Below are positions 1 to 64,000 of a stretch of DNA of 64,000 nt, one piece after another. The notes under the pieces are model-generated. The model had not been told where the DNA came from and did not search any database. It saw only the letters and a list, made by a program, of their open reading frames with translations. The number at the start of each line of letters is the position of its first letter. Position 1 is the stretch's first letter. Origin of the DNA: Mobula hypostoma (lineage: Eukaryota); contig NC_086108.1 in NCBI RefSeq assembly GCF_963921235.1, forward strand, positions 41,790,001-41,854,000. Direction: 5' to 3'. Position numbers and translations under genes: made by a program.

Positions 1-1361
1 TTCAGTGTGTAACTTATGTTTGTAACTGATTTGTAACAGAGAAATGCACTGTATTTAATCTCAACCTGAGATTAGATTTTGCAAGGTAACAAGGCTGCCT
101 CATAATTAATAGACAATCCAAATCAGGTATGAATTACCCAACAAGTACATGTCAATTATTTTATCAAGAAAATCATATTGTCATAATTACCAATAATAAA
201 CGTGCTTCATTGCCTGCACTGAATATGATTTACATCAAGTCTAAATTTTCAACTTCCTATATTATCAGGACAAGGTAGTGGGTGTACCATATGAAGTGTA
301 CAATTATTGCTTTTACCATAATTTCAATCCTATATTCTGTAGAAAATTCTATTGGACATCTTCAAATTATTTAACTAAGCACAAAAGAATTTTGTAATCT
401 TCCAAACGGTGGAACAGAGTTAACCCATCACCAACTTCAAGTGGCTGGAAATGAGGTGAGTAGCTCCATGACTTTAATGGCTGTTCAGATGATAAGATAG
501 CTTAGCTGCAAGTTCATTGCCATCACTGGCACACACAATTGGAATTTCCCTCCAATCCAGTTTAAAGGGTTTTGGAACATATTTAATTGTTGCTAACCTT
601 AAGGTCAGAGGAATGACAGATAGGGTATTTCTTACTGTGTCTCGGACTGAAATAAAAGATCTAATCGCTCTCTTTCAGATGCAGCATTTTAAGGGATGCC
701 TGGAAATTTTGTACTTTTGGAGGAGCCACTTAATTATTCTCAGAATGAACACCTCAGACTCTAATTTTGCTAGGCTTGGTAAATTAATGCTTATTGCAGG
801 TGTTGAAAACTCACTTGCACAGAAATTAAGACTCCAACAGTTTACTTAGATGATGAATGAGTGCATTCTCAATTATACTCTGGGGTGAAAGCATACAGCT
901 GGGGGCAACCTTGTCAGGATGTTTAACTCCACACAGGCAAAACAGGAAACCAAACATTATGATATTGGATTGACAGTCTGGCCTTGTATTTACTAACGTG
1001 GAAAACAACAATGGCCAATGGTTGAATTACATAACATGGCAGCTCAGTCAAAGGAGCAAAGGCACCCAGTCTCAATATTCCCCTTGTGGAAACATAATGA
1101 CACCCACCAGTGCGCTAGGAAGTAGTATTAGTTTTCTTCAGAAAAGTTACGATTTCTCAGGCAATAACAATATAGTTGCATTGTGTTGTCTTAATTAAAC
1201 TATAGCCAGGCCACGTTTACCAGATGACAAGGTGACCTGGCTAATTAAAAAAAAGTAGAACACCTGATTTCCCCCTATTGTCCTGCTGCCACTGCTTGCA
1301 GGCCTAGCTTAAGGCCTATCCATCCACTAGTAACATCGATAGTTACTTTGACTTTTAAGAT

Positions 1362-1700
1362 CAGTGGTCCCCAACCTCTGGGCCGCGGACCGACACCAAT
1401 CCGCGAAGCATGCAGGGATGCAGCGGTAGCCGGGACATCTTTAAGAAAAAAGCTGAAATAAACAAGCTAATTAGTTAGGTGCTGCCCGGCACATAAATGT
1501 CGGCCCAGATCAGAGGCAATTGCCGATTGCGTTGCCTCTGATCTGGGCCGACATTTATGTGCCGGGCGACACCTAAGTAATTAGTTTGTTTATTTTGGCT
1601 TTTTCCTAAAAGATGTTGTGGGTGCATCCCTGCTACTGCTGCACCACTGCATTCTTCGCAGATCAGTATCGGTCCGCGGCCCAGAGGTTGGGGACCACTG
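1362..1700. mobile_element. hAT (Charlie-like) MITE, almost fully palindromic
   Basis: TIRs CAGTGGTCCCCAACCTCTGGGCCGCGGACCGA / TCGGTCCGCGGCCCAGAGGTTGGGGACCACTG; perfect 8-bp TSD TTTAAGAT at 1354-1361 and 1701-1708; the inverted symmetry continues to a centre near 1525. Confidence 0.92.
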
Positions 1701-1756
1701 TTTAAGATGGATTTCAGAGCTTGTGAGAAAACCTATTTCATCAGTTTGAATCATTT

Positions 1757-2265
1757 ATTGCCTCGCTACAGGAAGGATGTGGAAGCCATAGAAAGGGTGC
1801 AGAGGAGATTTACAAGGATGTTGCCTGGATTTGGAAGTATGCCTTATGAGAATAGCTTGAGTGAACTCGACCTTTTCTCCTTGGAGTGACAGGATGAGAG
1901 GTGACCTGAAAGACGTGTATAAGATGATGAGTGGCATTGATCGTGTGGATAGTCAGAGGCTTTTTCCCAGGGCTGAAATGGTTGCCACAAGAGGACACAG
2001 GTTTACGGTGCTGGGGAGTAGGTACAGAGGAGATGTCAGGGGTAAGTTTTTTACTCAGAGAGTGGTGAATGCGTGGAATGGGCTGCCGGCAACAGTGGTG
2101 GAGGCGGATACAATAGGGTCTTTTAAGAGACTTTTGAATAGGTACATGGAGCTTAGAAAAATAGAGGGCTATAGGTAAGCCTAGTAATTTCTAAGGTAGG
2201 GACATGTTCGGCACAACTTTGTGGGCCGAAGGGCCTGTATTGCACTGTAGGTTTTCCATGTTTCT
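1757..2265 (+). mobile_element. CR1 LINE 3' fragment
   Basis: ORF2 C-terminal motifs YRKDVEAIERVQRRFTRM, RMRGDL, TRGH, FFTQRVVNAWNGLP; CR1 3' tail GGGCCGAAGGGCCTG...TTCCATGTTTCTA. Confidence 0.92.
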
Positions 2266-2344
2266 ATTGCCTACACACACAGGGTTACATTTCACAAGAA
2301 TCAACAATCAGTGTCATTTCTGGTGAGGGGCTTCTCTCTTCACA

Positions 2345-2410
2345 GAAGTTGCCTGACTCACTGAGTGTTCCTATTTTTACTTCAGATATCCAGCATCTGC
2401 AATTTTTTTT
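2345..2410 (+). mobile_element. Degenerate Penelope pLTR end
   Basis: GTTGCCTGACTCACTGAGT...TCCAGCATCTGCA resembles the pLTR terminus seen at 43885-43960 and 48970-49030. Confidence 0.5.
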
Positions 2411-4384
2411 TTAATTTTCAATCCAAAGTTAGCACCCATTCATCCATGTTAACAAACAGTTATCAATACTGGTCACAGCTTATATTCAATGATCCGATCT
2501 GCAGCCTGCAGTGTACTGGGCGTTGCAGGAGGAATTCCTTCCATTAGGTGAGTGGGGAGACAGGAGTGACAATATGAACAAAGAATAATGAAAATAACTT
2601 TGTGAGTTGTGGGCATGAGCAGAAGCAAGAGGTGGGGAGAGGTCTGAAGATAGAGTGATAACTTGAATTAGGAGGAATAAGTAGGTTCACCCATTTGAAT
2701 GAAGCAAGGTGTGGGATCTGACAAATGGATTGAACTACAAGAGAAAAGAATTGCCAGCAGAAGGTCAGAATACTGAGAGAAATAAAAAGTGTTGTGGATG
2801 TGGTGCATGGGTCAGAATAGGAGTGTCTCAGTGAACTGGGGTGGGAAAGAGGGAAGAATAATGATTTCATATCTACTCTGACAATGATGCAACAGTCTTT
2901 AAAACCATGTAACAGTCACCTACAGTGTCAAAGACAAGAAGCATCTTGCCCTCTGCAACCTCCTGCAAAATTCAGCAAGCATTTATTTCTATTTTGCCCA
3001 AATTAATAGTTAAGCAAGTAAAATTATTGCAGTCATACCTGTAGGCTAAAGAATAGCAACTCTGCGCTCTACCACACTTTCAGAGTATCTGCATCTGTTG
3101 GGACTAGGTCAGTTAATTTTTTTTTTGTGCCTGATGGCCAGCATTTGCTAGTTTTGCAGACTGGTGCTCAGTCCCAACATAAAAGGGGAAAATAGACCCC
3201 TGCTATTTGAGCTTTGTATTATAAATATTATATTGGCAATGCGTGTAGCTGTGCATTTACATTGGTATTGGATGTTCGGACTTGATTAAAATCCTACTGT
3301 GAGAAATGCACCAAGCTGATTCAGCAGCAGTAAATTAATAAACAAGAGACTTATTGGCATTGCTGTCTGTTCTTGATAGATCATAATAGCCATACTTACT
3401 GAAACCTGCACCATAACCATACAGTCTGTATCTCCTTTACCTTAACTTTGAAGCACAAATAGTAGTCCTCAGTCAGTAAGCAGATCCACATCAGTACAAG
3501 ATCTTAATGTGCTCACTGATTTCCCCAAGTCAAAAGATATTACGCCTGAAAATGTGTTCTCAGATGAATTATCCAGCTAAAAGTCAAAAGTCAGTCATTG
3601 CCAGAAAGACCCTAGGCAAAATAAACATTTTAATAATAGCAATCAAATTGTTATTTTTATGTTTGGCACCTTCAATCATACCTACAAATGTTAGAAAAAA
3701 GTATGAATGAAAGGCAGGGGGGAAGGGAGGGTTGAAGGAAACAGCCTGGCAAAGTATTTTTAGTGCAAGAGCTGATTTGCTAATTCATTTTTACTACTGA
3801 TAGATCTTGTTTGTCAGTCAGCCACAAGCTGCGATCCCCATCACCTCTTATCAGTGTTTTTTGTGTGGAATTGGGAACTTCTGACCTTCCTTTAACAGAG
3901 ATGATCCCTTTTCCTCACAACTACAAGCCACAATGCTGACCTGGATACATAAGAGGCGTTCCCCTCCCATGTTACAGCACAGCTATACCCTTAAGCCATT
4001 CTTCCATCCACTTCCCTCAACTGCTACAGCCTTCTACATTGTTTTGTTTTCAGTCGTGTCCCCATCCCACAGCAGCATATAGTACCTTCTGCAGTGCACT
4101 GGGGTCTAGTTTCATCATGGCCTGGCCATTCCAATGCAACTTCCCTGATGCTGTGATTAGACCACACTGGATTTCATCGCCCAATACTTGTAATGGAACA
4201 AGTATATCAATAGCATAAAATGATACATCTAGTTTGCTGGTCAGACACAAGCCACCATCCTCTCTCCATCACGGTGCTAAGAGGAGGAGGTTGCCAAACA
4301 TGGCTCATTTATTATTAGGAGAACTGTTCTATACTTTGGCCTGACATACAGCTAAAACCCTCACTTTGCCACTGAGCCAACTGC

Positions 4385-5390
4385 GTACAAAATTGACTTG
4401 ATGGACCGAGTCAGTAGGTGGTTGTGAAGGGTTGATTTTCAGATCGAATGCCTGTCACCAGTGGTGTGCCACGTTGATCAGTGCTGGGTGGCTTGATAAG
4501 TAAGCTAGCAGCTGATAGAAAATTGGTGGTGTGCTGGATAGTGGAAAGGGCTGCCTGAGGTTACAACAGTATCTAGATCAACTGGTAAAGTGGGCAAAGA
4601 AAGAGCAGGTGAAATTGAATTCAAGCAAGTCCTAAAGTGATACATTGTGAGAACTAAAGCAGGGCAAGACTTGCACAGTAAATGACAGGATTACGATGAG
4701 TGCTGTAGAACAGAGTAACCTAGGGATACAAGAACACGTTTCCCTGGAAGTGGTGACACAGGCAGACAAGGTGGTGAACAATGCACATGGCATGTTTATC
4801 TTCACAGAATGGGCATGGAGGACAAGAGCTGGGATTTCACAGTACAGTTATACGAACTTATAGCAAGACTGCACCTGGAATATTGTGTGCAGTTCTGGTC
4901 ACCACATCATAAATATATGGTTAAGCTGGAGAGGGTACAGAAAAGAATCATGAGAATTTTGCTTGAGTTATCAAGGAAAAAAAGAGAGCATAGACTGTAT
5001 TCCCGGATAAAAGAAGGCTAAGTGGTGACCTCGGAAAAGATTATAAAATGATGAGTGGCATATGTAAAATTGATGGTCACAGTCTTTTTCCAAGCGTAGA
5101 GGTCCAAAACTACAAGGCAAAGATTTAAGGTGAGATAGAAAAAAATTATAGGGGCATGAGGGGGCAGACTTTTCACATAGAGGGTGAATGGACATATGGA
5201 TCTAGCTGTCTGAAGAAACAGTAGAAGCAGGTACAATTTCAGTACTTGAAAGACATTTGGTTGGGCGATAAATAGGAAATGTTGAGAGGGTTATGAGCTA
5301 CATTCAGACAAGTGGCACCAGCTCAGGAAGGCACATGGGTTGGCATGGATGAGTTAAGCTGAAGGGCATGTGTTTCTGCTGACTTCATGA
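4385..5390 (+). mobile_element. Degenerate CR1 LINE (RT C-terminal half plus 3' UTR)
   Basis: Remnants of VTSGVP, LEYCVQFWSP, LERVQKR; CR1-like 3' tail; many stops and frameshifts. Confidence 0.85.
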
Positions 5391-5399
5391 CACCTGTTG

Positions 5400-5760
5400 A
5401 CAATGGCTCAGTTAATACCTTAGCACTATTCTCTCTGCATCAAAAGATTTCCAAAGGATCAAACACAAACAATCCAGGAGGACACTCCTCTGCAGCATAG
5501 AGGGCTTCCTGCACTATAAAGGGATGCTATCTTTGGGATTTAATTTTCAAAAGAGGCAAATCAAATTTCCTAAATGCACCCCTGACAAAGAGCAAAGAAG
5601 TTTTTCCCTGATCAGCAACTGAAGTCAATTTCCACATTTCTTTGTGGGATAGCTGAAAACATATTAGCATCTACATTCCTGATGTTTCAACAGTGGCTAC
5701 ATAGAGCACGCTATAAACTTTTGAAGTTATGAAAGGTACTGTGTAAACACAAACCTACTT
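5400..5760 (+). mobile_element. Ancient Deu-domain SINE (SacSINE1/AmnSINE1-like)
   Basis: Degenerate matches to recalled Deu-SINE blocks (GACACTCC..TGCAG, GAAGAGCA..GAGTT, TTTGTGGGA, CAACAGTGGCTACA, TGAAAGG...TAAA); recognised from memory only. Confidence 0.55.
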
Positions 5761-8685
5761 TTCTTCTTAAATTCTATGCAGCATATAAGGTATCATGGGA
5801 ACATTTGTTTTCCTTCTGTTCTTATAAAACTGCAACAACCAGAATTCAACACAAGAACCTTTAACACTTGCAATCACAAAGCAAGTAAAAATGAAATTGC
5901 CATTCTTGTTACAGTGATAATTACTCAACGATGACAATTAGCAATTCAGCACACAAATGGCAAAGCATCAATGTTTTTCAATGGCTTATACAATGAAAGA
6001 ATTTAAATGAAAGTCGAGCTGATAGCATAGATTGGCGTGGTCTATGATTTAATAGGATGGATGATTGTGCAAGCTTACAAATGTTTTGAGGTTGATGTCA
6101 AACATTATAGCCAGACTGCCAAATAGAGATATTCAGGCACTAGCCATTGGATTGTCAGCAATGAGTAAATTCTACAGAGAAAATTATTGCCTCAAGGGCT
6201 ACAAAATTCACCAGAGGAAGAAAGCAGAAGAGGAAAATATATTTTACATCATGTAAAATTGCAAAAGTGGAACTGAACAAGTTGGGAAATATAAATAATC
6301 AATATTATTGTAAAATATTATAAATCTAACAGGAAAGGTGATCATATGTCGTTATGTCCCAACCACATCTGCTGCCTCTCCAATGAAAAGTAAAACAAAA
6401 TTCTGCAAATAGGAAATTAAGTGTGGTAGGTAGTGCACTCACATTACCTTCCATGTCTCCAAAATTGTGATGCAGTGCTGTGAACTTCAGAGATGAGTTC
6501 ATTGCATTTTCTCTACTATATAGGACATTTTCTGCTACTCAACAGAGGTGAATTTCTGAGTATATGTATTGTAAAAATAGTATCAGATACCTTTTGCCAT
6601 TTCGATATTCAGATAGAAATATAGAATTCAGAGATTTTGATCTCATCCGCTTTGAATTACTCTGACCTTTTGATCATAAATGGAGTCCACTGAAATGTTA
6701 TAATAACTTCCTCCATTTATAACTCAACACCCAACCAGTTGTGATCTGCAAAAGTACCAAAAGGCAATTCCATAGATCTAATATGGGAGGGGGTTATGCT
6801 TTTAGAAATGCATTGAATATCAAAATTAAATTAAATTAAATTACATTCATTTTTTTCTCTCTGGTAACCACTAATCCTATTAAAGCTGTTAATTTGTACA
6901 ATAGGAATTTTGAAAGCTATGCATATTGAATAAGACAATACATTGGGTTTCCAGTACTTAGAACTGCACCATCAACTGCTACATAAATTGTTTTTATTAC
7001 GGTCAAAATCATTTAAGTGCCTGTTCAATAAAATACTAAACAACAAAATCACAAAAAATGCTCTACAATCATGTTTTATCATTGAATATTATTCGTCAAG
7101 AACAAACCATGAAACAAAGAGGATGAAATTGAGAGTTCATAAATTGTTCATAAATTAATCATTATTAAATAGAGTGATAATGGAATCTTGAAGGACGTTG
7201 TAGCATGTTAAGATTCTTACTTCACTTTCCTGTAATCATCCATTGCAGCATGAACAATGAGTCACAAACTACTATCAAAGAGAATATGTGCAAGTCCAAT
7301 GTAACCCATCTGAATGTATCAATAAGTGAGTCCAGTTTTACCCATCTGAATGTATGCATGAAGCACTTTTATACAGTTTATGTAGTTGTGGTGCTTGGTG
7401 TCTATCTTGTCCTGCAGTTAACTCAACAAAAGACAATGACATTAGCATTGGCCAGAACTTGAAGAAAGTAATAACAACAGGTGAATGCACACACTGAAAT
7501 TAATCAGCAAAAAAGAACTAGACAGCAACTTGTAGTGAGGCAGCAATACCAAAAATTACATAACTTCAAAATCTACACATTGATTTTCTTTACCTTCATG
7601 AACACAGCATTTCACTTCTAACTTCCATATGGTTTCATAAAGTTCCAGCTTTTGCACATTAATTGCCCACTAAGTTTACCAGAGAAAAAAGTCTAGATTG
7701 TAAATTGTAATTGGAAATTTTCAAGTGCCAAATTCGACTTCTCTTTAATGCACTGCTTCTTTGTTTTTGTCTCTTTTCTTCGATTAATCTAATTCTTTTG
7801 CCCTTTTCTGTTGTTCTTCCTACACCTGATTTTACATTGAATTTATCCACTTTAGTTCCACCTTCGTTGACAGTCCTTGCTCTGTGAATTCTTTGATCCA
7901 CTACCTCTTTGCTATTGTTACTAAAATCATAGCTTCAGCTTTGCCATTGTAAGTTCATACTTCCAGTAAACAGGGAGACAAAATATTTTGAAGTAAAAGT
8001 CTACCAGAACAGAAAATGCCTCAACTTACTTCAATGTAACTAAGTCCAGCTTAAGTAAAGTGTACTTATTGGTACATTGCCAGATGAATTCCATCAGATA
8101 GCTATGCATCCATTGTTTTCATTATTCAATCACGTAAGATCTGAAGTCTATAGGACATAGTAGAAGAATTAAGCCATTCAACCCATCAAATTTTCTCCAT
8201 CATTCAATCATGGCTGATTTATTTTCACTCTCAAACACATTCTCCTGCCTTCTCCCCTTAAACTTTGATGTTCTTACCAATCAATAACTTATCAACTTCA
8301 GCTTTAACTTTATCTTGGACTTTAGAAACAGCTGTGGCAATGAATTCCACAGATTTTCCACCCTCAGGCAAAAGAAATTACTACTCCTTCCTATTCTAAA
8401 GGGATGTCCCTCTGGTCTGAAGCTCTGACCTTTGGTCCTAGACTCTCTCATTATTAGAAATATCATCACCATGTCCTGTGTATCTAGGGCTATCAGTATT
8501 AGTTCAATGAGATTCCCCCTTCATTCTTCTATACTCCAATGAGTATAGGCCCAGAGCCATCAAATGCTCTTCATATATTAACCCTTTCATTCCCAAGATC
8601 ATTCACGCTAACTTCCTCTGGACCTGCTCCAATGCCAACACATTTACTCTTAGATATAAGACCCAAAACTGGTCATAATACTCCA

Positions 8686-9475
8686 AACAACAACATACAT
8701 CAAAGTTGCTGGTGAACGCAGCAGGCCAAGCAGCACCTATAGGAAGAGGCGCAGTCGACGTTTCAGGCCGAGACCCTTCGTCAGGACTAACTGAAGGAAG
8801 AGTGAGTAAGGGATTTGAAAGCTGGAGGGGGAGGGGGAGATGCAAAATGATAGGAGAAGACAGGAGGGGGAGGGATAGAGCCGAGAGCTGGACAGGTGAT
8901 AGGCAAAAGGGGATACGAGAGGATCATGGGACAGGAGGTCCGGGAAGAAAGACGGGGCGGGGGTGACCCAGAGGATGGTCAAGAGGTATATCCAGAGGGA
9001 CAGAGGGAGAAAAAGGAGAGTGAGAGAAAGAATGTGTGCATAAAAATGAGTAACAGATGGGGTACGAGGGGGAGGTGGGGCCTTAGCGGAAGTTAGAGAA
9101 GTCGATGTTCATGCCATCAGGTTGGAGGCTACCCAGACGGAATATAAGGTGTTGTTCCTCCAACCTGAGTGTGGCTTCATCTTTACAGTAGAGGAGGCCG
9201 TGGATAGACATGTCAGAATGGGAATGGGATGTGGAATTAAAATGTGTGGCCACTGGGAGATCCTGCTTTCTCTGGCAGACAGAGCGTAGATGTTCAGCAA
9301 AGCGGTCTCCCAGTCTGCGTCGGGTCTCACCAATACATAAAAGGCCACATCGGGAGCACCGGACGCAGTATATCACCCCAGTCGACTCACAGGTGAAGTG
9401 ATGCCTCACCTGGAAGGACTGTTTGGGGCCCTGAATGGTGGTAAGGGAGGAAGTGTAAGGGCATGTGTAGCACTT
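8686..9475 (-). mobile_element. 5'-truncated Penelope-like element (Neptune type): GIY-YIG endonuclease plus pLTR
   Basis: ORF 9083-9409 has GVIYCVRCSRCGLLCIGETRRRLGDRFAEH; 14-bp TSD GTCATAATACTCCA at 8672-8685 and 9476-9489. Confidence 0.93.
8752..8793 (-). ncRNA. Minimal type I hammerhead ribozyme motif in Penelope pLTR
   Basis: Minus strand reads AGTC-CTGACGA-AGGGTCTCGGCCT-GAAA-C-GTC-GACT: CUGANGA and GAAA cores, stem I AGUC/GACU, short stem II, palindromic ACGU stem III, GUC cleavage triplet. Confidence 0.8.
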
Positions 9476-10320
9476 GTCATAATACTCCAGTGAGGTCTGA
9501 CCATTTCCTTATAAACCTTCAGCATTAAGTCCTTGCTTTGATATTCTAGTCCTCTTGAAATGAATGCAAACCTGCATTTGCTTTCCTTATTACCGACTCA
9601 ACTTGCCAATTAACCTTTAGGGAATCCTGCACTAGGACTCAAGTCCTTTTGCACTTCCAATTTCTGAATTTCCTCCACATTTAGAAAATAGTCAATGTCT
9701 TTATTCCTTCTACCAAAGTGCATGATCATACACTTCCCTGAACAGTATTCCATCTGCCACTCCTTTGCCCATTCATTCTCCTAATCTGCCTGTCCTTTTG
9801 CAGCCTCCCTGCTTTCTCAACACTACCTGCCTCTTTCTTTGTATCATCCACAACTTCGCCACAAAGCCATCAATTCCATTATCCAGATTACTAACATATC
9901 TGTGAACACCACTAGTCATTGACAACCAATCAGAAAAAGACCCCTTTCTTCCCGATCTTAGCTTCCTGCCAGTTAGCCAATCTTCTATCCATGTTAGTAA
10001 CTTTCTTGTAATACCATGGGCTCTTACCTTGCTAAGCAAACCCCTTACAGCATCTTGTCAATGGCCTTCTGAAAATCCAAGTATCCAACATCCATTGACT
10101 TTCCTTTATTTATCCTGTTTTTTATATCCTCAAAGAATTCCAACAAATTTGACAGGCTAGATTTCCCCTTAAAGAAACCATGCTGACTTCAGCCTATTGT
10201 ATCGTGTGCCTCCAAGTAGCCCAAACCCTCAACCTTAATAATGGACTCCAACACCTTGCCAACCATTGAAGTCAGGCTAACTGGCCTATAATTTCCTGTC
10301 TTCTGCCTCATTCCCTTCTT

Positions 10321-11128
10321 CTTTTTAAATCTTTTTATTGAGTAAGTATACAAAAAAGGTAAGCCATATAAACATTAATACAATGTTAAAGTATAATAAA
10401 ATTCCAAAAGATAACAATACCAAAAAGAAAATACTACAATGTAATTTAAGCATAAGAAACCAAGATAACATAATAGTATACTAAATTTTATATATATCAA
10501 TGGAAAAAAAGAAAAAAAAACCCCCCAAAAAAAAACCCACCGTGCAACTAACTAAAAGCAAGGCAAAGCAATGGGCTAACTTGAAACCAAACAGAGTTAA
10601 ACTTAAAATCACGTCCTCAATCCCGACCTCCATTAAAACAGTGAAAAAAAAACAAGAAGGGTAAATATTACATTAAATGAAAATATCGAATAAAAGGTCC
10701 CCAAATCTGTTCAAATTTAAATGAAGAATCATAAAGGTTACTTCTAATTTTCTCCAAATTCAAACATAGAATCGTCTGAGAAAACCAAAAAAAGGTAGTT
10801 GGAGCATTAAGCTCTTTCCAATGTTGTAAAATACATCTTTTCGCCATTAAAGTAAGAAATGCAATCATTCTACGGGCTGAAGGGGAAAGATTACTAGAAA
10901 TTTTAGGTAGTCCAAAGATAGCAGTAATAGGGTGAGGAGAGATATCTATATTTAATACCTTAGAAATAATATTGAAAATATCTCTCCAAAAAGTTTCCAA
11001 AGTAGGGCAAGACCAAAACATATGAGTTAAAGAGGCTATCTGCCCCGAACATCTATCACAGAAAGGATTAATATGCGAGTAAAAACGCGCTAACTTATCT
11101 TTGGACATATGTGCTCTATGAACCACTT
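10321..11128 (-). mobile_element. L1-clade LINE 3' fragment
   Basis: ORF2 C-terminal zinc knuckle CDRC...HMFWSC; T-rich 3' UTR, AATAAA and A-rich tail; 13-bp TSD TCATTCCCTTCTT at 10308-10320 and 11129-11141; L1-type TT/AAGA target. Confidence 0.92.
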
Positions 11129-11254
11129 TCATTCCCTTCTTAAAGAGTGGAGTGACATTTTCAATTTTCAAGATCTTCAGAATCATTTCAGAATCTAGTG
11201 ATTCTTGAAAATCTCTTCAGCCATCTTTCTCAGAAACCTGGGGTGTAGTATCTG

Positions 11255-11478
11255 TCACCTTATATGCAGACACTCCTGTGCCTGACATCTCTTTCTGAAT
11301 ATATAATCAATGTATATAAGCTATCTTATGTATTTTTACTTATTGTGTTATTTTTAATTACTGAGTTCTTTATCTTATTGTGTTTTTTTGTGCTGCATTG
11401 GATCCAGAGTAACAATTATTTTGTTCTCCTTTACACTTGTGCACTGGAAATGACGTTAAGCAATCTTGATTCCTGATT
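11255..11478 (+). mobile_element. Rex1/L2-type LINE 3' UTR fragment
   Basis: T-rich tail ending ...GAAATGACGTTAAGCAATCTTGATT, similar in layout to other Rex1-type tails in the window. Confidence 0.5.
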
Positions 11479-12282
11479 TAATTCAGACAACTGCAGTGTC
11501 AACTTTGCTTCAGTTTTAACCAGGGCTGTGATTTTGTAGGCTAGAGAGAGGGGGTGGGGCGCAAGATTGTGCAGCAAGTTCTGACTCTACCTTAGTGCAG
11601 GTCACAGAGTTCTGAGAACAGCTCGACATCTCCTCGTCAGGTGCTCGCGGCAGGCTGGGGGTTGACAACTGCCCTGAAGAACAAAAATTAGTCAGACGGA
11701 ATAGTGACTGTAAATTTACTCAACAATCCCAGATTGGAGCAAAATGTCAACAACATTATCTGCTCAAGTTAAATTCAGAAGTATATTCCATGTTAAGAGA
11801 AAACTCCTAGGGGTCCATTCCCTTGCTGGATCTTCACCTCAATAGCCAATACAATGTGATTCTTGGCAGTGAGAGACAAACATAGCAGGTAACAGAAACA
11901 TCATCACTTTACATAGTTTTCCACTTGGGGAAAGTGATGTAAATAGCCCACAAAGTAAGCAGTCATCTCTAAATTAACTTTAACAGACCGTACATTTTAT
12001 TACCTAATGTTGCACAGTATTTACACAATGCATAAATTATCTCACAGCAGGAGATAAATTTTTTAAAAACTCATAACAAAATGGTTTTCCTTGTACTCAT
12101 TATAGAAATTATAATTCCATGGTTGACAGTCAGACTCATTAACTCATTATGGATGGTTCAAAATACTTTACAGTGTTTTACCAAACACTACGATTATCTT
12201 CAATTTCAACCTCATCGGCACTCACATTTTCACATAAGCCACTTTCCAGTGTGTGGTAATTAGAAGCACATATCCATCTGTT

Positions 12283-12400
12283 GACACGAGATCCAGCAGT
12301 TGCTGGAAATCCAGAGTAACACACAAAATGCTGGAGGAACTCAGCAGGTCAGGCAGCATCTATGGTGAGGAATAAACAGTCGATACTTTGGGCTGAAACC
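12283..12400 (-). mobile_element. Penelope pLTR end fragment
   Basis: CACAAAATGCTGGAGGAACTCAGCAGGTCAGGCAGCATC; similarity stops within a degenerate hammerhead region. Confidence 0.75.
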
Positions 12401-12641
12401 ACGTAGCCCAGGTGTGCCTATTATTCAAACAACATCCTGTCAAAGCATTGACTCAGCCTAAAAGTTCCATGTTTGTTTTAAATCTATTGACTATAAACTA
12501 CTTGATTGATTTGGAACAGTTTTTGCATCTGTAGAACTAGAATCAAAAAATTGCACTTTCTTAACAACTCACTGATTTCCTATACAAAACAAACTTTTCA
12601 GAAAAGTCAATACTATATTGATTGGAAGAACCATAACTTTA

Positions 12642-12830
12642 AAAAGAGAGAATCTGCAGATGCCAGAAATCGAAGTAATACACGTAAAATACTGGAGGAA
12701 CTCAGCAGGCCAGGCAACATCTATGGAAAAGAGGAAACAGTTGACATTTCGGGCCGAGAAACATTGACTGTTCACTCTTTTCCATGGATGCTGCCTGGCC
12801 TGCTGAGTTCTTCCAGCACTTTATATGTAT
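12642..12830. mobile_element. Fold-back mini-Penelope (two inverted pLTR ends)
   Basis: CTGGAGGAACTCAGCAGGCCAGGCAACATCTATGGAAAAGAG is mirrored by CTCTTTTCCATGGATGCTGCCTGGCCTGCTGAGTTCTTCCAG; axis near 12757. Confidence 0.8.
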
Positions 12831-13029
12831 AACTGAGGATGAATTCTTGGAAAAGATTTGGATACAGAAATTTAGATTATTTCAGAAAGTGTGGGAAAGC
12901 GACATTTAATTCTATATACACTACTCAGATATCAAATCCATAATAAACCATTTTAATGTTGGTAACAACACCTTCCCTTGGAATCTTTCCATAAGATCAA
13001 AATTACCAATCGTAAGTAAGGAAAGCCTA

Positions 13030-13340
13030 ATGGTGCACCTATTTGGACAGCTGCCTCACAGACCCTGCCTTAGAGCTGGGTGGATTTGGTGCATTTTCCC
13101 TATTGGCCAATATTGTTTCTTCCAGTATTTCACTTTTTTCCCCACATCCCAAAGGTTGGTGGGTTAATGGCCACTGTAAAGTGCTCCCAGTGTGTTAGTG
13201 AATGGCAAAATCTGCAGGGTAGGGGGAGAGGATGAGATTGTAGGGTGAATAAAAAGCGGTATTACTATGGGACAAGCGTAGGCTATTGACTTGGCAGGTA
13301 GACTTAGTAGGCTGACGTGCTGTTTCTGCATCTCTTTACG
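13030..13340 (+). mobile_element. HE1-like V-domain SINE with CR1-type tail
   Basis: GCTGCCTCACAG head remnant, CCCACATCCCAAAG...GGTTAATGGCCACTGTAAA central domain, CR1-like 3' end. Confidence 0.65.
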
Positions 13341-13341
13341 A

Positions 13342-13737
13342 CTTAAAGAAGCTTAAAGACGGCAAACGTAAAAGAGGTGAACAACAGAAGAGATTCAAAG
13401 ACGTCTTAAAAGCCAACATGAAGAAATGTAACATCGACATCAACAATTGGGAAACCAATGCCAAGGACAGGAAACTCTGGCAAGCCATCATCCGAGAAGG
13501 AACAGCAACTTTCGAAGCCAACAGATGTGCAGAATTAGAAGAAAAGAGAAGAAAATGGAAAGAGAGACAGCAACGACCAAAGCCCGATCTGCCATCTGGA
13601 ACTACCTGTCCTGAATGCAGAAGAACTTTCAAAGCCAAGATTGGACTCATAAGCTACTTGAGAGCCCATAGGTAGATCAACAGAACGAAGACCATCATCC
13701 TTGACCTCGAGGGATAGCTACGACGATGACGACGACT
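13342..13737 (+). mobile_element. RTE-clade LINE 3' fragment
   Basis: QKRFKDVLKANMK...CPECRRTFKAKIGLISYLRAH; (CGA)n-like tail; closely similar to the copy at 34881-35539. Confidence 0.88.
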
Positions 13738-16700
13738 CTCAAACAGTGTGAATGTCCAAACATCATTGCTGCACCATTAAGAATACCAAACAAAATACAG
13801 TAATTCAATGAAAAAATACAGAACCTAAAACAAACCAAGATGTAAATCTTTTCTCAATACAACCCTGGGATACTGTCAATACATGGGAGCTCATTTAACG
13901 TAGACCCATTTAATTTTCCACTGAACTTTAAGTGTCAGTAATGGCAATTTTGATCTCAAGCAATGCCAGAAACAGCAGTAGACTTAGCCATGCAGAAAAG
14001 TAGTTGCAATATTTTTATCGACCAAGGACACCTAAGTCATTGCTTTTTCTAATTCTAATTAAGCTTCAGTGAGTTTGTTCAAATAATGAACAGATTGTTT
14101 TCTTAAGTTTTGAATCAGTTTACAGGCACTAATTAGCAAAACCCAAGGTAGAATGGCAAGTCAAGGCAGAAAGAGACAAAACCCATTTAGATTACAAACA
14201 GTAATGAATTTTTAAATATTTTGATGCACAGATAATTTTTTTTCTAACTGATCAAAATTAAGAAGCTGAGTTTAGCAATTCTGCTTTGTCACGTTAGTGC
14301 CATTTGATCTGGAATATATAACCCACCTCCCCCACCCCCACCTCTCTTTGCCGTAGGTTGGAAGATAATGCTTTTATTTTGCTAAGAACAAACACAGAAA
14401 AGTTATGCACATGGACAATTCAACTGGAAAGAATGAGTTCATTAAACCACTGGGTTAGTACCAAGCAACCATATTTTTTTGCTTATATCATTTAAATGTC
14501 GGGAAATTGCACGACCCAGACTGTAAAGGAAACAGTACCTGGAACATGCCTACTTGGCATATGCAAACTCTTTATTTGTAGCACAACATAAAACTAGTCG
14601 TAACAGTGGAAGTTGATGTAAACAGCTGGAAATAGCAGTTCACATCTTGTGCACTTTGTTCAAGCCATCTGGATGTTCCATTGTGTTTGGTCAGCGCTGA
14701 CTGTCGAAATCTGACAGTTGATATATGTTCAGTTCAAGTAAACTGCCGCAGCCTGCTCTTGGGACCCCATGCTTAAATTTTCAGTGTTTTGTGGAAATTT
14801 CTGTCAGATTGGAACAGAGTTGTCTGTATCCTCTGTGGCAGCCCTCCAAATTCCTCAGGCATTTTACTGGAGCAGTGTTCTGCTTTCATACTTTGTAGGT
14901 TATGAAAACTATGCCAAAGTTCTTGTGAGCAGCTGGACGAGTGTCAGCTGACAGGAATGATTTTTCAATATGCACCACAGAATAAAGAGAAAGCTTGCTC
15001 CTGTGAGAATTGAAGTTGTGTATGTTTGACAAGAACGCCATCTAACAAATGAGCCGCTTGAAATAAGTCACACGATTGTTGTTCGATATTCTTCTGTCTC
15101 TTCTGCGCAGAGGAATGACAAGGAAGACTTTACACAAACACCTAACAAACAGGCATTTACTGATAACTACACAAACACATAGATCAGGCTCCACATTGTT
15201 GCAAGCCTAGACTTAAAGAATTTGATCCCAATCACCAATTTGACTGTTCAATAATTGTTCACCATCTTCAGTAGACTTAACCTCTTCTCATTTCTGAAAC
15301 AGATTGACAGTGACATAGCTCATTTTAGATACTGAAGTAAATCTTCACATTTGTTTGATTCTGTATATATGCTACCCCTGATTTTGATCTCTGTGCTTTA
15401 TGTGACAGGAGGTGCAAAGTTTTGCTGTGACAGGTTTATATAATCACCTGGACCACATCCAGTAATTTGATGGAGAAGCTCCAAATCCTCCTGAAATTGA
15501 AAACAAATCTCTCAACCAGTGCTGTAAGTAAAACCCAGGGGAAAAAAAATCTTCAGAAATCCATGAAAAAGTGTACATGATTAACTTTGTTCAAAATATA
15601 AACTATAGGAGGTGGGGGGGAAGAAGTATTGGGCAGTGGAGATGGAAGTCCAAGTGATAACTCCTTCAAGGACATAGCTAAGGCTGGCAACTTTACTGTC
15701 GAATGATCATTGGGTGAGTAGAGGAAAAGAGGTGGGTCTAGATTCACCATCTGGCGTTTGTGAACAGCATTCCCTGCTTTGATTTTGTTTCAGATCCTTA
15801 AGACCAAATTTGCTGAGAGGGAACATCCTGGTCCAACAAAGCAAGGTTCTATCTGTCATCAGGCCCGCAGTCTGTATAATCAGGTCACATGGGCAAGCCA
15901 GAACAAGCACTGTCCACAAAACTGCCCAGGAAAGCTGGAAGAAGAGTCAACACTATGCTGACCCAATTTTGTTGCCTAATTTGAATTCATACGTGCCAAG
16001 TACTGTATGTGTATTTTGTAAATTTAATAAGCATTTTAACAATATCAAAGGCTCCTGTTGAAGTAGGGACAACAATTAGAGGACAGAGATTGAAGATAAC
16101 TGGCAAGAAGAGAAGTGAAATAGTAAGAAGCTGGGAGCTTGAACTTACTGCTTGAAAGGGTGGGGAGGCATATTAATTTCAAAAGAGAAATATGGAAAGA
16201 AAATACATGCTTCCCTAGAGGAAAAAGAGTGAAAGAGGGGGACCAAATAAGTTTCTCTTCCAAAGAACCAACACAGGCATGATGGACATGCTGCATGTTG
16301 GCGCATTTCTACAAACCTAATGCAATCTAAGCCATTACCAACCAGATGGAAAAAATAGTGGTTTTTGTGGTGAGCTGTTAGTTTGGAAGTTGTGCAATGT
16401 AATATCTAGTGGGAAACTAAGAGGCAAAAAAGGATAAAACAGTGAAGTTGCTGTACTTAAAAGGCTTTAATAAGACTATATTTAACTATCAGTGTAATTG
16501 CATTCATGGAGTTCCAAATGGAACTAATGCTTTTGTTTACCAGGGATCACAGTTTTATAAATCCATAATCAGCTGATAATCGATTTTGCAGCTATTATTT
16601 GTAGGGAGCCAGTTTTAAGGCTTTCCAACTCTACTTTCCCTCCCCCACGGCTATTTGGATTGAATGCCCTAAAATCACTGTTGATTTAATTTCAGAACAA

Positions 16701-19700
16701 TCATTTGAAGGTCATTCTTTCTTCCCAATTTTTCCATTACAAGATACTTATTAATCTCTTACTAACAGACTGGGACATCTATATCATGGATTCCATACAA
16801 GCACCATCAATACAAGGGTGAAGTTGACATTTCTCCTTCTATATCCATCCCAAAAAATTCTAGAGCAGCTGTAAATTACTGAAGCTGTGTATTTAAGAAA
16901 ATGCTTGCGGAAAGTGCATGTTTGAACAGTTCAAGCAATTAACGATGATATTTGCATTAACTTTTCTTTATCATATCAATAAACTTGAGCAGGGCATAAG
17001 CCTTTGAAATAAATACACAAAGTATTAAACCTAGCTGCACCAAATCATGGAAAGCAATTTTTTAAATTTAAAGTTCCTACTACCTGTAATCTACAACATA
17101 ATACAAGAAAGACCTTGCATTCAGAATTTTTTGTAAGATATAAAGTTAAAATCTAAGTTTTTATATGCACTGGGAATATGAAAAGATGAGAAATCTATAT
17201 AATTATTTTTAATTTTGTATCATAATTCATGACTGTAACAACATTCATTTTATGTAATAATCTTTAAACCTCCCATCAAATAAGGGTGGATCATTAACCA
17301 AGGAAAAGGAAACACACTGAAGCATGTCATTACATATTTACAATAAAGATGGATTTTAGCAAATATCAACCAAATCTATATGACACTAAGTAAATCTTTG
17401 TAACAAAAATTAAATGATAATTTAAAGGCAAGTTGATTTCTCATCAAAGATAAAGAAATTAAGGATATATAAATTGTGAAGATAATAATTTTGTTGATGA
17501 AGTTGTTATTTTCTCTGGTGCCCTATTCATTATGTAAAGTTAAAAATGTATTGTGCGTCAGTACTGCTCGCATTCCTTAATGATCTTCTGCACCTGCTCA
17601 TCTGGTACATTTTTAATTAACACTCTAAGGAGGTTTGTCAGTAGTAATCAAAAACATTGTCACTTATAAAGCTGTGGCAAAAAAATCAATAGTTTTTCAT
17701 CAGAAAAGGTTATTTCTGGCATAAGTGAACCATTTAATTACTTCATTCAAATAAACAAAACTCCATACTTTAATGACTCGATTCTATGAATCAATACAGT
17801 CATACATTTTATTAAGCAGCAACATGTAGGAAGGTATTTTAAGTCCTTCTAATCAAGGCAGAAGCATGTTCCTTATTCTCATTTCCTTGGTAACTGCAAT
17901 AAGTTTCAAACCCTTTGCAGGCCCATGATTTATACACAGGAATTGACTCCCATGGCAGTAACACAGTGATGGGTGACTAGTTCTCAACAGTAACCTACTG
18001 GCACTTGATAAAGTGCCTGAAGCAGAATGAATTCACTTCTTTTTTCCTCACTCATCAACAGGCTCTGCCCTGACCCCCCCCCTCCCCACCCCCACACCAT
18101 CCTGATGGATGTGACAGGGTCTTGTCGTTTTTGACTGAGAAAACTGACTACTGAGGCTTATTTTTCCAGCACACCCCAGTTCCGTTTCATGTTCACCTTC
18201 TTCAAAGTAGAACTAGGAACACAAAAGGATTTTCATCGCTAACATAACATTTATGGATAGTTTGAAACAATGACACTGAGCTGCAACTCCCGACAAAAAA
18301 ATAAAGAAGAGCATTAACTTTCAATTCTCCTACAGGCATTGCTTCACAGCTCATAGCTATTGCTTTTTTCAATTTCTCCCCAGAGAGTCAGGAGTTATTA
18401 CCCCTGTCGATGGAGGAGAAAGGGATGTTATTCCCCTGTCACCCACCCAACTCTGGCATATTCCCTTTCCTGATCTATAGCCTTCCACAGTGAAAGAGTC
18501 TGACATGCTGTTAGTTCTCAACTATGTCAGATTCATCTACCTGTATGGCTGGAATTATTTTACAGAGCCCAAGTGGCACAATGTCACAGGAGTCAAGATG
18601 AAAAAGAATTTCAAAAAAGATGTGGTGTGAAAGACACGAGGTACACAGAAACAACTACCATGTTAGGTATTGAGAACAACTATGTTAAACAAGGAGCCTC
18701 CATTGTATTGAGCAAAGCTACATGTCTTTTGCATTGTTCTAGTCTACAGAAAGTAAATAAATCAGTGTTTTGCATTTGAAGTGCTGAAAGCAGCGCCAAT
18801 AATTCTGATTAATTATGGTTTTAAATACTGCTAGAAGAAAATAGAGATAACTTCTGTGGACAGCAGATGTACTTTATAGTGTGTCTCCAAATTATCGATT
18901 TTTCACTGGAATGACAGCCCTGATTAGGTTGTGCTTTTATGTGCCTCACATGCAAAGGAAGCATGGCAGAACACTGAGACGGGATCCTTCTGGCTGAATT
19001 TGGCGTTTCCCATTGGAACTGCTGGAGTTTCGCTACGTAAATTAAAGTCTTTGACTTCTACACATGCCTTATCCAACGAGGAAGACCATAACATATTGAG
19101 TGACCGATCATATTACATCTGACAGTAAATTCCAATCAGAATCAGCATCGGTTTTGGATATTTGGATTTTTGGATTCTAGCCTTTCTGACAGTAATATCA
19201 ATTAAATTATTGTAATTTGATGTTTATAATTATTTCAAAGTTTTTATGTACCATTGAATGAATCTGTTACTTTTTTTAAAATCAGCTATTTAATTTTATT
19301 TTTTTAAACGTCCATGCCAGTCACTGTGGGACTGCTAATATACTTGATGTTTTTGATAGTAGACAAAGCACCGAACCACCTTTGCCTTCTTTTAAGGATG
19401 TCAGTGGCATTCTAGATGGGGCCTCTGCTCTGGTCCACAGCAAGCCTGGTTGTCATCTGAACCTCACCACCCAATTCCAGGAATGTCCACATCCATCTTA
19501 GCTGGCTACAATGTTCTAGGCAGTGATTCCAGTTGATGGGCAGTTCCAGCACCATCTGACCCTTTGATAATTTATTTTCCACACATTATAAATGAAAATT
19601 TAATTTCTCAAACTTTTTACTAAGATTCAGCAATTATGTACATCTATGCTAAACTATCAATATAATTCTGTGGCCACTAATAAACAAATACTGTATTTGA

Positions 19701-22345
19701 AGTTTCCAGTCTAAGAAAGAGCAGATCCACAGAAAATCTAGGTACGATGGAAACTAATCAAGTCTTTGAAATTGATTTGTATCATACTAGCATTGCATCA
19801 GAAGAGTTGGCATTCTCTTGGTTACTCAATACATCCACTGGTTGAGTGGTTCTGATACTGCAACTTTCACTTTGACAATGACTACACAATAAACAAACCA
19901 TCTCAGTTTGGGATAGTGTTAAAAATATAATAGATTCAGATTGTAAAATTTCCAAATAAGACTTCTAAATCCTGTACCACATACACAAGACATCAGAATA
20001 CTTGTAAACTTCTTAGTCAAATGATCTCTGCATTGGTTTCAAGGATTTTGAGAATTTTACTATGAGTACAAGCCACCGACTTTCAATTCTCCCTTCTATA
20101 CAATTCAGGCATATTCCCGGTGTTGCCTCAGGTAATCTTTATGTTTGAATATAAACACATGAATTAAACACACTATTACACAAAGCTGAAGAGCATACTG
20201 GAAATGGTGTGAATGTGGCACTTTTGAAAGTATAGTGGTCATGACACACTTTATTTACTGTAATTGAGTTGAAATTTATGCCAGAGTTAGAGAACACCAG
20301 CTGTTAAATGGTTGACAAAGAGGGGAAGTTTAAAGCTAGTTTAGATTTAAGATTAACAGTCCCCTTAGGAAACTGAATCTGAGGTCAAACATTTTTTTTA
20401 TTTAGCTGTATTGTTTGTTGCGGTACTTGTCATTCCTGGGGATTCTTCTAAATTAAACTACACCCAGGGCGTTTACTCATGGTATGAGTGACCAGTCTCA
20501 TATACTGTATTTTTGCTAACAATTATGCATTCTGAAAAATAACTCAATTCTTTTTTTTGTGCTTGGAAGAATGGCTTTCAAAATGCAACGACATAGAGAA
20601 TGAAGCAAACCTGTTCAAAGAATGCACGACAAAATGCCATCAGGATGAGCCCATGTGCAATGCCCAGGATTAGGGACTCCATGTAAGTTAATTTTCTTTT
20701 CATCTGTACTTGCAAATAATTGAAGATGAAATCTCACACAATTAGTCTATATAAAGGCATTTGCTTTTTCAGTCATAAGAAAATCAAGCAAAAACCTCAG
20801 GGCTTTGGAGTAAAATTGATGTTAAGAGGTCCTGGCTATCTGTAGCATTATCCTACTGGTAGGGGAGATTGAAACAGAGAGCTGGATTGCAGATTCTAAT
20901 GGATGAAAATGATTAAAAGATCCCGTGCCACAATTCAAAGATGAGAGGGAGGCCTCTCAGTTCTGACAGAAGATTCCTCCCTACGACTGCCACCAAAATG
21001 AAGCAACATGGTAAATCAAGTAACTGCTGTTTCTAGAATCCTGCTGATTATAAAGTGCTGCCAGATTTCCCTCTAAAGCAAGTCATGTTTTTTAACAGAA
21101 TTATGGTGCTTTAGAAACAGAAGTCTTTCTTTGACCGTCTGTACCTGACATAAAATTTCTAAAGGCCCGTAGAACTCTCTGACTGAGTGATAAATTATCT
21201 ATGCTTATACTCAGAATCAGATCTTCTCTGATTGGCATAAAAATTGACCTTTTTAAATAAGAGTTTAAAACATAGTTCAACATGCCTTCTCAATTACAGG
21301 GGAAGGAACTGTTTTCCAATCTTGTTTCATTTATGAATGATCAGAACCTGGATCCTCTAATTAAACCAACACAGCTGAGCTAAATAGTCTTGTTATATCT
21401 ATATTCCTCACATAATTTTAAAAAGTCTGAATTATATTCTCACTTTATTTATGCTGAAGAAAATAAGCTGCAGATGCTTGGATCATTCTGACCAGTTTCC
21501 GTGAACATTGTCCAACAAGGAAAGCGCTTGCAGCTATGTCATGCCTAGTTTTCATCCCAAGTCCTTCAAAAGTACTTTACAGCCAGTAGTTTTGAAGTCC
21601 TGTCAAGGTAATGATGCCAGAAGTGTGGCCCATGCTTGGCTGCACAGAGGCCTTCACATGCATTCACTATCTATTCCCCACTGCTTATCACTTATCTGGT
21701 GCTAATCCACAAGGTCATACTTGCTGGACCTAATCAGTGAGGTCACCTAACATAATCAGATGTTATGGATGGGTGGAACAAGCCCAATCCACAAACATTG
21801 ACACCCAGTGGAGCCAAGACCACAGTACCACTGTCTGCCTCAACTCTCAATCATTTGGAATGCTTTTGAATGCAAAAGAAATGTCGAGAAAGGAATAATA
21901 ACTAATTTAAAAACACTTAAAGCTACCTATTGCAAACAAAAATCATTTGAAAAAGTTCAATTGAGCTTATTCTTGCCTCTCTTCCTTATGATGTAATAGT
22001 TCCACTAAAATAAATGGGCTCACAGATTCTACAATGGGTCTAATATTAACCAACACACTTACTAAAGAATCTCAGGAAGTTCACATTCAATTGAGGCACT
22101 CAATGAACTGACATCTGACATACTTGGTGGCTGCAATCCATCAGCAAGTTCGCAACTTCCATATATGGAAAAAGGCAACACCTAAATCCCAAGGAGTTCT
22201 CCAAGGATCTGCCAGCAAATTATAGCAGGATTCAGGCGGCTACTTTTAAAGCAGCCACTCATACCTACAAACATAAACACACTGCAGAGATGAATCTCCA
22301 GCTGATCTAGAATTCACCACTTGGAAGGGTGGTGGAACCAGTTCT

Positions 22346-23050
22346 CTTTCAATATTTTTATTATTGATTTATACAAATATACAAGAATACAGAGTACAGG
22401 AAAAAATGTGTCAATACATTAAGCTAAATTGCATATAAAGACTCCTTATCCTGTATTTGTACAAGTCAATTAGTTTGTAACATTGAAAAATAATAATTTT
22501 ATTATATTAAAAAAATCTAACCTACTACCAAGACCGAAGCTGATTAGTAGAAAAAAAAGAAAAAAGATTGTTAGTCATCATCTGTGCTTTAACAGCAAAT
22601 CAAAGGTCTTTAAAATAATTCAGAAGAGGTCCCAACAATGTTTGAAAGTCCTGGTTAGATTCAAAGATAGGACGTCGAATCTACTCTAAATTTAAACATG
22701 ACATCACATCACGTAACCATTGGGGGTGAATAGGAGGGGCTGCATCTTTCCATTTAAGCAAGAGCGTCCTTCTGGCCATAAGAGACATAAAAGCCAAAAT
22801 GTGCAAATCAGATGGCTCCAGAATAATATCCTTTCCTCCAACAATACCAAATAAAGCAGTCAAAAGACTAGGCTTGAAATTTACTTTAAAAAGTATCAAA
22901 AAGGTTTGAAATGCTTCTTTCCAATATTTTCCAAGACTCGGACGTGCCCAAAACATATGAATCAGTGAAGATTCTCCATTATTACATTTATCACTATACG
23001 GAGATACATCTAAATAAAAATGAGACAACTTATCCTTCGTCATATGGGCT
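22346..23050 (-). mobile_element. L1-clade LINE 3' fragment
   Basis: ORF 22681-23091 is homologous to the L1 at 10668-11128 (HMTKDKL...HMFW...ALFG...WK); 11-bp TSD GAACCAGTTCT at 22335-22345 and 23051-23061. Confidence 0.9.
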
Positions 23051-23535
23051 GAACCAGTTCTGACAGTAACTTTCGAAAGGAAATTGGACAATAACTGAAA
23101 AATGAAATAAAATCTGCAGAGCTACAAGAAAAAAGCAGGGAAGTGGACTCACTGGGTCACTCTTTCAATTCAATAGTTCCATTTAATACCAGAGGATGTA
23201 TATAATATACAACTTGAAATTCTTATTCTCCACAGACATCCTCAAAACAGAGGGAAAAAACCCAAACGGTGAATAACAGAAAAAACATAGGAATCCCAAA
23301 GCCCCCTGCCCCCCTCCCACGCACAAGCAGCAGCAAGCAACATCAACTTTCTTTCCCCCCCCACTTATTCCAGCATAAAGCTTCACAATTCTCACTACCT
23401 GCCACCCAAGCAAAAGCAAAAGCAAAGCCCCCAAGGAGAGATCATGGTCTACAGTCCATCAAAAAGAAACTGCTCTCTCCAACATTTCAACGTCCACAGG
23501 CACTGTCTCTTACTAACTAGGGAGAGACAGATATC

Positions 23536-25699
23536 AAACAACAGGAATTCTGCAGATGCTGGAAATTCAAGCAACATACATCAAAGTTGCTGGTGAACGC
23601 AGCAGGCCAAGCAGCATCTGCAGGAAGAGGTGCAGTCGACGTTTCAGGCCGAGACCCTTCGTCAGGACTAACTGAAGGAAGAGTGAGTAAGGGATTTGAA
23701 AGTTGGAGGGGGAGGGGGAGATCCAAAATGATAGGAGAAGACAGGAGGGGGAGGGATAGAGCCGAGAGCTGGACAGGTGATAGGCAAAAGGGGATACGAG
23801 AGGATCATGGGACAGGGGGTCCGGGAAAAAAGACAAGTGGGGGGGGTGACCCAGAGGATGGGCAAGAGGTATATTCAGAGGGACAGAGGGAGAAAAAGGA
23901 GAGTGAGAGAAAGAATGTGTGCATAAAAATGAGTAACAGATGGGGTACGAGGGGGAGGTGGGGCCTTAGCGGAAGTTAGAGAAGTCGATGTTCATGCCAT
24001 CAGGTTGGAGGCTACCCAGATGGAATATAAGGTGTTGTTCCTCCAACCTGAGTGTGGCTTCATCTTTACAGTAGAGGAGGCCATGGATAGACATGTCAGA
24101 ATGGGAATGGGATGTGGAATTAAAATGTGTGGCCACCGGGAGATCCTGCTTTCTCTGGCGGACAGAGCGTAGATGTTCAGCAAAGTGGTCTCCCAGTCTG
24201 CATCGGGTCTCGCCAATATATAAAAGGCCACATCGGGAGCACTGGACGCAGTATATCACCCCAGTCGACTCACAGGTGAAGTGATGCCTCACCTGGAAGG
24301 ACTGTTTGGGGCCCTGAATGGTGGTAAGGGAGGAAGTGTAAGGGCATGTGTAGCACTTGTTCCGCTTACACGGATAAGTGCCAGGAGGGAGATCAGTGGG
24401 GAGGGATGGGGGGGACGAATGGACAAGGGAGTTGTGTAGGGAGCGATCCCTGCGGAATGCAGAGAGGGGGAGGGAAAGATGTGCTTAGTGGTGGGATCCC
24501 GTTGGAGGTGGCGGAAGTTACGGAGAATAATATGTTGGACCTGGAGGTTGGTGGGGTGGTAGGTGATGACCAGGGGAACCCTATTCCTAGTGGGGTGGTG
24601 GGAGGATGGAGTGAGAGCAGATGTACGTGAAATGGGGGAGATGCGTTTAAGAGCAGAGTTGATGGTGGAGGAAGGGAAGCCCCTTTCTTTAAAAAAGGAA
24701 GACATCTCCCTCGTCCTAGAATGAAAAGCCTCATCCTGAGAGCAGATGCGGCGGAGACGGAGGAATTGCGAGAAGGGGATGGTGTTTTTGCAAAAGACAG
24801 GGTGAGAAGAGGAATAGTCCAGATAGCTGTGAGAGTCAGTAGGCTTATAGTAGACATCAGTGGATAAGCTGTCTCCAGAGACAGAGACAGAAAGATCTAG
24901 AAAGGGGAGGGAGGTGTCGGAAATGGACCAGGTAAACTTGAGGGCAGGGTGAAAGTTGGAGGCAAAGTTAATAAAGTCAACGAGTTCTGCATGCGTGCAG
25001 GAAGCAGCGCCAATGCAGTCATCGATGTAGTGAAGGAAAAGTGGGGGACAGATACCAGAATAGGCACGGAATATAGATTGTTCCACAAACCCAACAAAAA
25101 GGCAGGCATAGCTAGGACCCATACGGGTGCCCATAGCTGCACCTTTAGTTTGGAGGAAATGGGAGCAGCCAAAGGAGAAATTATTAAGAGTAAGGACTAA
25201 TTCCGGTAGACGGAGCAGAGTGGTGGTAGAGGGGAACTGATTAGGTCTGGAATCCAAAAAGAAGCAGAGAGCTTTGAGACCTTCCTGATGGGGGATGGAA
25301 GTATATAAGGACTGGACATCCATGGTGAAAATAAAGCGGTGGGGGCCAGGGAACTTAAAATCATCGAAAAGTTTAAGAGCGTGAGAAGTGTCACGAACAT
25401 AGGTCGGAAGGGATTGAACAAGGGGTGATAAAACAGTGTCGAGGTATGCAGAAATGAGTTCGGTGGGGCAGGAGCAAGCTGAGACATAGGTCGGCCAGGA
25501 CAGGCAGGTTTGTGGATCTTGGGTAGGAGGTAGAAACGGGAAGTGTGGGGTGTGGGAAATATAAGGTTGGTAGCAGTGGATGGGAGATCCCCTGAGCGGA
25601 TAAAGTCGGTGGTGGTGTGGGAGACAATGGCCTGGTGCTCCTTAGTGGGGTCATGATCGCGGGGTAAATAAGAGGAGGTATCCGCGAGTTGTCGCTGTG
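23536..25699 (-). mobile_element. Penelope-like element (Neptune type), left arm of inverted dimer: RT, Cys linker, GIY-YIG, pLTR
   Basis: ORF 24289-25323 has MDVQSLYT, GAAMGTRMGPSYA, YIDD; ORF 23966-24292 is GIY-YIG; frameshifted. Confidence 0.95.
23633..23674 (-). ncRNA. Minimal hammerhead ribozyme motif in Penelope pLTR
   Basis: Same sequence as 8752-8793 (CTGACGA...GAAACGTC on the minus strand). Confidence 0.8.
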
Positions 25700-25700
25700 T

Positions 25701-25820
25701 GTGGGAGACAATGGCCTGGTGCTCCTTAGTGGGGTCACGATCAAGGGGTTGTGGGAGACAATGGCCTGGTGCTCCTTAGTGGGGTCACGATCAAGGGGTT
25801 GTGGGAGACAATGGCCTGGT
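25701..25820. repeat. 50-bp tandem repeat, 2.4 copies, derived from the Penelope left arm
   Basis: GTGGGAGACAATGGCCTGGTGCTCCTTAGTGGGGTCACGATCAAGGGGTT starts at 25701, 25751 and 25801; source sequence near 25617-25665. Confidence 0.95.
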
Positions 25821-25895
25821 CTTCAACCCTCCTCTTCTTCATGGACTTCAACCCTCCTCTTCTTCATGGACTTCAACCCTCCTCTTCTTCATGGA
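25821..25895. repeat. 25-bp tandem repeat, 3 copies, at the 5' end of the Penelope right arm
   Basis: CTTCAACCCTCCTCTTCTTCATGGA at 25821, 25846 and 25871. Confidence 0.95.
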
Positions 25896-28244
25896 CACCC
25901 CGCTCTGGTCTTCTGCCTGCTCTGGATCTCTTTATTGCTAACTGCCGACGGGACATCAACTGTCTCGACTTCACCGCACCTTGTCCCCATTCCAACCTCA
26001 CTCCTTCAGAACGCTCTGCTCTCCACTCCCTCCGCACTAATCCTAACCTTATTATTAAACCTGCCGATAAGGGGGGTGCTGTTGTAGTCTGGCGTACTGA
26101 CCTCTACCTTGCCGAGGCACAGCGACAACTCGCGGATACCTCCTCTTATTTACCCCTCGATCGTGACCCCACTAAGGAGCACCAGGCCATTGTTTCCCAC
26201 ACCATCACCGACTTTATCCGCTCAGGGGATCTCCCATCCACTGCTACCAACCTTATAGTTCCCACACCCCGCACTTCCCGTTTCTACCTCCTACCCAAGA
26301 TCCACAAACCTGCCTGTCCTGGCCGACCTATGTCTCAGCTTGCTCCTGCCCCACCGAACTCATTTCTGCATACCTCGACACTGTTTTATCACCCCTTGTT
26401 CAATCCCTTCCGACCTATGTTCGTGACACTTCTCACGCTCTTAAACTTTTCGATGATTTTAAGTTCCCTGGCCCCCACCGCTTTATTTTCACCATGGATG
26501 TCCAGTCCTTATATACTTCCATCCCCCATCAGGAAGGTCTCAAAGCTCTCTGCTTCTTTTTGGATTCCAGACCTAATCAGTTCCCCTCTACCACCACTCT
26601 GCTCTGTCTAGCGGAATTAGTCCTTACTCTTAATAATTTCTCCTTTGGCTGCTCCCACTTCCTCCAAACTAAAGGTGTAGCTATGGGCACCCGTATGGGT
26701 CCTAGCTATGCCTGCCTTTTTGTTGGGTTTGTGGAACAATCTATATTCCGTGCCTATTCTGGTATCTGTCCCCCATTTTTCCTTCACTACATCGACGACT
26801 GCACTGGCGCTGCTTCCTGCATGCATGCAGAACTCGTTGACTTTATTAACTTTGCCTCCAACTTTCACCCTGCCCTCAAGTTTACCTGGTCCATTTCCGA
26901 CACCTCCCTCCCCTTTCTAGATCTTTCTGTCTCTGTCTCTGGAGACAGCTTATCCACTGATGTCTACTATAAGCCTACTGACTCTCACAGCTATCTGGAC
27001 TATTCCTCTTCTCACCCTGTCTTTTGCAAAAACGCCATCCCCTTCTCGCAATTCCTCCGTCTCCGCCGCATCTGCTCTCAGGATGAGGCTTTTCATTCTA
27101 GGACGAGGGAGATGTCTTCCTTTTTTAAAGAAAGGGGCTTCCCTTCCTCCACCATCAACTCTGCTCTTAAACGCATCTCCCCCATTTCACGTACATCTGC
27201 TCTCACTCCATCCTCCCACCACCCCACTAGGAATAGGGTTCCCCTGGTCCTCACCTACCACCCCACCAACCTCCGGGTCCAACATATTATTCTCCGTAAC
27301 TTCCGCCACCTCCAACGGGATCCCACCACTAAGCACATCTTTCCCTCCCCCCCCCTCTGCATTCCGCAGGGATCGCTCCCTACACAACTCCCTTGTCCAT
27401 TCGTCCCCCCCATCCCTCCCCACTGATCTCCCTCCTGGCACTTATCCGTGTAAGCGGAACAAGTGCTACACATGCCCTTACACTTCCTCCCTTACCACCA
27501 TTCAGGGCCCCAAACAGTCCTTCCAGGTGAGGCATCACTTCACCTGTGAGTCGAATGGGGTGATATACTGCGTCCGGTGCTCCCGATGTGGCCTTTTATA
27601 TATTGGCGAGACCCGACGCAGACGGGAGACCGCTTTGCTGAACATCTACGCTCTGTCCGCCAGAGAAAGCAGGATCTCCCAGTGGCCACACATTTTAATT
27701 CCACATCTCATTCCCATTCTGACATGTCTATCCACGGCCTCCTCTACTGTAAAGATGAAGCCACACTCAGGTTGGAGGAACAACACCTTATATTCCATCT
27801 GGGTAGCCTCCAACCTGATGGCATGAACATCGACTTCTCTAACTTCCGCTAAGGCCCCACCTCCCCCTCGTACCCCATCTGTTACTCATTTTTATGCACA
27901 CATTCTTTCTCTCACTCTCCTTTTTCTCCCTCTGTCCCTCTGAATATACCTCTTGCCCATCCTCTGGGTCACCCCCCCCCTTGTCTTTCTTCCCGGACTT
28001 CCTGTCCCATGATCCTCTCGTATCCCCTTTTGCCTATCACTTGTCCAGCTCTCGGCTCTATCCCTCCCCCTCCTGTCTTCTCCTATCATTTTGGATCTCC
28101 CCCTCCCCCTCCAACTTTCAAATCCCTTACTCACTCTTCCTTCAGTTAGTCCTGACGAAGGGTCTCGGCCTGAAACGTCGACTGTACCTCTTCCTACAGA
28201 TGCTGCTTGGCCTGCTGCGTTCACCAGCAACTTTGATGTATGTT
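25871..28244 (+). mobile_element. Penelope-like element (Neptune type), right arm of inverted dimer
   Basis: IIKPADKGGAVV, FYLLPKIHK, GRP, MDVQSLYT, YIDD, linker CKRNKCYTC, VIYCVRCSRCGLLYIGET, then pLTR; frameshifted; the whole dimer is flanked by the TSD GAGAGACAGATATC. Confidence 0.95.
28143..28184 (+). ncRNA. Minimal hammerhead ribozyme motif in Penelope pLTR
   Basis: CTGACGA 28152-28158, GAAA 28172-28175, GTC 28177-28179, stem I AGTC 28148-28151 / GACT 28180-28183. Confidence 0.82.
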
Positions 28245-29551
28245 GAGAGACAGATATCGCTCCTTCCACAGCGACAGAGTAGACAATAGTTGCTATTTCG
28301 ATGTTACAGTCAATCTGAAGCATTGCGTTTTTTAAATTTTGAGTTTCCTGACTCGAGAGTTGGCAAAAACAATTACCGAGTGCAAAGCCCTCCGACAGCC
28401 ACTCTCGCTATCTTCAATGCTCCGGCTCCCGCTACATTTCAGTATGCAATACTGGCAAAAGCTTGTGTCTAAGAGCAGAGTTACAATGATCTGAATGGTC
28501 TCAGCTGCAATTCACAGCTGTCTCAGCATTTGCTAGCCCAATTGAAAATACCTCCACTTTATTTGCATTTTTTCACTACAAGCTCAATAGTCAGCCAGAT
28601 CCTTCCCAAAGCAATATGCAAATCGTCCAATATAATTAGTCATGCGATTGTACTTGGTACTTCAGAATCTATCCACCTTATAAATATATGTTTCCAGAAC
28701 CCCTGTTACAATCTAACTTAAGACGTGCTGAAATTTTATTCCCATCCAGTTCCGTCACTTGACCATGTTGTTGGGGGAAGCACAGAGCTGGAAAGAATGT
28801 AATGAGTATTGGCCACCACGGTCCACTCAGAATGGCTGCCTTAACAGTGACCAGGAAAAATACCTGAGGCAGCAGCGCATCAACACTTTCAGCTGGAAAA
28901 AGTCTTTTATGCCGGGAAAGTAAAGGATAGAAAAATGGGTTTCACGTTTTATTTTTATAAATACTGTATTCTTCCCCCACACAACTCTGATAGGAGTACA
29001 TCTGTCTCAGAATACCACAGAGCTCCTCTAGCTGTGCTATGTCCTCATTATGCAATTTTCTACACCACTGATATAATTCAAAACACATTCGACATTGTTC
29101 AGGCAGTTTTGTGCTGTGCATTGCAGTCTTACAATTGGTTTCTTAAGGGAATTGATTAAACTCACATATAAACTGATGAAATGTGTAAAGTCTCAGATAA
29201 TTGCCTTTCACACTATCATACATTTTAATAGCTATAAGCATAATGATCTTTGATCTTCCTGAGGAACTGCACACATAGAATTGGACCCGTATTAAGTATT
29301 TTGGGGACCAGCTAGCATACATCATTTTTATGCCATGGATGGAACTGTCCATTGAGAAATGAAGGTATACATTGTTGATGCCAACCAGATTTAAAGAACT
29401 GTGTTACTGCAACAAGCGATGTTGGCTGGAAGGGCAAATTGTTTATATTCAGAATGTGCAGAATGCAGAGTTCTAGCCGCAAATAGATTATTCAAAATTG
29501 CATATCAGTATACCTTTAAATGTGCATACAAATTTATTTTTATATAACTTT

Positions 29552-30600
29552 AGAATCAGAAGAGCAGAATCAGAATCAGGCTTATTATCACTGAGAATTT
29601 GTGGTAGCAGTACAGTGCAAGGCATAAAAATTATTTTAATTTACAAAATATGTAAATAGTGTAAAAGATGAATAACAATGTAGTAGTGTTCATGAGTTCA
29701 CGAACCATTCAGAAATCTGATTGTGGAGGGGAAGAAGTTACTCCTAAAATATTGAGGCCCTCGACCTCCACCCTGATGATAGTCATCAGAAGAGGACATG
29801 GGTGGTGAGGGTCTTTAATGACAGATGACACCTTCCTTAGGCACTGCCTGTTGAAGATGCCCTTGATGGTGGGGAAGCTAGTGTGAATGATTGTGCTGGA
29901 TGAGGTTACAACCCTCTGCATCTTTATCAATCCTGTGTATTGCAGCCTCTATACCAGGCAGTGAAGCGACCACTCAGAATGCTCTCCATGGTATGTCTGT
30001 AGAAATTTGATAGGGTCTTTGGTGACATACCAAATCTCCTCAAAATCCTAATGAGTACGGCAATTCTTTATGATTGTATCAATATGATGGGCCCAGAACA
30101 AATCCTCTGAGATGTTGACTTCCAGGAATTTGAAGCTACTCACCCTTTCCACCACTGACCTCCCAGTGAGGACTGGAGTGTGCTCACACAACTTCCCCTT
30201 CTTAAGCCTGATATCAATTCCTTGGTCTTGCTGATGCTAATTACGAGGGTGGTGTTGTATCACCACTAAACCAGCCATTCTAACTTATGCCTCCTCAACA
30301 GCACCTGAGATCTTCCCCACAACAAGTGTTACTTGTGAATTCATGGCAGTGCCTAACCACACAGTCATGAGTGTAGAAAGAGTAGAGCAGTGGGCTAAGC
30401 ACACATCCTCGATGTGCACTTGTATTGATTGTCAGGGAGGAGAAGATGTTATTACTGGTCGACATTGACTGCTGTCTCCTGATGAGGAAGTCAAGAATCC
30501 AGTTGTGGAAGGAGGTACAGAGGCCCAGGTTTTGAAGCTTGTTCATTAGCACTGAGCAAATGATGGTGTTGAATGCTAAGCTGTAATCAATAAACAGGTG
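29552..30600 (-). mobile_element. Rex1/Babar LINE 3' fragment (degenerate)
   Basis: LFIDYSLAFNTI, NWILDFL, GCVLSPLLYSFYTHDC, IKDPHHP; (AATCAG)n tail at 29552-29580. Confidence 0.85.
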
Positions 30601-30844
30601 TACTGTAGGTATTATCCTCACTTTCAAAGGGTGCAGAAAAGGCTTTGAGCTCATCAAGGAGTGAAGCATAACTGTCATTTACGTCTCATTTATTCTGCGG
30701 TATGCCACATTCATCCTGTTCCAAAAAATGACATTCTCATTTTGAAACCAGTCAGACGCTATAAGAGAAAATGCAACTAATTGAGTGAGAGTTGGGTTGG
30801 ACGTATGTGTAGCCAAGTTGAGGAACTGGGGATTGATTGATATC

Positions 30845-33800
30845 AGAAGATGGCAGCACACACGGTCACAGTAGCCTCTTCGACTCCAATCAACGGTGAA
30901 GTTTCTTGTTCTGTTCATCTTTTTTATGGTTGAAAAATAGTTCTGATCATAAGGAACACTAAAATCTGCAAGTTTACCCAGTAGCGAGCGGGATAATGAA
31001 GGTGCTCGGTAGTTACAACCTAACGTGTGGAGCAGACCTCTGCACCACACAGTGGCCTGTGCTCCTGACGATTCTACTTGCTAACATCCAACCACTAGAA
31101 AATAAACTGGATTACCTGTGGCTGCATCTGAACCAGTGTGAGATAAGGGATTGCTGCACACACTTTCCAACAGATACATGTCTCCAGGACACCATTCCAG
31201 ATTTGGCCTTCCAGCTAGAAGATCTAATCTCCTTTTGGGCTGACAGAAATGCTATGACCTGTGGTAAGACCTACAGAGGAGGTCTGTATGTCTACATTAA
31301 TAAGAACTGGTGTGTGAACACATCGGTAGTAACAGCCTACTGCTCACCACAGATAGAGATTTTAATGGTGACGTGCAGACCCTTCTACTTATGAAGGGAG
31401 ATGACTGCCATTGTGATTGTTGCTGTTTACATCCCCCTTCCCCTGGGCTGCTGGGAGAGTGCTGCAGGAGCTCCACGGCCACCATCTGCAACCTCGAAGC
31501 CACTCACCCTCACCCCAATGATTTCTTCATTGTTGCTTGTGACTTCTGTCATGCCAATTTAAATACAGATCTGTCAAAATTCTACTAGCATGTCAGCTTT
31601 GCAACCAGAGGTGGGAACACATTAGACCTGATTTATGCCACCATTCCTGGAGTCCACAAGTGTGCTCACCCACCACTCTGCCCTTACCTCCGATACTCAG
31701 ACCACGTATCCATTTTGCTAATCCCTGGATACAGAGCACTGGTTAAACGTGTTAAACCAGTTTGCGGGGATATCAGGACCTGGCCTGGGGGCACTACCTC
31801 ATTGCTGCAGGACTGTTTTGAAAGCACAGACTGGAGCATATTCAGGGAGGGGGCTACCTACGATTATCACGTCAACACTAATGAAAATGCAGGATCGGTG
31901 AATGGCTACGTCGGAAAATGCACTGAGGTCTTTACTGTGATTAAACACTACAATGCAGGGCAGTCCAGAAACCATGGTTGACCGCAGAGATTCGTGCACT
32001 GTTTAGGGATTGGGACGCTGCCTTCAGATCAGAGAATAAGACAGCCCTAAGGTCAGCAAGAGCCGCACTCTCTCATGTTATCAGGAAGTCAAAGTGAGAG
32101 TACTCACAGAAAACCCACAGATACCTCTGTGACACCAGGGACATGTGACACATGTGGCAAGGTACAAAAACCATAACCGATTACCAGTCTACCCTGCGCG
32201 TCAATAACAGCGATGCCTCCCTTCGGGATAGGCCGGATGGTTTCTGTGCACGATTTGATGCAGTGAATAATGGGACATCGAGAAAAGTCCCCTCTCCTCT
32301 TGAAGAACAGGCACCCTATCTGGCCATGACTGAGGTGAGGAGGAACCTACCCAGGGTGAACCCACAAAGAACTGCAGGGCCGGACAACATACCTCGTCAG
32401 GTACTGAAGGATTGTGCAGACTCACTAACAAAAGTCTTAGTGCACATCGTTAATATCTCTTTGTTATAGTCCGCTGTCTCTGCAGGCTTCAATAAATCCA
32501 CCATCTTTCTGGTGCAATGGTAACTGGCCTAGACGATTTCGGTTTTGGTTTTGGTTTGCTGGCCTTTATTAATCAGAGCATTGAGTATAGGAGTTGGGAT
32601 TTAATGTTGAATTTGTATAAGGCATTGGTAAGGCCAAATCTGGAGTATTGTGTACGGTTCTGGTCACCGAATTATAGGAAGGATGTCAATAAAATTGAGA
32701 GAGTACAGAGGAGGTTTACTAAAATGTTGCCTGGGTTTCATCTCCTAAGTTACAGAGAAAGGTTGAACAAGTTAGGTCTTTATTCTTTGGAGCGTAGAAG
32801 GTTGAGGGGAGACTTGATAGAGGTGTTTAAAATTATGAGGAGAATTGATAGAGTTGACGTGGTTAGATTTTTCCATTGAGAGTGGAGAAGATTCAAACAA
32901 GAGGGCATGGGTTGAGAATTAGAGGACAAAAGTTTAGGGGTAACATGAGGGGGAACTTCTTTACTCAGAGAGTGGTAGCTGTGTGGAATGAGCTTCCAGC
33001 AGAAGAGTTAAGGCAGGTTCTATGTTGTCGTTTAAAGTTAAATTGGATAGATATATGGACAGGAAAGGAATGGAGGGTTATGGGCTAAGTGCAGATCGGT
33101 GGGAATAGGATAGGGTAAGAGTTCGGCATGGACTAGAAAGGCCGAGATGGCCTGTTTCCGTGCTGTAATTGTTATATGATTATATATGGTCATATGATTA
33201 CTGCCCAGAGGCACTGACTCAACAATCATGAGTGGCTGGTAATGGATCATATAAAATCCAACCTTCCTGCTATATTGAATCGTTTCCAGTTCTTCTACCA
33301 CTCAAACTGGTGCACTGACGATGCCATAGCCTTGGCCCAACTCTCCGTCCTGTCCCACCGAGAAAGCAATGCTTCATATGCAAAGTTGTTGCTCATTGAC
33401 TTCAGCTCAGTGTTTAACACAATCATCCCTCAGAGGCTGGTGAGTAAACTGTCCTCAACAATCTCAGCAATCCCCTCTGGAACCGGATCTTGGACTTCTT
33501 GATGGAAAGACCCCAGTAAGTCTGAGTTGGCAGCTCTCCTCAAGCATCATCAAGCTGGGCACTGGTGGAAGAGAGGCTTGTCCAATGGTGTGAAAATAAC
33601 AACCTAAGGCTCAACATGGTCAAGACAAAACAGATGATTGTGAACTTCAGGAAGGTGCAGGTTGACCACTCTCCATTGCACATCAATGGCTCTGCCACAG
33701 AGAGAGTTAAGAACACCAGGTTCCTTGGTGTACACATAATGGATGATCTAACCTGGACCCACAAACCCTCATTGGTGGAGAAGGCTCAGTAGCATCTACA

Positions 33801-34170
33801 GTTCCTGAGAAGACTGAGGTCCGCAAGGCTCCCTGCCCCCATTCCAAAAACTTTCTACAGGAGGACCATCAAGAGTGCCTCGTCAGACGGCATCGTTGCA
33901 CTGTACAGAAGCTGCTAAGCACTGAACCACAAATTTCTACAAATAAAAACCACCGAGAGGATCACTGGGGTCTCTCTCCCCCCCCCCCCCGTCCGTGATA
34001 TTTATTGGGATTGTTGCATACAAAGGGCCCAAAGCATTGTTAAGGATCCCTACCGCCCACCCCACAAACTTATTGACCCACTACCATCAGGACGGAGATC
34101 CAGGAGCTTCAGGACTTAGGACTGCCAGAATAAATACCCTGCCACCATTGAGGTCTCAGCACTAGAACAC
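30845..34170 (+). mobile_element. Near full-length degenerate Rex1/Babar LINE (APE endonuclease plus RT); probable 3' tail at 36190-37005
   Basis: LANIQPLENKLD, GGLYVYINKNWC, CRPFYL, LQDCFESTDW, AGPDNIP, IDFSSVFNTI, WCENNNLRLN, FLGVHI; interrupted by a CR1. Confidence 0.9.
32540..33197 (+). mobile_element. CR1 LINE 3' fragment inserted in Rex1
   Basis: LYKALVRPNLEYCVRFWSP, RRRLRGDLIEVFK, FFTQRVVAVWNELP; tail GTTATATG-like repeats. Confidence 0.92.
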
Positions 34171-34174
34171 GAAG

Positions 34175-36192
34175 CAGTCAAGCGCAGCACCTTTAAGGAC
34201 CATCGCCATGGCTGGAAGCACGGCGGGGGGGAGGGGGTTAGTGTTGCGGGGGGGGGGTTGGTTTCGAAGCCTGGCTGAAATGCAGAGAAATGAGGCCTCC
34301 TCTACCCAGCATCTCGTTGGCAAATGTGCAGTCTCTGGAAAATAAGATTGACGATCTCAGAGGCAGATCTCAATTGTTTGCTGTAACAAGACTTGGTTAT
34401 CTGCGGACACGCCGGATGCAGCAGTCAGACCAGATGAATTTATGGTTTTCAAGATGGATCAGACTGCAGATTCTGGTAAAGAAAAGGGTGGAGGCCATGT
34501 GTTTTTTTGGTCAATTCTCGTTGGTCCTCCATCGTGGTAGTTATGTTGAACTCGTGTTCCTCTGACTTGGAACAGCTGTCGATCAAATGTAAACCATTCC
34601 ATTTGCCTTGGGAGTTCTCATCTGCGATCCTAACAACAATTTACACACCACCAGCGGCCGACTGTAAGCAAGCACTCGTGACACTGCACGATGTCATCTG
34701 CCAACAAGAAACAGCCCATCCTGATGCATTTGAAATTATAGTCAGGGACTTCAACCAGGCCTGTTTAAAGAATACCCTGCCCAATTATCACCAGTATTTA
34801 ACCTGTAGCACCAGAGGTTGCAACGCACGAAACCACTGCTACACTATGATAAGGAATGCCTATCGTTCCTTGCCTAGACTCGTCGTTGTGGCTATCCCTC
34901 GAGGTCGAGGATGATGGTCTTCATTCTGTTGATCTACTTATGGGCTCTCAAGTGGCTTACGAGTCCAATCTTGGCTTTGAAAGTTCTCCTGCATTCAGGA
35001 CAGGTAGTTCCAGATGGCAGATCGGGCTTTGGTTGTTGCTGCCTCTCTTTCCATTTTCTTCTCTTTTCTTCAAATTCTGCACATCTGTTGGCTTCGAAAG
35101 TTGCTGTTCCTTCTCGGATGCTGGCTTGCCAGAGTTTCCCATCCTTGGCATTATTTTCGCAATTGTTGATGTCGAAGTTACATTTCTTCATGTTGGCTTT
35201 TAAGACGTCTTTGAATCTCTTCTGTTGTCCGCCTCTTTTACGTTTGCCTTCTTTAAGCTGGGAGTAGAAGATTTGTTTCAGTAGACGTTTGTCTTTCATC
35301 CGAACAACATGAGCGCTCCATCTTAGTTGGTTCTTGATGATGTAGGCTTCAATGCTTTTTGTTTTTGCTTCATTTAGCACACTGACGTTGGTTCTTCTAT
35401 CTTCCGAGCTGATATTTAAGATGTTTCGAAGACAGCGTTGATGGAACTTTTCAAGTGCCTTCAGATGTTGTCGGTATGTTGTCCAGGTTTCTGCTGCATA
35501 CAGGAGCGTTGGGATTACCACTGTATGCAGTGGCAGCAGTTGCCTAGACTGCATTTTAGTAAATCAGGCCACCTGGCTCTCCTTGTACAATCTGCATACA
35601 GGCAGAGCCCAAAAAGCAAGGCTCCAGAGATTAGATAACTAAGAGGTGGTTACAGGAGGCAGAGGAACGGTTACAGGGTCGCCTTGAGTCAGTGGACAGG
35701 GCCGTGTTCAAGCATTCATCTGAGAATCTAAATGACTATACCAGGGTTGTAAAAGATTTTACCAAAACCACTGTAGCTGAGCGTATCCCAAGAAATTGTT
35801 TAGAGTCTACGACCATCAGAAGCCATGCACTCACTGCTGCCATCAGGTAGAAGGTACAAGAGCCTCAGGACTCGCTCCACCAGGTTCAAGAACAGTTACA
35901 ACCCTTCAACCATCAGGCTCTTGAACAAAAGGGGATAACTACACTCATCTACTGAGGTGTTCCCACAACCAATGATCTCACTTTAAGGAAGCTTTATCTT
36001 GTTATTTTGTGCTCTCATTATTTATTGTTCTCTATTTATACTTGTATTTGCAGAGTTTATTGTCTTCTATGCTCTACTTGATCTAGTTATAGTTACTATT
36101 CTGTAGATTTGCTGCGTATGTCCACATGACAAAGAATCTCAGGGTTGCATGTGGCAAGATATATAGACTCTGATAATAAAATCCACTTTCAA
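34175..36192 (+). mobile_element. Second, internally deleted Rex1/Babar LINE, interrupted by an RTE
   Basis: RPPLPSISLANVQSLENKIDDL, CKPFHLP, DFNQA; 3' portion LLPSGRRY and tail GATAATAAA at about 36170-36190. Confidence 0.85.
34881..35539 (-). mobile_element. RTE-clade LINE 3' fragment
   Basis: Open frame VVIPTLLYAAETWT...QLRWSAHVVRM...CPECRRTFKAKIGLVSHLRAHK; 11-bp TSD TTGCCTAGACT at 34870-34880 and 35540-35550. Confidence 0.93.
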
Positions 36193-36244
36193 CATTTACT
36201 ATACTATTACTGCTTATCTTTGCTACACACTACATTAAATAATA

Positions 36245-36866
36245 CAAGGAGTGATTGATAAGTCGATGGCCTAGGGTAGAAGGAGTCAATTTTAGAAAAC
36301 CTAGCACATTTATTTTTCCTACATGTACACACTTAGTCCTGCGATCGTGGAGCATACGGATCCCTTCTTTGTAGAAGTCGGCATCTTGGACCTGTAGAAG
36401 TGGTCCACAGCAGGGGTGATTGATAAGTTCGTGGCCTAAGGTAGAAGGAAATGAGTTATTAACTTCAAACTTTCTGCATTTCACTCAAAGAGTTGAACTG
36501 CACATGCATGTAACAAAAGCTGTATAACTCATCTCCTTCTACCTAAGGTCACGAACTTATGAAGCACCCCTGCTGTGGACCACCTGGAGGTCCAAGACGC
36601 TCTCATTACATGCACATGCAGTTCAACTCTTTGAGTGATAATGTAAAAAGTTTGAAGTTAATAACTCATCTCCTTCTACCTTAGGCCACGAACTTATCAA
36701 TGACCCCTGCTGTGGACCACTTCAACAAAGAAGGGATCCGTATGCTCCACAACCGCTGGACTAAGTGTGTACATGTAGGCGGGGACTATGTTGAAAAGTA
36801 AATGTGCTAGGTTTTCTAAAATTGATTCCTTCTATCTTAGGCCGCGAACGTATCAATCACCCCTTG
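36245..36866. mobile_element. Mariner-derived non-autonomous element built from inverted transposon right ends
   Basis: TA flanks at 36243-36244 and 36867-36868; TIR CAAGG(A/G)GTGATTGATA; 36721-36801 translates FNKEGIRMLHNRWTKCVHVGGDYVEK*, a mariner transposase C-terminus, mirrored at 36310-36380. Confidence 0.88.
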
Positions 36867-38294
36867 TATTTTATTAACGTTTGTGGTAATATTTTATTTA
36901 TTATGAATTCGTTACATGTTTTGTGTGTGCACTGTGGTCTGGAGGGACGTTGTTTTGTTTGGTTGTATGTATGTAGTCAGATGACAATACACTTGAACTT
37001 GAACTAATGTGTACTAAATATGAAACATTTCAAGAGCTCTTAATATTAAACTCTCTATTCCAAGTGGATTTGTTTAAAAGCTTATCCAATGAACAGTGTC
37101 TCTCCTAATAGTCCTCCATTCTGACATGATGCTATAAAGAGAGGATTATTATTCTGTATAATTCCAAACAAACTAGATTAGAAATTCTATCACATAGGAC
37201 ATGATTTTCTCTACACATTATCTGACTGAACAAAGGTTTGAACTGATCAAGGAATGAGCTTGTAATCTCACAGATCACAACTGCATATAACACAACAGTG
37301 GCATCACTGCAGTTCAGCAACACGGCCATGCCTTTGGGCTGCAGATTAGATTTAAAGAATCAAAATGGTACACCCAAGGGAAGGAGGCACTGACAGAAAG
37401 AAGCAGAAGTGAATGGTGTTATTTAAAGGGATATTTCTAATCTGCATTATTATTGGGCTTCCTTTTGTCAAAGTGGATGATTGGGTTAGCCTCAATGTAA
37501 TAACAGACACATTCAGATATAATTCAGATGAGATATTCTATAATATTTTGGGAGTGTGGGGCCAGCTACTTTGGTTTTGAGTCCTGATGTCCACCCGTCA
37601 CCATCATCTGCAATGTCAAACTGCCTGCTCCTGTAATTCACTCACTCACTCGAAGCAGTAGTTCCCATTCAGAACCATTGCTTCAAGGCCGCAAACTGCA
37701 ACAATGAATCAGAGTTTAGGCGCGGCTCCTGAAATCACGCAGAGTTTCACAAGAGTCTGCAGGTCATCCCACTCACACACAATGCAAGTACACAAAGAAA
37801 AGTTATTTCTCAATGGCATCACTGCAGATTGAACGCACTCATGTGGCCTCTTCCAAAACACAAGAAGCGCTACTGAGAAGAATTTTTCACATAATCCATT
37901 GAGGTAGGCCATACTCAACCCTCCGCGCTACTTCCATATTCCGTGGGATTTATGAAATCACCCTTAGCTTTAACAGTTACTGGCTCCCTAAACTTTGTAT
38001 CGTGATCCTGCAACCATGCTAAGAGGCAGAAAGGACCACAAATATTGAGTAGCTTAGACAATGAACAGTGAGGCCCAGCCTCAAGCCATTACAGATTATC
38101 ACAAATATTTAGACACTGTAGAGATATATTTCAATAAAAAATAATGAACACTATTATGATATATATACTTTTAAACCCATCCAACTGATGTAATATTAAT
38201 TTTAAAACATTTAGCCACATTTCTAAATGGTGATAAGTTGGAACTTTATCATCAAGTGTGTCAAGAACTGCCAACCAAAAAGAACTATCCAGCC

Positions 38295-38680
38295 AATCAG
38301 GTGGAAGCTGGAGGCAAAGTTGATGAAATTGACAAGTTCTGCATGGGTGCAGGAAGCAGTGCCAATGCAGTCGCCAAGGTGGCGGAGAAAGAGTTGGGGC
38401 GCATTACTGGTGTAGGCTTGTAACATGGACTGTTCCACACAGCCAACAAAAAGGCCAGCATAGCTGGGGCCCATGCGAGAGGCCATGGCCACACCTTTAG
38501 CCTGAAGAAAGTGTGAGGAGCTGGAAGAGAAGATGTTGAGAGTACCAGTTCTGCCAGACGGAATGGAAGAGGGCCTGTGGTTGGGTCTGTTGCCAAGAAA
38601 TGAAGTGAAGAGTTTTGAGGCCTTCCTGGTAGTCACACTGATTGTACCATGATGGATGGAGAACTGAGGAGCTGGAGATA
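38295..38680 (-). mobile_element. Older Penelope RT fragment
   Basis: KGVAMASRMGPSYAGLFVG...CTHAELVNFINFASSFH, homologous to the RT at 24289-25323. Confidence 0.88.
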
Positions 38681-38956
38681 GATTCCACCAGTATGTCAGA
38701 TCAGTGAGATTGCTGAATCAAAGGATGGTCTGGGAGATTGCTGCATTTATATTTGATGTTCAGCATATTCTTTGCTGCAGTGCCCAGGTGGAGAAGCCCC
38801 AGCAGTAGTGCTATACACACTGCGGCCTGATCCGCCCCATCTTGTTCAAGTACTGAATAAATACTCTTTGCTTATCATGGGTATAGTGCTGGTATCAGGA
38901 AACAGAAGAGCTTCAACACAATTGTTTTGAGTCTGTAGAATGGTTCATGTTCAAAG

Positions 38957-39561
38957 TGTAACACTCGCTTTGCCTAGTGGCATGATCTCGGGGGTGATAA
39001 CCCCCCTGCCCAGCCAAACTTTAGAACTCCCATTTGGGTGGATACTGCGTGAAGAGTCGCCCGTGTCAAATCAGTACCCCAAAATAACAAACAGTACACA
39101 ATATGCGGTTAAACAAGTAAGATTTTATAACTCTTACTTGGACTATAAGACTAGTAGAGAACAAAATATAAAATAAAAGGCGCCAAGAATTTATTTAATC
39201 AGATCTGTACAATTCGTTGGAGCTCACGGTTTTCCTTCGCTGATTCCTCCTTTGATTACTGTCGACCCTTGGCTCCCGCCAGAGCCCAGAGGGTCAGGCA
39301 GCCCACCGACTCCTCAAGTCGCGTTTCTTCTCTTCATTCCCCTTGCGCCTTCTGCCCAAAGCCCGCGAAAACCAAACAGCTTTCACACAAACGAGAAAGA
39401 ATAACATCTCGCCAATTGGTTAGCAACTGAATGCCGAAGTCCCATTATCTCTACCTATAACCCAAACATGCTGCTACAGAGAACCTATTACCTCAGCAGT
39501 TAACATTACAGAGAAGCCTTTTATTAGCCTTAGCAGTTAACATAAAAGTGAAACCCCGACA
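38957..39561. mobile_element. Candidate solo LTR
   Basis: About 605 bp, TG...CA ends, CpG-richer than flanks, AATAAA motifs, internal duplication of AGCAGTTAACAT; flanks AAAG/AAAA match at only 3 of 4. Confidence 0.45.
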
Positions 39562-39579
39562 AAAAAATCAGATGAGCAC

Positions 39580-40570
39580 GTCAGCACAATCATGGACCTT
39601 CTCAGCAACTGTGCTGAGGACTGTGACGTGGAATTACAGTATTGTATTGTACCAATGTACCTGAACCCACAGTCACTGTTACAGAAGTAAGAGCATTCTT
39701 CCAGAGAGTGAATCCATCGAAAGTAACTGGCCCAGATGGAGTCCCTGGCCACGTCCTTAGACCCTGTACTGATCAGCTGCCATGGGTGTATTTACAGACA
39801 TTTATAACTTCTTACTTCTTCACAAAGACCACCATCATCCTAGTATCAAAAACAAGTAGGTAAAGTGCCTTAATAATTACTACCCAGTGGCTCTGACATC
39901 CACCATCATGAAGTGCTTCAAGAGGCACACGTTAACTCCAGGTTCCAGACAACCACAGCCCACGACCATTTCAAAGCTTCTACGGCAGATGCCATCCCCC
40001 TTGCCCTACATTCTGTCTGGAGCATCTGGATTGTAAAGGCACCAGTGTTGGACTGTTCTTTATTGATTACAACTCTTCCTTCAATACTACAATTCCATGC
40101 AAACTCACAGAACTGGGACTCCACACCTCCCTTTGCAAATGGATCCTTGAGTTTCCATTCTCAAGGATAGTGTTTCTATATTTCATTAGGACTTTGAAGA
40201 GATTTGGTTTGTCAATTAAAACACTCAAAAACTTCTACAGTTGTACCATGGAAAGCATTCTTACAGGCTGCACCACTGTCTGGTATTGCGGGGGCGGGGG
40301 GGGGTGTTACAGGATCGGAAGAAAGTTGTAAAATTAGTCAGCTCCATCTTGGGTACTAGCCTCCATAGTATCCAAGACACCTTCAAGGAGCATTGCGCCA
40401 GAAAGGCCACATCTATTATTAAGGACCCCCTTCACCCAGGATATGCCCTCTTCTCATTGTTACCATCAGGAAGGAGGTACAGACTCAACAATTCAGGAAC
40501 AGCTTCTTCCCTTCTGCCATCCAATTCCAAAATAGACATTGAACATATGACCACTAACTCACTTTTTAAA
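39580..40570 (+). mobile_element. Degenerate Rex1/Babar LINE; 3' UTR continues at about 42025-42065 and 42920-43082
   Basis: RVNPSKVTGPDGVPG, IIKDPLHPGYALFSLLPSGRRY; tail GATAATAAACCTGATTCTGAT at about 43062-43082. Confidence 0.82.
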
Positions 40571-40574
40571 AAAT

Positions 40575-42025
40575 AAAAAGTGGGCTGAGAAGTGGTAAAT
40601 GGAGTTCAACCCGGAGAAGTGTGAGGTGGTACCCTTTGGAAGGACAAACTCCAAGGCAGAGTACAAAGTAAATGGCAGGATACTTGGTAGTATGGAGGAG
40701 CAGAGGGATCTGGGGGTACATGTCCACAGATCCCTGAAAGTTGCCTCACAGGTAGATAGGATAGTTAAGAAAGCTTATGTGGTGTTAACTTTCATAAATC
40801 GAGGGATAGAGTTTAAGAGTCGCGAGGTAATGATGCAGCTCTATAAAACATTGGTTAGGCCACACTTGGCGTACTGTGTCCAGTTCTGGTCACCTCACTA
40901 TAGGAAGGATGTGGAAGCATTGGAAAGGGTACAGAGGAGATTTACCAGGATACTGCCTGGTTTAGAGAGTATGGATTATGATCAGAGATTATGGGAGCTA
41001 GGGCTTTACTCTTTGGAGAGAAGGAGGATGAGAGGAGACATGATAGAGGTATACAAGATAGTAAGAGGAATAGATAGAGTGGATAGCCAGCGCCTCTTCT
41101 CCAGGGCACCACTGCTCAATACAAGAGGACATGGCTTTAAGGTAAGGAGTGGGAAGTTCAAGGGGGATATTAGAGGAAGGTTTTTTACTCAGAGAGTGGT
41201 TGGTGCATGGAATGCACTGCCTGAGTCAGTGGTGGAGGCAGATACACTAGTGAAATTTAAGCGACTACTAGACAGGTATATGGAGGAATTTAAGATGGGG
41301 GGTTATTTGGGAGGTAGGGTTTTAGATTATGAAGACACGTAGTCCCCTTTTATTGTCATTTAGCAATGCATGCATTAAGAGATGATACATTATTTCCTCC
41401 GGTGTGATATCACAAAAACACAGGACAAACCAAGACTAAAAAAAACTGACAAAACCACATAATTATACATAGAGTTACAACAGTGCAACAATACCATAAC
41501 TTGTTGAAGAAGTCCATGAGCACAGTAAAGTTCAAAGTTTCTCAAATGTCCCACATCTCATGCAGACGGGAGGAGGAAGGAAGAAAAACTCTCCCTGCCA
41601 TGCCGACCACAATCCGACTCTGAGTCATCCGAAAACTTCGAGCTCTGATCAGCTCTCCGACACCGAGTACTGAGCGCCATCTCTGTCCGAGCAATTCGAC
41701 CTCTTTCTCGGTCACCAAAAGCAGGCAAGGCCGGGGATTTTGAGGCCTACCCTCCGAAAGATTCTGGACCACACAGTAATGACAGCAGTGGATGGGCGTT
41801 TCGGAAATTTCTCCAGATGTTCCTCTGTGCTTTCACATCTGCCTCCATCAAATCAGAAATTGTCCACAGCCCCTACTTAACAGATACAACATCATTCTTC
41901 ACTGGAGAGCTGCGCACGCGCAGTGCGTTGCCATCTTCTCCTCCCTGACATTGAGGGTTTGAGGGTTGGCACAACATTGTGGGCCAAAGGGCCTGTACTG
42001 TGCTGTACTATTCTATGGTCTATGC
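40575..42025 (+). mobile_element. Relatively young CR1 3' fragment, 3' UTR split by an insertion
   Basis: Uninterrupted frame 40599-41342 (MEFNPEKCEV...RDLGV...YCVQFWSP...WNALP); the 3' end resumes at 41954 (GGCACAACATTGTGGGCCAAAGGGCCTG...TTCTATG). Confidence 0.93.
41323..41953 (-). mobile_element. Non-coding non-autonomous retroelement (SINE-like, Rex1/L2-type tail)
   Basis: 7-bp TSD AGGGTTT at 41316-41322 and 41954-41960; the minus strand starts near GAGAAGATGGC and ends ...TGACAATAAAAGG...ATAATCTAA. Confidence 0.7.
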
Positions 42026-42084
42026 TCTGTTTCTGTTTTTGCAATATTTTTAATCTATTCAAAGAATAAAGAGGACAGAGCTCA

Positions 42085-42920
42085 TTCAAGATGGCACTAA
42101 ATGGCAACTCCTTTGCTTGCATTTTCGGAAACAGCTCTATTTCTAACTTTGAGATCTCTTTTTTTCCCTTTCAAGTTTTTTTGAAGACTCTAACCTGGAG
42201 TTACACACTGACTTTGTTTCTTTGCAGGAATGGGGCCCACTCTCAGGGCCTCATGACCGGCCGTTTTTCGATATTCCAAGGACGCAGTCTGGAAGGTGAC
42301 GCGGCTTCCAGGGTTCCGGATTTCCGTGGCTCTGGCGACAGGCTGATTCAAGGCTAGTATCACTGCCTGATGCGTCGCAGGAGAACACGGAAGATCAGAA
42401 TCAGCAGGCTTGCTGCTGGCTCTATGTCGAGGGACCTGAGCCTTCCTGGGGCCGACTCTCTGGGTACAGACCTCAGAAAAAGCGATGCAACAGGCTTTTA
42501 ACACCATAAACAGCAAGTTGTTTGTTGTGTCTCCCCTCTCGCTGTGAAACGGGGACACCTCTTCTTCCCTTATTAGGGAGAGAGAGCCTGTGGTACATTG
42601 AATACTGGGTGAACGAGTAGTCCTTGGGGTACTGCAAGTCTGTGTTTAATTGATGCTTTGCTGCACACTTGAGTGCTCGGTGGAGAGCGCCAATGCTTTT
42701 TTTGCTGGTGGTGGAGTGGGTGGTCTTTGCCCTGCTGCTGATTGTGCATAGGAAGGGAGGCTGGCAGGGCGGGGGGGGGGGGCTTTGGGGGTTCTAACAT
42801 TTAACTGCCATTCATTCTTTGGGGCACTCCTCTGTTTTCGTGGATGTTTGCCAAGAAAAAGAATTTCAGGATGTATATTGTATACATTTCTCTCACATTA
42901 AATGTACCTATTGAAACCTA
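42085..42920 (+). mobile_element. Unclassified non-coding interspersed repeat
   Basis: Starts CAAGATGGC; a related copy lies at 23170-23535/28259-28470 on the minus strand; interrupts a Rex1 3' UTR. Confidence 0.65.
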
Positions 42921-42959
42921 TATATATTTACTATAATTGATCTAATTACTGTATTTATT

Positions 42960-42993
42960 TATTTATTCATTCATTCATTCATTCATTCATTCT
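42960..42993. repeat. (ATTC)n microsatellite
   Basis: Direct reading. Confidence 0.9.
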
Positions 42994-43084
42994 TTCTATG
43001 TTATCATGACTTGCATTGAACTGCTGCTGCTAAGTTAACAAATTTCACAACACATGCCAGTGATAATAAACCTGATTCTGATAG

Positions 43085-44235
43085 ACTGCAATGATTAAGC
43101 AGCAACACTTCTATCACGATTACCTTCAACACTGGTACACTACAGAGCTATATCTTCAGGGTTCTGCTCAGCTCCATGTACGCTCGCAACTGTATGGTCA
43201 GATTCTGCCTTAACTCCATCTACGTCCTTGCAGATACGACTGTAGTGGGCCGTATCTCAAATAACGGTGAGTTGAAGAGCAGGAAGGAGATGGAAAACCT
43301 CGTGACATGGTGTCATGACAACAACCCTTCCCTCGATGTCAGCAAAACAGAAGAGCTGGTCATTGACTTCTGCAAGGGAGATACGCACATGGCCCCGTTT
43401 ACATCAGTGGCGCTGAGCTTGAGAGAGTTGAGAGTTTCAAGTTCCTACAGATGATCATCACCAGTAGTCTGTGGTGGTCCAACCACATTGATGACACAGC
43501 CAAGAAAGCTCACCAGTGCCTCTACTGCCACAGGAAGCTGAACAAATTTGGCTTGTCCCCTTTGACCCTCATCCATTTTTATCAAGGCACAAATAGAACG
43601 TATCGTATCCCAATGCATCATGACTTGATATGACAACTGCTCTACCTTTGACCACAAGAAACTGCAGGGCATAGTGGACACAGCTCTACACGTCACAGAA
43701 AACAGCTTCTCCTTCATATACTCTCTCTTTATACTTCTCACTGCCTCAGTTAAGCAATCAGCATAATCAAAGACCTACCCACCCAAGGCATTCCAGGCAG
43801 CATTTCTAGGAAGAGGTGCAGTCGACGTTTCAGGCCGAGACCCTTTGGCCTGCAACATCGACTGCACCTCTTCCTAGAGATGCTGTCTGGCCTGCTGTGT
43901 TCACCAGCAACTTTGATGTGTGTTGCTTGAATTTCCAGCATCTGCAGAATTCCTGTTGTTTGCACCCAAGGCATTCTTTCTTCTCCCCCTCCCACTGGCC
44001 AGAAGATGAAACAGACTTTAAGCACATACCACCAGACTCAAGGACAGTTTCTATCCCGCTATTACAAGACTTTTGGATGATCCCTAGTGCAATAAGATGG
44101 ACTGTTGACCTCACAATCTACCTCGTTATGATATTGCATCCTGTTGTTTCCCTGCACTGCACTTTGTCTGTAACTGTAACTCTTCAATCTGCACTGTTAT
44201 TGTTTTACTTTGTACTACCTCATTGAACCGTTGTG
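43085..44235 (+). mobile_element. Rex1/Babar LINE 3' fragment
   Basis: ADTTVVGRISN, LVTWCHDNN, KTEELVIDF, KKAHQCLY; interrupted at 43794. Confidence 0.85.
43794..43962. mobile_element. Fold-back mini-Penelope (pLTR ends only)
   Basis: 14-bp TSD CACCCAAGGCATTC at 43780-43793 and 43963-43976; inverted arms meet near 43846; same pLTR family as 23536-23680. Confidence 0.92.
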
Positions 44236-44409
44236 AAAAATTCATCTGTAGATGAGTTTTTCAGTCTGTGAGCAATATTGGTACCACAGAATCCAAAGGT
44301 GTTTTCATAATGTTCAGTATCATCTGCCTGGTACAGATTCATAGGACCAAGCTCCCTTGCCAAGTTTAAACCAGGCCTAATCGGCAAGGCCACCTGATGT
44401 ACTGTAATT

Positions 44410-45071
44410 CAGACATCTCACCTCTCCCGGAAGTTCCGGGAGTCTCCTGCATATTGATAGAGACTCCCTAACGCCCGGAAATTATATACAATATGCCAGA
44501 AATCGATTTTTTGAGAGGGACAGGGGGAGGGAAAGGGAGAGCGAGAGGGAGAGCGAGAGCGAGCATCCTGATTGTTCTCTCTTCATGCTAAGTAGACCTA
44601 TCAGTTTTCTCTGTGGGCGGGCTTTACAGTCGACCTCAAAAAATAATGACAGTGTTGCTCGCTGCACTGGTTGCAACAGTGACTTTTCTATTACCCATGG
44701 TGGGTTAAAATGTTGAGACATGTTTAGGTGAGTTTAACAGGTGTCATTATAGCATAGCTAACGTTATTTAAACTAGCTGGCTAGCTGCTAAGGAGCTCTC
44801 TATTGATGTCCTACGTGATGAGGCCAAACTCCCTGTAGACTTGCTTAAAGTTGTAATAGAATAAACATGATAATATAATATAAGTACACATTTTAATGTC
44901 ACATTTTCTGCATATACCCAACTTGGTTTACAGATTAGACAAAATCACTAAACAAGGTATTACATACACCAGTGGAGGTCGACTGGGGGGGGGTCTGGGG
45001 GGGGGGATATGGGGTTGCGGGGGGCAGGGGTGCTACCTCCTGAAATGAGTTTTTGCAGGATGGGATGTCTG
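44410..45071. mobile_element. Non-autonomous DNA transposon, superfamily uncertain
   Basis: Short TIR CAGACATC(T/C)CA; 7-bp direct repeat TGTAATT at 44403-44409 and 45072-45078; subterminal palindrome CTCCCGGAAGTTCCGGGAG. Confidence 0.75.
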
Positions 45072-46156
45072 TGTAATTAAACAACAATGATGAGGTAGAA
45101 CAAACCCCAACAATAGAGGTACTGAAGTACTTTAACAATGCAATACTTGCGGTGTTATTTTCAGACAAAATTAACAAAATGTTTGAAATGCTTCTCAATA
45201 CAAAGAAAAAATCCACTTTCTTTGAGTATTGTGGGCTAACAACAAGAGTGAAACTCTGTCTGGAGAGAGGAACTTGTTACCCAAACTACATGCATTCTAT
45301 TAGAATTGCAACTGTGGTACAAGATATTTCCAGAGTACATCACAGCTGCTGCAAAAGCAAATACTGTAAAAGGCCCCAGAGATCTCTGTAACCAGGATTA
45401 TTGATTATCCACATTATTTTTGAAAGCCATGTTCCCTTCAACGTTTTCAGAATCCCAGATTTAGTATTGGATTGGCCATTATTCTTAAGTATTATTTCCT
45501 TGTAGCCATAAAAGAAACCTTTTACTTAGAAAATAGCCTGCTCTCAGAAGTGGCAAATGTACACACATTATAGCTAAAGCAGCAAGTTGTGTATGACAGA
45601 GTAAATGGCAATGATTACTCTCAAACGTTAGTAACTTTGAGAGTACGGCACTCTAAGTGTTTGCAAAAGACCCCTCGTCAACCTACCCCCCACTGTACAA
45701 CACTGCGTCCATGTTGAGACCCTGGAAAAGATAAAAACTCTAGTCTGGTATAGGACCCTATATTTTCCAGACTCATCGCGGACACTTATTACCTGGGAGC
45801 TGTGGTGAACAATGGGACCATTACTTTGCAACTGTTTAAGGAAGGTCCACTCTTCTCATACACTTCAGTTAATGCAACAATGACGACTAGCAACTTACTG
45901 AATGAATTGAAGAGACCTTCACTCTGGAGTGATGGCGTCACAGACTGAAGAGTTTCCCGTCTGTCCTATGCATGAGATCTACATCAATTGGAAGCTTGCT
46001 GGAGGCAACGTAGAACACTGCGGTGAGATTTAAAGACATGTTTGGATTGACACAGCCTTGCATGACATTACGTTGCTCTGAGATTTGGTTTGCTAAGGAC
46101 CTGTTAAAGATTGTGATTTGTGTATGTAGTTGCCATTAGATGGTGATAAACCTTTG

Positions 46157-46607
46157 AACATAGAAATCTACAGCACATTACAGGCCCTTCAGCATACAAT
46201 GTTCTGCCGACCATGTCACCTACTCAAGAAACTGCCTAGAATTTCCCAACCACGTAGCCCTCTATTTTTCTAAGCTCCATGTACCTATCTGAGAGTCCCT
46301 TAAAAGACCCTATTGTATCTGCCTCCACCTCTGTTGCTGGCAGTGCACTCACCACTCTCTGTTTGAAAAATTTACCACTCACATCCCCTCCTGTACCTAC
46401 TTCTAAGCACCTTAAAACTATGGTCACTTTAAACCTCCTCACGTTAGCCATTTCAGCCCTGGCAAAAAGCCTCTGACTCCACATGATCAATGCCTCTCAT
46501 CATCTTATATACCTCTATCAAGTCACCTCTCATCCTCTGTCGCTCCAAGGAGAAAAGGCCGAGTTCACTCAACCTATTCTCAGAAAGCATGCCTCCCAAT
46601 CCAGGCA
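46157..46607 (-). mobile_element. CR1 LINE 3' fragment
   Basis: Same family as 1757-2265 (EADTIGSFK...YMELRKIEGY). Confidence 0.9.
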
Positions 46608-47389
46608 ATTTGAGAACAATTTAGCATGCTCCCCAGATAAGGATGGAATCAGAGTCATTAGTGAGGTCAAAAAAGGTCAAATACAATACACGCTGCTGCT
46701 CACTATATTTTTCATGGAATTAACATATAGTGAAGATCAAGTCAACTATGCCTCTACCAGATATATAGTATATACACTGTGATTCAGCCACTGGGAGGAA
46801 GAGAGTAAGGACCACCCCTGTGATGACCATCCCCGTGACAGGCAGTCGGAAGAAACCCTTTCTAGTTACTACAGTTGGAATGTTCTCCTTTCTTGGAAGA
46901 TTACAGCCATTTCAAACCACATCCCATTTCTTGGGAGGCATATCTCAATGAAGGCAGAGGATGCCATCAAAGCCCTTGGTCATTTAAGCAAAGAGATATT
47001 TGAAAATCCACATCCCAAACCAGCACAAAGCTACAGTCAACCGAGCAGAAGTGACACTTGTCCTCCAACATGTTTATAACAAATGAGCAAAGTACAGCAG
47101 ACATCTTCCAAATCCACTGGTAGAACTAGTAAACCAACATCACCTTCCCCTCCCAGGTAAATATCCACAGCTGCAAGGCTCCAGTTACATTCAGCTAGCT
47201 TCAACAGTGCTAACAGTGCTAACCTCCCAAACTATTGTGAGCAATATCACAGCAAGAAATTACCAGGTTGAGGGAGGAAATGATTCGAGGACGGTGTTCA
47301 AGTCTCCATGAAAATATACAGGGCTTCCAACAACTGGCAATAATCTCAGGCCTGTGGCCATTCAAAATGGGTAAATGAATAACTTAGAG

Positions 47390-47470
47390 CAGGGATTCCC
47401 AACCTCATTTATGTCCATGGACCAATGCCATTAAGCAAGAGGTCCATGGACCCCAGGTTGGGAACTGTTG
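47390..47470. mobile_element. 81-bp hAT-Charlie-like MITE
   Basis: CAGGGATTCCCAACCT...AGGTTGGGAACTGTTG; flanks ACTTAGAG/AACTAGAG match at 6 of 8 with a TAGA core. Confidence 0.7.
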
Positions 47471-48880
47471 AACTAGAGATAATCTGGCAAGATCACCAAG
47501 GAGCCTGCCATTGAAAAACATAAGGTGTGCAAGGCCTCTTAATCTACCCAGGCACACTGCACAAAGCCTGGGGATGACACTAGCTTTTACACCTCATTCT
47601 GCATTGTTATTGTTTTTAATATTATAGCTGGGGGCAATATGATGTGAGCCATGAGGTGGTAAGGAAGATGGGGGGGGGTGGAGAATAGATGGTACTGATG
47701 GAGGAAGATGATAATGATGGTGTGGAGGGAATGCAAGATGTCAACAACTATGAGAGTAGTCATGCTACAGGAATTAATTTGGACCGGAATCATCATTCCT
47801 TGGGGATTAGGGACAAGCAACTTACACAAAAGAGTATAAAGAGTTGGGTAAAGCCAATTCTGCAGCAATAAAAAAATATTTTCAAAAACTTTAGAGAATT
47901 TTTTTCTATAAATGACATCACCAACTTGTATTGCTACATTTTAAAATAAACATGATGCAAATTGCATTATTGCAAGTTAAAAATAGGGAGTTAGCAGCAC
48001 TGGGTGTAATCAAAAAATAAACATTGTTAATGTTCCGGGTATCATTTTTTGTAAAGATTTCTCAAATTATGTTTCAATAATTGTAAACCATTGTCCTCCT
48101 TCCATAAAGAAGTTTCATTCAGTAGGACAATTTCTAACCGTTTACCTTGGTGCATGTGGCTGTTACACCTGTCAATTGACCTGCAGAGATTAAATTACTC
48201 ATCTGGCAATGTATTGGGAGTTGGTAGGAGGGAAAACTACTTCTTTCTTGATGTTGGTTGCTGTCAGTTGAACAAGTGCCTCTATGATAATCACCATGTC
48301 ACCAGAAATATTCTTTCATTCAGCAAACCAGGAACGAGAAACACCATTTTCAGCTTACATCTTAAACCATTCACGGTGTGCAAATGGAGTTAAGAACATT
48401 GATTATAAAATTAAAGTGGAATCTGAAACATCACAAATAGTTACAAAATTGAAGACAGTTAAATTTGATTATATCTTGAAATATTTATATGAGGGCAATA
48501 AAATATACATGAAATTATTTTTGTTTGCTAAACAGTGATCATGACCTCATGAACCATTAAAATTCACTTGCACTTCATGCAACAAAATACACTAAAGTAC
48601 TTTACAGCAAACTTAGTAATTCAGTGCCTAACTTTCTCATTGGATGTCTGATTTTTCTTAATTTCACTTGAGAAAGCTACAAGCAGAGATTGCTGTGGTA
48701 GAGTATCGAACAGTTAACCAGGATTAAACTACGGCTGCTAGTTGCACAACACAATGTTGGCCATTGCTGACAATATTTCCATCATGTGACTGTAGAGTCA
48801 GAGCCGTAAAGTTAATCAGCTGGGAAGGGTGGTGAAAAAAATTGACAAGAATTATAGTTCAAATAGTGGAACTAAAACAG

Positions 48881-49041
48881 CAAAATGCTGGAGGAACTCA
48901 ACAGGCCACATGCAGCATCTATGGAAAAGAATAAACAGTCCACGTTTCGAGCCGAGACCCTTCCTCAGTCCTGAGTTCCTCCAGCATTTTGGGTGTGTTG
49001 CTCGGATCTCCAGCATCTGCAGATTTTCTCTTGTTTGTGAT
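48881..49041. mobile_element. Fold-back mini-Penelope (second pLTR family)
   Basis: 14-bp TSD TGGAACTAAAACAG at 48867-48880 and 49042-49055; arms CAAAATGCTGGAGGAACTCA / TGAGTTCCTCCAGCATTTTG; hammerhead variant CTGAGGA...GAAACGTG on the minus strand at 48936-48970. Confidence 0.9.
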
Positions 49042-49062
49042 TGGAACTAAAACAGAACTCAC

Positions 49063-49255
49063 TTTCATTTGCAGCAGCCGTATTTTGATATATGACACTA
49101 TTGTCATAGAAAGACATTTTGCAAATACTTTGCAGGTTCACTCCATCCGCAACCTGTAAGCCATCATCCTTAGCAAGGCTCTCTGATCCTGTCACAGGTG
49201 AACTAGCTGGTCTAGAGCTGGTCAACGAGCTTGAGGGTCGAGAAGTAGCACAGTT
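49063..49255 (-). CDS. Candidate internal coding exon of an unidentified host gene
   Basis: Acceptor TTCTGTTCATTTTAACAG, donor A|GTGAGT, 193 bp with one open frame (NCATSRPSSSLTSSRPASSP...YQNTAAANE); non-repeat sequence; no homology recognised. Confidence 0.35.
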
Positions 49256-49329
49256 CTGTTAAAATGAACAGAAGTAAGGTTTGGATAACATTGAATCACA
49301 ATCTAAGTCAGAACTTAGGCCAAGAACTT

Positions 49330-50670
49330 TGCATAGGAGCAATGATTAGGCCATTCTGCCCATTTTGTCTTCTCTGCCATTCTATCATGGCTGATCTATT
49401 ATCCTTCTCAACCCCACTCTCCTGCCTTCTCCCCATGCCTAACTAATTAAGAACCTAAAACCTAAAACCTAAAACCTAAATATACCAAATGATTTGTTCT
49501 CTACAGCTATCTGTGGCAATGAATTCCACAGATCCATCACTCTCTGGCTAAAGAAGTTCTTCCTCATCTGTTCTAAATGGATGTCCCTCTATTTAGCGGC
49601 TATGTCCTCTGGTCCTAGGCTCTCCCAGTACAGGAAACATCCTCTCTACGTCCACTCTGTCTAGGCCTTTCAATATTTGATAGGTTTCAATGAGATCCCC
49701 TCCTATTCTTCTGAACTCCAGAGAGTACAGGCCCAAAGTCATCAAATACACATTATATGTTAAGCCTTTCATTCCCGGAATCATTCTCATGAACATCCTC
49801 TGGACCTTCCCCACTGACAGCATATTTTTCCTTAAAATAAGGGCCTAAAACTGCTCACTATCATCCAAGTGTAGTCTGACCAGTGCCTTATAAAGCCTCA
49901 GCTTTATATCTTTGCTTTTATATTCTAATCCTCTCAAAAGGAATGTTAACATTGTATTTTTCTTCCTTACCACAAACTCAACCAGCAAGTTAACCTTTAG
50001 GGAATCCTGCACAAGGACTCCCAAGTCCTTTTGCAACTTTGAACTTTGAATTTTTCTCCCCATTTAGAAAATAGTTTACACCTTTAATCCTTCTACCAAA
50101 GTGCATGACCGTACACTTCCTTACGCTATATTCCATCTCCCATTTCTTTGCCCATCCTCCTAATTCTGCCCAAATTCTGCTACAGACTCCCTGTTTCCTT
50201 AACTGTACCTGCCCCTCCACCAATCTTTGGGTCGTCCACAAACTTGGCCACAAAGCCATCAATTCTGTCATCCAAATCACTGTCATATAATGTGAAAAGA
50301 AGCAGTCTCAAATCCGCCCCTGCAGAACAGCACTAGTCACCGGCGGCAAAACAGAAAAGGCTCCCTTTATTCACACACTTTGCCTTGCTGGTCAGCCAAT
50401 CTTCAATCCATGCTAGGATATTTTCTGGAATACCATGGGCTCTTATCTTGTTAGGCAGTCTCATGTATGGCACCTTGTCAAATGCCTTCTGAAAATTCAA
50501 GTATACAACATCCACTAACTTTCCTTTGTCTATCTTAAGTTGTTATTTCCTCAAAGAATTCCAACAGTTTCCTGTTAAGGAAACCCTGCTGACTTTGACC
50601 TATTTTATCATATGCCTCGAAGTACCCCAAAACCTCATCCTTAATAATAGACTTCAATATCTTCCTAACT
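49330..50670 (-). mobile_element. Degenerate CR1 LINE (RT to 3' end)
   Basis: DVVYLNFQKAFDKVP, KIRAHGI, KDLGVLV, LYKALVR, GDLIETY, RTRGH. Confidence 0.9.
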
Positions 50671-53600
50671 ATGAGGCTATTTCAAAAATATTAGGGCATT
50701 TCCTTATGGCACGCAGCTACAGTAGCTCTCCAATAATTCAATGATCACTACCAAAATTGATTACTCATTTACTTCATTGAACAAATCAGCAAATTAGTTG
50801 TGATGATACTGTAATACATTTTTAAACATTTCAGAATTTTAAATAAATTATATCTATACAAGTTTGTTAATCATGCAACATGGAATGTTTAAGATAAATG
50901 ATAAAATAAATGACTAAATGCTCAATTTGCAATATTTATACATTTTAACAATTGCCTTAAAGAGCAGGTAAATAGCAATACAAGTCGTACAATCCAGTGT
51001 ACTATCTCTACAATGAACTGGATACCATTTATGTACAGGCAATTTGCACAATGCAATGGACACCAAAGCACCATCCCATGTGCATAAAAAAGAGCATTAA
51101 TAAAGAATAAAAAGGAGTATTTCAATTCTCCTGAGGTGGAAAAATACTGCACAGGCAGTGGGCCAGCGGAATAGCCCTGATTACACTATTCTGTCCAATG
51201 ATCTGCAAAAAATGTAGCAAAATTGACCATCAAAAATATTAGCCTCAAAGCAAGTCCCAGAGTGTAATATTTTGATGCAAATGAGTTGGCTAAAATTGCA
51301 TTGTCATCACATAAATGAGGCATTATTTCTCATTCATAACTTTATCCAAAACATGTATTCCTTCCCAAATCTAAGCTATAAGATATTATTTTTCCATGCT
51401 TAAGACATAGAATGAATCAATACTTTGCACTGATTTAAACTCAGTACACTTTAAGAGCTACTTTGAGAATAAAGCTGAAAATAGAGAATATTAACTTAGT
51501 AAGTCTGCTCATTCATTGTTTCATTCTTCTTGCATCTTGTCATAACGTGAATTAGGACCAAAAACTAATCTGCTTCCAATTTAATTCCATATTTCACTCC
51601 TGTCAAAACACCGTGTGGCAAGTACTGGAAGACTATCATTTTTTATTGTGAGTGTGCTACAGGACAGCTTTATTTCAAGAAGCAATTTGACACTGTGCCT
51701 ACCACCTGCAGGTCACTTAGGTCATTCACCGCTGCAGGTCCTTGCAGGTATGAAGAGCTTTTAGGCAGCAGCTCTATTTTGGTCTATAAAGTGAAAAGTA
51801 GAAAGTCATGAATCTTCTGCTTTCAAATCCACATCCACTGAAACATGACCTACAGTATAAATCATAGTATAAAAACTACGATAACTAATAACCACAGCAC
51901 TCTTTTATTGAAATTCAGATCTTCAGCACTGGTCTCTGACGCCCACCAGAAGAAAACAAAACAAGAGCATGAACTGTAAGATTTTCCTTGTCATCCAAGA
52001 AGTTTGCAGCCACCAAAGGAGGAAATTACAGTACATTGCTGACTAAAGGCTCAACAGCACATTTAGGCAAAGCTTTTTTTCTGGGATCAATAAATTAAAA
52101 CAGATTAGTTTTAAGCCCAGAAAGTTGGAAGGGTCTAGAGCAGGAGTGACTGATTTTAGGTACATGTACCATGTAAGTGACAAATCAAGCTCCCACTAAT
52201 GCACACAGACTGCAAGGTGGTAATCACATCACATTCTTGTGCTATGATTTTAAAAAGTTCTATCTATGGGGCAACAGCGACTACAATCTTGAAGCCTACT
52301 AATTACCAGACAGAACAGAAAATAAAATGAGTATGGAGTTCAGTTGGCTCTTATTTGAAACCCTGATTACCATGACCTGATTTGGCATGAACCACCCAAT
52401 GATAAGCTCCCTTTGATAAGTTTTAGAATAAGCTTCAGATACTGAGATAATTTGATCATTCTTTTTTGGAAAGTGAAGGCATTTGTTTCCACTTTAGGAT
52501 TCCTATTGTTCATTCTTGGAGTGCTGGTACTTATTACCATGTCTCTCTGAACTTGAGAAACTATTGGCAAGACTCCCAAAACCACAGAACATGTTCTACA
52601 GGTGTTCTTACGATACTGTCCAGTAGTAATGGCAAGATTTTAACCCAATATTATTGAAAAAATAGTGATTGTTCCAGATCAATATGGATTCCAACTCAGA
52701 AATTGAAGGTGATGGTGTTTCCATGTGCTGGTTCTTATATGTGTGGACATTGTGGCGCTACTGAAGAGACTCTGTCAAGTTGTTTCAGTCCGTCCTGTAG
52801 ATTAAACACACTGCAGCCGCAGCATAAAGATGGAGGTGGGGGAGGGGGAGGTTTAAGTCACCCTTGAGAGACTCTTGATTTAACTGTCTACCTTGTCCTA
52901 GAAATCTCTGACTTTCTTGAACGCTGTCCTGACCGCACCCATTCAGGCAAGTTCAGACTGTTTCTAACATATCTGTGCTTTATACAGAAGGAAAAGTTTG
53001 GGAGGTCAGGCAGTTATACCCCCGTCCCTGATATCTTCACCAGAACTGTAAAATATTATGCAAGTGCATATGAGTGGGCCTCAGTAGTTATGTTCAACAT
53101 TGTTTAACCTTCCCTGTGTGAACAGCACTCTCTTCGTCTTCTGAATTAGTCACGTAAATTTTTCAGCAGTAATCCAAAGGCTGTTGAAACCCTGAGAGTT
53201 ATGCAATGTTAGTGTCTCTTCACATTATTGGCACTTATAACATGCCTGGAACATTCACCATAAGCTGATGCAAATAGCCAACACAGGCTGGAGGCCACCT
53301 CATGTGCCTGCTGTGCCAGTCGTTCACCACTTCAATATAAAGCATCCTCAACGCTAACTCAGCAACCTTCAATCTCCAAGGCTGTATCAACTATCAAGGA
53401 TTATTGGCAGAAGTAAATGAGAGCGCATATCAGGAACAATAGGGTTGTATGAGGGATAATTCTTAACTACCGTTTACACTGATACATATAATTAATGGAG
53501 CAATGATACTCCTGCATTTGGTGCTACTGGGAGGCAGGTGGTGCAGTGAGTGTGGATTTTGTTAGAAAACAAACAGATGGTGGTAGTAAAGGTGGTAATA

Positions 53601-54099
53601 AAGATTGTGAGAGTATTAAGGTATTGGAGATGGGAGGGTGTTTCATGTGAAGGACTCATGGATGAAATTAACGGCCGTTGTGTTCAATGCTGTTCCAACA
53701 ATTCCTCATTGTTCTCCTCACCTTTCAACATCTGCTACTCAGAGGGCACTAAGAAAATCCTTTGGAATCTATCTTGTAATCACAAACAGATACTCCCAGG
53801 ACTGTAGTAGAAAGCTCCTTCTAAAAAAATCCAGATACCAGAAGCATTCTTAAGCATCCTGACATTCTGCTCAAAAATGTTCGGGGGCTGGCCCAACTCC
53901 AATTGTAAGTATCCTCTACAGCTGTAAGTAGCAGACTAATACCAGCCCTTGTCAAGCTAGCCCAGTTTGTGACTATAGGTATTAAAGAGAACTGAAGCAA
54001 GGTGAATAAATTCAGATGCTTACCAGAGCACAGAATAGTTCTGCACAGTGGATTGACTATGGTCACAAATGAATGAAACAAAGTAGTAGAAATTTCTGG

Positions 54100-55254
54100 T
54101 AAATTTAGATTTATTATTGCCACATGCACCGAGGCACAGTAAAGAACTTTGTTTTGTATGCCATCCACACAGATAATTTCAGTACAACACTGCATTGTGA
54201 TAGTACAAGGGAAAAAAATAACCAAATGCAAAATAAAGTGTTACTGCTACAGTGCAAGTGGACCATTAGGTTAAAATGAAGACTAAGATGAAGTAAATAA
54301 TTGTGAGGTTAGGAGTCCATTTTACCAAATAAGGGGACCATTCAATAGTCTTATAACAGAAGAAGCTGTTCTTGAGCCGGATGGTATGTGCTTTCGTATA
54401 CTCTGCCCGATGGGAATGAGGAGAAGAGAGAATGTCCAATGTAGCTGAGGTATTTGATTATGTGACTGCTTGAACCAAGTCAATAGAAATGTAGACAAGA
54501 GTCCACGGAGGGGAGGCTAGTTTTCATAATATGCCGAGATGTGTCCACAACTCCCTGCAGTTTCTCGCAGTTTTGAGTGAAGTAGTTGCCATACCAATCC
54601 ATCATGCATCTGGATAGGATGCTTTCTATGATGCATTAATAAAAATTGGTGAGGGTCAAAGGATATGGAAAATTTCCTTAGCCTCGTGAGAAAGCAAAGG
54701 TGCAGGTGCACTTTGTTGACCGTGGAGCTTATGTGTTGAAAAAGGTCAGGCAATTGGCAATGTTCACTTTTAGGATTTGAAGCTTTTAATCTTCTCAATC
54801 TTATGTATCACCTCCTTCCTGAAGACAACATCCAGCCCAGCTCATCTGTTTGCTGACATTGAGGGAAAAGTTTTAGGCATCACACTGTGTCACTAGGCAC
54901 TCTATCGCCCTCCTATACTCTGATTCATTGGTATTTGAGATACTGCCCACTGCCGTGGTTCTATCTACAAGCTTGTAGATGGAGTTCGAGCAGAATCTCG
55001 CCTCACAGTTGTGAATACAGGGAGTAGAGAAGGGCACTGAGAGTTGGGCACCAGTGTTGAGGATAATCATGGTGGAAATGTTGCACCTATCCTTACTGGC
55101 TTTGTCTGTTTGTCTGGAAATCAAGACTCCATTTGCAAAGGGAGGTGGTGAGTTGCAGGTCTCGGAGTTTGGATACAAGTTTGCTTGGAGTTATAGGATC
55201 AAAGGCGGAACTGAAGTCAATAAATGATAGTGTAATCTAGGTATCTTTACTGTC
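54100..55254 (-). mobile_element. Degenerate Rex1/Babar LINE 3' fragment
   Basis: LNTGA, SNSIYKLVD, NESEYRRAIECLVT, FLTRLRKF; 3' tail with AATAATAAATCTAAA. Confidence 0.8.
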
Positions 55255-56224
55255 TTTTCAGACTGACATCCATGAAAATAATGAGAACCATCCAAAAAAT
55301 GCTGATGCAATCCATAGTACTGTATGTCTTATCCTACTTTGACCTGCCCTTTAAAAAGGTGATGAAAATGTTAGTGTCCTCCCCAGTAAAGCAATATCTT
55401 AACAACGTGGATATGCCATGGATGTCACCTATTGCAGCTAATGATATGCCTTGGCTTGAGTTGAGAGACTATGGCAACTTTGAAAGTTCCACACTGAACA
55501 ATGGCTTCAGTTGTGACTACAGGTAATACCACATTTATGTTCCACACTATTTTCCTCAAGGACATTCAGGTCTCCAAAGTATTTCCCCAGAATCTTTTCT
55601 TCCCTCACCTCCCAGCTGCTTGGGTTTTCTTGGGCGTCCTCTGTGGTCCCCTCTCGTCTTTCAAAGACTAACCAGGTCACCTATGAGTGCAGCCAACCTC
55701 TCTGCAAAACAACTCAGCACCAGCAGAATTCTTTTCACAATTCAACTGTAAAACACATCAAACAAAAAAGGGAATAGGAAACTCAGTTTGGTAGTGCATG
55801 CTGTTCAGCTGCAATGCAACATGCACACAGCTTTTAATGCATCCCATGTCATCGTGTAATTTGGAAGGGCAGCAGCACCCATGCCAATCATCCACACCAG
55901 AAATACACAGTCCAGAGTTCCCTCAACTTGCAGTAATGACCTTATGTTATTTCATCAAGAAAGTTATGTATAATTTACATATGTTAATTTAAGCTTACAT
56001 TTGTAGTATACTGTGCGACTGCTGTTGCTGCAAAAAAAAAGGCTAACTTTCATGGCAGTTATACCCTGGCTATGTCTGGTCATGAAAATAAACTTGAACT
56101 AGGTTGGCTCATCAGTCTGCAGTGCAACATTAATTGAACACAAACTCTGTCATTTTGGAGCCATGAACTTCTCCATGCCCCAGAGACAATGGGGGAGTAT
56201 AGCATTTAACCACAGAAAGCACTT

Positions 56225-56308
56225 TTTTTCTCTCTCCCTCTCTCTTCTCTCTTCTTTTCTCCCTCTCCCTCCCTCCCACTCCCCTCTCTCTCTCTCTCTC
56301 TCACACAC
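56225..56308. repeat. CT-rich / (CT)n low-complexity tract
   Basis: Direct reading. Confidence 0.85.
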
Positions 56309-56349
56309 AGCTCTCGCCTTCACTTTTCACCAGAACAGGTAATAAGCAT

Positions 56350-56415
56350 TGATCTGAAATAATGACCTCCATTCTTCACAGATGCTGCCTGACCCAATGA
56401 GTATTTCCAGCAGTT
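56350..56415 (+). mobile_element. Degenerate Penelope pLTR end
   Basis: CTGAAA...CAGATGCTGCCTGACCCAATGAGTATTTCCAGCA. Confidence 0.55.
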
Positions 56416-58334
56416 TTTTTTTCCAGAATCTTTTGTTTTATTTCTTTTTGATGCAACGATTGGTTGAAGGGTTGTCAGTGTAGTGTTTAGTGAATATTTG
56501 CAGTTTGAGAACCGACTGTCCAATATTGGACAGTTTCCTGTCCTCCAGAGTTTGAGTCACTCAGGACATGCTTACTGCAGGCTGTACATTTTAACTGGCA
56601 CAGATCATATGCCTCCTTCTCCTGAGAGGGCAGAGTGCACTGGCAATCATTAGTACACGGGTGCAAGTACTGAAGAACTGGTAAGGGTATTTGAATGCTA
56701 AGCATCACTCTTGGTAAATGAGTAGCAAGTGTATTGCATAGATCAGGGGTTAGTGGTGCAGTCAGTGGAGAGAAATGGGACCCGATTATGTATCATTGAC
56801 CTTGGCCTGCACACAAGGCCAATGCTTCACCTCTGTTTGTTGGGATTGACATTGATTTCTATATTTTTCCTGTGCTGCTTGCCAACAACACGCTTGAAGG
56901 CATTTCCAACTCTATGTGTGGGAAGAGGATCTCTCTCTTCTCCTCTCCTCTAAGAGAGTCACCAGATGTGCATCAGAAAACCTGGGTATGTTTTCTTGCC
57001 ATTTCTTCCTTAACGCTGTCAGTCTCTAAACTGACTTCTGGCATCACTTGCAACCATAAAGCATCTCCCCTTTGAGTTGGAAGCCCGGTTTAATCAGTAC
57101 TGCCTAACCACTCACCAATTCAGAGCCAGTGGTTATGCACTGAGATAATCAAGAATGCTGATTCTAGTGGGTGATTGCTGATATCACAGCAATGAGGTCA
57201 CAGGACAGGCTACACGGAACTCCTGCACTAGGTCAAAAGGCTGCAGTTTCATTGCATATTGTGAACCTAGCATCCCTTATCAGCACTCCTTAATTTAACC
57301 TTCACCACAAAGGACTAAAATGAGGCTTTCTACCACATACACTTTGTAGCCTAACACTGAGCAGCAAGCCCAAGCCCGTGAGCAGTCTCAGCGTGGACAA
57401 TAAATCCAAGTCCATTGCTTTACCATGGGTAAAATGTTTTTCACCATCAGTGCAACCAAATTTCTAGGCCTGCATTTTTGACAAAAAGGCTGAAGCTGAG
57501 CATTAAACGCATTTTTTTTCCAGAAAGGACTTGCTCCCTTCGCAGGCAGCCTCTTCAAAACATGGAAAATCATTTTGTGTTACCTACGGTATGTCAACAG
57601 CCTAAATATATTACTGACTGATCATATTTTACAAGTCACAATTTTTGTAGTGTCAACCTGTCAGAGGTCAAAGGGGAAAACATGCAAGATTCCCAAATCA
57701 ATCTGGCTGTAGAAACTGTCTCATTTCATTTCAAATTACCTGCTGTGCCTGCAGTCTGGGACAAACTGCCTGCTCTCATAAAGCATGACAACTTGGGTCG
57801 AGCTAATGTGATCATTCATAATGGACAAGCCAAGTGGTACCTCCTATTAACTATTTTTAAACCAGTTCACCGAGGTACGTGATCTCTGCCAGAGGCACAA
57901 AACATAAATACACTGTTGACAGGTTAATGTCAAAGGACAACGCTAAAGGGATTTGAAACTTTGTAGCTTTATAACAAAGTTGACTCTATTTTTCTTGGCC
58001 ACACCAGGCAGATGTGATGCAGTGGAATACATACATTGATTTTTATGTTAATTAGGAAAATCAACTCTATGGACTTTTCAGTGATATATTTATATTGTCT
58101 ATGTTCCTTTATTTCTCCTGAAAACCACATATTGATTAACTAATTGATGCATTGATCAACACATCTATCTTCATTTATCAAATTGAAACTCAGATTCCAA
58201 GCAACCACCAAGTATTTTTTACTCTGGTGGGAAAACCTTGCTTACTCAAATCTTTAAACCCATTTTCCATCAGAGGCACTGTTGTGAGAATGAAATTAAC
58301 TATTTCAGAGCAAAAGACTCTTTGAAAGATATGA

Positions 58335-58872
58335 AGCAAGCTGAAGTTCCCTGACTTCATCACATCATCATCACTGAGGCCTGACACGGCCATTCTGTCA
58401 GAAGCCTTGAAGCAGGTGGTCATGGTAGGACTGGCGGTGCCCTGGGAAGACCGGACTGAGGAGGCTTTTGAGCATAGGAAAGCCAAGAGTTAGGAGCTGG
58501 TAGAGCAGTGCCAGAAACAGTGGTTGAGAGGCACCATGCAAGCCTATGAAGTTGGGGCATAGAGTTTTTCCCAGCTGCTTCTTTAGAACCTGCTCTCTCC
58601 TTGGCATGATGGGGGCTGCAAAGAAAAGGTCCGTCAGGACTGTCACAGAGGCTACTGAGTGAGCCTCCAAATGGCTATGGATCAAGAGGTGTGACCCATG
58701 GGCCATTGCTGCTGGGACATAGGCAGGGGCCTGATCAATCCTGCCTGGGTGAGAGTGCTTGATGTTGAAAGATCCGAAACATCTGATCACCTCAGATGAT
58801 GAGTCCCAACGCGTCCCAGGACAAATCTCAGCATCAGCAGCGTAACCACAGGAATAAAATCATTACGCCATC
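58335..58872 (+). mobile_element. HERO (R2-group) non-LTR retrotransposon 3' fragment with restriction-like endonuclease
   Basis: Manual translation, absent from the ORF track: KLKFPDFITSSSLRPDTAILSEALKQVVMVGLAVPWEDRTEEAFEHRKAKS*ELVEQC...EVG...EATE*ASKWLWIKR, matching the RPD...ELTVPWE...K..KY...EVG RLE pattern. Confidence 0.8.
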
Positions 58873-58885
58873 TGATGCACCATCA

Positions 58886-59122
58886 TATAACCATATAACA
58901 ATTACAGCACAGAAACAGGCCATCTCGGCCCTTCTAGTCCGTGCTGAACTCTTACTCTCACCTAGTCCCACTGACCTGCACTCAGCCCATAACCCTCCAT
59001 TCCTTTCCTGTCCGTATAGCTGTCCAATTTAACTCTAAACGACAACATCGAACCTGCCTCAACTACTTCTGCTGGAAGCTCGTTCCACACAGCTACCACT
59101 CTCTGAGTAAAGAAGTCCCCCG
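58886..59122 (-). mobile_element. CR1 3' fragment inside the Gypsy 3' LTR
   Basis: FFTQRVVAVWNELP; same family as 32540-33197. Confidence 0.9.
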
Positions 59123-59194
59123 AGACCTTGACAACATTCAGGAAGGGGCTGATAAGTAACATGTAGTGTTAGTGGATCAGCAATGACGGGCAGT

Positions 59195-59365
59195 AAGTAA
59201 GTAAAGGCATCCATTAGTCTTGCGAGACCATGAATCTGCGCCTGGAAAGTCTTCAATCTCCAGGGCGCAGGCCTGGGCAAGGTTGTGTGGAAGACCAGCA
59301 GTTGCCCATGCTGCAATCTCCCCTCTCCACGACACCAATGTTGTCCAAGGGAAGGGCATTAGGAC
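59195..59365 (+). mobile_element. Probable SINE/RTE-related repeat fragment
   Basis: GC-richer block AAAGGCATCCATTAGTCTTGCGAGACCATG...GTTGTCCAAGGGAAGGGCA; family assignment from memory only. Confidence 0.4.
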
Positions 59366-59581
59366 CCATCAATAACTCCAAAAGACCAGAAGTAGAGTAA
59401 ATACTGTAAGGCTTTTATTAGCAGTAAAATGTGACCTCGACCATGCTGAGTATCTGTCCCGGACTGAGGGAGGAGCAGTGGCACAATCGTCTTTATTCAG
59501 GGGTCTGTGGGAGGAGCCACAGGGGCAGTCAGCAGAGGGCTGTGTCCAGACAGGTAACCCAGTAACAAAATATTCACCACA

Positions 59582-59597
59582 TTCACCCCTCCTTTTT
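59582..59597 (-). promoter_or_regulatory. Polypurine tract of the Gypsy element
   Basis: Minus strand AAAAAGGAGGGGTGAA abuts the TG start of the 3' LTR. Confidence 0.85.
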
Positions 59598-59929
59598 GTA
59601 AAAAGAGTCCCGCGGGGTGAAGTGACCGACAATATTTAAAACGAGTATATTTACAGGTCAAGTCTATCAGGCGGTCGAGTCCGTCGCTGTGATCTACGTA
59701 GCACCAGCGGTGATTGCACCGGCGATGGCGGTTGTGCTGGCTCCGGCCTGACTTGAGGTGCCAGCACGTTAGGCGTCGGTAATCCCTCGTGCGTGTGCAT
59801 CGCGCCCGGTATGGGGGTGTTGTGTGGTGTCTGTGTAGGGCTTGGAGTACGTGGTGTATATATATATCGGTGGATACGGGGTTAATAGTCACCATGGGGT
59901 GTTCAGGGTAGGGGCCCAGTGCTCCTGCG

Positions 59930-62560
59930 GGCGCCAGGTCGCGGATGGAGACCGTGTCCACCCGCCCATCAGGTAAAACCACATGAGCATACTGGAGGTT
60001 CGCATGAAGTAAGTGAACCCTCACAACTATCGGGGAGTACTTATTGCTCCTCGCATGTTTCCGGAGCAGCACTGGCCCCGGGGACGTCAGCCAAGTTGGT
60101 AGGGTGGTCCCAGTGGTCGACTTTCTGGGAAAAGAAAAGAGCCGCTCATGAGGGGTGGCATTGGTGGCTGTGCATAACAGGGAGCGGATGGAGTGGAGTG
60201 CCTCGGGAAGGACCTCCTGCCAGCGAGAGACTGGCAGTCCCTTTGACCTGAGGGCTAAGAGTGTGGCTTTCTACACCGTGCCATTCTCCTTCTCTACCTG
60301 TCCATTCCCCTGGGGATTATAGCTCATGGTCTACTAGTTGCGATACCCCTAGCCGGCAGGTATTGGCGCAGCTCGTCACTCATAAACGAGGACCCTCTGT
60401 CACTGTGGATATGGCCTGGGTATCCGAACAGAGTGAAGAGCTTGCGCAGGGCTTTTATAGCTGACATGGTAGTGGTATTGGGGCAGGGGATGGCGAAGGG
60501 GAAACGTGAATACTCGTCAATAATGTTAAGAAAGTACACATTGCAGTCAGTGGAGGGAAGGGGGCCCTTAGAGTCAACACTCAGTCGCTCAAAGGGGCGG
60601 GTCGCCTTGACGAGTTGTGCTTTTTTGGGTCGGTAGAAATGCAGTTTTCACTCTGCGCAGACTTGGCATTCCCTGGTCATCGTCCTGATCTCCTCAAGGG
60701 AGTAAGGCAGGTTCCGGACTTCACAAAGTGGAAAAGCTGGGTGACCCCCGGGTGGCAAAGATCTACATGTAGGGCGTATAGCCAGTCGATCTGCGCGCTG
60801 GTGCACGTTCCCCGGGATAGGGCATCGGAGGGCTCGTTGAGCTTCCCAGGCCTGTACATGATGTCATAGTTGAAGGTGGAGAGTTCAATTCTCCACCTCA
60901 GAATTTTATCATTTTTGATTTTGCTCCGCTGTTGGTTACTAAACATGAATGCGACTGAGCGCTGGTCAGTCAGCAGGGTGAAATTTTTGCCGGCGAGATA
61001 ATGCCTCCAGTGCCTAATAGCTTCCACTATAGCCTGGGCCTCTTTCTCCACCACGGAGTGCCGAATTTCAGAGCCTTCAAGGGTACGGGAGAAGAACGCC
61101 ACCGGTCTTCCCGCCTGGTTGAGGGTAGCAGCCAATGCAAAGTCGGAGGCGTCACTCTCTACTTGGAAGGGAATGGCCTCATCCACCGCATGCATTGCTG
61201 CTTTGGCAATGTCCCCTTTAATGCAGCTGAAGGCCGCGCAGGCCTCGGCTGGGAAGGGTAATGTGGTGGACTTGACCAGGGGGCGGGCCTTGTCTGTGTA
61301 GTTAGAGACCCATTGGGTGTAATATGAAAGAAGCCCAGGCATCTCTTGAGGGCTCTGAGGGTATTGGGAAGAGGGAGTCCCAACAGGGGGCGCATACGGT
61401 CGGGGTCAGGGCCAATGACTCCGTTCTCCACGACACACCCAAGGATAGCAAGTCGGGTGGTTCCGAACACATGCCTGTCCTTGTTATAGGTGAGATTGAA
61501 AGCTTTGGCCGCTTGGAAAAATTTTTGGAGGTTGTTGTCGTGATCCTGCCAATCGTGACTGCAGATGGCGATGTTATCCAGATATGGGAACGTGGCCTCC
61601 AGTTGGCACTGGTCCACCATCCGGTCCATTTCCCTCTGGAAGACAGATACACCATTCATGACACCGAAGGGGACGTGCAAGAAGTGATAAAGCCTGCCAT
61701 TCACCTCGAAGTTGGTGTAAGGGCGGGCCTCCCAGCGAATGGGGAGCTGATGGTAAGCGGATTTTAGGTCTGTGGTTGAGTACACCTTGTACTGTGCTAT
61801 CTGATTGACCATATCTGCGATGCAGGGTAGAGGGTGCGTGTCGTGCTGCGTGAACCTATTGATGGTCTGGCAATAGTCCACGACCAGCCTATTTTTCTCC
61901 CCGTTGCGAACAACGACCACCTGTGCCCTCCAAGGACTTGTGCTTGCTTCAATGACCCCCTCCCTAAGCAGCCACTGCACCTCCAACTTAATGAAGGCTC
62001 TGTCCCCTGCGCTGTACCTCCTGCTTTTAGTTGCCACAGGTTTACAGTCGGGGTCAGGTTGGCGAACAGCAGTGGGGGAGGGATCTTGAGGGGGGAGAGG
62101 CCGCAAGTGGGGTTCGTTGTGCGGCTGTTGGCATGGTGTTGGGTGGGATGTGCGGGTTGGTGTGTGTGGGTGGTCAGTAGCGGGGTATGTGACGTATTCC
62201 TACAAAACTGAGGATTTACAACAGTGATTGGTGGGAGGGGCCCGTCATACTTCATTGTCACGCTTTTCAGGTGGCTCTGGAAGTCGAGCCCCAATAGCAC
62301 AGGGACACACAGTTGAGGCATGACCAGTAACATAAAGTCTCGATATCCTGTGCCCTGCACCACTAGTGTTGCTACACAACCCCCCCCCCACCCCCGATGT
62401 CTGTTGTATGCGACCCGGAAGCCATGGCGACCCTCTAACTTACCAGCCATATCGCGAGTCCGCAATGCTGCACTGTGTCCGGGTGGAAAAAACTCTCTGT
62501 GCTGCCCCTGTCAAACAGGCAGCTTGTCCTGTGCCCCTCCACCAGGATGTCCATCATTGA
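59930..62560 (-). pseudogene. pol: Gypsy pol (protease, RT, RNase H, integrase), frameshifted
   Basis: PR CLFDRGSTESF; RT SPWRAQVVVV, DLKSAYHQ, PFG, YLDN; RH ESDASD, EKEAQAIV, TDQ; IN HPG..CxxC, IIDEYSRF, IHSDRG. Confidence 0.92.
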
Positions 62561-63522
62561 CCTTGCAAGCTGGGGGGAGCGCTTTGGTCGAGGGTCATGG
62601 AGGCCAGAGTTGAGTCACTGTCTTGGTCTGGCACGGCACGGTGCCCCGTGAGCACCCGTGGGTCATAGGCGGTGGGAGGTGGCGCCAACCAAGATGGCCG
62701 CCCCCATGTCTCACACGTGGTGGCGGCATGCAGGCAAGATGGCGACCCCCATGCCTCGCATGCAGCGCTGCTCGACCCCGCTCGCGGTTTGGACTTACAA
62801 GCCTTGACGAAGTGGTCCTTCTTTCCGCAGCTGCAGCAGGTAGCTTCTTGGGCCAGGCAGCATTTACAGGGGTGCTTCTCGAGTCCGCAGAGGTAGCACT
62901 TCACAGACTCGCGACTGGCAGCAGCTGTGGTCGATTCGCCGGTGGGTTGCGGGGTCTGCGGTGTCCACGAGGCCATCGGGGTTCGCGTGCCTGGAGAGCC
63001 TCAAGAGTTCTGCAGAGCGGCCTCCAGCATGTTGGCCAGCTCAATCACTGAACATAAGGTAAGATCTGCTTGGTCCTTCAGCCGCTGGCGCACGTACACT
63101 GATCTGGTCCCCATGACGAAGGCATCTCTTACTAGGAGCTCCACATGCTGTTCAGCCGTCAGCCCCTGGCAATCGTAGGTCCGCACGAGTGTCTGTAGGG
63201 CCTGGACAAACTCAGCCCTCGACTCCCTGGGCCGCTGCTGCCGTGTCGCTAAGCGATGCTGCACGTAGACGGTGTTTACCGGCCGCAGGTACTGTCTTTT
63301 GAGGGCGCTCATCGCACCGTCGTAGCTCGGCTGGTCTCTGATCATCAAGTAGACCCGAGGACTGACCCTGGAGAGGAGAACTCTGAGCTTCGCGGTGGGC
63401 TCGGTCACTTCAATCTCCTCTAGGTATGATTCGAAGCAGGCCAGCCAGAGTTCAAAAGCATTTCCAACTTCAGGTGTTTGCGGGTCGAGGTCTAACTTGT
63501 CGGGTCTCAGATCACGTTCCAT
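62560..63522 (-). pseudogene. gag: Gypsy gag, disrupted
   Basis: MERDLRPDKLDLDP...LATRQQRPRES...RDAFVMG; zinc knuckles CYLCGLEKHPCKCC and CCSCGKKDHFVKAC. Confidence 0.9.
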
Positions 63523-63547
63523 GCTTTAAAATTACTGCTAATAAAAT

Positions 63548-63780
63548 TGATGCACCATCAGTAACTCCAAAAGATTGGAAGTAGAGTAAATACTGAAAGG
63601 CTTTTATTAGCAGTAAAATGTGACCTCCACCATGCTGAGTATCTGCCCTGGACTGAGAAGAGGAGCAATGGCACAATCGCCTTTATTCAGGGGTCTGTGG
63701 GAAGAGCCACAGGAGCAGTCAGCAGAGGGGCTCGTCCAGACAGGTAACCCAGTTACAACATATATATATGGTTTACCACA
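63548..63780 (-). repeat. Gypsy 5' LTR (233 bp)
   Basis: TG...CA ends, direct repeat of the 3' LTR, AATAAA on the minus strand near 63603-63608. Confidence 0.92.
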
Positions 63781-64000
63781 CTATCATTACATTTTGATTA
63801 GCTCTTCTTGAAAGTTTGCAGCTTTAATAACAAAGTTCAGTACATATTCACTGACCATATCAGAAAGAAGTGACTGAGGAGAAAACACATGTGGTTTACG
63901 TGTTAATTAGAGAAACAACCAACTGAATTAACCGACATACTGACCTTTTCATCACACTTGGTACATTCCAGGCAAAGAAGCTAACTATTTTGAAAATTGT

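Follow-up and report, generated by a model that had tools for sequence, protein, structure and literature searches.

A 4.7-kb insertion at 23522-28258 of the 64,000-nt stretch of DNA analysed here (the window) consists of two 5'-truncated copies of a Penelope-like element (PLE) placed head-to-head with their 3' ends outward, and raises the question of how both copies came to occupy one target site. The initial annotation had proposed that both target nicks primed long cDNAs in a single insertion. In our reading, which we consider likely, the locus records one retrotransposition event of a Neptune-type PLE in which both nicks acted as primers and the products were then joined end to end. The alternatives are a cDNA that copied itself, two successive insertions, a later duplication and an error of assembly, and each is weighed below against the features that bear on it.

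Layout of the insertion and identity of the element

The open reading frames lie on the minus strand in the left arm (23572-25699; pLTR, endonuclease and reverse transcriptase, RT) and on the plus strand in the right arm (26118-28244), so the copies are head-to-head with their 3' ends outward, and the outward-facing pLTRs of the initial annotation are borne out. A blastn comparison of 23572-25699 with the reverse complement of 26118-28245 gave 98.36% identity over 2130 columns, in agreement with the arm positions and the near-identity claimed at the outset, and a second self-comparison recovered both arms as four ungapped pieces. The whole unit is enclosed by a single 14-bp target-site duplication (TSD; GAGAGACAGATATC), as had been proposed: with both strands of the window searched, the 14-mer occurs at two sites only, 23522-23535 and 28245-28258 (plus strand), and there is no copy at the centre of the insertion. 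By chance, a 14-mer of this kind would lie within 50 nt of each end with a probability of approximately 5e-5. The boundary at the right TSD has no second copy in the window at up to three mismatches; one exact 20-nt match to it in metagenome contigs (L001) was set aside as a chance match with unlike flanks.

Four of the five Penelope-derived insertions examined in the window, this one included, have a 14-bp TSD. Among them are the mini fold-backs at 43780-43976 and 48867-49055, which agrees with the earlier view of the insertion as their large form; their arms turn within or beside the hammerhead motif described below, and one arm only carries a tail. No clear TSD accompanies an older hairpin of the same sort at 12641-12834. 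A single 5'-truncated copy of the same family (8672-9489; 787 nt, 97% identical to each arm, 14-bp TSD) interrupts a LINE fragment; the two halves of the latter are collinear with 49332-50672. Other inverted repeats in the window are of different kinds: 1362-1700 (339 nt) and 36232-36880 (649 nt) are non-Penelope, MITE-like fold-backs with long internal inverted repeats, and 13350-13729 and 34880-35259 form a 380-nt inverted pair, 94% alike and 21 kb apart, that belongs to a LINE-like 3' fragment with a terminal C2H2 finger (34937-35563).

The RT was recognised by Pfam RVT_1 in the right arm (E = 1.4e-5) and in the left arm (E = 2.6e-4), both under the gathering score, and DKG and YIDD motifs are visible in its reading frame; a PDB sequence search with the RT stretch returned no hits. 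The C-terminal frame of the same ORF obtained an ESM Atlas feature score of 0.96 to clusters in which 13-56% of members carry PF01541, and a GIY-YIG-like motif (VIY..LYIGET) is visible there, while Pfam gave no hit for this endonuclease region. On these features, 23969-24484 (minus strand) would comprise a Zn-finger-like linker (C-x4-C-xx-C) and a GIY-YIG endonuclease region. The linker, CKRNKCYTC, is present in both arms. A CX2-5CxxC linker between RT and endonuclease is given in the available text of PMC8557442 as a mark of the Neptune and Nematis clades, and by this motif, the sole character used for the assignment, the element is probably of the Neptune (or Nematis) type. An old, diverged Penelope RT fragment, 71% identical to the arms, lies at 38300-38628.

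A candidate minimal hammerhead-ribozyme core, in the motif form taken from PMC4209133 as available, was matched in the left pLTR (23638-23665, minus strand), in the right pLTR (28152-28179, plus strand) and in the third copy (8757-8784). Rfam gave no hit at gathering score anywhere in the window, the hammerhead motifs included, and a PrrB hit near the pLTR was discarded as a chance match. Folding of the 51-nt hammerhead region gave z of about 0, a value that is uninformative for a motif working as a dimer.

Private ends, the central junction and a probable common source

Each arm has an end of its own. The left arm alone carries a 36-nt 'tail' (23536-23571, minus strand) whose end is a recurrent family terminus. 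This stretch matches the copy at 43847-43961 at 93%, and contigs show heterogeneous loose ends before 23535 (210 in X1, from organism A, possibly the source sample, and 176 in X7, from organism B). As the stretch matches that copy and the 210 X1 contigs exit there into unlike flanks, the tail is the family's own sequence. The right arm stops at a shorter, tail-less terminus, near the end of the third copy at 8691. At its other end it has about 250 nt of extra 5' element sequence, a continuation of its ORF that includes the DKG motif (25871-26117, plus strand) and that the left arm lacks. With a tail found only on the left and a 5' extension found only on the right, neither arm was copied from the other.

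The initial annotation had placed a spacer of about 420 bp between the arms. Its length holds (418 nt), but the sequence is not neutral filler, being element-derived throughout. Near the truncated end of the left arm, 25700-25819 (minus strand) consists of 2.4 tandem copies (50 + 50 + 20 nt) of a 50-mer matching element positions 26152-26201 in reverse complement. The two 50-mers are identical, and one change that they have in common is absent from both arms; later slippage would explain this as well as repeated priming does. The orientation switches at 25819-25820, where a 2-nt GT microhomology lies between the two truncated ends; this overlap was read from the window plus the family letters upstream of 25871 (an X10 loose end). 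A 25-nt unit repeated 3.2 times follows at the truncated end of the right arm (25820-25896, plus strand). The 418-nt centre is asymmetric and has no palindrome at the junction. Contig joints on 'opposite strands' across 25699-26117 were considered as support for the inversion and rejected, since any collinear family copy gives them. A literature search, not aimed at such junctions alone and made without key subscription papers on Penelope structure, returned no description of reiterated junctions in Penelope fold-backs.

These ends and this junction bear on two ways in which one arm could have given rise to the other. By self-priming, or copy-back, one cDNA would fold back and copy itself into the second arm, a model proposed for inverted PLE junctions in PMC3846280, whose available text cites palindromes at such junctions as support. 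The arms of the present insertion do share rare alleles and a frameshift (see below), as a copy would. However, the right arm, the only one long enough to have formed the loop, is without the left arm's tail, the left arm is without the right arm's 5' extension, the junction lacks the published palindrome, and both outer ends are recurrent family termini adjoining the TSD. We regard copy-back as improbable overall: its simple form in situ is largely refuted, and copy-back on a longer precursor before integration is possible. An alternative explanation is that a single copy was duplicated in inverted orientation after its insertion, by template switching during DNA repair or replication, processes that typically leave reiterated microhomology junctions. 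Against this, each arm holds element sequence that the other lacks, the flanking host DNA is not duplicated, the outer ends match RT start sites, and the longer precursor that would have been needed at the site has left no trace. A later duplication thus appears very unlikely.

Whether the arms came from the same source was assessed with family contigs from 4 of 24 listed runs, compared over 21600-26117. Among 304 variant rows in all, allele counts were taken from 40, of which 20 lie inside the left arm; abundances are given as summed contig depth, which is not a copy number. At four of these 20 rows, all non-CpG, both arms hold a letter that makes up 0.2-1.4% of the summed X1 family depth, and at nine further rows, at family-variable sites, the arms agree. 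In the remaining seven the arms differ and the right arm holds the family letter, so the differences appear to be private changes of later origin. One base is also missing from both arms relative to the family contigs of all four runs (25480-25490 in the left arm, minus strand, at about 25485; about 26332 in the right arm), a frameshift that interrupts the ORF upstream of the RT core. The extra base was counted in only 28% of X1 depth, so its loss may be common in the species, or the base may have been undercounted. Over 789 nt, the arms differ from each other at 15 columns and from the third copy (8691-9477) at 23 and 20. We infer that the template RNA or RNAs came from one source copy that already carried the frameshift and, being frameshifted, moved in trans; one RNA and two RNAs of that source are indistinguishable. 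The shared alleles could also stem from early gene conversion between the arms. Taken together, the lack of a second TSD, the arm-private ends, the four shared rare alleles and the one shared frameshift make a single insertion event well supported.

The published biochemistry of PAc, a PLE of the Poseidon clade from Anolis carolinensis (PMC11167929, as far as its available text goes), fits priming from both nicks. In vitro, PAc cleaves and extends both target strands, reverse transcription begins at two positions that delimit the tail, which is one-sided and 30-40 nt long, and the PAc protein is predicted to be a dimer. On this model, the endonuclease of the present element would nick the two target strands at positions staggered by 14 bp, and each 3'-OH would prime reverse transcription on element RNA. 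The left arm would begin at the 'long' start site, tail included, and the right arm at the 'short' start site, 36 nt inside. The cDNAs would halt after about 2.2 and 2.4 kb, and their free 3' ends may then have re-primed repeatedly on nearby element sequence, producing the 50-mer and 25-mer reiterations, some of them perhaps expanded later by slippage, before being joined at the 2-nt microhomology. The initial proposal that both nicks primed long cDNAs in a single insertion is supported by the one TSD, the private ends, the shared rare alleles, a probable empty site in a relative (see below) and the PAc data. A more specific version, to which we give somewhat less than an even chance, is that a Penelope dimer primed two multi-kilobase cDNAs at both start sites from one non-coding source, with joining of a polymerase-theta-like kind.

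Age, host flank and integrity of the locus

The arms differ at 35 columns, made up of 26 transitions (12 at CpG), five transversions and four gap columns, with CpG decay present on both arms. These differences are distributed evenly along the arms (chi-square p = 0.84; longest identical run, p = 0.15), without visible gene-conversion tracts. Among the polarised arm differences, which are few, no excess of an A-to-I signature was discernible. The arms diverge by 31/2126 nt (1.46%, interval 0.99-2.07); for comparison, organisms A and B diverge in the unique flank by 9/839 nt (1.07%, interval 0.49-2.04). The two values being similar, the insertion would be about as old as the A-B split, that is, a dead copy of roughly the same age as the split from the nearest sampled relative. 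The initial annotation had suggested that DNA of this shape could be fragile; at about 1.5% divergence, both arms are still intact.

The insertion lies in DNA that the initial annotation had described as a host repeat otherwise collinear across the site. The left flank is indeed a multi-copy host repeat (23169-23521, boundaries approximate), with a summed contig depth of 2,400-6,000 over 23110-23411 in X1, X7 and X9 as compared to about 13 in the unique flank in X1. The collinearity is supported only in part: the sole match to the left flank within the window (23169-23318 against 42767-42915, 74%) stops short of the insertion site, and no window match spans an empty site. Just upstream, 22335-23061 is an L1-like 3' fragment between 11-bp direct repeats; it is present in organisms A and B and absent in organism C, where X9 record 26 connects 22330 with 23047.

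In organism B, X7 contig 20 follows 23214-23535 at single-copy depth, with 11 of 321 nt different. It runs on for 61 nt past the TSD with sequence that fits neither the tail, the start of the right arm nor the rest of the stretch. The contig parts from the window sequence precisely at the TSD, as expected of an unoccupied target, making the empty site in a relative probable; since 11/321 nt differ and the 61 nt were judged by their failure to fit, the contig could be a paralogue of the host repeat. The same contig bears on a history in which two insertions hit one site in succession and gene conversion subsequently evened out their differences. Such a history would accommodate both the great abundance of the family (summed depth in the millions) and the present 1.46% between the arms. 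However, it would require a second TSD at the centre, where there is none, and would have to interlock both truncated ends in one reiterated junction; conversion tracts are not visible, and the organism B contig has neither arm beside the left TSD. Successive insertions are accordingly a highly improbable account.

Long inverted repeats are prone to errors in assembly, so that a locus of this shape could arise as an artefact of fold-back reads. Such errors are noted for PLE inverted repeats specifically in the available text of PMC8557442, and the central junction is not among the X1 contig pieces listed. However, 35 columns separate the arms and both show CpG decay, a fold-back read cannot yield a TSD together with arm-private ends, and the left junction is exact in X1 contig 7. 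This contig is exact over 23318-23557 and crosses the junction between left TSD and tail by 22 nt, under the 31-nt threshold for bridging. We consider an artefact extremely unlikely.

No host exon was found when 300 of 333 stop-to-stop frames of at least 55 aa outside the element were scanned with Pfam, a scan that short exons would escape, and a location in an intron remains compatible with this result. Hits outside the element were retroelement domains or weak, scattered matches under the curated cut-off, with one ALKBH8_N hit just over it (43367-43630). The stretch 20560-20690, which follows a pyrimidine tract and precedes a donor-like GTAAGT site, might be an exon, though each of its three frames contains a stop. 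At 59366-63763 lies an LTR retrotransposon on the minus strand, with LTRs of about 209 nt (90% alike) and broken gag-, RT- and integrase-like frames, which from its motifs we take to be of the Ty3/Gypsy type.

Comparison with known insertions and implications

Similar to rotifer and Drosophila virilis PLEs, the insertion pairs a head-to-head inverted, 5'-truncated copy with outward pLTRs and one TSD. Inverted-repeat insertions of this kind are described for Pen2a_Av and Pen2_Av of Adineta vaga (PMC3846280), with a general scheme in PMC8557442, and large inverted repeats of varying size for D. virilis Penelope (PMC2377424), in each case in the available text. The one-sided tail of 36 nt also falls within the 30-40 nt of published endonuclease-bearing PLEs. 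In contrast to the rotifer insertions, both copies are truncated here (about 2.2 and 2.4 kb) and the partial tandem is absent, the TSD is 14 bp rather than the 8-10 bp reported in the accessible part of the A. vaga cases, and the join is a reiterated microhomology instead of the palindrome reported there. As in the available description of PAc, two RT start sites would bound the tail, both target strands would be cleaved and extended, and the pLTR holds a candidate hammerhead motif; unlike PAc, the present element has the Zn-finger-like linker of the Neptune and Nematis types, and its targets are not obviously AT-rich. L1 twin priming (10.1101/2024.08.27.596794, in the text available) is comparable in that both nicks prime and the ends are joined by microcomplementarity, with duplications or switches at the junction. 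There, however, internal annealing of the second primer to the same RNA gives inverted parts that are largely non-overlapping, whereas both arms here start from the 3' end and share an overlap of 2128 nt, which yields a fold-back.

The initial annotation had also suggested a dsRNA stem that could feed endo-siRNAs or ADAR editing and silence the family, which would depend on transcription through both arms. A transcript of this kind, if made, would form a duplex containing five perfect runs, of 333, 244, 215, 211 and 200 bp. Rearranged Penelope copies in transgenic D. melanogaster have comparable long inverted arms that could form dsRNA, and the available text of PMC3681739 reports siRNAs that match the inverted regions and silence inefficiently. 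The layout, the long arms and siRNA from such arms are all already published for Penelope, and the insertion is a clean, long example of a pattern already described for PLEs. The single locus matters little in itself, being a dead member of a very abundant family, arranged in a way already published. Its value is as a clean data point on how PLEs complete their integration, combining a one-sided tail, arms derived from a single source and a junction with reiterated ends; this step is left open by the in vitro work on PAc, which in its available text did not resolve a two-armed product (PMC11167929). Should the reading with two primed cDNAs and polymerase-theta-like joining be correct, and should such junctions prove the rule among the many two-armed copies of the genome, dual target priming would be favoured over self-priming, and this type of end joining would be identified as the host step that completes PLE integration. 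The two-armed copies genome-wide would make self-priming and dual priming directly countable.

What the first reader, a model, noticed from the sequence alone, without database searches (positions are those of the whole stretch)
63522..63620. Gypsy element with no tRNA PBS: the leader is a perfect 15-nt complement of its own LTR, covering the poly(A) signal
Seen: on the element strand the 5' LTR is followed by A-TTTTATTAGCAGTAA (63546-63532), not a TGG-starting tRNA PBS, and the gag ATG comes only 25 nt after the LTR. This 15-mer is the exact reverse complement of TTACTGCTAATAAAA inside the LTR (63616-63602). That block contains AATAAA and is identical in both LTRs, which otherwise differ at roughly 20 positions by eye. 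Established: Tf1/sushi-group elements self-prime by pairing the transcript 5' end with the PBS. Inference: this element, which does not look like a chromovirus, self-primes reverse transcription. The same duplex can form only at the 5' LTR, so it could also hide the 5' poly(A) signal while leaving the 3' one free: one hairpin with two jobs.
Basis: partly seen in the sequence, partly recalled or inferred. Interest (0 to 1): 0.75.

Follow-up and report, generated by a model that had tools for sequence, protein, structure and literature searches.

The report
Self-priming Gypsy clade masks poly(A) signal
This decayed jumping gene and some twenty distantly related families carry, where a host tRNA normally docks, a sequence that pairs exactly with the poly(A)-signal stretch of their own end-repeat, so they likely start copying themselves with a piece of their own RNA, and the same fold may keep the first stop signal hidden.

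Summary
The 15-nt complement is real (63546-63532 vs 63616-63602) and is a trait of a whole Gypsy clade. In 88 related loci, 38 of the 50 with a gag start show it; they fall into 23 families (RT identity 39-93%) with 22 different 13-mers and about 60 matched changes on both arms along the RT tree. The second arm always starts one base after the LTR's terminal CA; none of 39 junctions has TGG. The LTR arm ends in TAAA (AATAAA or ATTAAA in 15 of 23) and a second short helix starts right behind it. The clade lacks a chromodomain and lies apart from sushi-like, CsRn1-like and Gmr1-like elements. Best reading: self-primed reverse transcription by a fold-back cut after TAAA (inferred, about 0.65); masking of the 5' poly(A) signal is plausible (about 0.5) but untested. 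Corrections: identity of the block in both LTRs is chance (P about 0.22); the start site may lie near 63654, not 63616; no RNA data fixed either end. Not found in 10 literature searches; this scan found the same clade before on other DNA, twice in this genome.

The parts
63548..63780 (-). 5' LTR, 233 nt, TG...CA
63681..63688 (-). A-rich box holding a second AATAAA; likely the TATA-like promoter element (inferred from its place 34 nt before an initiator-like motif)
63651..63656 (-). initiator-like TCAGTC; candidate transcription start near 63654 (weak inference)
63602..63616 (-). LTR arm of the duplex, the candidate self-primer; predicted cut after 63602
63603..63608 (-). AATAAA, likely poly(A) signal, at the 3' end of the arm
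63552..63601 (-). second helix that starts at the first base behind the arm (predicted)
63547..63547 (-). one-base spacer between the LTR's terminal CA and the primer site (A in 20 of 23 families)
63532..63546 (-). primer-binding-site position: exact complement of the LTR arm, no TGG
59651..63522 (-). gag-pol (gag with zinc knuckle, protease region, RT, RNase H, integrase), broken into at least seven pieces by stops and frameshifts; no chromodomain
61372..62049 (-). reverse transcriptase core with YLDN, used as query
59582..59597 (-). polypurine tract
59366..59581 (-). 3' LTR; last 7 nt lost, first 20 nt unlike the 5' LTR
59413..59427 (-). 3' LTR copy of the arm with its AATAAA, predicted open because no partner follows it

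Best explanation
The element belongs to a non-chromoviral animal Gypsy clade whose primer site pairs with its own LTR, and it likely primes reverse transcription in cis: the 5' end of the RNA would fold back, be cut right after TAAA (probably by the element's RNase H), and the freed 3' end would start minus-strand DNA one base from the LTR end. Shown: the 12-17 bp duplex, its fixed start one base after the terminal CA, its covariation, its end in TAAA and the lack of TGG. Inferred: the cut at the junction with the second helix; a strong-stop DNA of only 24-66 nt (55 here); strand transfer through the 10-30 nt between the hexamer and the poly(A) site; copying of the primer back into the primer site during plus-strand synthesis, which would explain why pairing stays Watson-Crick. 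Second job, about even odds: the same helix hides the 5' hexamer while the 3' copy stays open. The arm probably lies some 35 nt inside the transcript rather than at its first base, so the primer would carry an unpaired capped 5' tail, unlike Tf1.
For: Geometry is that of a primer site: spacer of exactly one base in all 23 families, arm 3' end pointing into U5. Unbiased scan: 28 of 44 upstream regions hold a perfect inverted repeat of 12 bp or more; shuffle means 6.0-7.8, and only one locus's 20 shuffles reached 12. 23 families, 22 distinct 13-mers, 295 of 299 pairs Watson-Crick against 65% when arms of different families are crossed (53% at positions 5-13); at least 62 changes in the arm, 63 in the site and 64 in the pair on the RT tree. 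In this genome, copies with the site changed at 63538 have the matching arm change in 27 of 30 (1 of 29 otherwise), and at 63539 in 23 of 30 (1 of 28 otherwise). One G.U in 299 duplex pairs against 28 in 225 in the predicted inner helices. Helix of 4 bp or more from the first base behind the arm in 19 of 23, 6.8 expected. Canonical hexamer at the arm end in 15 of 23, 16% expected given TAAA, 7 elsewhere in 2737 positions. Hexamer unpaired probability 0.09 with the site, 0.55 without, lower in 22 of 23. Controls in the same genome: CsRn1-like and Gmr1-like elements have TGG-type sites and at most 7 nt of self-complement. Tf1 precedent: PMC7175516 and PMC10085805 (passages); 5' signal occlusion in retroviruses: PMC12789967 (passages).
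Against: No transcript end, cut or cDNA was observed. Family representatives were the best-paired members of loci chosen for 11 or more Watson-Crick pairs in 13, which inflates 295 of 299 and biases against G.U. The in-genome covariation follows two subfamilies: other sites are as tightly linked to the primer-site variant (r2 about 0.9 for 63621) as the arm is (0.7), so it counts as about two events, and 7 of 30 and 2 of 30 variant copies keep the unmatched arm. Eight of 23 families have GTTAAA, TTTAAA, AGTAAA, GCTAAA or ATTAAC at the arm end, and two of these have a canonical hexamer outside the duplex, 5 and 26 nt downstream. The third helix of the Tf1 'pretzel' is absent (6.1 vs 6.4 bp shuffled). 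Tf1 needs the primer at the very 5' end; an internal arm has no tested precedent that I found. The partner arm is made 55 nt after the hexamer, so masking must outrun 3'-end processing; promoter proximity alone could silence the 5' signal.
Confidence: 0.65

Rival explanations
1. 3'-end self-priming: the copy of the arm in the 3' LTR, just before the poly(A) tail, pairs with the primer site and, after removal of the few bases and tail behind TAAA, serves as primer. The whole of R would then be copied from the 5' end and strand transfer would use the stretch upstream of the arm.
For: The 3' copy is equally complementary (I25). It would explain why the arm ends at the poly(A) hexamer and seems to lie about 35 nt inside the transcript.
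Against: The local hairpin is strongly favoured (z -3.5) and would occupy the site first; the conserved helix abutting the arm fits a local junction; a precise removal of tail and spacer has no precedent known to me. A linkage map along 78 LTRs could not tell the two models apart.
Confidence: 0.12
2. Plain Tf1-type priming: transcription starts at the first base of the arm (63616) and the primer is the first 15 nt.
For: Matches the established mechanism (PMC7175516, passage). In the host's sushi-like elements a TATA-like box lies about 30 nt before the arm, so the rule holds where tested. One deep-branching relative (L114) has a LTR short enough for a start near the arm.
Against: No TATA-like motif 24-35 nt upstream of the arm in any of 23 families; four lie 50-80 nt upstream, and initiator-like TCAGT/GCAGT motifs lie 32-39 nt upstream in four families. 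These motifs are weak and most families show none.
Confidence: 0.13
3. The duplex only regulates RNA (masks the 5' poly(A) signal, or tunes gag translation 9-35 nt downstream), and priming uses another, unknown primer.
For: The helix always covers the hexamer position and lies right before the start codon.
Against: A purely regulatory helix need not start exactly one base after the terminal CA, nor avoid G.U pairs; no other primer site is visible in the 9-35 nt leader.
Confidence: 0.07
4. A tRNA half or other host small RNA primes at this site, and the LTR match is secondary.
For: Host tRNA-Ser(GCT) matches 9 nt of the site in its anticodon loop. Half-tRNA priming is known in copia lineages (PMC6317226, passage).
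Against: The match starts three bases into the site and fails in both in-genome variants; 22 different sites across families each follow their own LTR. Only Lys(TTT) and Ser(GCT) genes were sampled, no mitochondrial tRNA.
Confidence: 0.03

Closest known systems
Tf1, Tf2 (Schizosaccharomyces pombe), Tj1 and the Tf1/sushi group of chromoviruses
   Same: No tRNA site; the sequence after the 5' LTR is complementary to a block of the element's own LTR; a helix abuts the predicted cut (PMC7175516, PMC10085805, PMC4600332, passages).
   Different: No chromodomain or SH3_Tf2-1 domain; RT 24-29% identical to sushi-like and plant chromoviral RTs; the arm ends in the poly(A) hexamer only 23-65 nt from the LTR end (about 170 nt in the host's sushi-like elements); no third pretzel helix; arm probably not at the start site.
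TAR lineage of plant Ty1/copia elements (Houba, Osr-1) and the Tcn1 clade
   Same: Self-priming predicted from an LTR complement of the post-LTR sequence; TAR shows the trait outside chromoviruses (PMC6317226, passages).
   Different: Other superfamily or lineage, plant hosts; no link to the poly(A) signal in the passages read.
HIV-1 poly(A) hairpin and 5' poly(A)-signal occlusion in retroviruses
   Same: A structure in the 5' leader pairs the hexamer and is thought to suppress it (PMC12789967, passage).
   Different: There the hairpin is local to R and separate from tRNA priming; here the masking partner is the primer site itself, outside the LTR.
Fungal GalEa copia elements (conserved hairpin site) and Dictyostelium Skipper
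   Same: LTR elements without a tRNA site (PMC5445492, PMC5006619, passages).
   Different: Both papers report no complementary block in the LTR, so the structure differs.
MolGy1/MolGy2 and Cigr-1 clades of marine invertebrate Gypsy elements
   Same: Large or widespread non-chromoviral clades in molluscs and annelids that group with no classical clade (PMC6238403, PMC8556966, passages); candidate names for this clade.
   Different: No reference sequence could be fetched, so the name is open; those papers do not mention primer sites (0 hits for PBS in the main texts).

Membership tests
Ty3/Gypsy LTR retrotransposon | two LTRs with TG...CA, PPT, target duplication | tested here: met
   11 exact and 3 one-mismatch 5-bp duplications in 16 copies with both flanks; this copy itself has lost its 3' end
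Ty3/Gypsy LTR retrotransposon | order gag-PR-RT-RNase H-IN | tested here: met
   best solved relative Ty3 RT, E 5e-20
Tf1/sushi chromoviruses | chromodomain and SH3_Tf2-1 domain after the integrase | tested here: not met
   0 of 11 long relatives and none in the window; host sushi-like relatives carry them
Tf1/sushi chromoviruses | RT groups inside chromoviruses | tested here: not met
   own clade SH-aLRT 100, sushi-like plus plant chromoviruses 98 (quick trees); a forced clade of ours plus sushi-like was not rejected (p-AU 0.11); labels rest on Pfam domains, Tf1 and sushi-ichi themselves were not in the tree
Tf1/sushi chromoviruses | post-LTR sequence complementary to the element's own LTR | tested here: met
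Tf1/sushi chromoviruses | primer is the first bases of the transcript | tested here: inconclusive
   no RNA ends; promoter motifs point weakly upstream
Tf1/sushi chromoviruses | three-helix pretzel | tested here: not met
   helix behind the arm present, helix from the leader 3' of the site not above shuffles
Tf1/sushi chromoviruses | RNase H cut that frees the primer | not testable with these tools
   needs biochemistry
CsRn1-like clade | DUF7041 gag over cut-off, TGG site, RT grouping | tested here: not met
   DUF7041 18 bits against cut-off 28; host DUF7041 elements have TGG sites and 28-31% RT identity, separate clade
Gmr1-like clade | Integrase_p58_C domain, tRNA site, RT grouping | tested here: not met
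   the label Gmr1-like is mine, recalled from domain content
Mag lineage | RT groups with Mag A/B/C | tested here: inconclusive
   four decayed DUF7083 copies (recalled as Mag-like) branch apart; no C-clade reference
MolGy1, MolGy2 or Cigr-1 | RT/RNase H grouping with the named references | not testable with these tools
   supplements list names and accessions only (one scanned PDF and one pptx not readable)

The most novel reading that the evidence does not exclude
A large animal Gypsy clade has independently evolved tRNA-free priming in which the poly(A) signal itself is the primer's 3' end: an internal arm is cut after TAAA, the same helix silences the 5' signal, and plus-strand copying of the primer rewrites the primer site each cycle so that the two arms evolve in lockstep. 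Its boldest form, priming by the genome's own 3' end, is not excluded (about 0.12).
Probability: 0.4. Interest if true: 0.8.

Novelty: new variant of a known kind. Interest (0 to 1): 0.62.

Why it matters
Self-priming has been shown only for fission-yeast Tf1 and predicted mainly for its chromovirus relatives and one plant copia lineage. A separate, abundant animal clade (over 3000 candidate matches in this genome alone) with its own architecture would show that tRNA-free priming is common, would put these elements out of reach of tRNA-fragment silencing aimed at primer sites (inference), and would give a compact 70-100 nt model in which priming and 3'-end choice are coupled. It also matters for annotation: LTR finders that require a tRNA site will score these elements as defective.

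Tried and rejected
RNA evidence: no RNA holder listed; only contigs of guessed RNA runs were available, and laying them gave no start, end or poly(A) information. Viral contigs: no relatives in 2 scans. Rfam: no match in 59200-64000. A splice-acceptor-like motif upstream of the arm, with the idea of a spliced gag RNA: 4 of 23 families against 1.3 expected, no conserved donor after the gag knuckle, no GT-AG joint in contigs; dropped. Linkage map along the LTR to locate the strand-transfer region: dominated by subfamily structure, 78 of 87 copies aligned, inconclusive. Identity of the block in both LTRs as a sign of selection: chance. CsRn1 membership, suggested by the TGTGG start in PMC3601003 Table 3: rejected. 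The careful tree did not finish; quick trees were used. tRNA search covered only 12 distinct genes of two types. The first block matched nothing through a window slip; those 30 copies were scored. ESM Atlas on a relative's gag gave unnamed eukaryotic clusters, commonest Arthropoda, a lead only. PMC2774666 had none of the terms; PMC6388632 is not held.

Full report
What is there. The finding lies at the 5' end of a 4.4-kb Ty3/Gypsy element on the minus strand: 5' LTR 63780-63548, gag-pol from 63522 to about 59651 in at least seven broken pieces, polypurine tract 59597-59582, 3' LTR 59581-59366. The copy is old and dead: its LTRs differ at 20 of 206 shared positions and its 3' end is lost. The host genome G000 (3.48 Gb) gave 3111 candidate matches to the LTR-leader stretch, 40 scored. 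Thirty copies fix the LTR start and the leader; of 20 copies fetched whole, 16 had both flanks and 11 of these an exact 5-bp target duplication, 3 one with a mismatch. The nearest RT relatives come from rays and catsharks (about 71-84%), then corals, an anemone, a mussel and unnamed assemblies (52-62%), so the host is likely a cartilaginous fish (inference).

After the terminal CA comes one A, then 15 nt that are the exact reverse complement of 63616-63602. The region folds into this helix with z -3.6. The 25-nt leader has no TGG.

It is a clade trait. An alignment of 59 RT-bearing proteins fetched 80 metagenome loci (the best 80 of 334) and 8 contigs filed in prokaryotic bins. Fifty of the 88 had a gag start. 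In an unbiased scan of the 200 nt before gag, 28 of 44 testable loci held a perfect inverted repeat of 12 bp or more; shuffles averaged 6.0-7.8 and only one locus's set of 20 reached 12. Anchored at the LTR end, 38 of the 50 showed 11 or more Watson-Crick pairs in the first 13. Of the other 12, by my reading of the printed sequence, four show the same pairing decayed or split by a contig end (L047, L048, L052, L084), two keep the junction but have lost the arm (L080, L098), and six have no LTR-leader junction left (L051, L055, L062, L063, L066, L108). None of the 39 junctions has TGG within 8 nt. With the window they form 23 families, RT identity 39-93%, median 54%, with 22 different 13-mers; 295 of 299 pairs are Watson-Crick, against 65% for crossed arms. 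That figure is inflated by my choice of loci and of the best-paired member per family. On the RT tree the arm needs at least 62 changes, the site 63 and the pair 64, so nearly every change is matched. The hosts of these loci are unnamed; I could not read the DNA of the named relatives.

Within this genome, copies were picked by a changed primer site, without regard to the LTR. With the change at 63538 (30 of 59 read) the arm carried the matching change in 27 of 30, one copy lacking the arm; with the change at 63539 (30 of 42 read, two of them a tandem pair) the arm was changed in 23 of 30, counting CpG decay; the background is 1 of 29 and 1 of 28. These follow two subfamilies, and other sites are linked as tightly, so they count as about two events. 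The first is still telling: the arm change alone would have left a G.U pair, yet the site changed too.

Fixed anatomy. The spacer after CA is always one base (A in 20 of 23). The arm ends in TAAA or TAAAA in 22 of 23, lies 23-65 nt before the LTR end (median 42), and is followed by GCC or ACC in 18 of 23; gag starts 9-35 nt after the LTR in 20 of 21. A helix of 4 bp or more starts at the first base behind the arm in 19 of 23 families, 6.8 expected; predicted inner helices hold 28 G.U in 225 pairs, the main duplex 1 in 299 (the duplex scan scored Watson-Crick pairs only). The hexamer at the arm end is AATAAA in 7 and ATTAAA in 8 families (15 of 23; 16% expected given TAAA), and such hexamers occur 7 times in 2737 other positions. 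Folding leaves the hexamer unpaired with probability 0.09 when the site is present and 0.55 when it is not, lower in 22 of 23; the window's 3' LTR is unstructured (z +1.6). Against a universal poly(A) role, 8 families have non-canonical hexamers and two of them a canonical one outside the duplex.

Controls and placement. In the same genome, four DUF7041 (CsRn1-like) elements and six of seven scored Integrase_p58_C (Gmr1-like) elements show a tRNA-type TGG site, the seventh having an uncertain LTR end, and none has more than 7 nt of self-complement. SH3_Tf2-1 elements, whose relatives carry chromodomains, show the classical pattern: an 11-nt complement, perfect in 1 of 6 scored copies and decayed in the rest, about 170 nt from the LTR end and about 30 nt after a TATA-like box. 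Our clade has neither domain in 11 of 11 long relatives, is 24-31% identical in RT to all these groups, and forms its own branch (SH-aLRT 100), with the duplex present in its deepest branch, L114. A forced clade of ours with the sushi-like group was not rejected (p-AU 0.11), so independent origin is likely, not shown. The clade's published name stays open.

How it most likely works. A complement that begins exactly where a tRNA would bind, points the 3' end of the arm into U5, and tracks the LTR through some 60 changes is best read as a self-primer. By analogy with Tf1, where the first 11 bases pair with the site and RNase H cuts between bases 11 and 12 (PMC7175516, passage) within a multi-helix structure (PMC10085805, passage), the cut would fall between 63602 and 63601, at the junction with the second helix. 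Strong-stop DNA would be 55 nt, and transfer would use the short stretch between hexamer and poly(A) site. If plus-strand synthesis copies the primer as it copies tRNA in retroviruses (established for retroviruses, recalled; inferred here), each cycle would rewrite the site from the arm and keep the pairing strict. Two features differ from Tf1. First, the start: no TATA-like motif lies 24-35 nt before the arm in any family, while four lie 50-80 nt before it and initiator-like motifs 32-39 nt before it in four families; here an A-rich box at 63688 and TCAGTC at 63656 suggest a start near 63654. This is weak. Second, ending the primer at the hexamer shortens the transfer region, a cost that makes sense if the helix also hides the 5' signal, as structure does in HIV-1 (PMC12789967, passage). 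I put cis self-priming from an internal or unmapped start at 0.65, a strict Tf1-type start at 0.13, priming by the 3' copy at 0.12, a regulatory helix only at 0.07 and a tRNA fragment at 0.03; the best tRNA match was 9 nt of the Ser(GCT) anticodon loop among only two tRNA types sampled. Masking as a second job is about even.

What is known. Ten full-text searches found self-priming for Tf1/sushi, Tcn1 and the plant copia TAR lineage, and tRNA-less sites of other kinds in fungal GalEa and Skipper, but nothing on a non-chromoviral animal Gypsy clade or on a primer ending in the poly(A) signal. I saw passages only of PMC3601003, PMC6317226, PMC6238403 (plus a search of its supplements, one scanned PDF and one pptx unreadable), PMC4600332, PMC5445492, PMC7175516, PMC8556966, PMC12801592, PMC11117352, PMC5341516, PMC10085805, PMC2864245, PMC12789967 and PMC5006619; PMC2774666 returned no passage. 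Butler et al. 2001, the Levin papers, GyDB and Repbase were not seen; I recall Repbase entries that mention self-priming palindromes in some fish Gypsy families, unverified, so earlier notice is possible. This scan has reported the same clade at least six times on other DNA, twice in this genome; those notes were read after my analysis and are not independent support.

Verdict. Observation confirmed; interpretation largely borne out at the level of comparative sequence, unproven biochemically; new variant of a known kind; interest 0.62.

Noticed in passing
L131-L139 (G000, e.g. C12:108875700-108885600): Abundant sushi-like chromoviruses in the same genome (5456 candidate SH3_Tf2-1 matches) carry a classical 11-nt self-primer about 30 nt after a TATA-like box, so two unrelated self-priming groups share one host.
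   Followed up: partly
L111-L118: Members of this animal retrotransposon clade sit as contigs inside prokaryotic genome bins, likely host contamination; one NCBI protein of the clade is labelled 'bacterium' (P0055).
   Followed up: no
window 59581-59560 and 59366: The 3' LTR of this copy starts differently from its 5' LTR and from the family, lacks its last 7 nt and has no target duplication; likely a recombinant or rearranged copy.
   Followed up: partly
window 63515-63510 and L001-L030: The third and fourth gag codons are far more variable among copies than the bases around them; unexplained.
   Followed up: no
L050, L112 (26-28 nt before the arm): A CCGCCAT motif (YY1-like, recalled) follows an initiator-like motif in two families, a hint that transcription starts about 30-35 nt before the arm.
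   Followed up: partly
all 23 families, duplex position 10: A G-C pair is kept at position 10 from the arm's 3' end in 21 of 23 families while neighbours vary freely; possibly a register mark for the cut.
   Followed up: no
L168 and L169 (G000:C2:189516603, 189517316); L263: Tandem duplications of the LTR-leader region 713 bp apart, and a tandem pair of a Gmr1-like element.
   Followed up: no
G000:C90:4.02-4.22 Mb: A tandem cluster of many tRNA-Lys(TTT) genes.
   Followed up: no
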